Shown here piece by piece: positions 1-64,000 of a DNA stretch of 64,000 bases (positions within the stretch are counted from its first letter, which is position 1; every line of letters begins with the position of its first letter). This DNA is from a virus. Both the position numbers and the translations under genes were made by a program. The notes beneath the pieces were generated by a model. The model was not told the DNA's origin. It saw nothing but the letters and a program-made list of their open reading frames with translations, and searched no databases. The DNA is taken from positions 1-64,000 of the IMG/VR virus record IMGVR_UViG_3300032322_001295; one strand, 5' to 3'.

Positions 1-3000
1 AATCATCTTGAAGAAATTGTAGGTAAAAAGATTGACGACATTAGTAAAAAAATCAATGACGAAAGAGAAAAAATACAAAATGAACTTGATACTGATTTTA
101 ATTCGGTAAGAGATAAGTTTGGGTTTGACGATGTGACGTTTGATGATTTATACAACAAAACCGGTAACGATGAAATAGATGCTGCTATTGATGAAGTTCT
201 TGGTAAAAAGAAAGATAAAGTAGAAAGATTTAGTGCGCTTAATGGTGTTGATAATGAAATAAAAAATGCCAAAACATTACTTAAGAATAGAGGCGCAGTA
301 AAATATGTTCCTGGTGGAGGAATAGATACAAGAACTGGAGAATGGAATAATGGTGATTATTTTACTCAACAAGCTAATCAAAGAAAGTACAAAAAAGTCA
401 ATAAAGATGTCGAAACTGAAATAGATGAAAAGACATTTTTGTCAATGCAAGATGCTGCAAAAGCGCAAGGCAAAGATTCTTTTGAGTACAACGGAGAAAT
501 GTTTATTGCCGATGACTCTAATCAGATTAAAGTTGATGGTAAAAAAGCAGTTGATAGAAGTACATTAGTAGATGACTCCCAGTTATTTGACTTTTTAGAA
601 ATAGATGATGTTAATGAACTATTCTTGAAAATGCCTACTGTTGGTGGCATGAATATAAGAGAAGAACTTAATAAAATTTCAAAAGAGTATGATGAAACAA
701 AAGTTCTTACTGCTCAAATGAAAGAAAGACTCAAAGAAATAAACAAAAATATAACAGACCAAGAGGAAATGTTATCTGTTTATAAATGGGCAAAAATGTT
801 ATCTGAAAATAAAATACTTTCTCCTATACAGGAAGAGTATATGGATATGCAAACATTTAATGAAATAAATCTACCTGCTTATATAAATAAACTAGCAGTA
901 GATAGATCTTATTTTATGAATGTTGCTATTAGTACATTATCAAAAGATGACCGAGACAACAAACTTAATGAGCTAAAAGATAACGTCATTAAGATGCAAG
1001 CACATGTTTATAATGAACTTGTTGCCGAGTTAAATGGTGATGACATTGTTGTTAATGGACAAACAGTAAAGTTTCCTAGTGAAATATCTTTGGATTCAAG
1101 CGAAACAGAAGTAATGCAAGCATATCAGTGGATGCATTATTTTATTCAAAATCTTACACCAGATCAGAAAAATGAATTTAAAGAAACATTTGATAAGTTT
1201 TGGAGCACTAAAGTAGAAAGTAAAGATTCTATACCTAGTGCAAAAGAACAAGGTATGTTTCTTGAAGGATTTGATTTAATGTTTGATTTTGAAGCATTTA
1301 AAGATGGATATACTAAGAGCAAATATCATAATAAAAACAATTCTTACAGAGAACTATTTTATTATCATGCCATAAATATGATGATGAATGTAGACCCAAT
1401 GATTGCATTTGGTGCTATAAGTAATGTTATTGATGCCGTAGATGCTAGTCAAAAGTTTGAACTTGATAAGTCAAAATATCCTGCAGGCGATCATACCGCA
1501 GAACAGATTATGAACGTAATGATAGGTATTACTCACTTGTCAGAAAACATAAAAAGAAACGAAGCAAATCCAGATGTAGCATTTATAGAATTATTAGATC
1601 ATGTAAAAAGTACCATGAAAATAGGTACAAGTAGAGAAGGCAGATTTAATAAAGCCAAAGGTTTATATGACAGAGTAAAAGATGCTGCAACTGGAAAATA
1701 TAATACAAATGGCAAACATATAAAAGATAATGTAATGTCGTTTTTTGGTTATGGTGGTGTAGGTAAATCTACTTTTATAATCAAAACATTATCCGAAATT
1801 GCATTATCATTAGGTAAAAAGAACTTTGTATTTATAGCTCCCAATATAGAGCAAAAGAACATACTTGAAAATACGGTAAAAAATATCTTTCCTAAAGGTA
1901 TTCATGCTGAATTTTACCTTGTTAGTGATTTTGTTAAAAAACAAGATCAATACAAGGATTATGTAATATTTGCCGATGAAATATCATTGTATAGCGATGA
2001 AGAAAAAAACTCCATTGCATTTAACTATAACAAAATAGGTGGTAAAAAAATATCTACCGTAGACAATGTAGGTTTTATTGATGAATCCAACACAGTATTT
2101 TTACTTGGTGACACATTACAGGCACCTCCATCTGGTGAAATATATGACAATTCACCAAGAATAGAACAGTTTACTCAACATGGTTTTAATATAACTTCAG
2201 TAAAAAGAAGTAGTTTTATTGAAATATATAAAATACAAACTGAGTTTAGAAGAAATGCTAAAAATAATGAACTAGGCCCTCCACAATTATTTGGTTATTC
2301 ATATAGCGAAGATGACAATGTAAAAAAAGGTGTCAAGTTAAATAATGACAAGGATGGATTTTTAGCTGAATCAAAAGCTGCAGTTGAATCTGGTATAGGT
2401 TATATTATTGTTCACTCTGAAAAAGAGTACAACGAAATAATAAATGACATATCACCTGATAAGCATGACAGAGTATTTTTAATGACTCAGTTAAGCAAAT
2501 CGCCACAAGGCAGAACACTAGATGGTGAGGTTTATGTTTATATGCCATACAGTACAACTGACACTAAAAGCCAGTATAACAATAATAAGTTGTACAACAT
2601 GTACATGCTTACCGCTGTTAGTCGCGCATCTCAGTTTGTATCCGTTTATACAGGTGATGGACTAGGCAACAAAAACTCTGTTAAAGTAAGTGAAGATAAA
2701 ATAGAATCATTTGATGATAGTGCTGAAGCAAAAGTTGAAAGAAAGCAACAGCTTTGGAATAGAATATCTGGTGTGGTAAAAGGTCTTACTGCTGTAAAGC
2801 CTGTACCATTGCCAGTAAGAAATACAAATAAGCCAAAAGCACCAGTTGTTCAAACAGATGACTTAAATCAAGAGGAAGAAAAACCTGAAGAAAATGCTGC
2901 ATCAAATAACACAAAAGGTAAAGGTGTAAAGTCTAACTCTAAAAAACCAAAGAAAACAACACAGGTTAAAACTAATAATAGAAAACGCAAAACGACTAAC

Positions 3001-6000
3001 AAAAATAAAAAGCAATACGAGGAACAACAAGAAGCGCTTGAAGAAGAAATTAACGAACCGATTACTGCATACGAGCAAAACGTAAGCAATCAGGGAGACA
3101 TGTCAGAAGATGAACTAGACAACTTAGATGGTAATCAAGACACAGATACAGACCATTCTAATATTGAATCATCTATTGATAATGGCGAGTTTGGATTGAC
3201 ACTTAAAACAGGCGAAAACAATGTAAATCTAGTTACAACATTTGTTAACGGCAATCCATTTGTAGTTGTTGTTGGCGGTACTTATAGAAAGCCAGATGGA
3301 GAAATAATAAAAGTTACTAGAATAATATCAAATGACGATGGCACATATTCTGTAAAAACAGATAAATTAAAAATGGTAATACCATTAGAAAAATTTAGCG
3401 AACTTGCATTATCTCCTTCTATTGATATTTTAGATAAGTATGAAAATGCTTTAATATCATTTACTCAATCAGGCATATTAACATTGTTTGGTAAAACTAT
3501 TGGCTACACTCCTGCAATGGGGCCGTTAACAAATAAAAAGGCATTAGCTGCTAAATACCAAGAAATGGCTAATGCAACGGCAATGCTTTACAAAAATCTA
3601 GGTCAAAGATTTGAAGTAAAAATTGAGATTGTTAAAAACATGCCTACAGTAGATTGGAATGGTAGTGTAAATACAGCATTTCCATACGTACTTCAAGTAT
3701 CTATTGACAATGGTAATGGTTTTGAATATTTTACAACACACTACTTACAGGATCCACAAAGAATAAATAAAACTGTAGCTGATAATGCACAACAAGAAAA
3801 TCTTGAAGTGTACAACAATACATTATTTGGAATAGTAGAAAAGCTATACAATGCAAATAGAACGGAGTTTTATACATCTGCTACTAAAAATAATATTAGC
3901 GCATCGTCATTTATAGGATTTCATAAAGACATTCCAGTAATGTCATACAGCCAAGTAAAAGACATGGTTGGTATGTATGGTATGGAACTAACAGAAACTT
4001 TCCAGGGAATTGACAAAAAAGGTTTAGCAGAAACTTACGCAATAGCGCATTTTGGAAATAAAGACAATGGACAGAAAATAATATTTCAGTCTATCACTGC
4101 AAGCAATATGAACGATGAGCAAAAAAATCTTATGCTCAACGAAGTAAATAGAATGCGTGGTATTTTGCAAAATGCTGTAAATCAAAAACTACCAAATGAA
4201 GCTGTAAATAAACAAGCACTTCAGGGTACCGATTCTATATTTGCATTTAACAACTCTTTTGCACTTTTAAATAATGCAGTAATAGCTCAAAAACTATATA
4301 CTGAAAAAGATGCAGAAAATAAAACAACTATAGAAGAAAGGATTAAAATAAGACTTGAAGTCCTTAATGACTTAGCTGCATTTTTATCTCCAGTAAAAGA
4401 TGCAGACTATAAATATAAGTATGAAAGTTTAGTATCTCAGTTTAGATTAAATACAAAAATGCAAGGCGGAAAAGAAGTAACTGGCATTGAGTACATGTCA
4501 ACTGTTAAAGGACTATTTTTAAGAATGCCTGTAATTGATATTTCTGCCGGCATACTACTTGACGATACAAAAGGTCTTGCTTCTAAAATAACAAATCAAC
4601 AAGAACTAGAAAACTATACCAGCTCATTTGCTGAAATACAATCAGAACTTGAAGATATCCTTGGCGAAGGTATTCAACTTGGCATTATAAAATCAGATTT
4701 ATATCATGGTTTTGTAGACAAGCTTGGAAAGATACACATGAACATGCATAATGGCGCATTTAATCCTAAAACATTAAGCCACGAAATATCGCACTATGTA
4801 TCAGAATTTTTGCTAACTGATGAAAAACAAGCTGAATTATTTGATGAAGTTGATAAAAAGTATGGAGTAACACAAAAACAAGGCAACTGGAGAAATGATC
4901 TTGATGCAAGAAGAACTGTTGCAGAGCACCTTGCTGATGACGGAGAAAGATATAAATCAGACAGAAGAAACCTTAAAGGTATTTCAAAGGTAATGAGGTC
5001 TTTCTTTGACTGGTTTAATAGATTTATGTCAAGAATAGGCATTATCAATGACAAAATAAATGATTTTTACTATGATTTATATGTAGCCAAAAAGTATAAA
5101 TCACTATCTGGAATGGCATTAAACACTGTTAGAGATGAAATGCCATACGATAGTCTTTACTCAAGAATAATATATGACGATTCATCTTTTAATACTGTAG
5201 CTAATAACTTTTTTTACGATAATCAGATAGCAAGACAGGTAGCTAATAATGTTGCGGAAATAGCAGCTAAAGAAGTTATTATGCCATCCATGAACAGACG
5301 TATGTTTTTAGATGGTGCTATGTCATTTACAGATATGATTAATAGGATTGAAAACAATTCTAGAGAAAAGGTCATGTATGATACTGATGAAAACGGCAAT
5401 ACGATTTATAAAGAACAAGTGATAAATGGTAAATCAATGTTTTTGCCAGTAATCAGAGAACTTACTGTTGATTACACTAAACCATTTTTGCGCTGGAACT
5501 ACAATGCTACCGATGAAAATGGAAACTCAGTAACCGGTCTGCATTTGCAATATTATGACGAAAGTATTAAAGGCTATAAAACCGCAGTTCCAAACTCTCA
5601 GGGTATATTTTTTACTGAAAAAAGACAGAGAGAAGAGTTTAGAAGATTGCTACAAAAGTCTGTTGATGAGTTTGAAATAGAAACAGTAAATGGCCTTGTA
5701 AGTGTTGTCGACAAAACAATAGAAGGCAAGATGAAACTTAAAGGAATCATCAGCAACAAAGACAAGGTTTTATACAAAAATGCAATGCTATTAAATAGCA
5801 AAGTATTTAAAGCAATGATTAATAGAATATTTCCTTCTCTTGATGTTGATACGATTATAAATAGAGATGGCCAAGTAAGATACAGTGATATTCTAGAATC
5901 TCTTATTAGAGTACAGGATGCTAATATTAGAAAAAATGAAGAGGAGTTAAATCCAATGGATAAGCAATCGGATATAATGAAGCTGATGCTTAATACTATC

Positions 6001-9000
6001 CCAGTATATCAGTTTTTACCTGATGGTAGTGTTGTTGAAATGCGCGGAAAAAAACTAAATTATGAAGTAGCAAACAAAATACTTACTGACATTCACAGTA
6101 ATCTTTGGATTGGTAATAGCCAGGATGGAATAGAAGCCTTTGCTAAAAGCATGAAAAGGTTTATTGAGAATAAAATGATGAACAACACAAATCCAACTGA
6201 ACTAAACTCTGATGCTAAATTTATAAGTGCATATTCTATTTATAAAACATATTTTGATCCACAAGCAAAACAAAGTACAGACAAGTATTATTATCCATCT
6301 CACACAAGGATTTATAACTGGAACAAACAGCTATCAACTAAAACCAGAGGCACTAAAGATTACCAGGATGCTCTTGATAGATTTTACGCTGAATATTTAA
6401 CAGCTGTAAATACAGAAAAGGAATCTGATGAAACAATCAGAAAGCAGACACCATTAACAAAAGATGAGTTTGAGCTAAATATTGCCAAAAGATCAAAGTT
6501 GTCAGAAACAATTTTAAACTCTGTTATTACGCATTTTGGCTCTCTTACATCTAATAAGTTTGAGAATGTAAAAAAATATGGCAAAGGTAAAAGAACTACA
6601 TTTGTGTCAATGGCCAAGCAATCAAGTTCTGCTCACGATACAAAGTTAAAACTAGAACAAAGCATTATATCTAACCTACAAATCAATGGAGGTTTAATGC
6701 CTGATAGATATGTCGATTTGTTTATCAATAGAAAAAGGCCATTAAAAGTAAAAGAAGGACAAGAAAAATCCAACTCTTACTTTACAATGACGGATAGAGG
6801 TATTAGATACAGGCACAAAACAAACGATCCATCTGATTTAGGTGTAATAATAATGCCTTTGGAAAATGGTAAGTTTAGAAACATGAAACCAGATGAAATA
6901 AATAAACTTACACAATACGCTAAAAACGCACAAACAAATATTAGTGGTATAATCAGAAAAGTATTTACTGATTTCTTTAATATGAGTAAGTCAAGTACAG
7001 CTAAAAATGCAGCTAAAGTATTGTCTGTTCCAAAAGTAGGTAGCAATACCCATGGTATAGAAAATCTTAGTGATGTACTTGCTCCACTTATAGCATCAAT
7101 GTATGTCTATACTGTTGAAAGAACCGTAGATCCAAACCAGATTACAGCAAAACAGCCTGTATATCCATTATATTTACAAGCATTGGCAAATACTGCAAAG
7201 GATTCTGGACAAAAAGAAAATTATGGTAAAATAACAGATGCTACTATAGATAGCATTTTAGATAAAGATGCAGGCTCTAACATATTAAAAGATGGTGAAG
7301 AGTATTTCTTCCCAACTGGATTTTATAAAGAACTTCAGGCACTTGCTGAAATTATGACTTACAATGAAAACAATCCAACAATTTTAAGTCTTGATGGCAG
7401 AAGAAAGCTTTACACTATTGGCAACTCTCATAATTTTAACTATAAGTTTTCTAATGGTAAAAATGATTCACTTGTTGAAAAGTTTGAAGAAGTTGTAAAA
7501 GGCCCACATACAAATCCAAATGCTAGAGGAAGTAAGATATTGAATCCAATACTTGAAAGAAAAGGAATAATAACTTCAACGCCATACATGATGGGTATAG
7601 ATTCAACTGGTAAAACCGCTGAGTTGAAAAACATGACTGTACAAGACAACCTACATGCGGCATTAGCAAACTTTACCAAAAATGAAAATCAAAAGGCATT
7701 AACCTACAACATATCTCCAGTTTTAATACCTGTAAACAATGGAGGTAATCGTGGTAGACAACATTTGTTTGAAGTTAGACTAGGTCATTTTAACGGTAAT
7801 GGAAATGGATTTTTAACAAAACAAACCATTGATAATGTTGATACATTTAAGCTTGATGTAAGAAATATTGCAAGTCAACTTAAACGTGGTTTTGCAATAA
7901 AAGAAGAAGCACAGGTTAATAGTATTAACAGGTGGATGAACTTTTTAATGAATCCAGCTAATAACAAAATCACAAACAACGCAAGTTCTTATTTTGCTTC
8001 ACTAGGATTAGGTCTGTCTCCAATCGATACAACTATACCTGGATGGAAAGCACAACGAGATGCTACGGTTCCTGCATTAGTAGAGTATTTAAAAAATTAT
8101 GACGCTTGGATAATTGATGATGATGTAGTTGGATTTGAAGGTAGTGGGTTAAGATTGGGTTCTGATTTCTTAATAATCAAAGCTAACAAAAATGACAAAG
8201 GTGGCAGACTTCATTTAGGGCATGATGCTTCTATGATGAATAAAGTACTCACAAGAAATGAAGACGGATCACTAAAATTTAGAAGTCTTGCGCAACAACT
8301 ATTCAATTATTCAAACTATAACAATACAGTAACAATCGATGTTGATGAAAACAATCAAATAAAATTTAAACTACATGAAGTATTAAGAACAGATGATTTT
8401 AACAATGAGCAGATTTATGTAAACTACATAGATAATCTAGGTTTGACTCAAACATATATGTTTACAGATGATAATTTACAGTTTATCATAGATTCATTAT
8501 TTGAAAAACACTATAAAGAAACTAATGAAATAGCATTAGCGGATGGTTATAAAATGACCAGTGAAAACGTTTTTGATTTATATCCATACGAAGACAATAT
8601 AAAAGTAGTAGATGGTATTAATATTTATGGCACTACTCCATCTGTTGTTTGGAAAGGTCTTATTATTGGCCATGCAATGGTTAACTATTTTTCCGATCAT
8701 GCTATAGAGGGTACAGAAGCGAATCATCTTTCCAGCGTTATTTATGAAAACGAAACTGGTCCATTGACATATGGTGTAAATAGAAACAAACGTGCTTTAT
8801 CGCATACTTCTACAGGTTTTACTCCTTCGTTTAAAACACATAATGGCATGGATGAAGAATCCAGAATTATGGTTATTAAAGACTTAAAAGTAAATGCTTC
8901 TATATCAACATTACTTGGAGAAATAAACAAAGAACACATTGTTTTTGATGGTCAAAGTTTTAACAATCCATTTTCAATGGAGATGTACTTTAACAGTATT

Positions 9001-12000
9001 GGAGGAAATAATGGTAGCTTAAATAGAAGAATCCAAAAATCTATAGCACAGCAGTTTAACTACAAAGATGGTTCTACTTTTTTGAAAAAACATGCAGGAT
9101 TTATTGTATCAAAATCTATGATGGATTCTAGTGTTGACATGGCTAACTTGTTTGAATACATGTTAAATCCAGCACTAAGACTAGTCATTAAAGGTGAAGA
9201 TTTAAATAAAATATCATTTTTAAAAAAATCTGATATTGATAACCTGGCTAATGATAGCTTATATCAAAGGTATTTGATTTATTTTGATCAATCTGCTACT
9301 GAAACTGCATTAAAGCAAACGCTTAGTAATATCAACAGTAAGTTTGGTAGTCTTAAAACTATGCTTGAAGGCAGCATTAAATACAAAAACAATGCTCCGG
9401 CCGTTGATTCTATTTTGGCAGATTGGAAAAACAGTCAGTTTAATGATACTATTGTAGGTCAATACGATTTTATTAGTAAAGTATTAGCGGATATTAACAA
9501 TCAAGGTTTATTATCACAAGAAGGAGATAAGGATCATGGTAGAGCTATTGAAATGCTTGTTGATTTTTATGCTGAATACAGAGCTAAAAATCCCGATACC
9601 TACAAAACAAAATATCCATATTTATCATCAATACAGTTTACTGGTAATAAAAAGGACCAAACCAAAGATTTTGAGATGCCGTTTGTTGCATTTAATAAAT
9701 CTGCAGGGGCAACACATTCTGATGCAAATGGTCAGTTTAACCAGGGCAGGCCTATGCCAATGTTTGTTAAAGATGGCGACGCTGCACCTACTAACTTTTA
9801 CGAACTTGTTGATTACTGGAAAAATCAAAAAGAAGATGCTCCTTATGATAAATGGACATATATGTTTGACAATACACAGGAAATAACACAATTAAATCCT
9901 GAAAGAGAAATAGATGACAACGAAGAATCGCCAATGGTTCAGGCAATGTCTATTATTCTTGCAAATCCAAATAGTTTAAATACAGGTCTTGCACAAGAAA
10001 TAGCAACAGACTTATCTTCTCTAATGCGCGTAGGATTAGAGAATGTAATGCGCTTTATAACAAATGAAGGTAAATGGAGTGAAGATGTAGACCAAAGAAT
10101 AAAAGATCTAAAAATACAAACAAGTGATATTATATCTGAAACTGGCGTTGTTTTATCTAATAAAGAAATAGCAACTATTGAAAACTTTGTAAAAAGTAAA
10201 ATCAAAAAGTCTATGTCTCAATCTGATGACACTACAATGCTATCAGAAATTATCAGTGACGACCAAATAAGTTTAAATGTTTCTCATGGTGCAGTAACTA
10301 GAGCCCAGCAATACGTAGCAGCATTCTTAAGAAAAGAAGCTGTTAAGAGAAAAGTAGATGCGATGCGTCTTGTACAAGCCGGTGGTAATTTTATTGATAT
10401 AGTGGAACATAAAGAAACTGGTGAAGTATTTATGTTAGCAGAAGCATATAAGCATGCTGCAAAAATGGGTGTAAGTTTTGATTCTCTTTTTGATGTAAAC
10501 TCTGTAAGAGGATTAAAGCATACTACAATTGATGCCAAACCTGATTTATCTGTAGAACAACTAGCACAGGTTAGAGCTATTGATACAATCATGAATCAGG
10601 CAATAGCGGAAAATCCAGCAAATGAAAAACAAATCAAAAAGGATTTTTCAAGGATTAAAATGAAATATCTGGCAGAGCAAAACCTACTAAATGTATCAAA
10701 AGGAGAAGCTATTGTTCCAGCAGTAATGTTTAAAAAGTTTAACATACCTAGCAATGTTGGACTCAATGAGATATTTAGATTGTATGGCAAAAAAGATGGT
10801 ATTGTCAATGAGACCAATCTAATTGAAGCTAGTTCAGACTACAATGCGACAAAAGAACTTATACAAAGCTTTGTAAATGATAACATTTCTTTTGAAATGA
10901 AATACAATAGCAATGGTAAGCCTAGAGTTGAAGTGCTGTACAATGAAAACCAATCAGGATTAAATACTTACTTTGAAATAATGTTTGTTGATGGATTAAA
11001 CAAATACCTCAAAGACAACTATAAAAAGTTTGGAAGTATTTATGCTAAGGTTGACAAGGAAATGGAGTTGAAGTATGGAGACTCATATAGAGCAATGAAA
11101 GAAGGTTCACTTGAAAAATCTGTAGAAGATATTAAGCAAGAACTAAGAACAAGACTTGCTGAAGAATCTACTGCTTTTGCTCAATCTGAAATAGCAAACT
11201 TAGTTGATAAATATACCGATGCCATAACATCTGTAGCAATAACGCTAAAAGATAATATTGGTATGCGTATTCCATCAGGACCAGGTTCTGGTTTTATTAA
11301 CAACATTGTAGGGTTTATAAATGATGCTAGTTCTGTTGGATATGTAAACACTATTAAAAACCTTATTGATGGTTCTGACCAAGACGTTGACCAGTTTACA
11401 ATCTACTATTTGTCAAGTACAATGCTTGACTCTGGTAAGATGTCTATTTTGGAATATAACAACTGGAAAGATAAGCAAAAGAAAGATGGCAACTATAATG
11501 TTTTGTCTGACGAGGAAGCTAAGGTTATTAACAACAAACTAATCAGACATCTTCAAAGATACTATTCAGATCCATTAAATGCTGAACTTACTATGGCAGC
11601 TATTGACCTTGACCCGGTAAAAAAAGCTGCTGATGGTACATATAGAGAATTATTTAAAGATGGCGACTTAGCGCATAACATTGGGCATTCATTTGTATAT
11701 AGAAATATTGCAATGGACGGACAGGCAGTAGGTCCATTTGCTAATGCTCAAAAACTACAAACATTGCTTTATTCTGGTTATAGTATGAACCAAAGAAGGG
11801 GTATAGATTCAAGTATTTACAACTTTAAAATTAACAAAGTAGAAAATGCTATTGGCCAGTTAGAAGATGAGTACAGCAAAGTTCCAGTGTACATGGAAAT
11901 GCTTATAAATGCAGCTACGGATAATCCAAAGTTGTTGATTTTAGGTGCAATGAATATCACAATGAACAATTCTGATATGGCATCTGCTATGATGTTTGCA

Positions 12001-15000
12001 CCAAAGGATATTCAAGATTACATGAGGTCAATGCCCGGTAATGAAAATATGAATGAAGTAGATGCAGTATTGAATTTCTTGAAACTTGATGCAAATAAAG
12101 ACATATTCAATTATGTAAAATCAAACTCAGGTATGTACAATGGTGGATTTTCTAGGTCTTACTACAATACAGCATACAATTATTACAAAAAACTACAAGC
12201 GCATGGTTCAGAATATGAAGAACAATACAAAAATAACTTAAATAAAAATAGTGACATTTTCGATAGTATGGTTTCGTTCCTTATCAATGATGTAGGATAT
12301 GATGAGGCATTTATAAATACAGCAATAGCAACCGCTCAAACAGAAAACAAAGGTGATGTTTTGCTATCTATGATTAGAAATATTAATATCAATAACATTA
12401 GTAAAGAGATTTCTAAAAAACACAATATTCTTAAAAATGTACTTGATAACTTTATAAAAGATAACCTTGAAGAAATAACTGACAACGAGTTTAAAGCTGA
12501 AATAGAAAAAGCGCTTAACTCTAAAGATGTTCAAGCATCATACGATATTGTTAACAGCATAGCTAGCATGTCGCCTATTGATAATTTGGCTAATATTAAC
12601 GAAGAAAGCAAAGCATTGTCTGAGAAGTACAAAAAGTTTTTTAAAGACCTAAAATCTTACAAGGACAATCTCAAGAAGAATAAAAATCTTTCTAGAAAAA
12701 CCGATCCTAGTTATATTAATGAAGTATATCTTGTTACTAAATATGCTATGCTTGGTGATATTATGAGCGATTTAGTTAAGGTTGCTAATATCAATCAGTT
12801 TAAACAATCAAAAGCTTATGATCAAAAAAAGTTTGAAAACGATTTTACGTTTGCCACTGGTTATACTATTGATGAACTTATTGGTATCTATGATAGATTT
12901 AACAGCTGGAAAAAAGACAACGGAGCAAGTAGCACAATAGGTGACTACTTTGACGCCAATCCTAATGAGAAAAAACCTATTGAAGCAGTAAGAGAAACAG
13001 CTTTTAAAACAAAAGCACACACTATGTCTCAGGTTGATTTTTCCTATATGAAAGATAGCATAGAGTCACCTGTAACTGGAGAAGTAATAAACTACTACGA
13101 AGACTACCACAAGATATTTGATTTTGCATCTATACTGCTTTCTAGGCCGGATGTAATGGAAAGCTTTAGAGCATCACAAATGTTTAAAGACATTAACTCT
13201 TCAATATTTAACATAGAGTCTACGGAAATACAATCTATGATAGACACTATAACAGATAACATTGCTTACGATATACTTCCAGAAGCTAAAAGCATAGTTT
13301 TAAAAGAAGAGATTAGTAAGTATTTTGTCCATTTGTATCTTTCCGAAATCAACAACAATGGTTTTGAATCAATAGTAAAAGAAGATATATTTAAAGCATT
13401 AGAAAAGTTTAATATTCTTACGCTTCCAATGACAGCTGGTTCATCAACGTCAAATGGAATGATGCATAATATTGGCAATCCTATTGGTGTAAGAAACTTT
13501 ATATCAAACTTTCCAGAGTTTTTTGATACAAGAATAAGACAATCAGAAATGCAAAGGTTGAAAGAAATGAGTAGTAAGTTTACTGCACAAGACCTTGAAT
13601 CTGCGTATGAGTTTATAGACAGAATAGAAAAGTATTCATACAACCGTATGGATTATCTTGAAGTGCAAAAGTCAAGAGTGCAAAACGCTAATGAAAATGA
13701 AATGCTTAGAGATGGCTTTAATAAGCTGTCAAATGAAACACAAACATTGCTAGCGTTGTACCATATTCTTAAGAACCAGTTTGACACAAGTAGGTCGTTT
13801 TTTGGTGAAGTATTACCTAAAAAGTTTCTTATCGATTATTCTAAATTTTTAAAAGAAGTATTGCCTACTAAAGAAATAAGTCAGGATTTGAATAATATTT
13901 CAGAAATGATTTTGTCTAACACAAGTCTTGATTTGCTTAAAAATGAAAAACGTATCTACAAAGATGGTAAAGAGTTTTCACAGGCCCCAGCTGCTTGGTA
14001 TGGCGTAGCCAAGCATTATAAGAAAACAATACAAACGCAAAAATCTAAAGTAGGTACGACAATAAGAACATTTGCTCTTGGTACTACCAATGGTATAAAT
14101 GGAGTTGCACTTACCCAGGGATCTGCTACAAAAACATCATTGTCAAATGTAGTACCATTTGATTCTGTAATCAATATGTACAATGATACAGATGCAATGG
14201 GTAATCCTATTACAATATCACTTAGTTATACTCCTACAATACTAAGAAACTTAAATATACCAATGTCATTCTCATTGGATTTAAGGCCGCACGCTTACAT
14301 CAAAAATATATTGCATGGGCATTTAGAAAATGACATACAAAACGCTATTAAAAGGCAGACACAAGAAGGCGTAGAACTTACTCCACAGGATGTATTGCAG
14401 ATAGTTAATGATGTTATGTCAAGAGATTTAAATAATGTTTATAACAAAAAAGGTATTCCTGCATTGCAAGATAAGACAACTTCAATGGATATGGAAAACA
14501 TGATAAGAAATAATGTTTTTAATATTACCGTTAACTCTATTTTGCAAAAACATGGCCCAAATGCTGATGCAATGTTGCAGTCATTAGATGGTAAAATGCT
14601 TAAAGATGAATACTATTATAGCGATATAGCCCCTTCGTACACATTGCACGCTGCGTTAAACATGCTTAAAGCTGAAGGCAAGCCGTTTACTATAGAAAAT
14701 CTTAGAGCAATAGAATCTATACCATCAATAGAATTATTTAGCGATACGTATGGCGTTCAATCAAACGAAGATGCTCCATTGGTAAACTTACTTGGTACTT
14801 TTGGTAATTACTTTACCAGAGAAAATGCTAGAGATTCTGGCTATGTGGTTGCCGTAAACATGAAAGGTCCAAACGGAGTAGGCACAAAAGAATTGTTCTA
14901 CGAAGCAGCAAAAGAAATATTTCAAGATACAAGTTTAAAAAACGATCAACTTAATACATTGCTTGCTAATATTCTTATAGCTGATTCTATAGGAATGTCT

Positions 15001-18000
15001 ACAGCTGATATGAAAAATAGAATAAACTCATTGTCAACTGTATCAACAAGCAATATAGATTTATTAAAAGAAGTTGCTTTTAAAACTTACTACAAACATG
15101 TTGATAGAAATATTGATGAAGATATAAGCAAAAGACATTCTACTAAATATCACAACATCAATAAGAGTATTGCAGAAGGAAAAATAACTGAACTTTTTGG
15201 CTCTATAAAATCAACTGTAGAAACATTGCAAAGGTATCAAGAAACACCGTATGAAGTTGGCGATATGATACATTTTCCTGATGGTATAGTTGGTATTGTT
15301 ACTAATGTTACATCAGAAAACAATGTAAACTATGTTATTAACCATAAGCTTACAGACAATAGAAACATATTCAATGCACAAAGAGCTGTTGTAAGTCTAG
15401 AAAACATCATGCAAAAAAACAACACAAGGTTTGCACTTGATGGTTTTGTTAGAACAATAGCCGGCATTATGCCAAATGTTGAGTACAGATATGTTAATGA
15501 CGAAGAAGCCCGTCAAATACAAAGGTCTGAACATGACAGCGTATCTTTCTACCAAGATGGTATTGTTTACATAAATGTAGATAAAGCTGATAGAGGTGTT
15601 GCTATTCACGAGTTTGCGCATCCATTGACATTGGCAATGCAGATAGAAAAGCCTGAACTATTTAACGCAATAGCGCAACAGGTTTCTCAATCTAGTGTAA
15701 TGGACTATGTTAGAAAAATGTACAAGGATGATCTTGATACAGAAGAAGCAATGATACTTGAAGCAATACCAACATACATTCAGTTTAGGTATTACGCAAG
15801 ATTGGCGCACGAAATGTCACCAGAAGAAAGAGCAAACTGGGAAATGTTTTTTGCTGAGGCAGGTTCTATATTTAAAGAAGCGTTAATCGGTGATGTAAAT
15901 GCAGAATCAAGTATTGACAATGTTGATTTTAAAACTGCTGACCTTAACTCTATATCTGATGCTATCTTAAATGATATGCTAAAAGGTAAGGAGTTTGTAG
16001 TCAGAAACAAAGAAGCGTTTAATATTGCTAGGTTCTTGCCATATACCATGCGGGCATCATCTGCTTCATCGGTCAAGAATATAAACTTAACAAATATAGA
16101 TACGTTATTTCAGCGAAAGTCGCACAATACAAAGGATGACAAAGCTAGAAGACAAATAATGGATTCTATTCAAGGTAATACATTCTCTGGATTATCAGGT
16201 ACTTATGACTTGACTATGAGAAACAAAGATTTCTATGACCCTAATGGTAATTACGATCAAAAACGCAAAGAAAAGTTTATTGTTAAAATAGTTGAAAACG
16301 AAATGGCGTTTTATGGTGGTATAGAAAATAACATTATTCAGTTCTTAAATGAACTTAAAGTACTTGAACCATTAGCTGCAGCAAAGCAATCATTATTTGC
16401 ATCTTGGAATAAGCGCTACGATTTACCTAATGCTACAGAAGTACAGAAAGAGCAACTTACTCAAAACATACAAAAAATGATGAACAAACTTGGCTACAAT
16501 CCAAATTTAGACCAAGCAATGATGCTAAGTGAAGCGGAAAAAACACTTGGATTAAAACTGCCCAATGGTGTAAAACTCGATAACACAATTGTCATTGTTC
16601 ATAACATTGGTAAGCCGGCACAAGAAATATCAATATTAAATGTTTCTCCAGAATACCTTAGTAATCATGGTATGGAAAAGAATAATATTGCTGCTGCGTT
16701 TATTGGAGAAAACTTAACTAATAAAGAAAAGAAACGTGCTAAAAAATTACAAAACGTAACTTTATCTAATGATAACGGACATATTGAAGCAGTTAAAACA
16801 GCTGTAATTGCTATGGCTATTAAAAAATCTAGTCCTGGTACAGTCATTAGAAAAGTAGGTGCCATGCATGTAAATGGTAGTAACATATCTGTAAGAAGTC
16901 GTGATGTGGATGACACTGTAAGACAGATTGAGTTGCTTGTTGACAATGTTCCGCAATTGCGTGATAATCTAGAAGTGGATATAAGAGATATTGTATCTGA
17001 TAAAACTTTGTACAACATGAACTTATACAAAGTACCTGTTGGAACTAGACTGCTCAACTATTTTAGAACGCTAATATCTACTTTAAAGCCTAATGATAAC
17101 TATAAAAAAAGTGTACAAAACACAATAGATCAAGGTATTAAAGTATTTGAAAATGGTGATAACTCATTTTACCAAGATATTCAAAAAGCTGTATTTGGTA
17201 GAATAATGCACTTAGCTGAAGAACTAGATAGCGATGTAGCAAAGGCTGCCAACGAAGAATACCAATTTTTATTACAAACGTATAGAGAACTTACTGGTTA
17301 CAACGAGATTAATACTCAAAGATTTAACGAGCTTTCATTTGATGAAAAGCTAATACAGACGGCAGACCGCTGGACAGGAGGAATAAGAACATGGTTATTT
17401 GACCAAGTTGATCTTGCTTCTAGAAAAGGTGTTAATGAAATGGTTCCGTTTAACAAAGAGTTGAACAAAAGAACAAAAACATTAAACACACTTTCTGGTA
17501 ATATTTTAAGTTATGGCCTTGACAAATCACATGATTTATTTAAACCATTATTTAAAAAGGCAACCGGTTATGATCAAAATGGTAAAGAAGTTCAAATATC
17601 AACTCACGAAATACATTGTGATATAAATGATGCTGAAACTGCAAGAGCATTAGCCAACAGAGAAATAACTACAGAACAATTAGAGTTTGGTAAATGGTTA
17701 GCCGATAGCATGTATGAAGAGTTTGTTCAATACGTAATGACCGTTGAACGCAAAAACATATCACAGCGCGCAAATATGACTGAGGTTGAGCTTAGAGCAG
17801 CAGCAGAAAATGAAGTAGCAAGACGATACAAGAGAGGTATGATGCCTGTATTTGTCCGTTCTACGGGTTCTGCTTTAAGTGAAGGCAAGTTGATGGAAGC
17901 ATTAAATATGTACATGAAAAACGCTGGTAGATTTATCGGTGGTGCATTGTATGAAGAGTTTACTCAAACAGAAGATGCAGATTACCAAAAAGAATCATTC

Positions 18001-19836
18001 AGAAAACTTATGTCGCCGTTCTGGAATCAGTTCCAAAATGCAGAACTATATGGTGGTTCATTTAGAATGAAACTTCTTGGATTAGACCTAAAAGTTAGAA
18101 ATCAGGATAGATCTCTTGAAGTAATTGCTCCGGAACTACAAAACTCATTGTCATATAACCTTCAGAATATAGGTAACTATACCATGATGGCATCTAAGCG
18201 TACAAAGTACATGCAAAGAGCAGTAGCATCTGCAAATATTGCAATGGATATGCTTAGAGGAGAAGAAGCAATGCGCGGTATAAATACTAAAGACGCAAGA
18301 GAGCATGTAGAAAACTATATTAACAGACAGATTTATGGTAATCTTCCAGAAATGCCTAAAGTAATGCTTGGCAATATATCTGTAAATATTGACTACATGT
18401 TAGATGCTAGTAACAGATTTATAAATATGGCACACCTTGCCGTTAAGCCTGGTGTTGCAATGAAAAACGTAGTAGCTACAACATCTAAACTTTTAATTAA
18501 TGCTTTGATAAATCAGATATCAGGTAAGAACTTTAATATTGCTAATGTTACTCGCGCTGTAGAGCAAATGTTTTCAAATGGTGAAAAAATAAGAGCATTA
18601 AATGAAAAGTATCAGTTTGTAAACATGAGTGAAAAAGATTTAATCAATCACTTTCAACATGTAGTAAGTAAAGCAAATGCTACTGAGCCAGATGCTCAAA
18701 TGATTCTTAACTGGTTTGGTGATTATTACAACCAGCTTATTGGTGGTATTGCTCAAATGATTAACGATGGTACTTATGATGCACACGACGAGTTTGGTAA
18801 TTACGATGAAACAAAAGACAAACGATTTGAAGGAGAAGATGGTGAATATATCAAAAACGCTATTATTGAACAGCAGTACAAAGAAGGATATCACATTCTT
18901 GATAATGGCAAAATGACACACGCATACACTCAAAGACAAGAGAACCATGTAAAATTGCAAGTGCAAAGATTTGTTGGTGAGTTAACCGATCCTAAATACA
19001 AAAACTTAGCATCAAGTTATTCATTTGTTCGTGCTGCGTCATCAATGAGAAGCTATATGTACAACGTAGCACAAGCATGGTGGAAAAACCCTAGCCAAAC
19101 AGTACATCTTGGTGGTTTTAAAGTAATTGAAGTTGATGGTAAAAAAGAAACTGTTTGGGCCCCAGAACTTACAGAGGGTATGATTAATACATTAATTTAT
19201 TGCGCTAAAGGTTTGAGAAATGCTGTAAAAACAGGTACATTTGATGATTATAAAAACATGTCTAGTTTCCAAAAGCGTAATCTTATAGCAATGGCTACGT
19301 TTACTGGTATCATGGCCGGTGTTTATCTTCTTGCAGATTCAATGTTATACGATGAAGATAGAAAGAAAGTTAAAAAATACCGTTATGAAAAAGACCCTAA
19401 AACAGGTAAGCGTAAAAGAGTAGATATTGATGAGCCTTGGATTTCTGAAAGATTATTATCTATGTTGTATGATACAAAATATGATATGCCAATAAAAGGT
19501 GACTTGTCTATGACTGAAATGTTTGCCAAAAATATACTTTTAAAAGGTGTTGAAGAACAACTGTCTTATGTATCTCCATATAGAATGTTTCAAGATATAG
19601 GTAGTATGCCATCAACTCATATTATGCAAGCTGATAATGTAGCTCAAACATTTGTTTCTACATTGATGTTGCCCTGGACATTGTATCAACAGAAAGATAT
19701 TGAAGGTCTTACTAATGAACTTGATGAGTATTTCTATGATTTAAGTAAAAACATGCCTCTTGGTGGTGGTTACCGTGACATACATGACACATACGATTAC
19801 ATGTTAAATTATATTGGTGAATCAACTAAAAAATAA
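1..19836 (+). CDS. Giant virion-associated polyprotein, 5'-truncated: SF1 (RecD-like) helicase + zincin + crAss-type two-barrel DNA-dependent RNA polymerase + second zincin + C-terminal hydrophobic segment
   Basis: Frame +1 is open from base 1 (NHLEEIVGKK...), so the true start is upstream and the GTG at 133 is not the start. Helicase motifs: GYGGVGKST (1747-1773), IFADE (~1966-1980), LLGDTLQAPP (2101-2130), SPQGRTLD, TAVSRA. Zincin motifs: HEISH (4780-4794), HEFAH (15607-15621). RNAP-like motifs: KR (8788), FDGQ (8944), GMRIP (11260-11274), GSDQDVD (11371-11391), NAATDNPK (11908-11931). Confidence 0.85.
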   Translation, partial: NHLEEIVGKKIDDISKKINDEREKIQNELDTDFNSVRDKFGFDDVTFDDLYNKTGNDEIDAAIDEVLGKKKDKVERFSALNGVDNEIKNAKTLLKNRGAVKYVPGGGIDTRTGEWNNGDYFTQQANQRKYKKVNKDVETEIDEKTFLSMQDAAKAQGKDSFEYNGEMFIADDSNQIKVDGKKAVDRSTLVDDSQLFDFLEIDDVNELFLKMPTVGGMNIREELNKISKEYDETKVLTAQMKERLKEINKNITDQEEMLSVYKWAKMLSENKILSPIQEEYMDMQTFNEINLPAYINKLAVDRSYFMNVAISTLSKDDRDNKLNELKDNVIKMQAHVYNELVAELNGDDIVVNGQTVKFPSEISLDSSETEVMQAYQWMHYFIQNLTPDQKNEFKETFDKFWSTKVESKDSIPSAKEQGMFLEGFDLMFDFEAFKDGYTKSKYHNKNNSYRELFYYHAINMMMNVDPMIAFGAISNVIDAVDASQKFELDKSKYPAGDHTAEQIMNVMIGITHLSENIKRNEANPDVAFIELLDHVKSTMKIGTSREGRFNKAKGLYDRVKDAATGKYNTNGKHIKDNVMSFFGYGGVGKSTFIIKTLSEIALSLGKKNFVFIAPNIEQKNILENTVKNIFPKGIHAEFYLVSDFVKKQDQYKDYVIFADEISLYSDEEKNSIAFNYNKIGGKKISTVDNVGFIDESNTVFLLGDTLQAPPSGEIYDNSPRIEQFTQHGFNITSVKRSSFIEIYKIQTEFRRNAKNNELGPPQLFGYSYSEDDNVKKGVKLNNDKDGFLAESKAAVESGIGYIIVHSEKEYNEIINDISPDKHDRVFLMTQLSKSPQGRTLDGEVYVYMPYSTTDTKSQYNNNKLYNMYMLTAVSRASQFVSVYTGDGLGNKNSVKVSEDKIESFDDSAEAKVERKQQLWNRISGVVKGLTAVKPVPLPVRNTNKPKAPVVQTDDLNQEEEKPEENAASNNTKGKGVKSNSKKPKKTTQVKTNNRKRKTTNKNKKQYEEQQEALEEEINEPITAYEQNVSNQGDMSEDELDNLDGNQDTDTDHSNIESSIDNGEFGLTLKTGENNVNLVTTFVNGNPFVVVVGGTYRKPDGEIIKVTRIISNDDGTYSVKTDKLKMVIPLEKFSELALSPSIDILDKYENALISFTQSGILTLFGKTIGYTPAMGPLTNKKALAAKYQEMANATAMLYKNLGQRFEVKIEIVKNMPTVDWNGSVNTAFPYVLQVSIDNGNGFEYFTTHYLQDPQRINKTVADNAQQENLEVYNNTLFGIVEKLYNANRTEFYTSATKNNISASSFIGFHKDIPVMSYSQVKDMVGMYGMELTETFQGIDKKGLAETYAIAHFGNKDNGQKIIFQSITASNMNDEQKNLMLNEVNRMRGILQNAVNQKLPNEAVNKQALQGTDSIFAFNNSFALLNNAVIAQKLYTEKDAENKTTIEERIKIRLEVLNDLAAFLSPVKDADYKYKYESLVSQFRLNTKMQGGKEVTGIEYMSTVKGLFLRMPVIDISAGILLDDTKGLASKITNQQELENYTSSFAEIQSELEDILGEGIQLGIIKSDLYHGFVDKLGKIHMNMHNGAFNPKTLSHEISHYVSEFLLTDEKQAELFDEVDKKYGVTQKQGNWRNDLDARRTVAEHLADDGERYKSDRRNLKGISKVMRSFFDWFNRFMSRIGIINDKINDFYYDLYVAKKYKSLSGMALNTVRDEMPYDSLYSRIIYDDSSFNTVANNFFYDNQIARQVANNVAEIAAKEVIMPSMNRRMFLDGAMSFTDMINRIENNSREKVMYDTDENGNTIYKEQVINGKSMFLPVIRELTVDYTKPFLRWNYNATDENGNSVTGLHLQYYDESIKGYKTAVPNSQGIFFTEKRQREEFRRLLQKSVDEFEIETVNGLVSVVDKTIEGKMKLKGIISNKDKVLYKNAMLLNSKVFKAMINRIFPSLDVDTIINRDGQVRYSDILESLIRVQDANIRKNEEELNPMDKQSDIMKLMLNTIPVYQFLPDGSVVEMRGKKLNYEVANKILTDIHSNLWIGNSQDGIEAFAKSMKRFIENKMMNNTNPTELNSDAKFISAYSIYKTYFDPQAKQSTDKYYYPSHTRIYNWNKQLSTKTRGTKDYQDALDRFYAEYLTAVNTEKESDETIRKQTPLTKDEFELNIAKRSKLSETILNSVITHFGSLTSNKFENVKKYGKGKRTTFVSMAKQSSSAHDTKLKLEQSIISNLQINGGLMPDRYVDLFINRKRPLKVKEGQEKSNSYFTMTDRGIRYRHKTNDPSDLGVIIMPLENGKFRNMKPDEINKLTQYAKNAQTNISGIIRKVFTDFFNMSKSSTAKNAAKVLSVPKVGSNTHGIENLSDVLAPLIASMYVYTVERTVDPNQITAKQPVYPLYLQALANTAKDSGQKENYGKITDATIDSILDKDAGSNILKDGEEYFFPTGFYKELQALAEIMTYNENNPTILSLDGRRKLYTIGNSHNFNYKFSNGKNDSLVEKFEEVVKGPHTNPNARGSKILNPILERKGIITSTPYMMGIDSTGKTAELKNMTVQDNLHAALANFTKNENQKALTYNISPVLIPVNNGGNRGRQHLFEVRLGHFNGNGNGFLTKQTIDNVDTFKLDVRNIASQLKRGFAIKEEAQVNSINRWMNFLMNPANNKITNNASSYFASLGLGLSPIDTTIPGWKAQRDATVPALVEYLKNYDAWIIDDDVVGFEGSGLRLGSDFLIIKANKNDKGGRLHLGHDASMMNKVLTRNEDGSLKFRSLAQQLFNYSNYNNTVTIDVDENNQIKFKLHEVLRTDDFNNEQIYVNYIDNLGLTQTYMFTDDNLQFIIDSLFEKHYKETNEIALADGYKMTSENVFDLYPYEDNIKVVDGINIYGTTPSVVWKGLIIGHAMVNYFSDHAIEGTEANHLSSVIYENETGPLTYGVNRNKRALSHTSTGFTPSFKTHNGMDEESRIMVIKDLKVNASISTLLGEINKEHIVFDGQSFNNPFSMEMYFNSIGGNNGSLNRRIQKSIAQQFNYKDGSTFLKKHAGFIVSKSMMDSSVDMANLFEYMLNPALRLVIKGEDLNKISFLKKSDIDNLANDSLYQRYLIYFDQSATETALKQTLSNINSKFGSLKTMLEGSIKYKNNAPAVDSILADWKNSQFNDTIVGQYDFISKVLADINNQGLLSQEGDKDHGRAIEMLVDFYAEYRAKNPDTYKTKYPYLSSIQFTGNKKDQTKDFEMPFVAFNKSAGATHSDANGQFNQGRPMPMFVKDGDAAPTNFYELVDYWKNQKEDAPYDKWTYMFDNTQEITQLNPEREIDDNEESPMVQAMSIILANPNSLNTGLAQEIATDLSSLMRVGLENVMRFITNEGKWSEDVDQRIKDLKIQTSDIISETGVVLSNKEIATIENFVKSKIKKSMSQSDDTTMLSEIISDDQISLNVSHGAVTRAQQYVAAFLRKEAVKRKVDAMRLVQAGGNFIDIVEHKETGEVFMLAEAYKHAAKMGVSFDSLFDVNSVRGLKHTTIDAKPDLSVEQLAQVRAIDTIMNQAIAENPANEKQIKKDFSRIKMKYLAEQNLLNVSKGEAIVPAVMFKKFNIPSNVGLNEIFRLYGKKDGIVNETNLIEASSDYNATKELIQSFVNDNISFEMKYNSNGKPRVEVLYNENQSGLNTYFEIMFVDGLNKYLKDNYKKFGSIYAKVDKEMELKYGDSYRAMKEGSLEKSVEDIKQELRTRLAEESTAFAQSEIANLVDKYTDAITSVAITLKDNIGMRIPSGPGSGFINNIVGFINDASSVGYVNTIKNLIDGSDQDVDQFTIYYLSSTMLDSGKMSILEYNNWKDKQKKDGNYNVLSDEEAKVINNKLIRHLQRYYSDPLNAELTMAAIDLDPVKKAADGTYRELFKDGDLAHNIGHSFVYRNIAMDGQAVGPFANAQKLQTLLYSGYSMNQRRGIDSSIYNFKINKVENAIGQLEDEYSKVPVYMEMLINAATDNPKLLILGAMNITMNNSDMASAMMFAPKDIQDYMRSMPGNENMNEVDAVLNFLKLDANKDIFNYVKSNSGMYNGGFSRSYYNTAYNYYKKLQAHGSEYEEQYKNNLNKNSDIFDSMVSFLINDVGYDEAFINTAIATAQTENKGDVLLSMIRNININNISKEISKKHNILKNVLDNFIKDNLEEITDNEFKAEIEKALNSKDVQASYDIVNSIASMSPIDNLANINEESKALSEKYKKFFKDLKSYKDNLKKNKNLSRKTDPSYINEVYLVTKYAMLGDIMSDLVKVANINQFKQSKAYDQKKFENDFTFATGYTIDELIGIYDRFNSWKKDNGASSTIGDYFDANPNEKKPIEAVRETAFKTKAHTMSQVDFSYMKDSIESPVTGEVINYYEDYHKIFDFASILLSRPDVMESFRASQMFKDINSSIFNIESTEIQSMIDTITDNIAYDILPEAKSIVLKEEISKYFVHLYLSEINNNGFESIVKEDIFKALEKFNILTLPMTAGSSTSNGMMHNIGNPIGVRNFISNFPEFFDTRIRQSEMQRLKEMSSKFTAQDLESAYEFIDRIEKYSYNRMDYLEVQKSRVQNANENEMLRDGFNKLSNETQTLLALYHILKNQFDTSRSFFGEVLPKKFLIDYSKFLKEVLPTKEISQDLNNISEMILSNTSLDLLKNEKRIYKDGKEFSQAPAAWYGVAKHYKKTIQTQKSKVGTTIRTFALGTTNGINGVALTQGSATKTSLSNVVPFDSVINMYNDTDAMGNPITISLSYTPTILRNLNIPMSFSLDLRPHAYIKNILHGHLENDIQNAIKRQTQEGVELTPQDVLQIVNDVMSRDLNNVYNKKGIPALQDKTTSMDMENMIRNNVFNITVNSILQKHGPNADAMLQSLDGKMLKDEYYYSDIAPSYTLHAALNMLKAEGKPFTIENLRAIESIPSIELFSDTYGVQSNEDAPLVNLLGTFGNYFTRENARDSGYVVAVNMKGPNGVGTKELFYEAAKEIFQDTSLKNDQLNTLLANILIADSIGMSTADMKNRINSLSTVSTSNIDLLKEVAFKTYYKHVDRNIDEDISKRHSTKYHNINKSIAEGKITELFGSIKSTVETLQRYQETPYEVGDMIHFPDGIVGIVTNVTSENNVNYVINHKLTDNRNIFNAQRAVVSLENIMQKNNTRFALDGFVRTIAGIMPNVEYRYVNDEEARQIQRSEHDSVSFYQDGIVYINVDKADRGVAIHEFAHPLTLAMQIEKPELFNAIAQQVSQSSVMDYVRKMYKDDLDTEEAMILEAIPTYIQFRYYARLAHEMSPEERANWEMFFAEAGSIFKEALIGDVNAESSIDNVDFKTADLNSISDAILNDMLKGKEFVVRNKEAFNIARFLPYTMRASSASSVKNINLTNIDTLFQRKSHNTKDDKARRQIMDSIQGNTFSGLSGTYDLTMRNKDFYDPNGNYDQKRKEKFIVKIVENEMAFYGGIENNIIQFLNELKVLEPLAAAKQSLFASWNKRYDLPNATEVQKEQLTQNIQKMMNKLGYNPNLDQAMMLSEAEKTLGLKLPNGVKLDNTIVIVHNIGKPAQEISILNVSPEYLSNHGMEKNNIAAAFIGENLTNKEKKRAKKLQNVTLSNDNGHIEAVKTAVIAMAIKKSSPGTVIRKVGAMHVNGSNISVRSRDVDDTVRQIELLVDNVPQLRDNLEVDIRDIVSDKTLYNMNLYKVPVGTRLLNYFRTLISTLKPNDNYKKSVQNTIDQGIKVFENGDNSFYQDIQKAVFGRIMHLAEELDSDVAKAANEEYQFLLQTYRELTGYNEINTQRFNELSFDEKLIQTADRWTGGIRTWLFDQVDLASRKGVNEMVPFNKELNKRTKTLNTLSGNILSYGLDKSHDLFKPLFKKATGYDQNGKEVQISTHEIHCDINDAETARALANREITTEQLEFGKWLADSMYEEFVQYVMTVERKNISQRANMTEVELRAAAENEVARRYKRGMMPVFVRSTGSALSEGKLMEALNMYMKNAGRFIGGALYEEFTQTEDADYQKESFRKLMSPFWNQFQNAELYGGSFRMKLLGLDLKVRNQDRSLEVIAPELQNSLSYNLQNIGNYTMMASKRTKYMQRAVASANIAMDMLRGEEAMRGINTKDAREHVENYINRQIYGNLPEMPKVMLGNISVNIDYMLDASNRFINMAHLAVKPGVAMKNVVATTSKLLINALINQISGKNFNIANVTRAVEQMFSNGEKIRALNEKYQFVNMSEKDLINHFQHVVSKANATEPDAQMILNWFGDYYNQLIGGIAQMINDGTYDAHDEFGNYDETKDKRFEGEDGEYIKNAIIEQQYKEGYHILDNGKMTHAYTQRQENHVKLQVQRFVGELTDPKYKNLASSYSFVRAASSMRSYMYNVAQAWWKNPSQTVHLGGFKVIEVDGKKETVWAPELTEGMINTLIYCAKGLRNAVKTGTFDDYKNMSSFQKRNLIAMATFTGIMAGVYLLADSMLYDEDRKKVKKYRYEKDPKTGKRKRVDIDEPWISERLLSMLYDTKYDMPIKGDLSMTEMFAKNILLKGVEEQLSYVSPYRMFQDIGSMPSTHIMQADNVAQTFVSTLMLPWTLYQQKDIEGLTNELDEYFYDLSKNMPLGGGYRDIHDTYDYMLNYIGESTKK

Positions 19837-19839
19837 AAT

Positions 19840-21129
19840 ATGCCAACTTTAATTTCAAACGAAAACTATGCGATACGCTGGGACAAAACAGAATGTAACC
19901 AGTATACCATATCAAACATATCAAGTGTTTATAATGCCAACGTAGTCATAACAGATGAAACTGGCACGTACACAGAAACATTTAATCTTGCCCCTGATGG
20001 GTCAAACACTATAATTTTACCTGGCGATGGTGTGTTTAAGTTATGCGCTTACGCATTTGATATACCGCTTAATCCAGAAGAACTAGAAACAACAAATGGT
20101 AGATTGTCAGTTGTAGAGTTTATAACTTCAACAACATCTGGATTGAATCTTATATCTGCATCTTTTTACGATACAGGTTATACTACATTTATTCCTACTC
20201 CAGGTTTATTTAATTCTGTGCCAGCATCATATCAAGACTTTGTTAATGATTTGCAAGGATATGTAACTGCTAATGGTGGAGGTATAGTTACAATGCTTGC
20301 TCCAGGCAGTTCTTTACCAAATGTTCCAGCCAATAACAATGCATATCAACTTGTAGTTCAAGCAAATGATGTTTACTTAGCATCTGTAAATGGTAATTAC
20401 CCTCCAGGTGTAATACTTGAAACAACATACGAAGCAGATTTATATTGCGCATACGAATACGTATTTGATGAAAACAAACAATACGTATCATCGCTTATAA
20501 TAGATGGTTTTGAAGTAGTACCTGTAAATACTGTATGGAATATGTCAACTGTACAAGGAACAACAGAAGCAGAAACAACTATTAACACATTTTTAGGAAA
20601 TGACGGTTATTCGGTAGCAGATATTTTGTCTTTAAAAATTTACATAGTAAATCCAAGTCTTGGAAAAGATTGTGATTTAATAACACTTACTGCTGTAGAG
20701 TTAGGCCCGGGCGAAACACAATGCGATTATATCTATGAGTTCTGTGATTTGTACGCCTGCCTATCTAGATTGATGAACCGTTGGTTATGTCAAGATCCAT
20801 GCGCTGACAAATGTACGGCCGCTGGCGAATCTTATGAAGAAGCAAGGCGCAAAGCAGTAGAACTAAGCACTATGTTTTTTCACGCTTTAATGCCATTGGT
20901 AACAACAGACAGACTTTGGTATCTTGGCAACTGGGATATATCGGACCAAAGACTATGCAATGTCAATAACATATTAGAGCTTTACAAAAAGATGCGCGAC
21001 TATGTTAAAAACTGTGGCTTTGACTGTGGATGCGGATGCCCGGATAACTGCGGCAACTGCCAACCATGCAACGGATATAGCTACGCACCTTCTCCTTCTA
21101 ACCCATCAACACCCTGCGGATGCAAGTAA
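19840..21129 (+). CDS. Putative virion structural protein with Cys-rich C-terminus
   Basis: 429 aa, 3 bp after the giant gene; beta-rich composition; 9 Cys in the last 38 aa. Confidence 0.6.
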   Translation: MPTLISNENYAIRWDKTECNQYTISNISSVYNANVVITDETGTYTETFNLAPDGSNTIILPGDGVFKLCAYAFDIPLNPEELETTNGRLSVVEFITSTTSGLNLISASFYDTGYTTFIPTPGLFNSVPASYQDFVNDLQGYVTANGGGIVTMLAPGSSLPNVPANNNAYQLVVQANDVYLASVNGNYPPGVILETTYEADLYCAYEYVFDENKQYVSSLIIDGFEVVPVNTVWNMSTVQGTTEAETTINTFLGNDGYSVADILSLKIYIVNPSLGKDCDLITLTAVELGPGETQCDYIYEFCDLYACLSRLMNRWLCQDPCADKCTAAGESYEEARRKAVELSTMFFHALMPLVTTDRLWYLGNWDISDQRLCNVNNILELYKKMRDYVKNCGFDCGCGCPDNCGNCQPCNGYSYAPSPSNPSTPCGCK

Positions 21130-21587
21130 TAACAGACTTTGATAGACGAGTAGGCAATGTATATGAAATTGCCAACAAAGTAACACAAAACTGGGCATGC
21201 TCCTACTACGAACTTGGCAAGTGGGGCATAACTAGTAATGGCAAACAAATGCTAATGCTTCAAGACATGGGAGTTCTATACTTGTTTCTTGCTATGTTAG
21301 AATGGAAAGCAATGAAGCATAACACATATAGCCTTACATACGATGAAAACAATTGCCCAGAATGGAAATACCCGGGTAACTTTGTAGATGAAAAGTTTAT
21401 AGACTGCATAGTAAAGCATTTTCATTGCCAAGGCATAGACATCAGGACAATACTAAGAAAGTTTGGTATACTGCCATTAGAAGGCAAGCCAGATGGTATT
21501 GACTACATGCATATTGAAAGTGGTAATCCACCTTGCGACAATAGGCTATTTCAGATTGACAAACCTTATGGAACTGATTTCGTATAA
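21120..21587 (+). CDS. Hypothetical protein (probably structural)
   Basis: 155 aa, overlaps the upstream stop, same operon. Confidence 0.6.
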   Translation: MQVITDFDRRVGNVYEIANKVTQNWACSYYELGKWGITSNGKQMLMLQDMGVLYLFLAMLEWKAMKHNTYSLTYDENNCPEWKYPGNFVDEKFIDCIVKHFHCQGIDIRTILRKFGILPLEGKPDGIDYMHIESGNPPCDNRLFQIDKPYGTDFV

Positions 21588-21603
21588 CTAAAAATATAAA
21601 GCC

Positions 21604-22770
21604 ATGGCATTACGACAAAGAACTTATTTCTTCGACGCAGGAAACGCAGATAGGTTTAACTCTCAGGATATTCCAACAGAGCAAACAATGTCTGACTGGT
21701 GCGATTCAGTACCATTTATTAAAGAAATAACAGACCGCGCACAGCTTACTAGAGCTGGCATTGCAAAGACTACAACCGATGCAAAAATAAATACTGGCGA
21801 TAATACTGATGCTGCCGGTGTATCTCCATTAGGATTTACAACATTTGTAAGACCGACACAGATACCAAAGATACTTGATAGCCCATCAATAACTTGGACT
21901 AAAGTAGCAAGAGGCGGTGCAACTAACACAGATACAGGTGTAGGTATTGAAGACTGGCAAGCAAGTTTTGAATACTCTACATTGCCAGATGTTGATACTT
22001 CTGAAGTATTGCTTGATGCAAACAAATCTGTTAGAATATTGACAGGTGGCTTTCCTTGTTCTATGACAGATGCTGAGGTTACAACTCTTGCAGGTGATCC
22101 TTTGAATGACTACTTAAGTGATTTAAAGTCGGCTATAAATCAAGCAAATCAAACTATTATTTCATTGTCAAATACTGTATGTAGTTTAAGTGCAATTGCA
22201 GATACACAAGTAGCATTAGGTGATGTTATTATGACTGTTACTCCACCTAGTTATTGGGGAACTAGCTGGGCAGAACCATTAGGGCAATCTCTTTTAATAG
22301 CAGACCATCCTGATTTGTATGCTTTGTTTTTAAATACATATGGAGTTGCTGCGCCAGGTTATTTTAAGATTCCTGATTTAGTACAGCAGCAAAACTATTT
22401 TAGGGCTCAGCAAACATCTGGCGGGTTACTTGTATCACTTACTGGAGGCCAAGCAACAAGAACATTGGTTGAAAGTGATTTACCATTACACGATCATACA
22501 GTAACTGGAAATACAACAGATAGTGGAGTACATAGTCACACATTACCTGTTTATAGAGCAGATAGTGGATACATTGTTCCTGATGGTAATGGCGGTAATG
22601 ATCCTAATCCGCCAGTAAACTATGCAATGCCATCAGGTGGGGCGCATACGCATACAGTAGCCGGCACAACAGATAATTTTGGTTCTGTAGATCCTAATCC
22701 AGTATGGAACATTGCTACATCAGTAACACCTAGATACACTAATTTCTTTCTTAAAATGCGCGTAAAATAA
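21604..22770 (+). CDS. Tail fibre with tail-collar domain and HxH needle motifs
   Basis: LGDVIM...GQSLLIADHPDLYALF...FKIPDL matches the phage tail-collar pattern; HDH, HSH and HTH metal-binding motifs as in T4 gp12/gp37 tips. Confidence 0.8.
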   Translation: MALRQRTYFFDAGNADRFNSQDIPTEQTMSDWCDSVPFIKEITDRAQLTRAGIAKTTTDAKINTGDNTDAAGVSPLGFTTFVRPTQIPKILDSPSITWTKVARGGATNTDTGVGIEDWQASFEYSTLPDVDTSEVLLDANKSVRILTGGFPCSMTDAEVTTLAGDPLNDYLSDLKSAINQANQTIISLSNTVCSLSAIADTQVALGDVIMTVTPPSYWGTSWAEPLGQSLLIADHPDLYALFLNTYGVAAPGYFKIPDLVQQQNYFRAQQTSGGLLVSLTGGQATRTLVESDLPLHDHTVTGNTTDSGVHSHTLPVYRADSGYIVPDGNGGNDPNPPVNYAMPSGGAHTHTVAGTTDNFGSVDPNPVWNIATSVTPRYTNFFLKMRVK

Positions 22771-23717
22771 TGAAAACAATAAAAATAGGAAGCGAAGGAC
22801 AAGATGTAATGACGCTTCAAAAGATACTTGAAGTTGCCGTAGATGGATTCTTTGGCGCTGATACACACGATGCAGTAATAGCATTTCAAAAACAATACGG
22901 CCTTATTGCCGATGGTATTGTAGGGCCTATTACTTGGGCGGCATTACAAGGTACAGGTGATACTAGTATTGGTAAAGAAACTGAGTTTGTTGAGTACATG
23001 CTAACAAAAGGTAAGCAGGAAAAAGACAAATGGATTCCAAACTATTACCCTGGGCCTTTCCAAAAGAAATGGTTGATGTTTCATCATACTGCCGGATGGG
23101 ATAATCCAAAAGCTACAGTAGATTTCTGGAGCAATGATTCAAACTCTATTGCTACTGAGTTTGTAGTTGGTGGTGTTCATATTAGTGGAAGAGATAACGG
23201 ACATGATGGGATAACTGTCCGTTGTATGCCAAAAGGATCATATGCCTGGCATGCATCAGTAGGTAATACTCCGCTACACAGAGAGTCTATTGGGGTAGAG
23301 ATATGTAGTATGGGAGGACTGACAAAAGGTGGGTACTATACAATAGTAAATGGTAAAAATATTTGGGTAGTTGGATTGGCAAACTCTTACTACACAGCAT
23401 ATGGCAACATTGTGCCTGAGTCACAAGTTTTTGATTTGGGATGGACATACAGGTTTCATAGGTATTTCCATAAATATTCAGACAAACAAATAGAGCAATG
23501 CAGAATAATAGCAGAGCATTGTCGCGATGAATATGGTATGAACTTAAAGAAAGGACTTGCCGAGCATATTAGAAAGTATGGAGTAGAGAAGGCATTCGGG
23601 TACATACTCGATTACGCAAACAGAGTGCCTGGCATATACACCCATGGCAATGTGTTTCAAGGTAAAAACGATATATACCCGGACCCTCGTATGATTGATA
23701 TGATTCTATCTTTGTAA
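22770..23717 (+). CDS. Endolysin: peptidoglycan-binding domain + N-acetylmuramoyl-L-alanine amidase (Amidase_2 type)
   Basis: N-terminal DGFFGADT...FQKQYGLIADGIVGPITW (PG_binding_1); catalytic HHTAG, AWHA, SIGVEIC, THGNV..KND. Confidence 0.9.
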   Translation: MKTIKIGSEGQDVMTLQKILEVAVDGFFGADTHDAVIAFQKQYGLIADGIVGPITWAALQGTGDTSIGKETEFVEYMLTKGKQEKDKWIPNYYPGPFQKKWLMFHHTAGWDNPKATVDFWSNDSNSIATEFVVGGVHISGRDNGHDGITVRCMPKGSYAWHASVGNTPLHRESIGVEICSMGGLTKGGYYTIVNGKNIWVVGLANSYYTAYGNIVPESQVFDLGWTYRFHRYFHKYSDKQIEQCRIIAEHCRDEYGMNLKKGLAEHIRKYGVEKAFGYILDYANRVPGIYTHGNVFQGKNDIYPDPRMIDMILSL

Positions 23718-23723
23718 CAATTT

Positions 23724-24587
23724 TTAAAATATGTAGCGTATTTTGTTCCAAGGGATAATACTATCATGTAAAGATACAAACCGATTGACAAGTTTTGCTT
23801 TCAAATCGTGACGATACCTGATATTCTCAGAGCCAAAAGAACTGGTTTTATTTTCTTGCCATTCTGGATTCCATAATAGTTTTTCTACGTCAGCCGGCGC
23901 GTTCTCTAAGTTGTGTATATGCATCTTCTCGTTATGAGTTAGCATGATACATTCTGCGAGAACGTGCTTTTTTATTTCATTATCTACAATATCATTGATT
24001 TGTTCAAACAGCTCTGTGTATAAAGCTTTTGATTCTGCCAATGCCAGTATAGGACTAAAGTTAATATGTACGTCATAGCCTGCAGCATAAAAATCATTGA
24101 TAGCCTTTATTCGGTCTACAATCTTTGATGTGTCTGGCTCAAGTATGTCGGATAGTGACTGAGGCATTAGAGAAAATCTAATCCTTATCTTTCTATTTGG
24201 ATTATATTCTAGCAGCTTTTGATTGACATACTTTGTAGCAAATGTAGCCATAGAAATAGGATGCTCTACAAAGAAATCAAATATCTTCTGCCATTCATGA
24301 TATTTCAAGTGCAAAGCAAAGTCTTCATTGCAAGAAATATCGTAGGTAGTGTACACTGGATGCGTCTGGTTAGGCTTTTTAACTGGTGTAAATAAAGCAT
24401 GCTTGTTAATGACATCTAGTATTTCATCTACGTTGGTAGCCACAGACAATCCTTCTGGCTTATTACGGCGCATGTAACAATAATGGCACTTATATAAACA
24501 CCCATGAATAAAAGAAGGAGTAATGAAATCACTACTCCTTCCTGATGGTTTTATATCTAATGCTTTTCTAACTACTTTTGTAATCAT
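23724..24587 (-). CDS. splB: Spore photoproduct lyase-like radical SAM protein
   Basis: GCLYKCHYCYM (CxxxCxxC); YDISCNEDF aligns with the SplB FEASCTSDI Cys motif; RIRFSL, RIKAINDFYAAGY and SPI also resemble SplB segments. Confidence 0.8.
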   Translation of the reverse strand: MITKVVRKALDIKPSGRSSDFITPSFIHGCLYKCHYCYMRRNKPEGLSVATNVDEILDVINKHALFTPVKKPNQTHPVYTTYDISCNEDFALHLKYHEWQKIFDFFVEHPISMATFATKYVNQKLLEYNPNRKIRIRFSLMPQSLSDILEPDTSKIVDRIKAINDFYAAGYDVHINFSPILALAESKALYTELFEQINDIVDNEIKKHVLAECIMLTHNEKMHIHNLENAPADVEKLLWNPEWQENKTSSFGSENIRYRHDLKAKLVNRFVSLHDSIIPWNKIRYIF

Positions 24588-25000
24588 AGCTTTAGATTTT
24601 CTTTTACAATTTTGAATACTTCTTCTGTTTCTTCGTCAGCCCAAAATATAATTTCTTCTTCTTTATTGATATCCCAGTTGTGTAGTTCAAATGACCTGTG
24701 CATTAGTTCATGAAAAATAAGTCTTACTGTTTCTACTGTATTATTACATCTACTAAGATTAATAAAAACAAAGAAATCATCACCATGCTCGTACTCAAAA
24801 TTATCTTTTTCTGCTTCTGTTAAATGTACAGGAACATAGTTTGAAAAGCCTGCAATGTATGCCTGCTGTTTGTTGTTCTTGTGCATTACACACTCATCAT
24901 ATTTTAAACCGTGCATTTCTCTTTCACCATAGTAAGTAAAGATTTCACAAGGATCAAAGCTAAGAAGTAATGTATAGGTTTTGCGATTTATTTCTATCAT
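24584..25000 (-). CDS. Small protein with HExxH zinc-metallopeptidase motif
   Basis: IFHELMHR followed by EEE; 4-bp overlap with the splB-like gene. Confidence 0.55.
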   Translation of the reverse strand: MIEINRKTYTLLLSFDPCEIFTYYGEREMHGLKYDECVMHKNNKQQAYIAGFSNYVPVHLTEAEKDNFEYEHGDDFFVFINLSRCNNTVETVRLIFHELMHRSFELHNWDINKEEEIIFWADEETEEVFKIVKENLKL

Positions 25001-25001
25001 A

Positions 25002-25280
25002 CTAGTTGTGTTTAAAAGCTTTACACCAGTTTTTGTAGTTCATGTGTGTTTCGGGATGATCGATTGTATTGTAAAGCCAGTCGAGTATTCTTCCTGCTGG
25101 CTGCTTAGTATCTACATCATAACGTATGTCATCAAATCCAAAGTACATAACATCGCCAAAGCATGCTATTGTACCGATTTCATTTGCTACCCACGATTCT
25201 AGAATCATGTCTTGCTTTTCGCAGAACGCATCCATATATGCTTCTACAATGGCTTTGTATTTAGTCTTTAAGTTGCTCAT
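25002..25280 (-). CDS. Hypothetical phage protein
   Basis: 92 aa in a tightly packed leftward operon. Confidence 0.65.
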   Translation of the reverse strand: MSNLKTKYKAIVEAYMDAFCEKQDMILESWVANEIGTIACFGDVMYFGFDDIRYDVDTKQPAGRILDWLYNTIDHPETHMNYKNWCKAFKHN

Positions 25281-25446
25281 TGAGTTGTTTTATTACGTCT
25301 TTAAATCCAAATGGAAAACAAGTATGTTCCCAAAGATAGAAATCACATTGTTCGTCAGACCAGTCGGGCCTAAAATGTTTCACCCAATCTTTATATGAAG
25401 TTTTGTTTGCAATATCCATTGCCATTTCAATTGTTAGTTCTGTCAT
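25261..25446 (-). CDS. Hypothetical phage protein
   Basis: 61 aa, A-rich leader, overlaps the next gene; motif LWEHTCFPF. Confidence 0.6.
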   Translation of the reverse strand: MTELTIEMAMDIANKTSYKDWVKHFRPDWSDEQCDFYLWEHTCFPFGFKDVIKQLNEQLKD

Positions 25447-25471
25447 TGTGTTGTGTTTTATAGTTAAAAAG

Positions 25472-25565
25472 TAGTCCTGACAGGATTCGAACCTGTAACG
25501 TACATCTCATATCTTTGATGCAAGCACTTGATAATAGTTGCGTCTACCAATTCCGCCACAGGACT
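25472..25565 (-). tRNA. tRNA-like RNA (Leu-type D arm, canonical T arm, non-canonical anticodon arm); possible pseudo-tRNA
   Basis: Minus strand AGTCCTG-TG-GCGGAATTGGTAGACGC-A-[42 nt]-ACAGG-TTCGAAT-CCTGT-CAGGACT-A: perfect 7-bp acceptor and 5-bp T stem. No 5-bp anticodon stem and no encoded CCA. Confidence 0.7.
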
Positions 25566-25572
25566 ATTAAAA

Positions 25573-25666
25573 AAGAACACACTTCTGGAGCTTCACCAGC
25601 CTTCTAGTATACATTGTACCTCTCAGTTAAGAGTCAGCACTGAGCTTTCTTACTTTGTGTGTTCTT
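25573..25666 (-). ncRNA. Putative structured RNA (10-bp closing stem with internal hairpins)
   Basis: AAGAACACAC/GTGTGTTCTT perfect inverted repeat enclosing CTCAGT/ACTGAG and CTGG-TGAAGCT-CCAG hairpins; intergenic. Confidence 0.45.
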
Positions 25667-25673
25667 AAAAATT

Positions 25674-25798
25674 GCTGTCTTTCCAGCTGTCAGGTTAGTT
25701 TTTTGTTCAGCGGCCTGCCTGTCTGGAACTCTACCAAAACCAAGTATCAATAAGTAAAAATGCGTTTTTAAATTATCCCCTGAACGCTAACAGTGGCA
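25674..25798 (-). ncRNA. Putative structured RNA with long interrupted stem and 3' GCTG-GAAAGA-CAGC hairpin
   Basis: Nested pairings TGCCA/TGACA, GTTAG/CTAAC and GTTCAG/CTGAAC, then a terminal hairpin; intergenic. Confidence 0.45.
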
Positions 25799-25848
25799 AC
25801 ATACGATTTGCAATACTTAGTAGTATTATCTTCGTTCCATGCTCAGCG

Positions 25849-26052
25849 CTAAGCAGAGGGCTTGTAGGTTTCATTGTAGTAGGTTTCAGGTTCATTCTCC
25901 ACATAAGGATGAAAAAACTTATATTGAAAAGCATCTATTATCTGCTGCTTTTCAAGTTCTAATGCTTGTTCAATTAATGGTAAAATCCATCCATTATTTT
26001 CTAAAAGATTAGCTTCTTGTACTAACCATTCTACTGCTGTCTGTTTAGGCAT
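25849..26052 (-). CDS. Small phage protein, 'KQTAVEWL' type
   Basis: KQTAVEWL...EKQQIIDA...YYNETY pattern, which I recall from Bacteroidota-phage small proteins. Confidence 0.7.
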   Translation of the reverse strand: MPKQTAVEWLVQEANLLENNGWILPLIEQALELEKQQIIDAFQYKFFHPYVENEPETYYNETYKPSA

Positions 26053-26054
26053 AA

Positions 26055-26339
26055 CTAATAGTTTGATTGTTCATCTAATAATGCTTCCTGTAGCCATTCA
26101 TCCATAGCCTCCCAGTCCATTCCAAATATTTCTTCTGTTTCTTGATCTGTCTTGTACTCTCCATCTACATAGAAGTCAAGAATCTCAAAGTATGCTTCTT
26201 CATCCGGTTCTTCTGGTACGCCTAAGCTATCGCGATAACCTTTACAAAATGGATGATATTGATAATCAAAACTAATTTTTCTTTCTACTCCGTTTACATC
26301 TTCTTTGTAGAATATTGCTTCCGATTTATAACTTTTCAT
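26055..26339 (-). CDS. Hypothetical acidic protein
   Basis: 94 aa, operon-packed. Confidence 0.65.
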   Translation of the reverse strand: MKSYKSEAIFYKEDVNGVERKISFDYQYHPFCKGYRDSLGVPEEPDEEAYFEILDFYVDGEYKTDQETEEIFGMDWEAMDEWLQEALLDEQSNY

Positions 26340-26736
26340 TTTTCTGCATGTTTTGTCTGTTATAAGCTACATATGATAGCTTTACACATTCTTCTGTGAA
26401 CCAATCTATTTGTTCTTGTGGCATCTTGGATATCAAACCAAATACCGTTGTTGCAGCGGCTACGTTATTAAACGATATGTCCTGCAAAATATCGATGTCT
26501 TGTTGTTTTGTTGCTTTTGCAAAGATGTTATCTAATAAATAAGTAGCACTTGTCTGCATGTTTTTGAACATCATTTTATGCTCATGTTTTAATGTATCTA
26601 CACCAATCTGTGCAATACAATATTTAACAGTGTTTAATGATGTAAGTAGCATATAGTAATGCTCTTTTCTTATTTGATATTCTTCTTTTGTTAGCTCAAC
26701 TTTTATTTTAACTCTTTTTGCAACTAACTTACTCAT
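26326..26736 (-). CDS. Hypothetical protein
   Basis: 136 aa, overlaps both neighbours. Confidence 0.65.
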   Translation of the reverse strand: MSKLVAKRVKIKVELTKEEYQIRKEHYYMLLTSLNTVKYCIAQIGVDTLKHEHKMMFKNMQTSATYLLDNIFAKATKQQDIDILQDISFNNVAAATTVFGLISKMPQEQIDWFTEECVKLSYVAYNRQNMQKNEKL

Positions 26737-26998
26737 ACTTTAGATGTTTCTTTGCAATCCTACTCATCCAAGCTGTTAATCTATATTGCCCAACAAACTC
26801 TTCGCTATCTGTTATTTCAAATCTCACCACAAAATCTCCAGTAGATTCGTCAAGATAAATATCTTCAATAGTCACTCCAATGTTAGCGGATGACTCTTCC
26901 ATATCACGCCGAAACGCCGATATATTGTTGATTAGAGACCTCTCGTCAAAATAAGCAGGTTTTAAAAGGCTTATTTCTACAGCTTTAATTTTTAGCAT
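26729..26998 (-). CDS. Hypothetical protein
   Basis: 89 aa, TAATG coupling with the upstream gene. Confidence 0.6.
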   Translation of the reverse strand: MLKIKAVEISLLKPAYFDERSLINNISAFRRDMEESSANIGVTIEDIYLDESTGDFVVRFEITDSEEFVGQYRLTAWMSRIAKKHLKYE

Positions 26999-27210
26999 TA
27001 CTTTTCTTTTATTACTCTAACAATAGTTTTCTCTGCATAAATATTATTATCCCAATCGCATTCATTATCCGGCAATGATGTTGTTAGTCCCGCAGAAGAC
27101 ATAGCGACATGTTTTTCTGCCCATTCTTTTGCTTCGTATAATGATTTAGGACCTACAAATGTGTATTCTACATTGAAAGTGTACCTAACTTTTACTTTGT
27201 ATCTGTCCAT
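26998..27210 (-). CDS. Hypothetical protein
   Basis: 70 aa, operon-packed. Confidence 0.6.
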   Translation of the reverse strand: MDRYKVKVRYTFNVEYTFVGPKSLYEAKEWAEKHVAMSSAGLTTSLPDNECDWDNNIYAEKTIVRVIKEK

Positions 27211-27731
27211 AGCTTTTTAAGATTGCTGATTGATTTGTTAAGACGCATTGGGTTTCTCCAGATTGATTCACATAAGATAATGTAATCACTATTGTTTAAA
27301 GGGTTTACTAGGTAAACATCAGTTTGCTCTTCCAATATTTCATACTTGTATCGTTTAACTTCATACAATAATATTTCTCTTATTTCAGTGACATAATAAA
27401 CCATAGAACCTATTTCAAAGTATTGCTCGTTGTTTTCCGACAAAACCTTGTTAAGATTATCAAGTAACTTACTTATGCCTTTTTTGGTGCCACACTCGTA
27501 TAAAATATCATCTTTAGAAAACAGATGTTCTTGGCCGGAAGAAATCATTATTTTATTGGTATCAAAAGTATCTGTATAAGTGTAAGATATAAGAAAGCTT
27601 TCAAAGAGAGTAGTTGTTTCGCTTTTATTGCTTTTACTCACTTTCTTATTCTTACCATTGGCAATGACAAGCTTTTGTTTAGAGCTTGTTGAATCTTTTA
27701 CGCAATAGACACTACCCTTTTTGACGTTCAT
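27192..27731 (-). CDS. Hypothetical protein
   Basis: 179 aa, overlaps both neighbours. Confidence 0.6.
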   Translation of the reverse strand: MNVKKGSVYCVKDSTSSKQKLVIANGKNKKVSKSNKSETTTLFESFLISYTYTDTFDTNKIMISSGQEHLFSKDDILYECGTKKGISKLLDNLNKVLSENNEQYFEIGSMVYYVTEIREILLYEVKRYKYEILEEQTDVYLVNPLNNSDYIILCESIWRNPMRLNKSISNLKKLWTDTK

Positions 27732-27945
27732 TTTCTAAGAATTCTTTTGTGTATTGCTCTACTTTATCGTAAGCAAAATCAATATCCATTCTTACTTTTT
27801 CTTTATGAAGTTCTATAACTTTATCCGCATCATCGCTTATCAAACCTATTAAAGTTTGCAATCCGCGCATTTTACCTTCAAGATAAGTTATTGTTTCTTT
27901 CCAAGTTTGTAGCGTCTTGTGGTTTTCCATCTGGCTTTTGCTCAT
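27712..27945 (-). CDS. Hypothetical coiled-coil protein
   Basis: 77 aa, helical composition. Confidence 0.55.
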   Translation of the reverse strand: MSKSQMENHKTLQTWKETITYLEGKMRGLQTLIGLISDDADKVIELHKEKVRMDIDFAYDKVEQYTKEFLENERQKG

Positions 27946-28327
27946 AATATTCTTCTATAAAATGTAAAAAGTTTTTAACAAACCATTCTTTGTGTTCTTC
28001 GGGAAACTCAACGAAATCAGCAGATCCATAAACTGTGTTGTTTGCTCGTAACATATACCAACAAGCCATATAATCACGGCCGTCTTTTGGTTTGTATGTC
28101 ATGACTTCAAAGTAACCTTTGTCAAATGTAAAAGACTGTGACCACATCTCTACTTCATTGATTACACAATTTGGAGTATCATGGCGCATAATATTAAATG
28201 AGCTTATCTCCCAGGCTTCATCTGTTACAGCTTCGTAACCAACAAGCTTAACATAGTACATAAAGTCGATAAAGTCATCGACAGTTTTCTCCGATTCAAT
28301 GTATTTTTTTAAGTTAATATATTGCAT
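27878..28327 (-). CDS. Hypothetical protein
   Basis: Start re-called at MQYINL (28327), just after the upstream stop at 28339. Confidence 0.6.
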   Translation of the reverse strand: MQYINLKKYIESEKTVDDFIDFMYYVKLVGYEAVTDEAWEISSFNIMRHDTPNCVINEVEMWSQSFTFDKGYFEVMTYKPKDGRDYMACWYMLRANNTVYGSADFVEFPEEHKEWFVKNFLHFIEEYYEQKPDGKPQDATNLERNNNLS

Positions 28328-28338
28328 TAAACATTGTA

Positions 28339-28614
28339 TTAAACATCTGAAAACAAGTCTTTTTCTTTTGGCTTGAATACAGGCCAAGGATACTCCTTAC
28401 CATTTTTTACCCAACAGATAACATCTTTGAGATCATACACTTCATAGCCTTTATCAAAAAACATGTCAAGCAGACATTCGTTGTCATTTATTTCGTAAGC
28501 TCTTAGTAATCTGCCACATTTGGGTTTACCTGTGCCATGACATTTGACTTTCAGATAAACCCCTGTGGCTTTAGCTATTTTATAACATTTATCTCTATAT
28601 TGACGTAAGTTCAT
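28339..28614 (-). CDS. Hypothetical protein, possibly leaderless
   Basis: Start re-called at MNLRQY (28614); a TATTTTTG box lies 4 nt upstream of the ATG. Confidence 0.55.
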   Translation of the reverse strand: MNLRQYRDKCYKIAKATGVYLKVKCHGTGKPKCGRLLRAYEINDNECLLDMFFDKGYEVYDLKDVICWVKNGKEYPWPVFKPKEKDLFSDV

Positions 28615-28618
28615 CCTA

Positions 28619-28671
28619 CAAAAATACAATACAAAAAGATCAATACATAGAACACTAATACGGCAAATATA
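28619..28671 (-). promoter_or_regulatory. Two Bacteroidota sigma-A-type -7 boxes (TAnnTTTG)
   Basis: Minus-strand TATATTTG (28671-28664) and TATTTTTG (28626-28619) in an intergenic gap; no clear TTTG -33 element. Confidence 0.45.
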
Positions 28672-28709
28672 ATTAATCTTTTATACATTTTTTGTACATT
28701 TTAAGATGT

Positions 28710-29330
28710 TTATATGATACTATTGTCAACAAAAGAATAATACCCATCAATAGTAATAATCAAATGTTCTAGTAGTTTTAAATCAAGTAATAAAGCTGCG
28801 TCTTTTATCTTTCTTGTAAGCGTAATATCGTCTTGTGATGGATTCATACTACCACTAGGATGATTGTGCGCAATGATAAAACTAGACACACGATTGTGTT
28901 CTAGTATTTTCTTGAACAATATCTTTGTGTCAACAACTGTTGCAGATACACCACCTTTAGAAATTTGTATTGGCTTGCAAATAGCGACATTATTTCTAGT
29001 CAATGGTAAGAAATAAAACTCTTCATGATTTAATAGGCCCATAAACTTAAAATACTGATAGCAATCTTGACTTCTAGTTATCTGAGCGTTATTTATGTCG
29101 GCCGGTACAATATTCTTTGCTATGTGAAGCTTTCTGGCGCCAGTTTTACTCATGCCAATCTTTATATAATCTTCTTCAGATGCAATCAAAGCGACATACT
29201 CATTGGAAAAATGGCCATATAGTTTTTCAGTATCCTTGACGCCGATAAGCTCTTGGATAAGTTCTTTATTTGGCTTTTTGTAGTCTGCTTCGCTTTCTCT
29301 GAATATCATAACTCCTGTGAAATCTTCCAA
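28710..29330 (-). CDS. radC: RadC-family JAB/MPN domain protein
   Basis: EEFY, ISKGGVSATVVD, IIAHNHPSG, PSQDD, LLEHLII, YYSF. Confidence 0.9.
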   Translation of the reverse strand: MEDFTGVMIFRESEADYKKPNKELIQELIGVKDTEKLYGHFSNEYVALIASEEDYIKIGMSKTGARKLHIAKNIVPADINNAQITRSQDCYQYFKFMGLLNHEEFYFLPLTRNNVAICKPIQISKGGVSATVVDTKILFKKILEHNRVSSFIIAHNHPSGSMNPSQDDITLTRKIKDAALLLDLKLLEHLIITIDGYYSFVDNSII

Positions 29331-29932
29331 AATGATAATGCTTTTTCCTCTGTTGACTCTTTTAATCTTTCAACAGCGTTAATGTAAAGATAATGAGGAG
29401 AATTGACAAATTCACCAGTTTTCATGTTCAAATAACAGATATGCTCATCAAGTGTATCAAAAGTAGCCTCATCATGAACCAACTCTACGTATGGTTTGGT
29501 CCTGATATGATTGTCGCTGATAATCTCACCGGAAAAGCATTTGTTAAGTACATACCGATTAAAATTTCTGCTATCTTTTTTGCTGTACGCAAACACGTTT
29601 ACTCCATCAGTAACACTGGCAAACTTAGATGCCATGTCCTGCACGTTAGTAATTGGTGCGCTCATTACAATACTGCCACCTCTAACAACTGCTATGTAAA
29701 CAGGAGTTGCTATTGATGTGTGATGTACATAATGAAGATACCAATCCCTGGGATCTGTATGCTGCGTAATGTAGTTCTCGAAATCCCTGATATTCTTTTC
29801 GAATAGTTGATTGAGAAACAAGTTTTGCTGAAATACTGACAAGCCGTCAAAAGAAACAGCTGGGCCGCCGTATACAACGACAGCCACAGCAATATTTCTG
29901 TTTTGAAACTTGTTAAAAGGAAATGTTTCCAT
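29306..29932 (-). CDS. Hypothetical protein
   Basis: 208 aa, coupled to the ParB-like gene. Confidence 0.65.
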   Translation of the reverse strand: METFPFNKFQNRNIAVAVVVYGGPAVSFDGLSVFQQNLFLNQLFEKNIRDFENYITQHTDPRDWYLHYVHHTSIATPVYIAVVRGGSIVMSAPITNVQDMASKFASVTDGVNVFAYSKKDSRNFNRYVLNKCFSGEIISDNHIRTKPYVELVHDEATFDTLDEHICYLNMKTGEFVNSPHYLYINAVERLKESTEEKALSFWKISQEL

Positions 29933-31971
29933 TAGCTAATAACTTGGTATTTATTCTTATCGTTTTTGTAAGCAAATGCTGTTTTGAAGTTAAAGCATTC
30001 TTTCACTTTCGTAAAGAACGAAACAAACATTGCTTTTCTTCTCTGCTCTGTATCACTAGACTTTATGATGCCTTTAATATCAAATGTCTGTAGCGTAGCA
30101 TTTGCATTAACAAAGTTATACTCATGCATTAAACTAGCAAGTTCTCTCATTTTGGCATTTAAATCAGTTCCATTTAAAGTTTCCTCTTTAGTTGCAGCAT
30201 TAAACATTTCAGTGCCTTTTTCCTGACAAAGTTCTATCATTTTAAGACCAGCAATCATACTATCTGTATCAGCATCATCATCAATAGTGCTTAGTATTTG
30301 ATTTACTAGATTCTTAACACGCATTCTCATGATGAACTCACTGCCTTTATATGGAATACCAATGTTCTTGCAAATGTAAGTAAGCAATGCTTCGTCGGCT
30401 TCATCAATAGAATTATAGATACTTTTGCCTGTTTCGTATACATTGATATAGCACATATCTACAACAAACTTGCGTCTTGCTTTAGCATCATCGTCAATCT
30501 CTTCAGATCTTTCTGTTGCTTTCTCAGTCATATCTGCACGCTTAAGTTCAATAGAACTGTATTCATTCTCGTATTCTTTCTCCAAATCAATGTTATTGTC
30601 TTTAAAGAACATAGTAAGAACATTAGGAGTATAGGATGCCATTGTCATCAGATTAGCTTGTAGAAACACAGTCATCGCATAAGATGCACCAGCTTTTTCA
30701 ACAAGGTCTGCGCCATTGCTAATGCTGTCACCAAGTAAATGCTCAATGCAATTACTTAAAGCATTGTTGATGTGCATACCTTTAAAGAAAGCAAGTACAG
30801 CATAGTCTAAAGTTGCTCCATCTTGATTAAGTTGCTTCATCAATCTAAACACAACATCTTTCCTTGCTTGCTCTTTCAAGCTTGTAATCTTACGATTAAC
30901 ACGCTCAATAGCAGCATCTTGCTTTTTCTCAACATAACTTTCTTCTGCTTTGACACTTTCAATCAAAGATGGCTTGACAAAGAACTTAATATTGCCATCA
31001 TAATCCCAGCAAGCAACTTCTTCAGGATGTGTACCCATAGCGCATGATATATATCCCGTTATGTCATATCTGTCAACAACTTTGAGTTTGTTTTCATCGA
31101 TAAACTTTTCCCAATATGCCCTTGATCTAGCTTTTGTTGCATAAATATCAGATGTTCTAGGTCTATCAAACATATTACCTACGTTGATGTACCATTTCTC
31201 TTCTTTGATATTTGGATGCACATTGCCATCTAAATCAACAAAGCTTTCTTCTGGAACACTTTCAGATATTTCCGGCATGCAATAGTTAGACAATCTTACT
31301 ATTTCTCTATCATCAAGAGCTTCACCTTCTGTATGCAAATCACGATCATAAATCTCGTCAACAATCAATTTTTGTACAGCATCAGGCATATCGCACAATG
31401 CAGTAGCGCCAGACTCGTCGATAACACCTTCAAAGCAAAGCTTTATAGCTTCTTTGTTTAATGCCGCTATCTTGCGAAGTGATGTTGCTCTATTTACAGA
31501 AATACCAAGCTGACTAGCAATCTTTGGCAATGTCACACCTTTAACAGCAACAGCCTGTCTGATTGCATGGGCCAATGTAATAAAATGCTGCTCACTGCGA
31601 AGTACATTTTCAGTCAATGAATCGACAATGTTAATGCCATCCATAATATAAACTGGGATTTCTGCAGTAGCATCAATCTCTTTACACAAATCTTCATAAC
31701 GAGTAACAAAAGCCATTGCTCGGGTGTAGCCGGCACGAACAACATACTTGCCTTTTACTTGCTCGCAGATGATTGGCTGCAGCAATAAAGAACCAGTCTT
31801 TTTGTAGGTCTCAACCATTGAAACATACATTTTATCAATAGCATCACCATACGGAGTAGCATCATTTACATCATAATCTATGCCAGCAAATCTAGGATTA
31901 GGTATAGAAAAGTCAAGCAAATCTGGAGTTACTTTCAACATTTCGTTTTTAATTTTAATATTAGAAGCCAT
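29932..31971 (-). CDS. ParB/Spo0J-like N-terminal domain protein with long C-terminal extension
   Basis: NPR, LLQPIIC, YVVRAGYTRAMA (degenerate GxRR patch), SLTENVLRS, then HTH-like LPKIASQLGISVNRA; 679 aa. Confidence 0.75.
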   Translation of the reverse strand: MASNIKIKNEMLKVTPDLLDFSIPNPRFAGIDYDVNDATPYGDAIDKMYVSMVETYKKTGSLLLQPIICEQVKGKYVVRAGYTRAMAFVTRYEDLCKEIDATAEIPVYIMDGINIVDSLTENVLRSEQHFITLAHAIRQAVAVKGVTLPKIASQLGISVNRATSLRKIAALNKEAIKLCFEGVIDESGATALCDMPDAVQKLIVDEIYDRDLHTEGEALDDREIVRLSNYCMPEISESVPEESFVDLDGNVHPNIKEEKWYINVGNMFDRPRTSDIYATKARSRAYWEKFIDENKLKVVDRYDITGYISCAMGTHPEEVACWDYDGNIKFFVKPSLIESVKAEESYVEKKQDAAIERVNRKITSLKEQARKDVVFRLMKQLNQDGATLDYAVLAFFKGMHINNALSNCIEHLLGDSISNGADLVEKAGASYAMTVFLQANLMTMASYTPNVLTMFFKDNNIDLEKEYENEYSSIELKRADMTEKATERSEEIDDDAKARRKFVVDMCYINVYETGKSIYNSIDEADEALLTYICKNIGIPYKGSEFIMRMRVKNLVNQILSTIDDDADTDSMIAGLKMIELCQEKGTEMFNAATKEETLNGTDLNAKMRELASLMHEYNFVNANATLQTFDIKGIIKSSDTEQRRKAMFVSFFTKVKECFNFKTAFAYKNDKNKYQVIS

Positions 31972-31982
31972 ACAAATGGTTT

Positions 31983-32017
31983 AAAAAGTAGCCTGCACAC
32001 AGTTTCCTTGTGCAGGC
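31983..32017 (-). terminator. Rho-independent terminator after ssb
   Basis: GCCTGCACA/TGTGCAGGC 9-bp stem followed by TACTTTTT on the minus strand. Confidence 0.65.
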
Positions 32018-32032
32018 ATTGTGAAATAATAT

Positions 32033-32434
32033 TTAGAACGGTAGATCTACAACCGGTTCTTCTTGTGAACAAATCCAAGAGCCTGATTCATAGTACCAGC
32101 CTTCAACCCATGTTGCTTTGTAGCGAACAGTAGACTTTTCAAGCTTAGTGTTGTTGTCAGTCCACTTTTCAAGCTTAGGCAGTACTCGAACAACAGCCAT
32201 CTGCTTTTGCATTACAATGTCTTTTATTTGTCTCACAAGCTTTTCGCCATAGGCAATGCAGTTAGCATAATATGGATCACTTTCTTGCTTGTTGCCATCT
32301 TTGTCTTTCCATACATCTTTGATGAGGATAACAAACTTTACACCAGGTCCTCTTTCAGTTGAAAAGTCTTCTACTTTAGTGTCAAGGATTTTACCCGACA
32401 ATTGTGTGCCAGGAAGATACTTCTGTGTTTTCAT
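32033..32434 (-). CDS. ssb: Single-stranded DNA-binding protein
   Basis: OB-fold-like pattern (WKDKDGNKQE...NCIAYGEK...EKWTD) and C-terminal DLPF tail. Confidence 0.8.
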   Translation of the reverse strand: MKTQKYLPGTQLSGKILDTKVEDFSTERGPGVKFVILIKDVWKDKDGNKQESDPYYANCIAYGEKLVRQIKDIVMQKQMAVVRVLPKLEKWTDNNTKLEKSTVRYKATWVEGWYYESGSWICSQEEPVVDLPF

Positions 32435-32436
32435 GA

Positions 32437-33360
32437 TTAAAATATTAAATTTGGAATAACTTGTTTAGATAATACTCCAGCATCGTGTAATAAAAGAAGC
32501 ACCGTAAACAGTCCTCTTCTCGTAAATGATGGATAAGTTGTGTTTTTGTCTGCATCATGTATGTTGACTCCAAAACCATATGCTACAAACTCTTTAGCAA
32601 GAAAGTAGTTGTTTTTGTAGTTTGCATCATTCATATCTTGTATAATGATGCCATGCTCTACCAAAACTTTCATTGTGTCTCGCAGTAATACTTTGTACTT
32701 ATTGAACAAGAACTTATGAAAATCTAGCACATGGGTGTCTTTCTCAAAGTTCTCAACAATAGTTTTATTGTCTTCGCACATAGCACGGTAGGTCTTTATA
32801 GTTAGTCCGTACTCTCTGTAAAATGAATCTTCTTCGACCTCAGTATGTATTCTTTCAAGCAGCTTAGATCTTCTGTTCTTTAACTCTTTATCTTCTTCGA
32901 CATCTTTCTGCTTCTCAACATAAGTCTTAGGTACTATTACTGTTGTTTCTACAATATCTTTACGATATGCATTCTTTAGCATCGTAGTAAATATCTTTTC
33001 GAGATACAACTTCATGTCGTAGTTACACCAAGTGTACATCTGTGCAAGCCAAAGATGTGATACAACATAGTAGCACATATCAGCTTTAGAGAATACACAG
33101 GCCATAGTAATGGTTCTGCCAATCTTATTGAGTTCTATATTTGTTTCCGCTATAAACTCATCTTTTGGCACCCAGTTACAAGCAAGTATGTAAGAGCTAC
33201 AAACAAGAGGACATTCGATGTACAAATGCCCTCCAATAAATTTGTGTCTGTATTGCTTTGTAAAGCTCCTAAGCATAGAATCTTTGACTATCTTAGGCTT
33301 TGGCTCTTTAATTACCTTTGGCTTTTCAGCAGGCTTTCTACCCATGTTTGTGCTTAGCAT
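32437..33360 (-). CDS. Putative DNA-binding protein with C-terminal antirepressor (ANT/KilAC)-like segment
   Basis: C-terminal ...LVEHGII...NNYF...EFVAYGFG...TTYPSFTRRGL resembles the ANT domain; weak match. Confidence 0.4.
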   Translation of the reverse strand: MLSTNMGRKPAEKPKVIKEPKPKIVKDSMLRSFTKQYRHKFIGGHLYIECPLVCSSYILACNWVPKDEFIAETNIELNKIGRTITMACVFSKADMCYYVVSHLWLAQMYTWCNYDMKLYLEKIFTTMLKNAYRKDIVETTVIVPKTYVEKQKDVEEDKELKNRRSKLLERIHTEVEEDSFYREYGLTIKTYRAMCEDNKTIVENFEKDTHVLDFHKFLFNKYKVLLRDTMKVLVEHGIIIQDMNDANYKNNYFLAKEFVAYGFGVNIHDADKNTTYPSFTRRGLFTVLLLLHDAGVLSKQVIPNLIF

Positions 33361-34147
33361 GTTTTACAATATGCTCTCTTCTGATGTCATCTACAACAAA
33401 GTAATTAAATTTACCCAAAGTGTGAGTGTAAATATACTTGTTGTATAGTAGCGTAGCGCCATTCTTTTTCCAGTTGGCAAGTATACCATCCAAATGAGTA
33501 GCTATAATTGCACCATCGCCTCCATAGAGCATGGTTTGTATAGCTTCTTCAGTTGGATATTGAGCGTTAATGCGCTCTGGAACATCAACTGTAGGCTTAG
33601 GAAGTGTAACTACCTCAGTCTTTGGTGATATCTTTGGCGTTTCAATATCCATGCTGTGAATCTTGTCGGTATCTTCGCCAGTAGGCACCATAAAGATATT
33701 TAACAAGAAATACTTCATAGCGTAAGTCATAGCCTTACCCGGAGATTTATCTTGTGAGTCAATACCATGGCCCGATGATTGGCCCTCAATGTGTGCACCT
33801 GATGTGTGATAAAGCCTAAAAGTAAACACAATATCAGAGAATATTTGTTGCTTTTGCTTTACAGCACCAGTTTTAGAATACGGATCTAGCTCTTGCCAAC
33901 GCTCATGCTTGGTTTCTTTCTGTATTTCAATAGGAACACAGATAAGACCATGAGTAATCATGCTTTTTCTTATTTCATTTCTTACTTTTTCGTCTGAAAT
34001 GCCCTTATAAGAACCAGAGCCAGTACCAACAGTGTCATCTTTCTGAAGATAGTTTACCTCAGACATTACATTGAGGACTGCCTCAATCAGTTGTATTTCT
34101 GGTGTCTTTTCTTCTGATGATTGTTTCGAGATTTCTGTCTTCGCCAT
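33338..34147 (-). CDS. erf: ERF-family ssDNA annealing recombinase
   Basis: GHGIDSQDKSPGKAMTYAMKYFLLNIFMVPTGEDTD ERF signature; N-terminal YLQKD...YKG. Confidence 0.9.
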   Translation of the reverse strand: MAKTEISKQSSEEKTPEIQLIEAVLNVMSEVNYLQKDDTVGTGSGSYKGISDEKVRNEIRKSMITHGLICVPIEIQKETKHERWQELDPYSKTGAVKQKQQIFSDIVFTFRLYHTSGAHIEGQSSGHGIDSQDKSPGKAMTYAMKYFLLNIFMVPTGEDTDKIHSMDIETPKISPKTEVVTLPKPTVDVPERINAQYPTEEAIQTMLYGGDGAIIATHLDGILANWKKNGATLLYNKYIYTHTLGKFNYFVVDDIRREHIVKHAKHKHG

Positions 34148-34436
34148 ATCTTCTTGCGTAACTGATTGTAAAATATTTGATTTTAGAATTCTTCATTGCA
34201 GTAAATGACACTTCAACATTGTTCCTGATGCAATGAGATACAGACTTAAAGATATCATGCAGCATTACGCTACATATATTTTCCATGTCTTTGTCAGGTA
34301 CAAGCATATCGTAGTTTAGGAAAAGTCTTTCAAACTTATCTTTGTGCTTAGCATACAAATACTTTCCGTATTCCCGTGCCGGCATTTCAGCATGATTAGA
34401 CCTTGCCAGCCTACGGCGTATCATATCAAGTCCCAT
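34083..34436 (-). CDS. Hypothetical protein
   Basis: 117 aa, overlaps both neighbours. Confidence 0.55.
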   Translation of the reverse strand: MGLDMIRRRLARSNHAEMPAREYGKYLYAKHKDKFERLFLNYDMLVPDKDMENICSVMLHDIFKSVSHCIRNNVEVSFTAMKNSKIKYFTISYARRYGEDRNLETIIRRKDTRNTTD

Positions 34437-35296
34437 AGTGCTTTATAGAAACTTATTGGTTCGTTAACAAACATTTTCTTTATTTCGGCATGCTCAGGAG
34501 TGTATATCTTATTTGTAATTATGATATTTTCTTTGTCATTGATCCAAGATTCTAAATTCTTTTGAATGAAACCTTTTAACGACAAAATATATTCCTCAGG
34601 AGTATTACCATCTTTACATTCCCAAAGATACAAAAACCATTTTTTAATGATAAATAAAAATCCATTGTACTGTGCATCATCACGTTCTTTGCCAGAACTA
34701 TTTGTAGCTCCGTTTATACGTAATGCTGCATTGATCATAGTATCTTTAGTTGCCCATTTGTCGCCTTTCTCAAACCTGGACCACGCAAGCGCAAACAAAC
34801 GAACTATTTCGCCTGGCTTTCTGTAATCTTTAGTAGGTTTAATGTTAAATAGCGTTTCAATGTCATCAACAAAGGTTTCTATTTTGTCCTGATCCCAATC
34901 AGAAAACTCAATAGTATTCTCATTGATTACAAGATAGGCATACTCATCATATTTGTAATGGTATTCACAATCTTTGGCTACCGGTATGTATTTTAGTCCG
35001 ATGTATTGATAATAAATATCAACAATGCCCTCTATTTCTGATGTCCAGTATAGGTCTTTTGGACAGGTAACAAGTTTGTTTTTGATAAAATAATTGTACA
35101 GATTATTTTCTACAGTACCATAATTATTATCAAACTTTACATCAAACTTTTGGCAGATAGACATAACAACATCTTCTGTTTTATGTTCTGCTTTTTCATC
35201 TACAATAATTGACAAAAAGTAAAGGGCATTATATCTTTTTAGTGATAAATGCCCTTTTGTACAATTACTTGCGCTATAAACAATACTATTCATCAA
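34421..35296 (-). CDS. Hypothetical protein (possible replication-related)
   Basis: 291 aa in the DNA-metabolism cluster; no motif recognised. Confidence 0.6.
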   Translation of the reverse strand: MMNSIVYSASNCTKGHLSLKRYNALYFLSIIVDEKAEHKTEDVVMSICQKFDVKFDNNYGTVENNLYNYFIKNKLVTCPKDLYWTSEIEGIVDIYYQYIGLKYIPVAKDCEYHYKYDEYAYLVINENTIEFSDWDQDKIETFVDDIETLFNIKPTKDYRKPGEIVRLFALAWSRFEKGDKWATKDTMINAALRINGATNSSGKERDDAQYNGFLFIIKKWFLYLWECKDGNTPEEYILSLKGFIQKNLESWINDKENIIITNKIYTPEHAEIKKMFVNEPISFYKALWDLI

Positions 35297-36146
35297 GATT
35301 TGCTAGATTATAAGAGTTAATAATATGCCTCAACTCAGCTACATATCTGCTAGTAACGCCATCACTTGCTGGCCATGCACAAGCACTTGCATAAAGATAA
35401 CCACCTTTATCAGCGAGTTTTTTGGAGTCCGACGCAAGCATACGATTATCACTACATCCACAGATAGCAGCAAGCCAGGCTTCTCTTTTGTTTGGAATAT
35501 TTATCAGTCTTGGTGCATAAGTTTTATTTAGCAGCTGCACATGATTCCACATAGACCACCAACGAGATTCATACTTACGAAAATGATAACTTATAGTCTT
35601 GCCATTTATATCTTTATCATAGGCTTTTACACTACCAGATATACCACGCGATGTTTCCGTTTTACCACCCATATGACCAAATAAGTTATTGGCAACATTT
35701 GCTAGTCTACTGGTGCCGTAACCTGATTCAAGAATAGCTTGTGCTGCAATAATACTAGCAGGAATATTAAACTTAGCAGACAAATCTTTAGCATTCTTAG
35801 ATATGTCATCTACAAATGCTTGTCTTTCTTTGCCTATTCTAGTTTTTAGTCTTGCAAGCTTTTCTTGATCGCCTTTTAAATGACTGCCTTGAAACTCACT
35901 ACTTGACATATACCCACGCTTAGACCATCCATCTTCATCATATCCAACATCAGGATATAACTCATCGGCACCGGCATGTATGTGCTTATGTTCAACAGGT
36001 TCTCTGCTAATCATTTTTCCATTGGAATGACTTCTTTCAGCTACGCTAGTCTTGTAATCTATTGCTTTTTCTGTTGGTTCTTCTACTATGCAGTAAGCTA
36101 CAATAGTAACCACTAGCATAAATAAAGACACATTGAATGTTTTCAT
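35286..36146 (-). CDS. GH73 (glucosaminidase/FlgJ-like) peptidoglycan hydrolase with N-terminal membrane anchor
   Basis: IPASIIAAQAILESGYGTSRLANVANNLFG, FRKY; hydrophobic N-terminus. Confidence 0.85.
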   Translation of the reverse strand: MKTFNVSLFMLVVTIVAYCIVEEPTEKAIDYKTSVAERSHSNGKMISREPVEHKHIHAGADELYPDVGYDEDGWSKRGYMSSSEFQGSHLKGDQEKLARLKTRIGKERQAFVDDISKNAKDLSAKFNIPASIIAAQAILESGYGTSRLANVANNLFGHMGGKTETSRGISGSVKAYDKDINGKTISYHFRKYESRWWSMWNHVQLLNKTYAPRLINIPNKREAWLAAICGCSDNRMLASDSKKLADKGGYLYASACAWPASDGVTSRYVAELRHIINSYNLANLDE

Positions 36147-36871
36147 AACTTTGCCATTAAAGCTGTTAAGGAATTGGAACTCTTCTCGCGTTCTTCAGCA
36201 AACACTGGTGAAGTTTCCTTTCTTACGGTATTCAAGCTATCTATACCGGCAACAAACATAGTATAGCGCTGTGTGCCGACAAGCTTTTTCATCTTACGTT
36301 TGCCTTCAGCACAGATAGCTAACCGCCATTTATCTGCTAGTTTTAGATCAGTAGCAACATATAGCAATCCTTTAGGACTATCGTAACCTCTAATGCCATA
36401 TATCACATCAAGTACATATTGAATATGGAATGACAGTTCTGGATAGTACAGTTCATTGTCTTCATCTTTAACAGATGGATAAAACATACAGCTAAGTATG
36501 TCAGATTCTTGCTGTGGCGTAATGAAAGCCATGTCCTGTATTTCTTTATTGTCAACGCTAAACAATGGTGCCTTGCCTGCTTCTATGATACTGTCAATAC
36601 ATAACCACATAGGAACAACAGTTTCTATTGGTTCGAAATAGATATCACATAGTGCTACTTTGAATACTGGGTCTGCATACCTTACCTTAATAGTCCAAGG
36701 AGCGATAAGATACACCTTTTCTAAGAATAACATAGCTATAAGATTATCAAGCTCTTGAAATGTTCTTATACAATCAAAACCAAAAGAACGCAGCAAAGAG
36801 TTCCGCTCTACTGCGTCCAATGGTATGACGTTCTTGTCAGAAAGGAGTTTTAGTAACTCCCGTAACGACAT
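36143..36871 (-). CDS. Hypothetical protein
   Basis: 242 aa, operon-packed. Confidence 0.65.
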   Translation of the reverse strand: MSLRELLKLLSDKNVIPLDAVERNSLLRSFGFDCIRTFQELDNLIAMLFLEKVYLIAPWTIKVRYADPVFKVALCDIYFEPIETVVPMWLCIDSIIEAGKAPLFSVDNKEIQDMAFITPQQESDILSCMFYPSVKDEDNELYYPELSFHIQYVLDVIYGIRGYDSPKGLLYVATDLKLADKWRLAICAEGKRKMKKLVGTQRYTMFVAGIDSLNTVRKETSPVFAEEREKSSNSLTALMAKL

Positions 36872-37670
36872 TGTGTGCTGACTTGATATGTTCTATGATG
36901 CTGCTATAAGTTGACAAAGCCTGCTGCGCTTCCTTGTGATGCTTAACATCTTGGTAAAGCTTATGCGGTATGTCTTTCAGCGTATCTTTGTATATTTCGA
37001 AATACCAGTTAAGTGGATCGAAATAACGTATCTGCTTATGCTCACGCATCTTGAAGAAGTTATCTATATTTGGCACCAAGTGTGCTTTCTTAGACTTCAA
37101 TAGTTCAAGCTTCTTTCCTTCGAAGTTCAGTTGCATATCCATAGTATACATCAACCTGTTACGGATAAGCTGAATGTTATTCTGTGTCTGATCTGACATC
37201 TTATACAACAAGTTTACTGCTAGCTTAAGCACACCAAGTGTTACCGGCTTAGTTGCTACTTTCTCATAGTAGTTCTCTAGTTGCATAGCCATACGAAAGC
37301 ATTTGCCTGATGTGTTGCCCATACGAGCGATAAGCTCAAACGTAGGTAGAAAGTTCATTTCTTTCAGTTGCTGCTCCTGGCCCGAAATACTAAGTACATT
37401 TTCAGCATCATCTGTATCTAATAGATGACTTGCAGTATGTGCTGTATGCTCTGACTGTGAATAGTATATTGGATCTACACCAACAAGAGAGTTTTCCCAA
37501 GTAAGCATCTCTTCTGGTTGTAGGCTGATATACGTTTCTAATAGTCTTGCAGCGTTGTCAGTCTGAAATCCAATAAGATTCTGACTGATAGAGAAGTGAT
37601 CACCGCGCTCGGTATCACCCATAAACGATGCAAGGACTTCAGCTATTCTTTTTTGTTCCTGCTTTTTCAT
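36837..37670 (-). CDS. Hypothetical protein
   Basis: 277 aa, ATGA overlap with Gp157; faint resemblance to the DnaB N-terminal domain. Confidence 0.65.
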   Translation of the reverse strand: MKKQEQKRIAEVLASFMGDTERGDHFSISQNLIGFQTDNAARLLETYISLQPEEMLTWENSLVGVDPIYYSQSEHTAHTASHLLDTDDAENVLSISGQEQQLKEMNFLPTFELIARMGNTSGKCFRMAMQLENYYEKVATKPVTLGVLKLAVNLLYKMSDQTQNNIQLIRNRLMYTMDMQLNFEGKKLELLKSKKAHLVPNIDNFFKMREHKQIRYFDPLNWYFEIYKDTLKDIPHKLYQDVKHHKEAQQALSTYSSIIEHIKSAHNVVTGVTKTPF

Positions 37671-38146
37671 GATATTCTTAAACTTATGTTTTCAACAATT
37701 GATGCACCAGGTATATCTTGACCATCAAGAATGGCATTCCTAATATCAGTTTTACTTGGCTCACGTTTAAACCGGCAATAAATGTCAGGTATGAGTGAAT
37801 CATCACTGATTTCTACTGCTTTACTTTTAGTAGTTGCAATCTTTACAAGAGCTGTTTTAACAGGACCAAACGCAATAACATTCTGCAACATACGATCTTT
37901 AAGCACTTCAACTGATTTATCATATTGCTGTGCCTTTTTAAGTAATCTATGAGCTTCTTCGCGCAATAGTTCTGACTGTGCTTTGAGACTTTTTACAACG
38001 AACGAATAGTCTTGTAATTTTTTGTCTCTTTCTTGTTCAGCTATTTCAAGCTGTTCTAGTAAAAAATCTGGAATTTCTCCACCGTTGTCCTCTATGGATG
38101 TTTGGATAAGAAATAACTCCTGACTGATTTCAAATAGATTTGCCAT
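37667..38146 (-). CDS. Siphovirus Gp157-family protein
   Basis: Start re-called at MANLFEIS (TAATG overlap); coiled coil and SKAVEI..D..IP..Y..PSKTDI..AI..G..IPGA.....SLRI are typical of Gp157. Confidence 0.85.
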   Translation of the reverse strand: MANLFEISQELFLIQTSIEDNGGEIPDFLLEQLEIAEQERDKKLQDYSFVVKSLKAQSELLREEAHRLLKKAQQYDKSVEVLKDRMLQNVIAFGPVKTALVKIATTKSKAVEISDDSLIPDIYCRFKREPSKTDIRNAILDGQDIPGASIVENISLRIS

Positions 38147-38487
38147 TAAAATACGTTGTTTTCGATAATTACTGAATTGATTAGTTCTGGGTTCAATGTA
38201 AACATATGACCATCTGATGTTAATACATACCAATCATCTTTAAAGCCTTGAACTATTTTACCTTGATTGCCATTGTAAGTAACTATGTCACCATCACGAT
38301 ATCTGTATGGCACACCATAAACAATAGCATCTTGCTTTAGCCAAACATTTTTGTCATTTTCGCTTGAATATAACCAGAGATCACCATCGGTATCCATTTT
38401 AAGGCTTTTGATATCAAAAGCTAAGAATACTTGATCACCTTCTCTGTAGTTTCTTTCGGACAACTCCGATGCTTTAAACTTTTCCAT
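38146..38487 (-). CDS. Hypothetical protein (SH3/KOW-like beta repeats)
   Basis: YREGDQV and YRDGDIV repeats. Confidence 0.6.
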   Translation of the reverse strand: MEKFKASELSERNYREGDQVFLAFDIKSLKMDTDGDLWLYSSENDKNVWLKQDAIVYGVPYRYRDGDIVTYNGNQGKIVQGFKDDWYVLTSDGHMFTLNPELINSVIIENNVF

Positions 38488-38504
38488 AATTGAATGTTGT
38501 TAAT

Positions 38505-38539
38505 AAAAATGCCTGCAAACTCGTTAGATCTACAGGCAT
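38505..38539 (-). terminator. Rho-independent terminator
   Basis: ATGCCTGTAGAT/GTTTGCAGGCAT stem followed by TTTTATT on the minus strand. Confidence 0.6.
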
Positions 38540-38554
38540 AGGTTATAAAATAAT

Positions 38555-39043
38555 TTAATTCTTGCTAATACAATCAAAAGTATTCATTAACTTTGTAGCA
38601 ATCTCATCGCTTAGATCTTCTTGAACATAACCACTGCTTGTATAAACACGCATGGTCTTTATCTTTTTAGTTCTAAACTGAATAAGATTGTATTCATTGC
38701 CAAAGTTACCACCAAAGTAAATAACAAAGCTACCTTTGCAGTTAAAGTCATTGACGTTAGTCATAGTAAGTCTTGTGTCATCATCAAACAATACCTGTAG
38801 TTTAGCATTTTTCTCAATGCATTTGCTTGGACCACCTACAACATCAATACTCCAGATAAGAATACTTGGCTTAAGAAAGTCTATAACAAATCCTTTATCA
38901 CCGGATGCCGATATAGCAATACGTTTTTTGATAGTCTTTGTAGATTTGTCTTCCATCTTATCGTAATGTACATCAAGCATATCACAATCTTGAGCGAATA
39001 ATGATGCCGACAAAAGCATAAGAATGCTAATCAATACTTTCAT
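38555..39043 (-). CDS. Secreted/periplasmic protein with signal peptide
   Basis: Start re-called at MKVLISILMLLSASLFA|QDC; Bacteroidota-style signal peptide ending in Gln. Confidence 0.7.
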   Translation of the reverse strand: MKVLISILMLLSASLFAQDCDMLDVHYDKMEDKSTKTIKKRIAISASGDKGFVIDFLKPSILIWSIDVVGGPSKCIEKNAKLQVLFDDDTRLTMTNVNDFNCKGSFVIYFGGNFGNEYNLIQFRTKKIKTMRVYTSSGYVQEDLSDEIATKLMNTFDCISKN

Positions 39044-39257
39044 TGTTACGGTTTTTAATATGTTCTTCAATAAGTTCCTTGATAGATCCATAAGCAAGCT
39101 CCCACTCATGCGTGGGAGATGCGCCTTCATCTATCTCATCTATTGCAAGCGTTACGAAATCTAGTATATCATGTTTTAGTGCAGGATATTCAGATATCAT
39201 TTGCATTGCATAGTCGTTTACAATTTTTCTGTTCATTTGTACCCAATCATTGCGCAT
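39027..39257 (-). CDS. Hypothetical protein
   Basis: 76 aa, operon-packed. Confidence 0.6.
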   Translation of the reverse strand: MRNDWVQMNRKIVNDYAMQMISEYPALKHDILDFVTLAIDEIDEGASPTHEWELAYGSIKELIEEHIKNRNNESID

Positions 39258-39832
39258 AGAGGTCCCAAAATATCTGCTACAAGCATAACTGCTTTAGCTT
39301 TGGGTCTAGCGTTGTCATTTAATCCATTTAACCCTTTGTTTAATGAAGGATACGATGGCATAATGGTATTCCATTTTCCTAATATGCAACTACTACTAAT
39401 AGCATTGCATTCTTCCTGAATGTTATCAGTTTTCAATGTACCTGTTCTGTCTACAACATTATATGCTTTGGTCATAGCAGCACTAAGCTCTTTACCATTA
39501 CGCTTATAACTATGCGCTATAGTCATAACAGCGCTCATATTCTTTTTACTTATAGGTTCATATCTCTTACGCGCTAGCTCTACAAACAATGCAGAGATGT
39601 AATGAGATAAATAGCTGAATCCAAACTGCTTTCCCTGGTACTCATAGTCCCATTTGTAATGAAAGAAGTTTCTATGCTTTGCTTGCAAGCCGGCAAACTT
39701 ACGGACAATAGCAGAGCATGCATCAACAATAACTTGCTTTTCTTCTTTAGTAGCCAGCTCACCTTCAAAGATTTCTTTAGCCTCAATAAGTTGAGCTGAA
39801 AACTTATCGATTGTTTCTTGAATATCGTTCAC
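39233..39832 (-). CDS. Hypothetical protein
   Basis: 199 aa, GTG start after an AT-rich leader. Confidence 0.6.
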   Translation of the reverse strand: MNDIQETIDKFSAQLIEAKEIFEGELATKEEKQVIVDACSAIVRKFAGLQAKHRNFFHYKWDYEYQGKQFGFSYLSHYISALFVELARKRYEPISKKNMSAVMTIAHSYKRNGKELSAAMTKAYNVVDRTGTLKTDNIQEECNAISSSCILGKWNTIMPSYPSLNKGLNGLNDNARPKAKAVMLVADILGPLCAMIGYK

Positions 39833-39854
39833 GATTTATAATTTTAATAATAAA

Positions 39855-39882
39855 ATAAAAAGGGCAGCTATTACAGCTGCCC
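39855..39882 (-). terminator. Rho-independent terminator
   Basis: GGGCAGCT/AGCTGCCC 8-bp stem followed by TTTTTATTTT on the minus strand. Confidence 0.75.
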
Positions 39883-39913
39883 CAACACACTATAAACACA
39901 AATAAACACTAGT

Positions 39914-40396
39914 CTAATCTTCAATCTCGTAATGGTGTACACGCTGGTACTCATCATCACGCATAACTTTTACATTATTATTGCCTTGTAACTGTGCAAC
40001 AGCGCATTCGTATGGTATAATATACCCATACTTATTAAAGTACACAGGCTTATTAACTAAGTCTTCACCAGATGTATATTTGTATCCGGTAAACTCTATT
40101 GTTTCTACATAAGCTTGTATAAAAGATGATAAATCTCTTAAAACTATTTCAGGCTTTATGTCGCTAAACACTGCAAGACATTCAACTAAGTCTTTACTCT
40201 TAGCTAATGCTTCAAGATTATGGTATGCAATGATAGTGTCATACTGTCCTAGATCTTCTTCAGGAACAGCAATAGATACATGTACTTCCATAAGATTGTT
40301 ATCACGCTGTCCAAATAAAGTACAAGCGTTCATTAGTAATACGATAACCGCAACAATCACAGCGTTTACCATATAGTTGTCATAATTATTTTTCAT
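39914..40396 (-). CDS. Putative exported protein or lipoprotein
   Basis: Hydrophobic AVIVAVIVLLMNAC with a lipobox-like Cys. Confidence 0.55.
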   Translation of the reverse strand: MKNNYDNYMVNAVIVAVIVLLMNACTLFGQRDNNLMEVHVSIAVPEEDLGQYDTIIAYHNLEALAKSKDLVECLAVFSDIKPEIVLRDLSSFIQAYVETIEFTGYKYTSGEDLVNKPVYFNKYGYIIPYECAVAQLQGNNNVKVMRDDEYQRVHHYEIED

Positions 40397-40397
40397 G

Positions 40398-40739
40398 TTA
40401 GATAAATGTTTTAAATGAAATAAGATTTTTTATCTCTTCAATACTACTCACTGCATCAGCATCGCCGCCATCATCGTCTTTGTTACTGCCGATGATAAGA
40501 GCATTGCCAATCAGCTGTTGTGCGCCCCAACTATTTCCTGGTACGTTTATAATAAAACCATTTCTATTTGTTGTAAAAATAGCTTCATCATCTACATACA
40601 TGTAGTCGCCATTGTCAAAAGAATAACCTCCAGTTATGATATCACAACCTATAAGACTGCGAATCTCCCTAAAGTCATTGCCTGTAATCCTGGCTTCAAA
40701 TATTTCTTTTTTATCGCTATCAATAAATATGGCTCTCAT
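40398..40739 (-). CDS. DUF3846-like protein
   Basis: Start re-called at MRAIFID; IRSLIGCD...MYVDDEA...LIGNALIIG pattern. Confidence 0.6.
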   Translation of the reverse strand: MRAIFIDSDKKEIFEARITGNDFREIRSLIGCDIITGGYSFDNGDYMYVDDEAIFTTNRNGFIINVPGNSWGAQQLIGNALIIGSNKDDDGGDADAVSSIEEIKNLISFKTFI

Positions 40740-40741
40740 AA

Positions 40742-40939
40742 TTAGTCTTCTTTGTATACATGAGACACACAAAAACACAGTGTCATCATGATAAGTAAAC
40801 TAATAAATACCAACACTTTGGTTATAAAAGTTTGGTATACAGCTGTCTCTTGTAAATGGTAGGCAAACAAAAATGCCATATTACCAAAGAACAGACCCAT
40901 TGCAGTCATAAATATTTTTACTATTAGCGCTGTTTTCAT
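40742..40939 (-). CDS. Small two-TM membrane protein
   Basis: Two hydrophobic stretches in 65 aa. Confidence 0.55.
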   Translation of the reverse strand: MKTALIVKIFMTAMGLFFGNMAFLFAYHLQETAVYQTFITKVLVFISLLIMMTLCFCVSHVYKED

Positions 40940-41557
40940 TTATCTATTTATTAAATAATGTTTGAATAATTTTTCCATCACATCATGCTTGTTTTTAAAG
41001 GTCATCATATATGTACCTCTGGAGTAGCTTAAATCATCTATACTGTATGTCAACTCATCGTTGTGAACATCACTCCAATGATTTGGAATAGAAGCCTCAC
41101 AACAAATAAAATTAGACAATGTGTGTTTCTTAACAACTAAGTTAAAGCTAAACGTATGTTCATATATGTTATCAACAGTAAAATGTGATACATTAACAAA
41201 CTTGCTTACTTTAAACCTAATGTCAATCTTTTCAGTGCTACCATCAAAAGATTTAGTGTGACCTCTTTCTATTGGTTTAGCTGTACATAGAAAACCTGGA
41301 CAATTAAATACACTTTCTCTGTTATCTCTATATAACTCTTCAAGTGAATAAAAAGATACAAGTATTTCTTTTCTGTATAAGTCAAACATATGCTCCATAA
41401 TTTTGATAGCAAATGATTTAGTTAAGTCATAATTAAAATCACCTTTGTCGGTGCCTTCTTCATAACCAAACTGCTCTTTTGCTAGCATCTCAGCATATCC
41501 TTTCTTGTTGTTATCATGAGAAAACATGAGTTCAACAATCATACTAATGTCTAACAT
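40940..41557 (-). CDS. Hypothetical protein
   Basis: 205 aa, operon-packed. Confidence 0.6.
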   Translation of the reverse strand: MLDISMIVELMFSHDNNKKGYAEMLAKEQFGYEEGTDKGDFNYDLTKSFAIKIMEHMFDLYRKEILVSFYSLEELYRDNRESVFNCPGFLCTAKPIERGHTKSFDGSTEKIDIRFKVSKFVNVSHFTVDNIYEHTFSFNLVVKKHTLSNFICCEASIPNHWSDVHNDELTYSIDDLSYSRGTYMMTFKNKHDVMEKLFKHYLINR

Positions 41558-42093
41558 ATAGTTTGTTTTAAAAATAAAATAATATTATTTACAAAAGTAT
41601 CGCCAGTAACTGATGTCGTTATATCTCCATCCTGGATTTCATAACGACATTCTGATAAGTTTAAATCAGACCTGTATACGTCATAGCTCCTTACTATATC
41701 TAGTGAAAGTAATAACCTGTAAGATGAGTTAAACCAGATGGTAAGTACAACTGACATACGCTCATGTATTATCATTCTACTTCCACTGTCAAAATCTGTA
41801 CAGTAATTATATTCATCAACAATATCGTAATGAATATTGCCACAAACAAAATGCTTTCTATCACCTTCAAAGTATCCAAGGCTATACTGATCATCACAGG
41901 ATATATCTGAACACTTGATTGCATGTAATACTAAAGCTTCTGCTATGCAACTAATGTATAGTTCAATAGCACTATCTCTTGTATCAGCATCTGCATCATC
42001 TATGATAGATTTCAGTAACAACAAAGATAGCTCCACATCATCAGCCAAGAATAATGTAGAGCATCTCTTTATCATATCATTTAGTTCTTGCAT
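41551..42093 (-). CDS. Hypothetical protein
   Basis: Start re-called at MQELND because 42114-42202 looks like structured non-coding RNA. Confidence 0.55.
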   Translation of the reverse strand: MQELNDMIKRCSTLFLADDVELSLLLLKSIIDDADADTRDSAIELYISCIAEALVLHAIKCSDISCDDQYSLGYFEGDRKHFVCGNIHYDIVDEYNYCTDFDSGSRMIIHERMSVVLTIWFNSSYRLLLSLDIVRSYDVYRSDLNLSECRYEIQDGDITTSVTGDTFVNNIILFLKQTIC

Positions 42094-42164
42094 GCCGGAC
42101 CAATGCATGCGAAGAACCCAAGAACAAAACCTACTAATGTAGGCAAGTGGGCCCAGTAATAATA

Positions 42165-42202
42165 AAGGAATACTGACAACCCAATGGTCATCAGTATCCC
42201 CC
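42165..42202 (-). terminator. 17-bp hairpin (terminator or RNase III-type processing site)
   Basis: GGGGGATACTGATGACC-ATTG-GGTTGTCAGTATTCCTT with G.U pairs on the minus strand, directly after the 42208 stop and followed by TATTATT. Confidence 0.55.
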
Positions 42203-42207
42203 AATTG

Positions 42208-42507
42208 TTAGAGATAAACTGTTTCACGTTGTACATTTTTAACAAACGCTTGAAAAACTCTTATTGACTCATCAATACCAGGAAGAGTGTTAAACATATA
42301 AATATCTTCTACGTTGTTGTTTTTATCTACGTAGATTTTTACTCCGACTTGACCAAATCCGTAGATTCGGTAACTTATTATGTAATGCCCCTCATCTTCT
42401 TTATACTTCCCATCTTCCCATAGATTAAGTTGGTACTGTGTACCATCGTTAGGAAATAACTCTTCCATTTTATTTAATACCTCAGTTCTTAATTCTTGAT
42501 AGTTCAT
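42208..42507 (-). CDS. Hypothetical early protein
   Basis: 99 aa, preceded by leader repeat R1. Confidence 0.65.
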   Translation of the reverse strand: MNYQELRTEVLNKMEELFPNDGTQYQLNLWEDGKYKEDEGHYIISYRIYGFGQVGVKIYVDKNNNVEDIYMFNTLPGIDESIRVFQAFVKNVQRETVYL

Positions 42508-42513
42508 AACTAT

Positions 42514-42563
42514 TATACTCTTGTCATCCTCACATAGGCTCGAGTTCTACCTATACGCTTGTT
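42514..42563 (-). repeat. Leader repeat R1 (50 nt, covarying stem-loop)
   Basis: 39/50 identical to 42793-42842; ends 6 nt before the ATG at 42507. Confidence 0.85.
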
Positions 42564-42574
42564 AGTTATTTGTT

Positions 42575-42787
42575 TTATATTGTTATTTCTGCTGGGTTCA
42601 TGCAAAGCATGACATCCCACTCTTGACCGTAGTCAGAAAAAACTAAACTGTATGGTTCGCGTTCGTAATACTGAACACCATTCCAAGAAAAAAGCATACA
42701 GCCTTCTTCGTCCCTGATTTGCAATCCATTATCATCAACACATGGAAGCAAACATTTAAGAGGGACATATTGTCCTGTCTGTGTCAT
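42575..42787 (-). CDS. Hypothetical early protein
   Basis: 70 aa, preceded by leader repeat R2. Confidence 0.55.
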   Translation of the reverse strand: MTQTGQYVPLKCLLPCVDDNGLQIRDEEGCMLFSWNGVQYYEREPYSLVFSDYGQEWDVMLCMNPAEITI

Positions 42788-42792
42788 ACTTA

Positions 42793-42842
42793 TATACTCT
42801 TGTCATCCTTACACGTGCTCGAGCTCTACACGCATACTTGTT
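42793..42842 (-). repeat. Leader repeat R2 (50 nt, covarying stem-loop)
   Basis: Partner of R1; ends 5 nt before the ATG at 42787. Confidence 0.85.
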
Positions 42843-42915
42843 TTTTTAAATGATTTGTTGTTTCTTACTGGATAGTACATACTACCCTCGCACCTGTAAA
42901 CTCAGGTTGTTATTC

Positions 42916-43125
42916 TTAATCTTCTAGTTTACGCACGTTCACATACGTTACTACAGTATCACCACTATTATCTGTATCTAGAAGTTGATTCCAGATATAA
43001 TCTGCAACTTTTTCCGCGTTCTCTTCAAGTACATATACACTGTGAAGATTGTCATTTAAATAAATACCATAAGAAAATGGTGTTAAATAATCAAAAGATA
43101 ACTTTTCCATAATACTAGTGACCAT
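42916..43125 (-). CDS. Hypothetical early protein
   Basis: 69 aa; start may be the later MEKLSF. Confidence 0.55.
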   Translation of the reverse strand: MVTSIMEKLSFDYLTPFSYGIYLNDNLHSVYVLEENAEKVADYIWNQLLDTDNSGDTVVTYVNVRKLED

Positions 43126-43314
43126 TCTTTATAGGGCATTTGAGTCATTTCCCTTGTTGTGAAAAATATATAAAGTGTAGATATAATCACCTATAATAAA
43201 ACCCACGCAATCACTTACAATATTAGTATGTATAACACTAATAGAGTTGTGCGATATGATGTAGAGTAGAGTAATGCGCAGCAGATGGTAGCCACTCACA
43301 CCTTTTCTCTATCA

Positions 43315-43330
43315 TGTTCCACGTGGAACA
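43315..43330. promoter_or_regulatory. parS: parS centromere-like site
   Basis: Perfect 16-bp palindrome TGTTCCACGTGGAACA matching the bacterial chromosomal parS consensus TGTTNCACGTGNAACA; intergenic. Confidence 0.8.
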
Positions 43331-43416
43331 ATAGCACTAACAGTCTGACAGTCAACGCTATATGTAAATCATTATCTAATATTTTGTTATCTTACTAACA
43401 GTAGTATGAACCTTTT

Positions 43417-43446
43417 AAAAAAACCCCACGCCCGAAGGCGCAGGGA
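43417..43446 (-). terminator. Rho-independent terminator with cUUCGg tetraloop
   Basis: CCCTGCGCC-TTCG-GGCGTGGGG-TTTTTTT just after the 43453 stop. Confidence 0.85.
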
Positions 43447-43452
43447 TTTTTC

Positions 43453-43815
43453 TTACTTCTTCTTCTTAGTAGTAGTTTTGACCACTACTTCTTTCTTTTC
43501 TTCTTCTTCTTCAGGAAGTCTAGTCTCGACGACAGCTTTGTTGTTGATGGTGACGAATAACTCCTCACCAGTTTCAAATACAAACTCTTGTTCGTCTAGG
43601 AAATCTTCTAGGATTCCATCTTTACGTAATTGGTCTATCAACTGATAGGCACCAATGGTACCCTTATCAGTCAAGATACACTGCGAAGCTTTCTGCCCCC
43701 AAGTGCCTTTTCCCAATAACTTTACAAGATGTTCCCCTTCTTTCATGAATAGAGGAGAGTTCTTTTCTCCTTTTTCAATGATTTCTGTAACCTTTCCTAA
43801 TGATACCTTGCTCAT
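43453..43815 (-). CDS. Hypothetical protein, stand-alone unit, charged C-terminal tail
   Basis: 120 aa ending EEEEEKKEVVVKTTTKKKK; has its own terminator. Confidence 0.65.
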   Translation of the reverse strand: MSKVSLGKVTEIIEKGEKNSPLFMKEGEHLVKLLGKGTWGQKASQCILTDKGTIGAYQLIDQLRKDGILEDFLDEQEFVFETGEELFVTINNKAVVETRLPEEEEEKKEVVVKTTTKKKK

Positions 43816-43910
43816 AATACATGAAATTAAAAAGTTAGATAATGATTTAACGCGGGGGTACGATACATTAAGTGCCCTCCCGTCTTTTTTCTTTTTCCTC
43901 TACCAAAAAC

Positions 43911-43942
43911 TTGCATAAAACGTGCTATCTGTGTATATTGTG
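43911..43942 (+). promoter_or_regulatory. Possible rightward promoter (TTG-N20-TATATTGT)
   Basis: Imperfect Bacteroidota -33/-7 arrangement about 35 nt before the ATG at 43976. Confidence 0.3.
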
Positions 43943-43975
43943 CCATTATTCATTCACTATTAAATCTATATTATT

Positions 43976-44479
43976 ATGCAGACTAGGATAAATTATTATG
44001 TAAGGACTACTACTGGTGGTCATATAAAGTTGGGTACTTTGGTTACGACTAAAGATTGCAAGGTACTGGGGGTAGTTGAGGAGGTTGGAAGATTACTGGG
44101 GATAGATGGGTGGAACTGTTACGAGGTTAATGGCAAGATGGTTGTTGATGGTCCTGGTATTCCTACTGATATTGTATATGATTTTGTTGTTAATCATACT
44201 GGTCAGTCTATGAGTTTGAGGTATGATAATAGTATTGATATTAGTGGGTTTGTTGTACCGAAGATAGGGGGGTATAAATATGTTGCACCGGTTGTTGGTG
44301 ATGAGGTTGTTGAGGTAGAGGCTGGTCCTGCTCCGAGTGAGAGTGTTGGGATGTTGAAAGAGCCTGATTATAGTAAGATGAAGAAGGCTGAGTTGTTGGA
44401 GATATTGGGTGATGACGGCGATGGTAAGTTGAGTAAGGCAGAGTTGATAGAAATTATTGTTAACAAGTTAAAGAAGTAG
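43976..44479 (+). CDS. Hypothetical protein with C-terminal HeH/Rho-N-like motif
   Basis: DYSKMKKAELLEIL...KLSKAELIEII. Confidence 0.6.
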   Translation: MQTRINYYVRTTTGGHIKLGTLVTTKDCKVLGVVEEVGRLLGIDGWNCYEVNGKMVVDGPGIPTDIVYDFVVNHTGQSMSLRYDNSIDISGFVVPKIGGYKYVAPVVGDEVVEVEAGPAPSESVGMLKEPDYSKMKKAELLEILGDDGDGKLSKAELIEIIVNKLKK

Positions 44480-44483
44480 GATT

Positions 44484-44786
44484 ATGATGTCTATATTAGA
44501 ATATTTGGAATGGCGTGGTGTTAATATTGATGACCATGAGGAGCGTATGTGGTGGATTGGCTGGGAGGACGCTCATTGTATGGGCAGGAGTTATGATGGC
44601 TGGAGGGATTTGAGTAGTAGTGCAGATGGCCGTTATGAGAAGTTTGCTGCATTGGTTGTTGATTACTTGCTTTATTGTAAGGTTGCTGTTGAGAATGTTA
44701 GTAATCATTATGTTTTTAATGAGCCGGGGGTGTCTTATGAGGAAGTGATTGTTGGTAGTCAGAGAGGAGGGTCTTGTCATGAATAG
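44484..44786 (+). CDS. Hypothetical protein
   Basis: 100 aa, operon-packed. Confidence 0.55.
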   Translation: MMSILEYLEWRGVNIDDHEERMWWIGWEDAHCMGRSYDGWRDLSSSADGRYEKFAALVVDYLLYCKVAVENVSNHYVFNEPGVSYEEVIVGSQRGGSCHE

Positions 44787-45111
44787 GTCCTTACTTGTTT
44801 TTGGTAGTATTACTGCTTTGAGTTTATTGTTTACGGCGATGCAGATAGCCTTCATCAGGTATAGTGTTGTTAAGGCTGACAAGTTAAATGATCAGGTTAC
44901 TAAGGTTATGAATGACTTACGTGTTTTAGAAGCTGAGGTTAGGGTAAGGGATAGTATGTTGGTCAAGAGTATTGAAAGTAGTTATCAGAAGATAGAGGAA
45001 CTGACAGAGATTCGGAAGATGAACCAGAAGCAGATTGATAGTTTGAAGTTGGAGATTGAAAGTGACCTTGATGTTATTGATGAGTATAAAAAAGATATGT
45101 TAACTTGGTAA
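44779..45111 (+). CDS. Membrane-anchored coiled-coil protein (i-spanin-like)
   Basis: Start re-called at MNRSLLVFG; N-terminal TM helix then coiled coil. Confidence 0.5.
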   Translation: MNRSLLVFGSITALSLLFTAMQIAFIRYSVVKADKLNDQVTKVMNDLRVLEAEVRVRDSMLVKSIESSYQKIEELTEIRKMNQKQIDSLKLEIESDLDVIDEYKKDMLTW

Positions 45112-45121
45112 ATTTTTTGGA

Positions 45122-45583
45122 ATGAAAACGCTAATATTTGTTTTGATGTCTTGTTCTTTGTTTGCTCAGCTAGAAACTATTAAGGTTTATGATGGGTTAG
45201 ACATTTCTTACTTGACAAGAAAAGATACTGTGCTTATGTCGTTACGTAAATGGAATGATGTTGTAGGTATTCTTAGGGTACAGAATACTGCTATTGTAGA
45301 TTACAAGTCTTTGTCTGGTAAGTATGAGAAAGATATTAGGGATGCAGAGTTACTGATCACTGAGTACAAGGGTATAGTTAAGAATCTTGATGAAAGGGTA
45401 AACATATACCAGGGGGCGTACAACATGAGTACTGATAAGATAGTTGAGTTAAATAATCTTTGGCAGCAGGGCATGAAATATGCAAATAATGAGCGAAAAA
45501 GAGGTATCTTTATAGGGACAACCTGGGGCATTATTGGAGGTTTTGCTGCAGGGATTATTACATCAGTTATTTTATTTAAGTGA
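45122..45583 (+). CDS. Signal/lipoprotein peptide + coiled coil + C-terminal TM (spanin-like)
   Basis: MKTLIFVLMSC; C-terminal GIFIGTTWGIIGGFAAGIITSVILF. Confidence 0.5.
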   Translation: MKTLIFVLMSCSLFAQLETIKVYDGLDISYLTRKDTVLMSLRKWNDVVGILRVQNTAIVDYKSLSGKYEKDIRDAELLITEYKGIVKNLDERVNIYQGAYNMSTDKIVELNNLWQQGMKYANNERKRGIFIGTTWGIIGGFAAGIITSVILFK

Positions 45584-45584
45584 G

Positions 45585-46001
45585 ATGATAGACGGATATA
45601 GAATTTACTTGGACATTGAACCTATGGGTGCTGTACGTACTACGCAAAAGCAGATGTTTAGCGATAAGCGTTACAAGAAGTATCAGACTTGGAAGGATAA
45701 CATTTTATTGCTTTGGATTGCAGAACTTATAAAGCTAGGGTTTAAGCCAGAAGAGTTTAAGTTTGACGAAATTAAAAGTATTGATTTTGTTGTTACTGTT
45801 CCTAATGGAAAGAACCTTAGTAAAAAGGTAAAGCAGGAAAGAGAAGATCGTATTGGTAGGCCTCATAAAATAAAGCCTGACATAGACAATATGTTAAAAG
45901 CTTTTATGGATGCTTTGATGAGAGAAGACAGTCACGTTCACACTATTGGTAGAACTCGTAAAGTCTGGGGCGAACATGGGCATATAGTTGTGGTTATATA
46001 A
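45585..46001 (+). CDS. rusA: RusA-family Holliday junction resolvase
   Basis: KPDIDNMLKAFMDAL..EDSHV signature; start re-called at MIDGY. Confidence 0.85.
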   Translation: MIDGYRIYLDIEPMGAVRTTQKQMFSDKRYKKYQTWKDNILLLWIAELIKLGFKPEEFKFDEIKSIDFVVTVPNGKNLSKKVKQEREDRIGRPHKIKPDIDNMLKAFMDALMREDSHVHTIGRTRKVWGEHGHIVVVI

Positions 46002-46024
46002 ATGGTTTTTAGATTATTAGTGAT

Positions 46025-46055
46025 GGCCTGAGCGTAAAATCTCGGGCTTTTTTTT
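46025..46055 (+). terminator. Rho-independent terminator
   Basis: GGCCTGAG/CTCGGGCT stem followed by a T run. Confidence 0.75.
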
Positions 46056-46101
46056 GTTATTATAAATAAATGTGTTATGTTCGCACTATAAAAGCGATTC
46101 T

Positions 46102-46653
46102 ATGTTTTATCTTAATATGGGAGAAGTATGTGTTACTCCTGCAGGACAAACGGTACCGGAATACGTAGCTGTTAAAGGTGAGTTTCCAAAAGAGGTAAAG
46201 TTTGCACAGGTGATTACTTACATTTACTTTGTCTATACCAAGAAAGATAACCCTTACTGGCAACTGCCACCGGTAGAAAGAAGAGAGCAGGTCACTGCAA
46301 ACTACGGACTGTTTAAAGACTGGTCCAACTGGAAAAACATAGAGAAAACGGAACAGGTTATTAACCTGATTGATTTCTACAAAAGAATACAGTTGTCCGA
46401 AAACGATCTGAATGTCGATATGTTTAAGGCTAAAGCAGAGCACTGGAGAAAGATGTTAATGAGTCTTGACAATACTCCTGAGGAAGAACTGCAGATATCT
46501 AAAGCATTAGAAGTATCTACTAGGTTGTGCGAAGAGTTTAAACTAAAATCTGAAATGGAAACTGGTAACGAGGAACAGGAAGGATTGTCATTGTATTTAT
46601 TTGAGATTCCTGAGAATAAAAAACCGTATCACGCAAGAATGAAAATAAGTTAA
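46102..46653 (+). CDS. Putative terminase small subunit (crAss-like conserved protein)
   Basis: ITYIYFVY...NPYW.LP..ER pattern that I recall from crAss-like terminase-adjacent genes; first gene of the late block; start re-called at MFYL. Confidence 0.45.
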   Translation: MFYLNMGEVCVTPAGQTVPEYVAVKGEFPKEVKFAQVITYIYFVYTKKDNPYWQLPPVERREQVTANYGLFKDWSNWKNIEKTEQVINLIDFYKRIQLSENDLNVDMFKAKAEHWRKMLMSLDNTPEEELQISKALEVSTRLCEEFKLKSEMETGNEEQEGLSLYLFEIPENKKPYHARMKIS

Positions 46654-46654
46654 T

Positions 46655-47233
46655 ATGGGATTATTCAACCATCATAGTGATTCTGTTATGTTTAACAATC
46701 CTTGTCCTCCGGGTTGTGAAACTTGCTGTCCGTTAGATATACAATTGACATTTGACCCTATTACAAACATACTTACATTAACGTACATTTACGATGATGC
46801 TACTGTAGTTAGAACTGTAGATCTATCTCATGATTTTGACTTAGAACTTATTTTAAATGGTACAATACTTGAACTTACTGGAGAGCATGACGAAACGCAA
46901 GTGTTAACATCTGTAGATTTAGCACCAATTATTCCTGTACGTGGTCCATTATGTTATTGCGAAGACAACTTAGTTTATTATGATGCTTCTGGTACATTGC
47001 TACTAACTGAATACATAATAGTTGTTATCACAGATGGATTAACTTTAACACTACCAGCTACACCGGTATTAGGACAGATGTATAAAGTTTATTGTACTGT
47101 GCCGGGAACAACAGTAAATGGTAACGTAGGACAAACAATATCTGGTAGTGGAACTTCTGTTAGTATGATACTTGGAGATGGAATGATATTTCAATACATT
47201 AAAACAAATCAGTGGGGCGTTATAAATCTATAA
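46655..47233 (+). CDS. Structural/fibre-associated protein with Cys cluster
   Basis: CPPGCETCCP; C-terminal LTLTLPATP..GQ.Y fibre-like segment. Confidence 0.55.
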   Translation: MGLFNHHSDSVMFNNPCPPGCETCCPLDIQLTFDPITNILTLTYIYDDATVVRTVDLSHDFDLELILNGTILELTGEHDETQVLTSVDLAPIIPVRGPLCYCEDNLVYYDASGTLLLTEYIIVVITDGLTLTLPATPVLGQMYKVYCTVPGTTVNGNVGQTISGSGTSVSMILGDGMIFQYIKTNQWGVINL

Positions 47234-47237
47234 TCAT

Positions 47238-47726
47238 ATGAGTTTATTTTCAACAATACAGGTGTACGAGCAGGATGGCGCTATAGTATTTAAAATTCCT
47301 GCAGACCCGGCACCATATGCTGCATTCCCAAAAGGATCTGTTAAGGTTCGAAACTATGGAGTTTCAGGCTTTTTATTTGAGCGTGAAGCAGATAATGCAG
47401 ACATTGCTTTTGTAGAAGAAGCAAATAATATATTAGATATTACTTCTACACCATATGGCGCAACAAGAGATGATGTGTATGAATTGCTATATCCTGTTTT
47501 GTCAACTACGTCAATGCTAGATGAACTTTCTACCTTGGCTAACTTTGACATGATTCCGGGTAACAATATTGATATTACTTATTACACTGGTGTTAATGCT
47601 GGAAATCCTAGTGGTAATACTAACAATATTTATACTATTGTTTATTCAACAGGTGCGACTGTAGTAGCGACAAAAACCTTATCGTATAATGCTGCTGATA
47701 ATGTTATTAGCGTAATCACAACTTAA
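47238..47726 (+). CDS. Putative structural protein
   Basis: Beta-rich C-terminus (TVVATKTLSYNAADNVISV) typical of fibre modules. Confidence 0.55.
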   Translation: MSLFSTIQVYEQDGAIVFKIPADPAPYAAFPKGSVKVRNYGVSGFLFEREADNADIAFVEEANNILDITSTPYGATRDDVYELLYPVLSTTSMLDELSTLANFDMIPGNNIDITYYTGVNAGNPSGNTNNIYTIVYSTGATVVATKTLSYNAADNVISVITT

Positions 47727-47727
47727 T

Positions 47728-49047
47728 ATGGCGTATAAATTTAATCCCGTAACTGGCAAACTTGATTATTACGGTGCAGGAAATCTTTCAACTGTATTAG
47801 GAAATGGTAATACATCGGGTCCTAACGATATAGATTTTGATTCTGGTAGAGGTGTGTTTTTTGATAATGCTTCTAGAATAAAAGAAGGAACTACTGATGC
47901 TGGAAATGGTGGAGGTAAAGGAATAGCTTTATTTTGCTCTATTGATTACGAGTTAAAATGGGAAGCAGGTAGATTGTATGTAATTCAACAAGGTGGTTTT
48001 ATTATTAGACACTCTTTGTATAATTTTAATATTATACCGACTGCTGCCGATGATTCTACAAAAGGCTATCAGATTGGATCCTTGTGGACTTTAGACGATG
48101 GTTCTGTTTATTATTGCGCAGACAATACAATGGGGGCAGCGATTTGGGCATTGCAGCAAAATGCAGTTTCGACTTTGGACCAAGTTTTAGGATCTGGCAA
48201 TACAGCTAATAATAAATCAATAATTGATATCGATTTTTTGGATTTTGCAACATCATTGGGACATACAGTTGCAGAAAGTGAGCTTACTTGGAATGATACT
48301 GACGGAACCTTGGATTTAGGTCTCAAAGGTGGTTTAATCAATAAGGTTGGTCAGCAATTAGTAGTTCGTGCAAGAAATACAAGCGGTTCTTTAATTAGTA
48401 AGGGCAGCGTTGTAAAGGTGGTTGGAGTAGCAGGAGGATTTATAGGTATAAACTTGGCACAAGCAGACAATGACACAAATAGCGCAACAGCATTTGGTAT
48501 TGTTTCCGAAGACATCGCAAATAATTCTAATGGGTTTGTCACAATCAACGGGATTGTTCACGGAGTTAATACTAATGCTTATACAGAAGGAGATATTTTG
48601 TATCTTAGTCCAACTACACCAGGAGAAATAACAAATGTTAAACCAGTCTCTCCGTCTCACATTGTTATTGTCGGATATGTAGCAAAGAAAAGCGCAACAG
48701 ATGGACATATTTTGCTACATGTTCAGAATGGCTATGAGCTTGATGAGTTGCATAATGTGTTAATAACAACGCCTGAGAATGGCAATTTTTTAGAGTATAA
48801 CGGCACACTTTGGGTTAATCGTGGCATTATATATACGGTTGAGTTGATGGATGCATTAACGGTAGATTTTTACGCTCCATACGATTTAAAAATAAACACA
48901 ACTACAAATATCAAAAATGCTCCGACAATTACAATTCAAGACGATGGCGCTGCTTATACTTTGACAAATACTATTGCAGTAGGTAGTAAAATTACGGTAA
49001 CGGCATCGGTTGCAGGGGTTACAAATCTAAACATAACAAAAGCATAA
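47728..49047 (+). CDS. Tail fibre/spike-like protein
   Basis: YKFNPVTGKLD start; LxxVLxxGNT repeats; GYELDELHNV motif of phage fibre proteins. Confidence 0.65.
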   Translation: MAYKFNPVTGKLDYYGAGNLSTVLGNGNTSGPNDIDFDSGRGVFFDNASRIKEGTTDAGNGGGKGIALFCSIDYELKWEAGRLYVIQQGGFIIRHSLYNFNIIPTAADDSTKGYQIGSLWTLDDGSVYYCADNTMGAAIWALQQNAVSTLDQVLGSGNTANNKSIIDIDFLDFATSLGHTVAESELTWNDTDGTLDLGLKGGLINKVGQQLVVRARNTSGSLISKGSVVKVVGVAGGFIGINLAQADNDTNSATAFGIVSEDIANNSNGFVTINGIVHGVNTNAYTEGDILYLSPTTPGEITNVKPVSPSHIVIVGYVAKKSATDGHILLHVQNGYELDELHNVLITTPENGNFLEYNGTLWVNRGIIYTVELMDALTVDFYAPYDLKINTTTNIKNAPTITIQDDGAAYTLTNTIAVGSKITVTASVAGVTNLNITKA

Positions 49048-49049
49048 CT

Positions 49050-49670
49050 ATGGACACATATATAAAAGCAGTTCCTCCAAGCAGCAGTAGAAGCACCGCA
49101 CAGCTAATGAAAACAGGGCAAACTGTAAGTCAACAAACAGGTGACGATGGTGACTTGGAAGCAGGTAGAAATGTAGATTTTACTACATTAGCTGAAAATA
49201 ATCCTTTTGGAAATACAAACAGATTTACAAGTACAACTGGAAATCAAACATATACAAATACTATAATTATAGATTGGTCAACTTATAATGGAAACACAGT
49301 TTTAGGTTGGAGTAATACATTGAGAGGAGGCACAAGTGCAACTTGGTCGCAAAATATTTCAGCATCATTGCTGTTAAACATAGGTGGTTTTTCTTCAGGT
49401 TGGAGAATACCAAATATTACTGAATTATTATCAATTATTAGTTTTGGCTTTAATCCTGCTACTTATGTTTTTAATTTTTTAAATTATAGCCCTTTTAATA
49501 TTTTAGCAAATTTAAGTACCTCAAGTAGAGCAAGCACAAATACTGTTTATAAAATAAATGTTTCATCAGGTTCAAGTCCAGCAGCATTTTCGATTGTTGA
49601 TAGATTTTCTCAAACTAACAGTTATATAGCTTGTAGAACTTTTACAGTAACAGGAACAACACTTTCATAA
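49050..49670 (+). CDS. DUF1566 (Lcl-C, C-type lectin-like) protein, candidate receptor-binding protein
   Basis: KTGQT...GDDGDLEAG and GGFSSGWRIPNITELLSI. Confidence 0.65.
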   Translation: MDTYIKAVPPSSSRSTAQLMKTGQTVSQQTGDDGDLEAGRNVDFTTLAENNPFGNTNRFTSTTGNQTYTNTIIIDWSTYNGNTVLGWSNTLRGGTSATWSQNISASLLLNIGGFSSGWRIPNITELLSIISFGFNPATYVFNFLNYSPFNILANLSTSSRASTNTVYKINVSSGSSPAAFSIVDRFSQTNSYIACRTFTVTGTTLS

Positions 49671-49687
49671 CATAAAAAAATAATACA

Positions 49688-49921
49688 ATGACATACAAGT
49701 TTCCACAATTTAATATTGAAATTATAGACCCTTCAGTATTAGTTAGTTTAAATACAATACAAGATAGAGCTCTTGATAAACTTTTATCTGTTTTTGTTAT
49801 CCTAACAACAGATACGGCAGAATTTGGAGTTATTGCTGAAAATATGCCATATGTAAATACTTGGGAAGATAGCGACATTCCCGATATGGTTAATATTTGG
49901 TTAGCTCAATACGAAGTATAA
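49688..49921 (+). CDS. Small protein (possible fibre chaperone)
   Basis: 77 aa following the fibre genes. Confidence 0.55.
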   Translation: MTYKFPQFNIEIIDPSVLVSLNTIQDRALDKLLSVFVILTTDTAEFGVIAENMPYVNTWEDSDIPDMVNIWLAQYEV

Positions 49922-49931
49922 AAAATCTGTT

Positions 49932-50141
49932 ATGTTAGGCGGTATCTTAGATGAAGAAGAAAAATTATATTTGTCTGATAAATTTTATGATGAATATAAG
50001 CCATTTACTCCTATGTTAGATGCAGAAGATAATTGGATATTACCATTGTATCAAATATTTGAAAACAAAAATATAGACTGTTGGTGGGTAAAGCATTTGT
50101 CAATAGTTGAGTTTAAGTCACATAATAAATATCAAAATTAA
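49932..50141 (+). CDS. Small hypothetical protein
   Basis: 69 aa; FTPMLDAEDNWIL...WVKHL pattern. Confidence 0.55.
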   Translation: MLGGILDEEEKLYLSDKFYDEYKPFTPMLDAEDNWILPLYQIFENKNIDCWWVKHLSIVEFKSHNKYQN

Positions 50142-50142
50142 A

Positions 50143-50442
50143 ATGAAATCCTTATTGTTACAAGTACCCCAAGAGATAAGCTATCTTACTAACTATGGCA
50201 TTTTAGGTGTTTTCGCTATTCTCATGATTGGCGTCATATATTTTATGGGAAAACAGTTTTTGGCTTTGCATAAAAAAAACGAAGCAAGAATACAGGAGTT
50301 AGAAAAACGACATGACCAATATATGACAGAAGATCGTGTAAGACTCATTGATACAGTAAATAGTAACAATAATGTTATCGAAAACAACACAGCAATGATG
50401 AAAAAACTTCTTCACCTTGTCGAAAGACTAGAAAAAAACTAA
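50143..50442 (+). CDS. Holin-like single-TM coiled-coil protein
   Basis: Start re-called at MKSLLL; TM YGILGVFAILMIGVIYF then coiled coil. Confidence 0.55.
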   Translation: MKSLLLQVPQEISYLTNYGILGVFAILMIGVIYFMGKQFLALHKKNEARIQELEKRHDQYMTEDRVRLIDTVNSNNNVIENNTAMMKKLLHLVERLEKN

Positions 50443-50447
50443 CTAAT

Positions 50448-50726
50448 ATGTTTAACTTCCTTAAAGAAAGCACCGACGTATCTAGCATGCGAGTAACATT
50501 GTTTATAGGAACACTATGTATATGTCTTTTGACTATTGGTGTTTTTATTTATTTAATGATTCACGCTGTTAAGTGCACAGACATTGACTGGTCAGGTATG
50601 TCAATCTTTTTGACTAGTTTGGCTGCATTTACCGGAACGCTATTGTACGGAAAAGTACAGCAAAAAAAAGTAGAAAAATCTCATCTTGACAATCAAAATA
50701 TAGAACAAAATGGCCAGAATGTTTAA
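50448..50726 (+). CDS. Putative holin (two TM)
   Basis: SSMR + TM1, TM2 + GKVQQKKVE charged tail. Confidence 0.6.
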   Translation: MFNFLKESTDVSSMRVTLFIGTLCICLLTIGVFIYLMIHAVKCTDIDWSGMSIFLTSLAAFTGTLLYGKVQQKKVEKSHLDNQNIEQNGQNV

Positions 50727-51153
50727 CTCAAACAAAGTACGTTCTTTCTTTCAAAAGAAAAAACAAATATTTGTAGATGGTTGCTGCGAAGTTACAGAAC
50801 CTTGTTGCCCTAATGTAGTTTTAGGAAGATATAAAGTTTATTTTGATGATGGCACTATTCCAGTAGAAATTACTGATGGACTTTCGTTTTATAAAACACT
50901 TGCAAATGGAACAAAATGGGTATTTTATTTAGAAACTATAGGACCGGTTGATGTTGATATTATTAATATACTTGTTACACCATCTGTACTTAATACAGTT
51001 GTAAATACTCCTGGCACTGCTGTATATCCACCAGGTTTAGGTTTTTATCCTATAATTCAATCTGGTGTTGGTTTTGCTGGAGGCAACTTTACAGTTACAA
51101 TTGTAACAGATAGCGGAAACTTTACTTTTACTGCAAACATAACAATGATATAA
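50710..51153 (+). CDS. Putative structural protein with CC...CC cluster
   Basis: GCCEVTEPCCP then Ig-like beta composition. Confidence 0.55.
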   Translation: MARMFNSNKVRSFFQKKKQIFVDGCCEVTEPCCPNVVLGRYKVYFDDGTIPVEITDGLSFYKTLANGTKWVFYLETIGPVDVDIINILVTPSVLNTVVNTPGTAVYPPGLGFYPIIQSGVGFAGGNFTVTIVTDSGNFTFTANITMI

Positions 51154-51155
51154 TT

Positions 51156-51653
51156 ATGGCAATATTTTCTAAAAACGCTAACCGCGCTGCTTTATTTGGC
51201 AAGCAAAAACTATATGACAAATGCTGCACTCCAGAGGTAGAAGAGTGTTGCTATTCAACAGATCCTTTACCAAGACCTCCAGCTCCTCCATGTCAAGAAT
51301 GTGGAATGAATATAGATAAGTTTATGATAATAGATGGAGTAGAATATGAAATTGGAACTCCTGGTTTATCTTTTGACATATCATTGTTACCATTTACTAT
51401 TGAAGTGTATTTTGAAAATAAAAATCCTTTATGTAATGCAAATTTTCAAGGAAGAATAACAGGAGACACAAGTGAACCAAATGTAACTATTAATACACTA
51501 GGATTATCAGTAATAGCGCCAAATTCTATTGAACTAGTAGCAACAGTAAATGTAACTAATGGAGTCATTGCAGGAACATATTCTTTTTCTATTTATTATA
51601 AGCTTTGTGATGATAATTATGTTGCAACACAATCATTTGAAATAACTGATTAA
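51156..51653 (+). CDS. Putative structural protein with CC...CC cluster
   Basis: KCCTPEVEECCY, PCQEC; N-terminus parallels the preceding gene. Confidence 0.55.
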   Translation: MAIFSKNANRAALFGKQKLYDKCCTPEVEECCYSTDPLPRPPAPPCQECGMNIDKFMIIDGVEYEIGTPGLSFDISLLPFTIEVYFENKNPLCNANFQGRITGDTSEPNVTINTLGLSVIAPNSIELVATVNVTNGVIAGTYSFSIYYKLCDDNYVATQSFEITD

Positions 51654-51655
51654 TA

Positions 51656-53797
51656 ATGGCAAATAACGTCATAGACATTGCCGGATATAAAATAAATGCT
51701 CAATCAAATATTATTCTTGATGGCACTAAACCAGTCAACAAAAGATATTATAGATCTTCTTTGTTGCCTGAGAACATATCCTGCTATGACGACCACATGT
51801 GTAAGTTTCAAAACGTAGAGTTGTTTCAGCCAGTTATTTATGACCTTGACAACCCTATGCCAAAATACAATCGCGCGTGGGAAGTATATGACAATCCAAA
51901 TATTAAAAAGAAAAAATTGATACGTATTAACTTTCCAAGGCATTACATGGAATGGTGGTACGAGCAGCGCAGAAGATGTATCGATGGTTACACTACTGGC
52001 GGTGTATATCTTACTGGGGCAAACTATTGGTATTTAAACTTTTGGCGCATTAAGACTAAAGAGAAAGGTGCCGGTCTTATACCGCCAAGGTTTATTGACA
52101 TGGACAAAGAGTTTTTTGATTTACTAGAACAAGCAAAAACAAATGACAAAAACTTATTATGCCTTAAGCGACGTCAGATTGGTTTTACAGAAAAAATGGC
52201 AGCGTTATGCGCGCTCGAAGCATTACTATATCCATCATCGCAGACGCTAATAGTTGCTGGTCTTGATGATTACGCTATTAACTGTTTCAATAAAGTTGTT
52301 ATGGGTATTGATGCTTTGTCGCCATACTCACAAGAGCAATCAGGCAGAGAGTTCTTTAAGCGTAAGCTAAAAGATATTCCCCAATATGTTAAGTTTGGCT
52401 TTGAAGCAACAAGTGTACAGAAAGGATATTTGTCAGAGATATTTGCCATCACTACTAAAGACAACGCACAAGCCGCATCTGGTAAATCTCCTACCTTAGT
52501 GTTTATGGAAGAAGCTGGTATCAATCCGCTTTTAAAGCGTGTGTACAATATGATACAGCCATCTATTGAAGAAAATGGTAAACAAAATGGGCGTATTAAT
52601 GTCATAGTTGGTACCGGTGGTGAAATGAAAAAAGGTGTAGCAGATCTTATGGATATGTTTTACAAACCAGACAAGTATAATCTTTTGGCAGTGCAAAACA
52701 TTTATGAGCCTGGCGCAGAAAATACAAGATGTTGTCCGTTTTTTCCTGCGTGGTATTTTTATGTTATGGATAACGATGGCAATAGCTATAAAGAACCATC
52801 ATTAGAACTTATTAAGCAGAAGCGTAAAAAGATTGGTAACAACAAAAAGGATTTGCACGAAAACAAAACACAGATGCCATTAACTCCAACTGAGGCGTTT
52901 AGTTCATCTGGATTGTCACCATTCAATACAGAAAAGTTAGAAAGGCAATTGCAAAAGTTATTGTCTGAAGAGTGGGAAGATAAGTTACAGCAAGGTAAGT
53001 TTGAAGAAATAGTAGAGAATAGTAAAATAGTTGGTGTGCGTTGGATTGCAGCGCCAATGGGCATGGAAGATGCAATAGATCATGAGGGTGACTTTATGTA
53101 TCCATTTATTATTGTTGAACATCCTGATAGGCCCGAACACGTAAGTTCTGTTGGATATGAATATTACACTGGTTCTGGAAATATTCAAGGTTTGTATGGT
53201 GCCGGCACTGACTCTTACGATAAAGACGAAGCAAACGCATCAGATTCTGAAGGTTCATTTGTTGTGATGAAAGGATATCACTCATCAAACAAAACATCAA
53301 TGATGCCTGTTGCTAGATTGACATGGCGCCCGGTAAAGAAAGAAAAGTTTTACAAACAGACAGCATTGGCTTGTATGTATTATGGCGATTGCGAGAACTT
53401 GATAGAGTGGTCAAACATTGCTATTTTTGACTGGTACAAAAATAATGACTTTGACCATTTGTTGAAAGAAAGGCCCGAAATAGCTTATGCTACAATAAAG
53501 GATAGTAAAGTAAATAATAGATTTGGTGTTGACCCTAATACTAAACCGGTATGGATTGAACACTTTTCATCTTATGTGGAAGATTATGCAGACAATATAT
53601 ATGACCTTGTAATAGTTCAAAAGCTAAGAGATTTTCGCTCTAAAGATCATAACTGTGACATTACCATATCAGTTATGTTAGCATATGAAGGTATATTGGA
53701 TGACATAAAAAAAGGTTATGATAAGGTGGTAGAGTCAACAAATAGTATTATGTTTACAGGATTTATGAAAAGAAACGGCAGATTACAAAGAGTATGA
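51656..53797 (+). CDS. terL: Terminase large subunit (crAss-like)
   Basis: TGANYWYLNF, KRRQIGFT (Walker A), FMEEAG (Walker B), GTGG, GTDSYD (RNase H-like nuclease). Confidence 0.92.
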   Translation: MANNVIDIAGYKINAQSNIILDGTKPVNKRYYRSSLLPENISCYDDHMCKFQNVELFQPVIYDLDNPMPKYNRAWEVYDNPNIKKKKLIRINFPRHYMEWWYEQRRRCIDGYTTGGVYLTGANYWYLNFWRIKTKEKGAGLIPPRFIDMDKEFFDLLEQAKTNDKNLLCLKRRQIGFTEKMAALCALEALLYPSSQTLIVAGLDDYAINCFNKVVMGIDALSPYSQEQSGREFFKRKLKDIPQYVKFGFEATSVQKGYLSEIFAITTKDNAQAASGKSPTLVFMEEAGINPLLKRVYNMIQPSIEENGKQNGRINVIVGTGGEMKKGVADLMDMFYKPDKYNLLAVQNIYEPGAENTRCCPFFPAWYFYVMDNDGNSYKEPSLELIKQKRKKIGNNKKDLHENKTQMPLTPTEAFSSSGLSPFNTEKLERQLQKLLSEEWEDKLQQGKFEEIVENSKIVGVRWIAAPMGMEDAIDHEGDFMYPFIIVEHPDRPEHVSSVGYEYYTGSGNIQGLYGAGTDSYDKDEANASDSEGSFVVMKGYHSSNKTSMMPVARLTWRPVKKEKFYKQTALACMYYGDCENLIEWSNIAIFDWYKNNDFDHLLKERPEIAYATIKDSKVNNRFGVDPNTKPVWIEHFSSYVEDYADNIYDLVIVQKLRDFRSKDHNCDITISVMLAYEGILDDIKKGYDKVVESTNSIMFTGFMKRNGRLQRV

Positions 53798-56412
53798 TAT
53801 ACGGAGAGTTTTATCCAGTGCCATTAGAGAGCTTACCAAAAGACGAGCAGGAAAAATATGCTAAGTCTTTAATGGATAGCTATATAGAACAGAATCACAG
53901 GGATGGTGGGCTTCAAATGAATGTGCCACTTGAAAGCACTTCTGTTCGTTCTCGCATGGACAAAATAACCTATTGCCGCGCTCTTTGGAATAACGAACTT
54001 GATGATGCAAGGTTTGGTTATCTGTACAATAAGATAGACAAGCAGGTTCATGACAGTCAATCTGGAATAGATGATATTATTACTCTTGAGATGCCTGCAC
54101 GTGTACGTAACATTCCAATAGTAAGACCAAAGCTACAAGCACTTATATCTGAAGAAATGTCAAGACCTGTTGTTACCAAAGTAATTGGAATGACAGATGA
54201 AATAGTTGGCAAGAAATTAGAAAACATTAAGAATGACATTTTAGATAAGCAACTGCAAAAGATAAAGCAGAATCAACTTATAAATGCTACCAATCGAGCT
54301 TTGCTACAAATGCAACAGCAAATGATGCAGCAGTTAGCGCAGGATCCTCAGGCGCAACAGATGATTATTCAGATGCAAGTTGAATTAGAGCATTTGCAAA
54401 ACTTACTACAAAATGACATTGTAATAACAGGTGAAGAAGTAAGAAGAATCAGAGAATATTATCAGTATTCACATAAAGAGTTTGAGGAAAAGCTTTGTTC
54501 GCAAGCATTAGAAGAGTTTGTAGACAGCAAAAGGTTACGACACTTAATGAATAACTTCTTTGAGGAAATGATGATTACCGGTGAACCTATTTGGTATTGC
54601 GACTGGGAGCCTGGATTATCTGAACCCGAAGTTAGACTAATAAGACCTGAATATCTTTGGTATCAAGCAAACGAAGCGGCAAAGTATTTACACGAACTAG
54701 ACTGGATAGTAGAATATAGTCCAATGTCAATAGGACAAGTTATTCAATATTACGGAGCAGACATAACAGAAGAAAACTTAGAAACATTAAGAAGCGAGTT
54801 TCCAATGTTTTCGCAAGATGCGTGGTACAGAACAAATCTTACTAACTTTCCAGATGGCAGTCCATCGGGTTGGTATAGTGGTAATGATTATTTGTACTCA
54901 CACCAAGTAGACACTTATAAAGTAAATTGGAAAGAACAAGTTGAAGTTTATGCATTGTATTCAGAAAACAAAAACTATACTCCCTACTTCTCGGAGAAGC
55001 CGCCTTTCGTTAAATTCCTCACGCCGGAAGAGTATAAAGATCTTACTGCCACAGAATCAAAAAGAAAACGTCTTGAAAAAAAAGGACAGAAAATACTTAA
55101 AGCATATCGTGTTGACAGATGGTCAGGTGTCCGAATAGGAACAATGACTTACATTAAAATAAAAAAACATGATTTTCAATATCGCACTCATGACAGGCTT
55201 TCAGACATTGCGTTACCATACATAGGATTTGCTAACAACAGATTCTATAAAGCATATTCTCCGTTATGGGAAACTAAAGACATTCAGGAACTGTACAACA
55301 TACTGCATTATCAAGAAGAACTCTTGATTGCATTATCTGGTGTTAAAGGTATTATTTATGACCTATCGCAAATGCCAAGCGGTATGACACCACAAGAGGT
55401 AATGTACTACATGAAACAAGGTCTTGGTTTGATCGAAACGGTTAAACCAAATGGTAAAGCAGTACGTACTTCTTTTAATCAGTTTGCTACATACGATATG
55501 ACTGTATCTCCTGCAATACAATCAATAATGATTATTAAGGAATCACTCAATACATTAGCTGGTGAGATTACTGGGGTAACAAGACAAAAGACAGGACAGG
55601 TACTTGCATCAGATCAAGTAGGTACATCGCAAATGGCATTGGCGCAATCTAATGTTGTTACTGAGTATTACTTTATGAAAACCGATGAACTAAATGAACT
55701 TTTATTTACTAGACTTTGTAACATATTTCCATACGCATACGCGGAAGGTAAGCGTGGTATGTACGTAGTAGGCAAAGAAAGACAAGAAATACTAAACATA
55801 CAAAAAGATCAATTGAAAGGAGAGTTTAGAACTATAGTAAACTCAGGTAGCAAAGAACGTGAGATAATGCGTACGGCAAAACAGATGGCTCAGATGAAGT
55901 TCCAACAAGGACAGATAGGTGCTTCTGATTTTCTTGATTTACTAGATACTGATACTATGTTTGAAATGCGCAAACTATTAAAAGATGCAGAACAACGCGT
56001 ATTAGAAACTACTCAAAAAATGCAAAGCGATTCTGCAGAACAACAGAAACAAGCACAGATAGAAGTTGAGCAAATGAAGATGCAGATGCAACAACAAATA
56101 GCACAAATGTCTAGTCAAGTTGAAGGGCAACTATTACAACTTAAAGGACAAATAGACTTGCAAAAAGAGCAAATGAAAATACAAAACGCACAGACTCAAA
56201 TGCAAGTACAACAACAAGCAGAACAACAAAAATTAGAAATAGAACAAGAAAAAGTAGAAAACGAGAAACAAGTTGAGTTAGCTTATCTTAACTTTGCATA
56301 TACAGAACTCGAGGTTAATGCGACGAACCAACGAGCACAGATGCTGATAAATAGAGCGAAAACAGCACTAGAAATGAAATCGTCCGCTAAAAAAGAACGT
56401 GTAAAAGACTAA
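53794..56412 (+). CDS. Portal protein
   Basis: 872 aa directly after TerL; NIPIVRPKLQALISEE, GEITGVTRQKTGQ; Gln-rich C-terminal barrel. Confidence 0.85.
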   Translation: MIYGEFYPVPLESLPKDEQEKYAKSLMDSYIEQNHRDGGLQMNVPLESTSVRSRMDKITYCRALWNNELDDARFGYLYNKIDKQVHDSQSGIDDIITLEMPARVRNIPIVRPKLQALISEEMSRPVVTKVIGMTDEIVGKKLENIKNDILDKQLQKIKQNQLINATNRALLQMQQQMMQQLAQDPQAQQMIIQMQVELEHLQNLLQNDIVITGEEVRRIREYYQYSHKEFEEKLCSQALEEFVDSKRLRHLMNNFFEEMMITGEPIWYCDWEPGLSEPEVRLIRPEYLWYQANEAAKYLHELDWIVEYSPMSIGQVIQYYGADITEENLETLRSEFPMFSQDAWYRTNLTNFPDGSPSGWYSGNDYLYSHQVDTYKVNWKEQVEVYALYSENKNYTPYFSEKPPFVKFLTPEEYKDLTATESKRKRLEKKGQKILKAYRVDRWSGVRIGTMTYIKIKKHDFQYRTHDRLSDIALPYIGFANNRFYKAYSPLWETKDIQELYNILHYQEELLIALSGVKGIIYDLSQMPSGMTPQEVMYYMKQGLGLIETVKPNGKAVRTSFNQFATYDMTVSPAIQSIMIIKESLNTLAGEITGVTRQKTGQVLASDQVGTSQMALAQSNVVTEYYFMKTDELNELLFTRLCNIFPYAYAEGKRGMYVVGKERQEILNIQKDQLKGEFRTIVNSGSKEREIMRTAKQMAQMKFQQGQIGASDFLDLLDTDTMFEMRKLLKDAEQRVLETTQKMQSDSAEQQKQAQIEVEQMKMQMQQQIAQMSSQVEGQLLQLKGQIDLQKEQMKIQNAQTQMQVQQQAEQQKLEIEQEKVENEKQVELAYLNFAYTELEVNATNQRAQMLINRAKTALEMKSSAKKERVKD

Positions 56413-56416
56413 GAAC

Positions 56417-57550
56417 ATGGAAAACGAAAACAACTTTGTAGACACATCGGGTGCAGATTTTGCCACTCAGTTTAAAGCTCCTGATATGGATTTTCAGGAT
56501 GACTTCTTTGGTGACGAAGGATTACAAGAACAAGATGATGTTCAAGAAAACTTTGATGAGTTTGATAATCCAATCGATAATGACGATAATGATTATCAAA
56601 ACAATAATAATGATAACAATTCTGAAAATACTACTGGAAACCCGGTATTAGATTCTTATTTGCAATGGGCCATAGAAAGAAATATCGATGTAAGAAATCA
56701 AGGCATTGATGTAGATAACTTTGATGCCGATGCAATGGATAAATTAGTAGGTGAATACTATATCCAAAAGAAACTTGGTGGCGTAGACCCTCGCATAGCA
56801 GAACTATCTGAGCAAGGTATAAGTCTTGACGAGTACATGCAGCATAAAAACTATTTGCAAGGTATTGCCAATCAAGATCCAGTACAGTTGTACAAGGCAT
56901 CAATGTATGACCATTTGCTTAAATCAGAATCGCAACTAGGTTCTATTAACGTAGATCAATATGGTAATCCTGATGATGCAAGTATGAGATATCTTGTAAA
57001 TGAAGTAGAGCGTAGAGTACAAAATATGAATCCAGATGCTATTAAACAGAGAGGACAGCAGATTCAACAGTCTTACATGCAGGAAATAAATAGACTTCCT
57101 GATAACTTAATTCAGCAACAACAACAGAAATATACATCCGAACTTCAGAGGTATAACACCGAAGTCGAAGAGCTTACAAGTTTATTTAAAGATAGGCTTT
57201 CAAAAAGTGATAATCTTGTCATTGACTTCTCAGGCCAGTCCGAGAAAGATGATTTTATCAATTATATGAAACAGAATCTTGAAATACACAATTATCAAGG
57301 TCAGCAGGTGGTGCCCCTGTTACACCGATTGCAAAACGACGCTGAATATTTGGCCACTACTATGAGGTTGTTGCACATGCACGATAAAGGTTATTTCACA
57401 GACTTGAAAAATATGGAGCGCAACGCTGCATTCAAAAAGTTAAGTGTAACACCAGTATTGAGCAAAAACTCTAAACAACAATCAACGGGCGGACCTGGAA
57501 AGTATGTAGATACATCTGACCCGAATTATTTAAAAAGATTTAAACGCTAA
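56417..57550 (+). CDS. Putative capsid scaffolding protein
   Basis: Acidic N-terminus and helical body, between portal and MCP as in crAss-like phages. Confidence 0.6.
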   Translation: MENENNFVDTSGADFATQFKAPDMDFQDDFFGDEGLQEQDDVQENFDEFDNPIDNDDNDYQNNNNDNNSENTTGNPVLDSYLQWAIERNIDVRNQGIDVDNFDADAMDKLVGEYYIQKKLGGVDPRIAELSEQGISLDEYMQHKNYLQGIANQDPVQLYKASMYDHLLKSESQLGSINVDQYGNPDDASMRYLVNEVERRVQNMNPDAIKQRGQQIQQSYMQEINRLPDNLIQQQQQKYTSELQRYNTEVEELTSLFKDRLSKSDNLVIDFSGQSEKDDFINYMKQNLEIHNYQGQQVVPLLHRLQNDAEYLATTMRLLHMHDKGYFTDLKNMERNAAFKKLSVTPVLSKNSKQQSTGGPGKYVDTSDPNYLKRFKR

Positions 57551-57555
57551 AAAAA

Positions 57556-59118
57556 ATGGGACTCGAAAAGTTTGGCGTAGCCGGACGAGTTGTTGTAGGT
57601 AATCCACGTGATTTGACTAACTTCAAAATGACAGACTACAATAACCTCCGCAATATCGCAGCAGTTCGCCCTGACGTTATTCAGGGACTATTCAAACATT
57701 TTTCTGAAAGAACAGGTATGATTACCGAGCTTCTTTATTACATGAAAAGTAACTACGATCCAACTGTAGAAAGATTTAAGCAACAGAACTTTGGTCAGCA
57801 AAAATCAGCATGGGCAAAGAACTTCAAGATGCTTAACAATCTTGAATACGCTTGGTGTTCTCCTGCACCTTCAGGATGGGTGTATCGTATTACTACTGCT
57901 CCTGACGATGACAATGGTTTTGTTGGTCGTTACCATCGTGAGTTTTACTTTAATGTAAACAAACAACTTGGTGACAAAGATGATGTATTATTGCTTGCCG
58001 ATGGTACTACACAAATCATCATTACCAAACAACCAGAAGCACAAGCTGACGGAACACTTCGCATTCGTGCAAGACTTCTTACTAAAGAAGGAGAATGGGG
58101 TCAAGCTATTCCAATATACTTACTTGAAGTAGGTCAAGAAGTATCACCTCCTATCTACAACATGAAGCCTGAAGCATCAGAGCATGGTAGCAAAAGCCGT
58201 GTATCTTTTGGCGAATGGCATCGTGGTTGGATGACAACTATGCGTTGGGAATGGAACATCACAGGTCATGCTGCTCACGTTAAAACCGACAAATCTCCAA
58301 TGGGTATCGTTTACACAAACGACAAAGGAGAAATCGAGAATTACTGGACAGAAACTTGGAGATACCAAATGTGGAAAAATGCTTACGAGCATATGGACAA
58401 TCAGTTGTTCTGGGGTATGTCATACACCGACAATGAAGGTCGCTTCCAAAAAGATGAGCGTGGCTACCGCTATTACTCTGGTATGGGTATCTATCATCAG
58501 GCAAATCGCCGTTTAAAGCGCGAGTATGTCAAGATGAATGATTTTTCTATCCTTGATGACCTTATCAAAGGCATGTACAATGATTCAATCGAAACTGGTG
58601 TTAAGCCTGAGATTTTCTTATGTGCTGGCCTTGAATTAAGAACTGACATTGACCGTTTGATTCGTAATGAGTTCAAAGGTTCTCCTGAGGTTCTTTACTT
58701 TGATGGCAAAGGAAACTACCAAGCTGGTGGCACTGGCAATGAAACTATGGGTATTCGTTCTAATTTCCGTTACTACGAAACTCCTGCAGGTAAAATAATC
58801 GTATCAGATTGTCCATATTTTGACAGAAAAGGTATGCCAAGCACTCGTACAAGCGAAGGTAATCGTGAGCAATCTCATCGTGGTATTTTGGTTAACCTTG
58901 CTAAAATGCGTGGTGGTCAAGATGCAATGACTATGGTTACTCTACAAGGCCGTCAAAATGTTGTTGGTAAAGTACACGGTATGTCAGATCCTGGACCCGG
59001 TGGTGCATTAACAACTACAGCTGACGTACAAGGTGAGCACATGCTTACAATGCAGGGTATTGCTTTGCATAACCCTAACTGTATGGCAGAGCTTAAACTT
59101 GCTCGCGGTCGTCGATAG
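57556..59118 (+). CDS. Major capsid protein (crAss-like, HK97 fold)
   Basis: 520 aa, synteny, codon bias typical of a highly expressed gene; EASEHG, WNITG, FRYYETPAG..VS.CPYFD, C-terminal GIAL.NP. Confidence 0.8.
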   Translation: MGLEKFGVAGRVVVGNPRDLTNFKMTDYNNLRNIAAVRPDVIQGLFKHFSERTGMITELLYYMKSNYDPTVERFKQQNFGQQKSAWAKNFKMLNNLEYAWCSPAPSGWVYRITTAPDDDNGFVGRYHREFYFNVNKQLGDKDDVLLLADGTTQIIITKQPEAQADGTLRIRARLLTKEGEWGQAIPIYLLEVGQEVSPPIYNMKPEASEHGSKSRVSFGEWHRGWMTTMRWEWNITGHAAHVKTDKSPMGIVYTNDKGEIENYWTETWRYQMWKNAYEHMDNQLFWGMSYTDNEGRFQKDERGYRYYSGMGIYHQANRRLKREYVKMNDFSILDDLIKGMYNDSIETGVKPEIFLCAGLELRTDIDRLIRNEFKGSPEVLYFDGKGNYQAGGTGNETMGIRSNFRYYETPAGKIIVSDCPYFDRKGMPSTRTSEGNREQSHRGILVNLAKMRGGQDAMTMVTLQGRQNVVGKVHGMSDPGPGGALTTTADVQGEHMLTMQGIALHNPNCMAELKLARGRR

Positions 59119-59135
59119 TATTTATTAACTTAAAA

Positions 59136-60335
59136 GTGAAACAGATTATGAACAATGCAATTTTTTATCCAAAACAACACGAAGAACTTTTAAGAAAGGC
59201 AGGACTACTTGGAACTGGTTTTCTTGAAGTCAGAGCGGTACAAAGGTACAAAATACAAAATGTTAGCGAAGATGGTATTACTTTTCGTGAAGAGAAAAGA
59301 CCTGAAATAGATGACATAGCAACAGGCAATACATCACCAGTTTTTGACAGTTCTGGTTTGATTGCTGGCTATTGGGCAAATGGTCTCACATCGGAAGAAA
59401 AGAGAATCATTAACGAGGAGTGTGGTGTTCCATTCTTTTATTTGAATGAGCCAAACAATCCACTAACAGGAAAGCCTTACCACCCTGACACAGTTCTTTC
59501 TTTAAACGAAGGGCAACTTTTTAATCTTTCTAATCCGCGCGATGTAGCTTATGTGCGTGTTCTTTTTGAGGTTGTATCTACAATCGGCAAAGACAAGCAA
59601 GAAGCTATGGACCATGGAGCATTCTTTTATTTCTTTTCTAAAGAAGAAGAAAAGCAGGAGAAAGAGAAAGAAATAAAAAAGAGAAAAGGTGCTGCTGCAC
59701 TCATTGACAAACTTAGCAAAAAACAGAAACGTGACTGTGTAAGAATACTTATTCTTGATGGTGACTATCCTGCCGATCCTTATATTAATGAAGACATTGC
59801 TGAGGAAATCTTTGATGAGGTTGCATTTTCTATGCCTTACGAAGTGTTGCGTGCTTATGATACTGAAAAGAAAGAAAACTATATTTGTGCTAAAGCATTG
59901 ATACATTCAGGTCATATTGAAGCAAATAGTATTGATGGTCCATACTTTAAAAACCCAACGGTTTATGGACAGAAAACACATCTTGCTGATAGCTTAAGCG
60001 AACTGATGGTTAAAATCGATACGCATTTTGACTTGATGAAAGCTTACAGGGAACTTGAAGGTATTGTTGTTGGCGAAAACAGAATCGAAAAAGAAAGATT
60101 CATTCGTGACGCTGCATCTGTATCGTTTCTTTCCAAACATGGACTTTATGAAAAAGGAGAACAACCTAATGTTGCAGTTGTAGCAAAAAAGCAAGTTCCG
60201 GCAAATTTAAAGTTTATGAATGTAAAGCAGTTGATTGACTACATGGATAATGAAAATATTGTTCATGATTTCACAGAAAACTCAAACCTTAAGGAAGCAA
60301 AGGAATATCTGACTAACTACATCGATAATCAATAA
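59136..60335 (+). CDS. Conserved crAss-like protein downstream of MCP
   Basis: Synteny; FNLSNPRD..Y motif; start may be ATG 59148. Confidence 0.6.
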   Translation: MKQIMNNAIFYPKQHEELLRKAGLLGTGFLEVRAVQRYKIQNVSEDGITFREEKRPEIDDIATGNTSPVFDSSGLIAGYWANGLTSEEKRIINEECGVPFFYLNEPNNPLTGKPYHPDTVLSLNEGQLFNLSNPRDVAYVRVLFEVVSTIGKDKQEAMDHGAFFYFFSKEEEKQEKEKEIKKRKGAAALIDKLSKKQKRDCVRILILDGDYPADPYINEDIAEEIFDEVAFSMPYEVLRAYDTEKKENYICAKALIHSGHIEANSIDGPYFKNPTVYGQKTHLADSLSELMVKIDTHFDLMKAYRELEGIVVGENRIEKERFIRDAASVSFLSKHGLYEKGEQPNVAVVAKKQVPANLKFMNVKQLIDYMDNENIVHDFTENSNLKEAKEYLTNYIDNQ

Positions 60336-61057
60336 TGGTCCCAGTAGTTGAAGTATATAAGGCGGTACTTGCTGAACTAAAGCATTACAATACCACTAGC
60401 ATGACACCTGATGAGTTTAACTATCACATCTGGATAGCTACGCTAGAGTATGTCAAGAATAGGTATTGGGCCCACGAACAGCATCAAAAACAGATAGACG
60501 ATCTGTCTGTCATAAAGGTTGTAACAGATGGCATTGCAGGATTTCCTGCTCCATTGGTAAACCTTGGTCCTGCTGTTGCCGGCCAAGAATACGTACAACT
60601 TCCCGCCAACTATCTTCATCTATTGGCTGTATCTGTCAAGGTAAAGTATAAAAACCAACCTTGCGAAGTTGATAACACTATATCTGGGTATATTTCTGCT
60701 ACTCACTTGAAAGATGATTTTAGATTTACCATTGAAGATGACTATTACAAGAAGCCGTCTGCCGAATGGCCAAATCTTTACTACGATCAAAGAGGAAACA
60801 GACTTACATTCAGATGTGGAGACAGTATAGTTCAAGATGTAAAGATTGCATATTTACGATTGCCACAGCGTATAAACTTTGATGTAACAAATCAAAACAA
60901 TGTAAACTCAGAGTTTGCATGGCCTCAGACGCTTGAGATTGTAAAGCATTGTGTAATCTCTTATCTTGAAACCATTAAAGACCCAAGAGTACAGTCAATG
61001 CTTCCGATAACTGAAAGAAATTTTTTACAAACACCCCCGCCTAACGTACCAACGTAG
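60335..61057 (+). CDS. Putative head-tail ring/adaptor protein
   Basis: LPANYLHL, YLRLPQRI, EIVKHCV pattern of crAss ring proteins; synteny. Confidence 0.6.
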   Translation: MVPVVEVYKAVLAELKHYNTTSMTPDEFNYHIWIATLEYVKNRYWAHEQHQKQIDDLSVIKVVTDGIAGFPAPLVNLGPAVAGQEYVQLPANYLHLLAVSVKVKYKNQPCEVDNTISGYISATHLKDDFRFTIEDDYYKKPSAEWPNLYYDQRGNRLTFRCGDSIVQDVKIAYLRLPQRINFDVTNQNNVNSEFAWPQTLEIVKHCVISYLETIKDPRVQSMLPITERNFLQTPPPNVPT

Positions 61058-61076
61058 CGGTAAATAATTTAATAAC

Positions 61077-62252
61077 ATGCAAAGTAATGCTCAAAAACTT
61101 TGGATCCCGAATCCAAACGCAGGTACACTAGTGGATGTTGAAGCACTACAAGGGCCTGATTTTGCAAATGAAGTGCGTATTGTAGACCAAATCTCAATAC
61201 TATCTACATCTGTAACACGTTGCCAAAAGGTTTGCGCATCACCATGTGAAGAAAACATCTGGACTATTGAGTTCGGTGATGTTGACTTTGGTGATTGCAA
61301 TGCTTGCGGCAAATCAGTAGGATTTACTCTGTTGCTTAACAGAAATCCTGATTTTGATAATCAAACGTATTTTGAATACAATCAACGTAGGCAGTATGTT
61401 TACCAAGGTAATCTTTCTGGCGTAGTAACAGGTGTTGACCTTGCTACATGGTTTGAAAGTTACATCAATGACTTGATTAATCAAAACGATCAACACGATC
61501 AGTTTTTGGTAAGCGTAACAAGAAGCACTGATACTCTTACACTTACGTTTCCATGTTCTGGTCTTATTGCATACAGTTTGATTGGTATATATCAGTTACC
61601 AAACAACAATCTTGCAACTGCAGAAATACCAGTATTTACTGAAACGCAAGAAGCAGTAGAAGCTGTATTGAGCCGCGAAAAACTACTTCAGCAGTTTCCA
61701 CAAGAAATCGGTCACGTATTTGGAGAAGCTCCACGCGACCAATGGATGTGGTGCCAGACTGTTTGCGTTATTACACTGAGAGGTTGTATTGATGCTTGCA
61801 GTAACTTCTTTGATAATCAGAATAGCGGTCATCTACATACCGGCGCAACTCCATTTGATTTGTTGCTTTACGTAGATAGTTCTGCCCCTGGTTTTGCTGA
61901 TTTCATTGCAGCATTAAATAACTTGTTCCCTAATGCTTGTGACCTTGATACTCTTCCAGGTTTTCAATCTGGTGTACAAGGACCATTAACTGGCATTGAT
62001 ATTACATCTATTGTTGATAACATTGATGCTGTAAATGGTACACTTATCAATGTTACTATTGGTTCATTGTCATTCAGTGTAACAGCTACAAGTGGAGCTG
62101 ACATAGCTTCTGAAATTGATGCATTGTTTGGTGTAGGAACAGCAGCAACATATTCTGCTCCCGACATTTCATTTGGTGTGCCTCTTGATAACTTTGGTTC
62201 AACTGCTGTTATCAGCATTGTATCTGATCCAGTTAACTACGTAGGCGAGTAA
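61077..62252 (+). CDS. Putative structural protein (Cys-containing; auxiliary capsid or tail)
   Basis: 391 aa with abundant-protein codon usage; CQKVCASPC, DCNAC. Confidence 0.55.
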   Translation: MQSNAQKLWIPNPNAGTLVDVEALQGPDFANEVRIVDQISILSTSVTRCQKVCASPCEENIWTIEFGDVDFGDCNACGKSVGFTLLLNRNPDFDNQTYFEYNQRRQYVYQGNLSGVVTGVDLATWFESYINDLINQNDQHDQFLVSVTRSTDTLTLTFPCSGLIAYSLIGIYQLPNNNLATAEIPVFTETQEAVEAVLSREKLLQQFPQEIGHVFGEAPRDQWMWCQTVCVITLRGCIDACSNFFDNQNSGHLHTGATPFDLLLYVDSSAPGFADFIAALNNLFPNACDLDTLPGFQSGVQGPLTGIDITSIVDNIDAVNGTLINVTIGSLSFSVTATSGADIASEIDALFGVGTAATYSAPDISFGVPLDNFGSTAVISIVSDPVNYVGE

Positions 62253-62671
62253 TGATGATACTGAGCGAGACCTTGTTCTTTTCTGTCTTAGTTTCGCTTT
62301 TTACACAGGGTTTGAGTGCCGCTGCCAACAACGGCGGCATTCTATACCCGATTAAAGCGTGGATGGAAAATATATCTAGGTCAAAAAAACTAGACAACAA
62401 AAAGATAGAAATATCTGGTTACAAGGAAGTAAGAAGACGACAATACCAATCTTCAGAGTGGATTAACCCGGCATTGCAAAAGCTTGAACTATTACATCTT
62501 TACCGCAATCTTTGGCACAAGCCATTGCTGACATGTATGGTATGTATGTCTTCTTTTTATGGAACATTGATTTACTGGATTATGTATAACCAGTACCCAT
62601 TATATATTTGGATTCTAGGTATTCCGATATCATCAGCAATAACTGTATTAACCCATAAACTACGAACATGA
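62252..62671 (+). CDS. Membrane protein with CxxC motif (DUF1360-like)
   Basis: N-terminal TM, KPLLTCMVCMSSFYG at the start of a hydrophobic helix, C-terminal TM. Confidence 0.55.
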   Translation: MMILSETLFFSVLVSLFTQGLSAAANNGGILYPIKAWMENISRSKKLDNKKIEISGYKEVRRRQYQSSEWINPALQKLELLHLYRNLWHKPLLTCMVCMSSFYGTLIYWIMYNQYPLYIWILGIPISSAITVLTHKLRT

Positions 62672-63297
62672 GTTTTCAAAGCCTTGAAGCAGTAACATCA
62701 AGATTGATGAATGACTTGATAGCTGTTTATGACGATACAAGATTAAACAGAAAGATAGTACGCGATAAAGTGCTTGTTGCAAGGGCAAATATTTTATCTA
62801 AGTATCTTCGTCAAAATCTTGGTTCTATTGCGGGTCAATACTACAATCAGTGTTGCTTCGAGGTAAATTGTGAACCTGTGTGCCCGGGTGCGCCAGTAAC
62901 TGTCATCAGAGGAAAGATACCAGAGCTTCTTGCTCAATTAGGTAGAAGAGCATTAAAGTATCTTGGTACCGTAGATGGCAAGCATCCTTTTGAATGGCGC
63001 GATGAATCAAGTACAGAGTTTGTAAGTTATGCCCAGTTTGGTTGTGATAGAAAGAATCCGTACTTTGTTCTTACTGGACAAAAAGTTGATGTATATGACT
63101 TGCCAACAGTAGACACAAAGATACTTATGGTAAAAGGAATATTTGCAGACCCATTTGCATGTGGTTGTCCTGAAGATGATGTGTTTGTGCCGGCCGATCA
63201 CATAGATGAAATAGAACAACAAATCAAAGTAGATTTATCGACATTCTTAATACAAAGAAGAATCGATAAAATGAACAATACAAATAGCGACAACTAA
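62668..63297 (+). CDS. Putative tail ring protein
   Basis: YLGTVDG, VKGIFADP, P.DHIDEI pattern of crAss ring proteins. Confidence 0.6.
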   Translation: MSFQSLEAVTSRLMNDLIAVYDDTRLNRKIVRDKVLVARANILSKYLRQNLGSIAGQYYNQCCFEVNCEPVCPGAPVTVIRGKIPELLAQLGRRALKYLGTVDGKHPFEWRDESSTEFVSYAQFGCDRKNPYFVLTGQKVDVYDLPTVDTKILMVKGIFADPFACGCPEDDVFVPADHIDEIEQQIKVDLSTFLIQRRIDKMNNTNSDN

Positions 63298-63746
63298 TGC
63301 CAGGAATACAAAAAAACTTAAAGTACAATGACTTGTACGTTGAAGCACAAAAAAACTATGTTACTACAGATCCTTTTGGTAAAAGGTATATTATTTATCA
63401 AGGTATGCAATTTAAGTTTGATTCATACGAAGACATAGAGGTTGGATGCGGATGTGGTGGAGTAGCAAAAGAAGTTTTAAGACATTACAATATAAATGCA
63501 TTTGCTACTTGCAAAGAAGGAGAATACTTATGGCCGACTCCAAAAGGTTCTAATCTGATGCTTGTAGTAACATCAAAATACTTTGTCGAAACCGATTCTT
63601 TAAAATATCCACCTGTAAAAAGCGCTTACGAAGACGAAACATCAGGAAAGGATGTAGATTTATTTACACCACCATGGAAAAGATCAATACCGAGAGAGGG
63701 GGGACTGTGGTATACAGACCCTTGGGAATCACAAAAAGGAAGTTAA
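63297..63746 (+). CDS. Hypothetical protein
   Basis: 149 aa, TAATG coupling; GCGCGG. Confidence 0.55.
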   Translation: MPGIQKNLKYNDLYVEAQKNYVTTDPFGKRYIIYQGMQFKFDSYEDIEVGCGCGGVAKEVLRHYNINAFATCKEGEYLWPTPKGSNLMLVVTSKYFVETDSLKYPPVKSAYEDETSGKDVDLFTPPWKRSIPREGGLWYTDPWESQKGS

Positions 63747-64000
63747 CAACAAGGAAAAGAGCCTATAGAAATCACGGAACAAACTATAATATAAGAAGAA
63801 AAAGGTATAAGCTAAATAGAAAGATTGATAATTTTGATAACATAAACTATAGGATATTTTTTGACGAAAACAACTGGGATTACGACCAAAAAAGAAACCT
63901 ACATCGAGCAGTACGCATTGGAAAGTTAGGTAGGTTTATGAAGCGGAAATGGTTGCCAGATACAGATACACAGCCAAAGGGAATGTTCGAAAGAAAGAAG
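63674..64000 (+). CDS. Partial basic protein, possibly IHF/HU-like (3'-truncated)
   Basis: Open frame MEKINTE...AVRIGKLGRFMKRK to the window end, not in the ORF track; VRIGKLGRF resembles the HU/IHF V.I.GFG.F motif. Confidence 0.4.
   Translation, partial: MEKINTERGGTVVYRPLGITKRKLTTRKRAYRNHGTNYNIRRKRYKLNRKIDNFDNINYRIFFDENNWDYDQKRNLHRAVRIGKLGRFMKRKWLPDTDTQPKGMFERKK

Follow-up and report, generated by a model that had tools for sequence, protein, structure and literature searches.

A duplicated hairpin module joined to the start codons of accessory genes in crAss-like phages: a candidate mRNA leader

The locus and its genomic setting

The window analysed here is a 64,000-nt stretch (positions 1 to 64,000) of IMG/VR record IMGVR_UViG_3300032322_001295, an 88-kb virus with direct terminal repeats (87,877 bp) whose crAss-type terminase, portal and major head protein mark it as a crAss-like phage. 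Its leftward genes between 23.7 and 43.8 kb form a tightly packed operon. The first of them, encoding a 120-aa protein (43453-43815, minus strand), ends in a strong terminator at 43424-43445; next come a conserved non-coding region and a hypervariable insertion spot, which reaches from that region to the gene of a small hydrophobic protein (Table 1). The content of the spot differs between relatives: three ORFs lie in the window, three different ones in the related phage G001, a single one in L018 and L020, and none in L019. The second and third ORFs of the variable stretch, ORF70 and ORF99, are preceded by R2 and R1, respectively, two copies of a 50-nt module that is the sole substantial non-coding repeat of the window.

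Neither ORF70 nor ORF99 belongs to a Pfam or PHROG family or gave an Atlas lead above 0.85. Homologues from metagenomes share 61-83% identity with ORF70 and 78-83% with ORF99, and in both families the first methionine is common to the window ORF and its homologues. When alignments of the two families were used as queries against IMG/VR, no related loci were recovered, and alignments of two conserved neighbours returned only the four relatives already known. One ORF70 homologue, P0022, carries a 30-aa in-frame N-terminal extension, which is incompatible with an upstream module because both module types contain in-frame stops; it gives a weak indication that the ORF70 family is not always tied to the module.

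Start codons throughout the genome lack a Shine-Dalgarno (SD) sequence and are preceded by A at -3, -6 and -11 to -14, with a peak at about -12, while G is low in the start regions (6-15%). An A-rich, SD-less start context is the Bacteroidota pattern (PMC6847099), and the signature seen here is clearly of that type, which makes it useful for host assignment. Metagenomic matches to parts of the region came from lake and freshwater samples and one soil sample, mostly covering small shares.

Several further features of the locus lie outside the module. A giant ORF of 6,567 aa occupies 133-19836 on the plus strand. Relatives conserve a 39-codon ORF (MAQYTQI..., 43827-43946, minus strand) upstream of the 120-aa gene, and in several database homologues (P0004, P0005, P0012 and P0015) it is joined in frame to the 120-aa protein; it could be a real N-terminal extension, a small gene or a conserved control region. 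The conserved non-coding region, which lies near the GC-skew minimum and the point of transcription divergence, is kept in G001 and L018-L020 and more loosely in L023. It contains a perfect 16-bp parS-like palindrome, TGTTCCACGTGGAACA, at 43315-43330, kept in the same five relatives, and in the window a sigma-70-like TTGACT-16-TATTGT overlaps its left edge. At the other end of the insertion spot, the small hydrophobic protein gene always follows the cassettes directly, often overlapping the preceding stop (ATGA), and forms the fixed right-hand anchor of the hot spot.

Table 1. Module copies and neighbouring features; coordinates are positions in the window
Feature	Coordinates	Strand	Remarks
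Small hydrophobic protein gene	42081-42245	minus	about 48 aa, ending CIGPACKN; conserved in all relatives
Hypervariable insertion spot	42227..43162	minus	from the conserved non-coding region to the small hydrophobic protein gene
ORF99	42208..42507	minus	99 aa; cassette gene behind R1
R1 linker and ATG of ORF99	42505..42513	minus	linker of 6 nt; similarity to other copies ends at the ATG
R1 core module	42514..42563	minus	50 nt; stem type 1
R1 17-nt tail	42514-42530	minus
R1 3' arm	42531-42538	minus
R1 loop	42539-42549	minus	holds CTCGAG
R1 5' arm	42550-42557	minus
R1 AACAAG flank	42558-42563	minus
ORF70	42575..42787	minus	70 aa; cassette gene behind R2
R2 linker and ATG of ORF70	42785..42792	minus	linker of 5 nt
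R2 core module	42793..42842	minus	stem type 2; 50/50 identical to the G001 and L023 copies
R2 tail	42793-42809	minus
R2 3' arm	42810-42817	minus
R2 loop	42818-42828	minus
R2 5' arm	42829-42836	minus
R2 flank	42837-42842	minus
49-nt island	42870..42918	minus	two hairpins; 27 nt upstream of R2; outside the module proper
Conserved non-coding region	43126-43412	minus	about 280 nt; after the terminator of the first leftward gene
Copy in G001			IMG/VR, 88.5 kb; identical to R2 over 50 nt; downstream ORF of 79 aa
Copy in L023			JGI metagenome contig, a more distant relative; identical to R2 over 50 nt; downstream ORF of 105 aa
Copy X5			G001-like lake metagenome contig; identical copy
Copy X3			G001-like lake metagenome contig; 2 differences; insert behind the module 323 nt vs 240 nt
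Copy X2			lake contig; R1-type copy after the end of an ORF70 homologue; 7 differences in the stretch

Architecture and pairing of the module

Both 50-nt copies were verified on the minus strand. Each runs from AACAAG through an 8-nt arm, an 11-nt spacer containing CTCGAG and a complementary 8-nt arm to a 17-nt tail, AGGATGACAAGAGTATA; together with the linker to the start codon, the unit spans about 58 nt. Even with three mismatches allowed, a search of the window and of the complete 87,877-bp genome finds the tail AGGATGACAAGAGTATA at these two sites only. A preliminary description of the locus had reported a covarying stem followed by a tail that ends a few nucleotides ahead of an ATG, and its structural claims hold. 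R1 and R2 differ at 11 positions, 10 of which lie among the 16 stem positions, and all eight pairs stay intact: four through double changes, two through one-sided changes to or from G.U, and two unchanged. The gap between tail and ATG was confirmed as well. The pairing is specific to the coding strand, where every non-Watson-Crick pair of the stem is G.U; on the opposite strand these become A.C mismatches, leaving only 4-5 bp. RNAalifold adds a ninth pair, an invariant U.G, giving a 9-bp stem with a 9-nt loop.

Clustering of the differences and pairing of the stem are both far beyond chance. In simulations, at least 10 of the 11 differences fell inside the stem with P = 7e-6, and all pairs were kept with P = 0.005 when eight transitions and two transversions were placed randomly in the stem. 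Shuffling of the 3' arm gave full pairing with P of about 0.004 per copy. The arms are mostly alternating pyrimidine-purine, which inflates chance pairing (a register slid by +2 still pairs 81%). Taken jointly, the conserved-variable-conserved-variable-conserved pattern and the keeping of all pairs have P of about 4e-8; all of the covariation comes from one comparison, since only two distinct stem types exist.

Predicted folding energies of the 66-nt stretches are ordinary (MFE z-scores of -0.15 and -0.59). The hairpin has a pair probability of 0.7-1.0 in three of four contexts and of 0.24 in R2, where a rival fold involving the start codon reduces it. With RNA parameters it reaches -7 to -8.5 kcal/mol, and with DNA parameters -0.7 to -3.0 kcal/mol on the coding strand and -1.5 to -2.6 kcal/mol on the template strand. 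From these sequence properties, we regard the element as real, statistically solid and narrowly distributed, with a structure that is best explained at the RNA level.

The element matches no known family. Against the Rfam 15 covariance models at gathering thresholds, the whole window gave a single match, a tRNA at 25472-25565. A scan at E<=10 of 42150-44000 and the G001 locus left the module free of matches except CRISPR-DR33, whose score of 15.5 bits (E 9.3) falls short of the threshold of 39. The same scan found no riboswitch model, which bears on the earlier suggestion of a riboswitch-like element. The module could in principle be a small ligand-sensing riboswitch in which an H-type pseudoknot covers the start region: the loop RCUC can pair with GAGU of the tail, the single A/G loop difference is compatible with this helix, and the size is close to that of the smallest pseudoknot riboswitches. 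However, this second helix comprises only 4 bp and offers no covariation to judge it by, loop and tail being invariant apart from that one A/G; the genes behind the module are unrelated ORFans with no common metabolic role; and no copy occurs among representatives of 185,579 bacterial and archaeal species. We therefore consider a riboswitch to be the most improbable of the explanations weighed here.

Nor does the stem have the features of a terminator. The sequence following it, AGGATGAC, is free of a T-run, and a terminator scan does not call the stem; lacking a U-run, the module stem is therefore not an intrinsic terminator or attenuator. Genuine terminators of this phage carry T-runs (U-runs in the transcript). 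Between the terminator at 43424-43445 and the modules, the minus strand has no terminator-like site, and R1 starts 11 nt past the ORF70 stop. As the genes are co-directional and tightly packed with no intervening terminator, the modules are most simply read as intercistronic RNA of the operon.

Distribution of the module and exchange of the genes behind it

Further copies were sought with exact and degenerate patterns in IMG/VR, the JGI metagenomes and the bacterial and archaeal representatives, and by blastn in GenBank phages; pattern matches were filtered with a covariance model built from the module copies. After filtering, the only real further copies were those of G001 and L023, both readable. 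The remaining pattern matches were tail-only or loop-only chance matches, several of them within coding regions, and were discarded. One representative genome each of 185,579 bacterial and archaeal species yielded no copy, and neither did the GenBank phages searched by blastn. In total, the module was found in only five or six places. Applied to the four related records G000-G003 (45-89 kb), the covariance model detects 2, 1, 0 and 0 copies, respectively; G002 and G003 keep the flanking genes.

Across these places, the module is joined to its downstream gene in a constant way. The distance from tail to ATG is 5-6 nt in all five copies for which the downstream sequence was read (R1, R2, G001, L023 and X2), and in the copies read the start is always ATG and the module always on the coding strand. 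In a four-way alignment, the copies resemble one another only from AACAAG to the ATG, and BLASTP shows no relationship among the four downstream ORFs that were translated. In X2, similarity to the window breaks at 42511, and the 30 adjacent letters provide a new ATG 5 nt past the tail. The module marks cassette junctions, a feature that the preliminary description had not noticed, and probably the places where cassettes are swapped.

Identity of the copies goes beyond that of their surroundings. All positions of the type-2 50-mer agree among the window, G001 and L023 (50/50), while for the conserved gene and non-coding region next to it identity is 89-94% between window and G001 and 62-74% between window and L023. 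L023 combines the type-2 stem with a type-1-like 3' end, TATAAT, and this mixture suggests exchange within the module. The very narrow distribution (three to five related phages, one or two copies each) would fit a functionless remnant, a duplicated stretch hitch-hiking with recently transferred DNA. Against this stand the patterned conservation with all pairs kept, the 50/50 identity despite flanks of 62-74% identity, and the way in which five different ORFs are joined to it precisely and with the same spacing, and we judge a remnant very unlikely.

A sequence serving recombination or mobility with no expression role of its own, whether as a homology patch or as a recombinase site that shuffles ORF cassettes, would account for breakpoints between related phages falling exactly at the module edges, for the mixed L023 copy, and for the G001-like lake contig with a different insert (323 nt, not 240 nt) behind the same module. 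It also has a precedent in the promoter early stem-loops (PeSLs) of T4-type phages (PMC4122927). A pure homology patch, however, would have no need of a compensated hairpin or of constant 5-6 nt spacing from the ATG; the hairpin is too weak as DNA for attC- or HUH-type single-strand sites; and no recombinase or nuclease gene lies near the module, all neighbouring ORFs being without family matches. As a complete explanation, recombination appears quite unlikely.

The preliminary description had also considered that the first early genes carry a virion RNA polymerase signal here, and this part is not supported. Both copies lie past the strong terminator and the conserved non-coding region, inside the variable insertion spot, and since R2 and R1 precede its second and third ORFs, neither copy belongs to the operon's first genes. 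Absence of the module from the closer relatives G002 and G003, which keep the locus, means that it cannot be a core virion RNA polymerase signal. A hairpin promoter resembling the N4 early promoters would suit a phage that encodes the giant ORF at 133-19836; the virion polymerase of phi14:2 transcribes single-stranded DNA, and the early promoters of that phage have no known motif (10.1101/2020.03.07.982082). In N4 promoters, too, some bases are conserved while stem bases vary yet stay paired, and the copies are few and co-oriented, but their hairpin is formed by the template strand, is short with a GC-rich centre at -11, is essential, and sits at the heads of early operons (PMC4496689). The module, in contrast, pairs best on the coding strand, forms a weak DNA hairpin (two A.C mismatches on the template strand) and is dispensable in relatives; it is present in one or two copies away from the operon head, and its loop of 9-11 nt is not a GC-rich heptamer and is centred 36-37 nt from the ATG. 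Such a promoter is highly improbable.

Candidate roles in expression of the accessory cassettes

A stronger case can be made for a DNA-level promoter and/or operator carried by each cassette, in the manner of morons or PeSLs. In the promoter version, a -10-like hexamer found 3-5 nt before the ATG, a perfect TATAAT in R1 and L023 and TATATA in R2 and G001, would start transcription at or next to the ATG and yield a leaderless or near-leaderless mRNA. In the operator version, the inverted repeat with its central CTCGAG palindrome would be bound by a dimeric regulator or form a boundary structure. The type-2 copy, stem included, is invariant in three diverged phages, as expected of sequence-specific DNA recognition, and with only two stem types, one of them unvarying, either DNA-site recognition or recent lateral spread is possible. 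Like the PeSL promoter-terminator units (PMC4122927), the module also accompanies accessory ORFs within a variable region, and middle promoters of phi14:2 are sigma-70-like (10.1101/2020.03.07.982082).

Several observations argue against this possibility. The module is not called by a promoter scan, and promoter-like matches in the region are at the level of shuffled sequence. Promoters of Bacteroidota follow the consensus TAnnTTTG. The module has no such element, no sigma-70-type -35 box at 16-18 bp (the -35 position falls within the variable 3' arm) and no extended -10 TG. The arms of R1 and R2 differ within one genome while the spacer is conserved, the reverse of what operators show, and dyad symmetry is broken solely by G.T pairs, all on one strand. 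Transcripts of F. johnsoniae are reported to be mostly leadered (PMC6847099). On balance, we regard a promoter or operator as unlikely, though it deserves to be taken seriously.

Repeated elements ahead of small variable phage genes have been described before. PeSLs are units of a stem-loop and an early promoter at indel or replacement junctions in hyperplastic regions of T4-type phages (PMC2839356, PMC4122927). The module resembles them as a short conserved stem-loop with a putative expression signal, repeated before small variable genes, with a stem that varies in sequence and keeps its structure, and it too lies in a hyperplastic region at gene-replacement junctions between close relatives. 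PeSLs, however, combine a terminator, made of a G+C-rich stem and a T-run, with a sigma-70-like -35/N17/-10 promoter and are present in many copies per genome, whereas the module has neither T-run nor -35 box, occurs only once or twice per genome, shows no sequence similarity to them, and has a conserved part that reaches to 5-6 nt before the ATG. In Cluster K mycobacteriophages, the SAS is an asymmetric conserved sequence 3-7 bp before the ATG of non-structural genes, found in one orientation only and preceded in about half of the cases by an inverted repeat (ESAS); a role in translation initiation has been suspected (PMC3203893). The module shares the position, 5-6 nt from the ATG, and the single orientation. 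Yet SAS has a 13-bp consensus, GGGATAGGAGCCC, with an SD core and 11-19 copies per genome, while the module is unlike it in sequence, has one or two copies and belongs to a crAss-like phage with SD-less starts; moreover, ESAS arms are conserved around a variable spacer, whereas the module arms vary with compensation around a conserved spacer. Differing from PeSLs and from SAS/ESAS in sequence and architecture, the module is therefore a member of neither. By analogy, it would be a variant of the repeated start-associated regulatory modules of phage accessory genes.

In phage translational operators, such as those of T4 gene 43, the regA targets and the coat-protein hairpins of RNA phages, a protein-bound hairpin sets translation. 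These share with the module a small hairpin, a sequence-specific loop and a single-stranded tract leading to the start region, but each serves one gene or regulon with a known repressor, while the genes behind the module vary.

The preliminary description had proposed a regulatory RNA, offering among other readings a translation enhancer for hosts that do not use SD sequences. Part of this reading is supported: the strand-specific hairpin, the conserved loop and flanks, the tie to the start codon, the lack of an Rfam match and the SD-less host. A simple enhancer fits poorly. The tail is unusually G-rich compared with start regions of the genome and carries an upstream AUG; Bacteroidota avoid extra AUGs near starts (PMC6847099). 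That the tail departs in this way from the starts elsewhere in the genome suggests that it is recognised specifically and is not a generic open landing site.

We tentatively favour the view that the module acts as a portable mRNA leader with a defined structure, probably recognised by a factor, which would set translation of the accessory cassettes and also provide a homology patch for their exchange. In a small lineage of freshwater crAss-like phages of the Bacteroidota type, it would be carried inside the polycistronic leftward transcript and supply accessory ORFan cassettes with their translation-initiation region. Read from its 5' end, the leader would consist of AACAAG, a hairpin of 9 bp whose 9-nt loop is conserved, a conserved 17-nt single-stranded tail, a linker of 5-6 nt and the AUG, with the hairpin fixing a structural boundary about 23 nt upstream of the AUG. 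A trans-acting factor, possibly a phage or host protein or the ribosome itself, would read the loop and the G-containing tail sequence-specifically and so set or time translation of whichever ORF follows. ORFs would be exchanged at the module, leaving unrelated genes fused to it exactly at the ATG; the near-identity of the module across copies and phages suggests the homology-patch role. We infer all three components of the expression role, namely action as RNA, control of translation and a factor acting in trans, from sequence comparison. Besides the ordinary folding z-scores, the alternating arms and the small number of stem types, three observations weigh against the leader: predicted accessibility of the start regions is unremarkable (ranks 47 and 59 of 72 genes), so that neither an exceptionally open nor an exceptionally closed start region could be retained as an idea; relatives without the module keep all conserved neighbouring genes; and the -10-like hexamers stand just before the ATG.

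A broader and more doubtful proposal is that the module represents a previously undescribed class of structured initiation leaders for the SD-blind ribosomes of Bacteroidota, in which a hairpin and a G-containing tail would be read by a specific factor of phage or host. Such a leader could act as a plug-and-play adaptor for accessory, possibly anti-defence, cassettes and at the same time as the site of their exchange.

Other ideas on how the module might act were tried and dropped. The AUG in the tail opens a mini-ORF that is inconsistent between copies, encoding MTRV-stop in R1 and L023 and forming an out-of-frame overlap of 15-16 codons in R2 and G001. Pairing of the loop or tail with the conserved upstream non-coding region gave z > -1.6 and is not conserved in L023. 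Loop-loop kissing through the CTCGAG palindrome was rejected, with G001 and L023 each holding a single copy, and avoidance of CTCGAG as a restriction site (3 occurrences vs 8.2 expected, 2 of the 3 in the module) was not significant. A GGA site of the CsrA type was set aside in view of the Bacteroidota-type host, in which CsrA is not expected. An AACAAAT box upstream of the module is present in three copies and missing from L023.

Almost nothing is known of how crAss-like phages start and regulate expression in hosts that ignore SD sequences, and early transcripts of phi14:2 share no common upstream motif (10.1101/2020.03.07.982082). The module offers a concrete handle: reporters in Flavobacterium or Bacteroides would allow its effect on translation or transcription to be assayed, it may provide a portable expression part for Bacteroidota, and it points to a hot spot at which accessory genes are swapped between freshwater crAss-like phages.

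The spot contains a second short conserved piece upstream of R2 (Table 1). In G001, about 240 nt (L015:10755-10995) separate it from the module; this stretch has no gene-strand ORF of at least 40 aa and no Rfam match at E<=10, and contains internal complementary segments. The 49-nt island itself forms two hairpins, ACCTG...CAGGT and GGGTAGTA..TACTATCC, is 94% conserved between the window and G001 (L015:10706-10754), and is found in lake contigs between unrelated flanks. It can also be read as TTTACA-17-TACTAT. The island is possibly another mobile element with a regulatory role, serving as a promoter or as a structure at transcript ends.

Follow-up and report, generated by a model that had tools for sequence, protein, structure and literature searches.

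A phage that we assign, from its gene families, to the crAss-like (Crassvirales-like) phages as a distant member carries a single, perfect chromosomal-type parS site, TGTTCCACGTGGAACA, in a non-coding block that is conserved among its close relatives. The site lies in the window (the whole stretch of DNA that was analysed, 64 kb in length), which is the first part of an IMG/VR virus record of 87,877 bp that has direct terminal repeats. How crAss-like phages, which do not integrate, are able to persist with their hosts has yet to be resolved. A conserved host-type centromere leads to a directly testable hypothesis of such persistence, in which the phage DNA would be partitioned, positioned or silenced via host ParB. 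Our evidence leans towards host ParB as the reader of the site (a variant in which ParB is titrated included), because a ParB-like protein of the phage itself, P0001, lacks the canonical parS-reading residues and because the same word is the chromosomal parS across phyla. That the site is a working host-type parS, kept to load the host's own ParB, we regard as an evenly balanced proposition.

The parS site and its conserved block

The sequence-only reading had called the word a perfect chromosomal-type parS and had found one copy of it, and both statements hold for the exact word located here (Table 1). It is palindromic at 16 of 16 positions, fits TGTTNCACGTGNAACA exactly, and is the single match with up to two mismatches in the whole 87,877-bp genome. 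Letter for letter, it is identical to the validated parS2/parS3 of Pseudomonas aeruginosa, a perfect palindrome with the highest ParB affinity in that organism, where a single copy of parS2/parS3, combined with parAB, makes an otherwise unstable plasmid stable (PMC4368675). Palindromy itself is unremarkable, because shuffled sequences give the same number of perfect 16-bp palindromes (~2) as the genome (2); the unusual part is which palindrome is present. The exact word is ~1 in 65,000 possible 16-bp palindromes, and arithmetic from the 34.5% GC composition gives an expectation per genome of ~3e-4 matches for TGTTNCACGTGNAACA and ~1e-5 for the exact word. It is also the sole notable GC-balanced palindrome in the phage genome. 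A look-alike with three mismatches, TGTTTCACGTTGTACA, is found 1.1 kb away at 42220-42235, within an ORF of the variable cassette. The left half-site of this word is that of a perfect parS and its right half is broken; it shows no conservation and could be a chance occurrence.

The genome is organised around a divergence point, with leftward genes running from 43815 down to ~23.7 kb and rightward structural genes starting at 43976. Earlier, the site had been placed in a non-coding gap beside this point. The gap is indeed non-coding, because just one ORF, at 43129-43299 on the minus strand, reaches into the block, and it is not kept among relatives, where it encodes 30-59 aa and differs in length in each; the site, however, is not within the divergent gap itself, as it lies ~485 bp to the left of that gap, in the next one. 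Reading leftward, the order is the 120-aa gene, its terminator, a spacer of ~90 nt, parS, ~100 nt of conserved non-coding DNA, and the accessory cassette. The leftward genes encode the recombination proteins ERF, Gp157 and an SSB-like protein, together with RadC and a spore-photoproduct-lyase-like protein. For the ten genes around parS, PHROGs and Pfam gave no informative match.

Table 1. Features around the parS site and the gene for the ParB-like protein, in window coordinates. Identity is to four relatives.
Feature	Position	Strand	Identity	Remarks
P0001, ParB/Noc/KorB-like, 679 aa	29932..31971	-		Residues 1-228 are the ParB N-terminal domain and HTH
Hypervariable accessory-gene cassette	42215..43165	-	0-0.32 (non-homologous)	Directly left of the parS block
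Conserved non-coding block around parS	43215..43415	none	0.88-0.98
Direct ACTAAYAG copies (three)	43237-43244, 43336-43343, 43394-43401	+		Bracket parS; unchanged in relatives
46-nt core ending at parS	43286..43331	none		Sole aligning stretch, from the cassette to 43877, in X2/X3
Perfect chromosomal-type parS, TGTTCCACGTGGAACA	43315..43330	none		Exact word; intact in all close relatives
Sigma-70-like motif, TTGACT-16-TATTGT	43328..43355	-		-10 hexamer overlaps the parS edge; reads into the cassette
Intrinsic terminator of the 120-aa leftward gene	43424..43445	-		9-bp stem with 7 GC pairs, then a T run
First leftward gene, 120 aa	43453..43815	-	0.62-0.77	No family match; lies between the parS gap and the divergent promoter gap
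Divergent promoter gap	43816..43975	none	0.94-1.0 (over 43815-43965)
Sigma-70-type motif, TTGCAT-17-TATATT	-35 43911-43916, -10 43934-43939	+		In the divergent gap

Intact copies of the word were found at the same position in four IMG/VR relatives and in two JGI contigs. The neighbouring proteins of the parS-bearing relatives are 80-95% identical to those of the window, placing all of them in one shallow clade. At the syntenic position, parS is intact in all of the close relatives, and in G001, the only distant near-complete relative (terminase 44% identical), no parS is present even with two mismatches. L149, an intermediate relative, ends ~1 kb before the expected position of parS and falls outside this comparison, and blastn of the 41-46 kb region against GenBank phages gave no match.

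We infer that the non-coding element around parS is under purifying selection, because the block is 88-98% identical to the four relatives versus 62-77% for the neighbouring gene, and the adjoining cassette is non-homologous. By the same comparison, the conserved block is the right-hand edge of a gene-swap zone. The relatives in which the cassette is non-homologous are otherwise 85-98% identical to one another. With ~7.6% divergence in their late genes, the lake contigs X6/X7 have no listed difference across 43257-43381. In X2/X3, the most diverged lake contigs, 598 unrelated letters replace the 120-aa gene, and the core that still aligns (Table 1) has five differences whose placement is not resolved, so that the 16-mer cannot be called intact there. 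The loose-end word of the X2/X3 relative had no match in IMG/VR.

Both conserved blocks, around parS and in the divergent gap, carry sigma-70-type motifs (Table 1). These are consensus matches only, and the region holds eight promoter-like sites versus 4.4 expected. If real, such sigma-70-type promoters differ from the type known in Bacteroidota, and their presence in both blocks would suggest that the host of the phage may not be a member of this phylum. GC skew turns at ~44 kb, a turn that simply tracks gene orientation, and no DnaA-box cluster is found near parS. The RNA fold of the minus-strand block is not significant (z = -1.57), and an Rfam search of 42000-44500 returned nothing above threshold, with a sub-threshold PhrS match over the terminator only. 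A search of the phage genome for dispersed palindromes and for arrays of repeated k-mers found neither.

The parS word in bacteria and other viruses

Bacterial genomes from many phyla contain the exact word, frequently as clustered copies, and Flavobacterium, Chitinophaga, Daejeonella and Bacteroidales are among them. In five Bacteroidota genomes, consensus sites number 1-5 per genome and are clustered, most being of the TGTTCCACGTGGAACA variant, and of 301 sampled Bacteroidota genomes, 23 contain the exact word versus none for the reversed word. A host parS consensus that differs from the phage site had been named as grounds for dropping the idea; for Bacteroidota it does not differ, and the exact variant is used there. 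The Daejeonella MAG L188 (NZ_JBIKSU010000005.1) has a chromosomal parS pair that includes the exact word. It shares Lake Mendota sample 3300044732 with one of the phage relatives, L003 (IMGVR_UViG_3300044732_001099), which is a co-occurrence only and no host assignment.

In IMG/VR, at least 120 contigs carry the exact word (loci L007-L126). Control words were found in three contigs (reversed word) and in 66 contigs (the CG-to-GC word TGTTCCAGCTGGAACA, L277-L342). Raw counts were rejected as an enrichment test, as controls of three and 66 versus at least 120 make it unclean, and the intergenic fraction was used instead. Among the viral parS sites, 46/114 (40%) lie outside ORFs of at least 100 aa, compared with 402/2400 (17%) for random positions in the same loci, 0/61 for the CG-to-GC control word, and 49/151 (32%) for the same word in bacterial genomes. 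All 61 scorable occurrences of TGTTCCAGCTGGAACA are inside ORFs, where the word probably encodes part of a motif conserved in a widespread phage gene, which calls for care with controls based on word counts.

Most of the viral records that carry the word have no ParB: none was detected by PF02195 or TIGR00180 in 46 of 50 records (G006-G055), a survey for which TIGR00180 is sensitive enough, as it detects P0001. A tyrosine integrase is encoded by none of the 16 word-carrying records that are at least 99% complete. On these counts, an orphan host-type parS looks like a recurrent feature of non-integrating phages. Dozens of viral contigs carrying the word, preferentially at intergenic positions and mostly without a ParB, suggest that the site described here is not a one-off. 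In two of the viral loci (L057 and L085), the word is located in a divergent intergenic gap. A search of other parS-bearing viral records for the crAss terminase family gave no match, and its controls gave none either.

The ParB-like protein P0001 and the phage gene content

A ParB-like gene had been reported from the window before, and its existence is supported here by family models, profile searches and structure comparison. The protein, P0001, matches the NCBIfam models TIGR04285 (Noc, E=5.9e-6) and TIGR00180 (parB_part, E=4.7e-4), and is below threshold for Pfam PF02195 (ParB_N). A profile of 12 homologues searched against the PDB retrieves Noc (4.8e-6), Helicobacter pylori ParB (4umk, 1.1e-4) and Bacillus subtilis Spo0J (4e-3), and the distant matches of an exhaustive phmmer search with P0001 are canonical ParBs. 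In Foldseek, the AlphaFold model of P0001 (pLDDT 80) is matched to ParB, Noc and KorB (8qa9) with E values of 1e-6 to 3e-5 and a probability of 1.0 over ~225 residues. The remainder of the protein (residues 230-679, window 29932-31281) is a helical C-terminal region of 450 aa that has no sequence or fold match; in the ESM Atlas, all scores for this part were at or below 0.85 and serve as leads only.

The family of P0001 is small, comprising ~ten 50%-identity clusters among 1.84 billion representative proteins. Homologues at 49% and 35% identity exist, tblastn of one homologue (P0013) against GenBank phages gave no match, and G001 has no ParB-like gene. The NTP-pocket motifs of P0001 are NPR25-27, G81-Y-T-R84 and E121-N-x-x-R125 (Box I/II/III: xPR, GxxR, ENxxR). 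They align to QPR, GERR and ENLQR, with the glutamate and first arginine of GERR changed to Y and T. These motifs (NPRF, GYTR and ENxxR) are invariant in a 12-sequence family alignment and are kept at 90% or more in a 19-sequence alignment, where the exception is a fragment that lacks the N-terminus. The N-terminus of P0001 contains no LG(K/R)GL-like motif.

The residues that would read parS are largely changed. Caulobacter ParB contacts parS through Q162, G170, K171, S172, R173, N178, G201 and R204, and in the deep mutational scan of Jalal et al., R173 was invariable among parS-specific variants (PMC7383237). P0001 retains two of these eight residues (G170 and S172), the substitutions being Q162 to L, K171 to I, R173 to V, N178 to S, G201 to S and R204 to T. 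GISV of P0001 is placed opposite GKSR in two independent alignments (the HMM alignment to Noc and a MAFFT alignment with canonical ParBs), and the parS-contacting positions vary within the P0001 family. Because two of eight contact residues are kept and R173 is replaced by valine, P0001 is not predicted by the established residue code to be a reader of canonical parS.

The affinity of the phage, also proposed earlier, is shown by its terminase, portal and major capsid proteins, which belong to crAss-type families (phrog_6681, phrog_6547 and phrog_11589). The best tblastn matches of the terminase are to crAss-like and Flavobacterium phages, at only 25-29% identity. A giant ORF of more than 6,600 aa (virion-RNAP-type) occupies positions 1-19836, and DNA related to the phage has been recovered from lake and freshwater metagenomes. 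The replisome genes that had been noted as missing are not found in a Pfam-level search of the whole genome: Pfam models gave no PolA, PolB or DnaB, nor any tyrosine integrase or serine recombinase. The lack of PolA, PolB and DnaB suggests that replication of the phage depends on the host replisome. ParA is likewise not detected, with no PF13614 or PF01656 match in the genome. As judged from the gene content, a complete ParABS module is absent, since the phage has no ParA and P0001 has no ParA-activating motif. ARAGORN identifies a tRNA-like gene of 95 nt at 25471-25565 (minus strand), with an undetermined four-base anticodon (atca).

Candidate readers and roles of the site

If the site is read by host ParB, ParB-CTP dimers of the host would nucleate at the single palindrome after injection and close into clamps. 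These would then slide across the flanking few kb, a stretch that takes in two conserved promoters of the host-RNA-polymerase type (43328-43355 and 43911-43939). The partition complex formed in this way would link phage DNA to the ParA gradient of the host, to SMC, or to both. Because the phage genome encodes no replicative polymerase, helicase, integrase or ParA, it would be copied by the host replisome; it would be positioned on the nucleoid and, in a carrier or episomal phase, passed to both daughter cells. When occupied, parS would also damp the leftward promoter whose -10 hexamer it overlaps. The absence of these genes fits the hypothesis of host ParB, and the gene content as a whole suggests a plasmid-like element, in line with reading by host ParB. 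Several points count against host ParB. The site appears confined to one shallow clade and is absent from G001. Moreover, P0001 and parS co-occur and are both missing from G001, a single comparison that equally fits the phage ParB as reader, and the phage seems to offer no other candidate site for P0001.

These points lead to P0001 itself, which could act without ParA as an NTP-gated clamp that loads at the palindrome and slides over the divergent promoters, serving as a KorB-style regulator of an early/late switch or as an organiser of phage DNA. P0001 has the fold for this (a ParB N-terminal domain and HTH, with NPR, GxxR and ENxxR kept and KorB among its structural matches). It is the sole ParB-family protein of a genome in which parS is the sole notable GC-balanced palindrome and no alternative repeated site is present; gene and site are both absent from G001, and the site is 0.5-0.65 kb from two conserved promoters. 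Non-canonical DNA binding is also conceivable, as in KorB. We nevertheless consider P0001 a rather unlikely reader. Its gene is 11.3 kb from the site, its recognition-helix residues vary within the family, and ParB is missing altogether from the majority of the other viral records with parS. With a likeness to ParB of only E ~1e-5, P0001 would not be expected to have kept the universal 16-bp word unaltered; even in Noc, a far nearer relative of ParB, the site has already changed. The contact residues weigh in the same direction, with two of eight kept and valine at the equivalent of R173 (PMC7383237). Even with host ParB as the reader, P0001 may modulate it or compete with it at the site.

A reader of an altogether different kind would be implied if the block is mainly an origin, a promoter/operator of the cassette or a recombination hotspot, with an unrelated reader and an incidental parS identity. 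Conservation does extend over ~200 bp, well beyond the 16-mer, and the block contains three ACTAAYAG repeats that bracket parS, has a promoter-like motif overlapping parS, borders the cassette-swap zone and is near the GC-skew turn. Such a coincidence is improbable, however, given that ~1 in 65,000 palindromes is this word and ~1e-5 copies are expected per genome. In addition, the core that survives in the most diverged relatives ends exactly at parS, the skew merely follows gene orientation, and neither a DnaA-box cluster, a significant RNA fold (z = -1.57) nor an Rfam match above threshold marks the block. Host ParB could also be the reader to the detriment of the host, with replicating phage copies titrating ParB or mis-loading SMC and thereby disturbing segregation, ParA/DnaA control or a ParB-dependent process. 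All evidence for host ParB applies here too, the reader being the same. In P. aeruginosa, harm results when parS-ParB interactions are in excess or ectopic (PMC4368675), and the borrowed parS copies of SGI1 both stabilise SGI1 and displace its helper plasmid (PMC10954446). Yet no evidence tells such an outcome apart from partition, it is not obvious what a lytic phage would gain, and a single site on each genome would titrate ParB poorly before many copies have accumulated. We consider an anti-host role improbable.

Partition of phage DNA through a centromere has precedents. P1, P7, N15 and mycobacteriophages with parABS are plasmid-prophages that are kept extrachromosomally in this way. In these phages, ParA and ParB are phage-encoded and the parS types are particular to them and not chromosomal, whereas the crAss-like phage described here has no ParA and a site of the host type. 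The identical 16-bp perfect palindrome, also at low copy number, is known from parS2/parS3 of P. aeruginosa (PMC4368675); the phage site differs in having no parAB operon or oriC nearby, and its putative reader would be supplied by the host. A parasitic element that carries centromere sites for the partition system of another replicon is found in SGI1 with the IncC parABS (PMC10954446). SGI1 is an integrative mobilisable island that borrows the system of a helper plasmid, whereas the phage would borrow that of the chromosome.

KorB (with KorA) of the IncP-1 plasmid RK2 is a ParB-family CTP clamp that structurally matches P0001; it loads at palindromes near promoters (OB sites) and silences at a distance, and is not a classic centromere protein (PMC11790492). 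RK2 has 12 OB sites with a sequence of their own, whereas the phage has one universal chromosomal parS, and P0001 differs from KorB in lacking the canonical reading residues and in its extra 450-aa C-terminal region. The parts are therefore known, and what is new is their placement on a crAss-like phage, beside a divergent ParB-like protein. In the literature searched, no paper describing chromosomal-type parS on phage genomes was found, which is not proof that none exists.

Loading of host ParB at the phage site, if true, would be a new viral route to exploit a core machine of the bacterial cell cycle, and the parS word would then offer an easy way to recognise, from sequence, phages that have an episomal phase. 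We can tentatively speculate on a wider class of segregating episomes, formed by non-integrating phages (this lineage, which lacks its own replisome, included) that ride the host ParABS/SMC with a single borrowed host centromere. Such a class would account in concrete molecular terms for the carrier state, or pseudolysogeny, that has long been debated for crAss-like phages and others of virulent appearance, a generalisation that we find doubtful at present. The ACTAAYAG repeats are a further element of the block: three of the window's 11 copies fall inside 165 bp around parS, and these may be candidate sites for a second DNA-binding protein.
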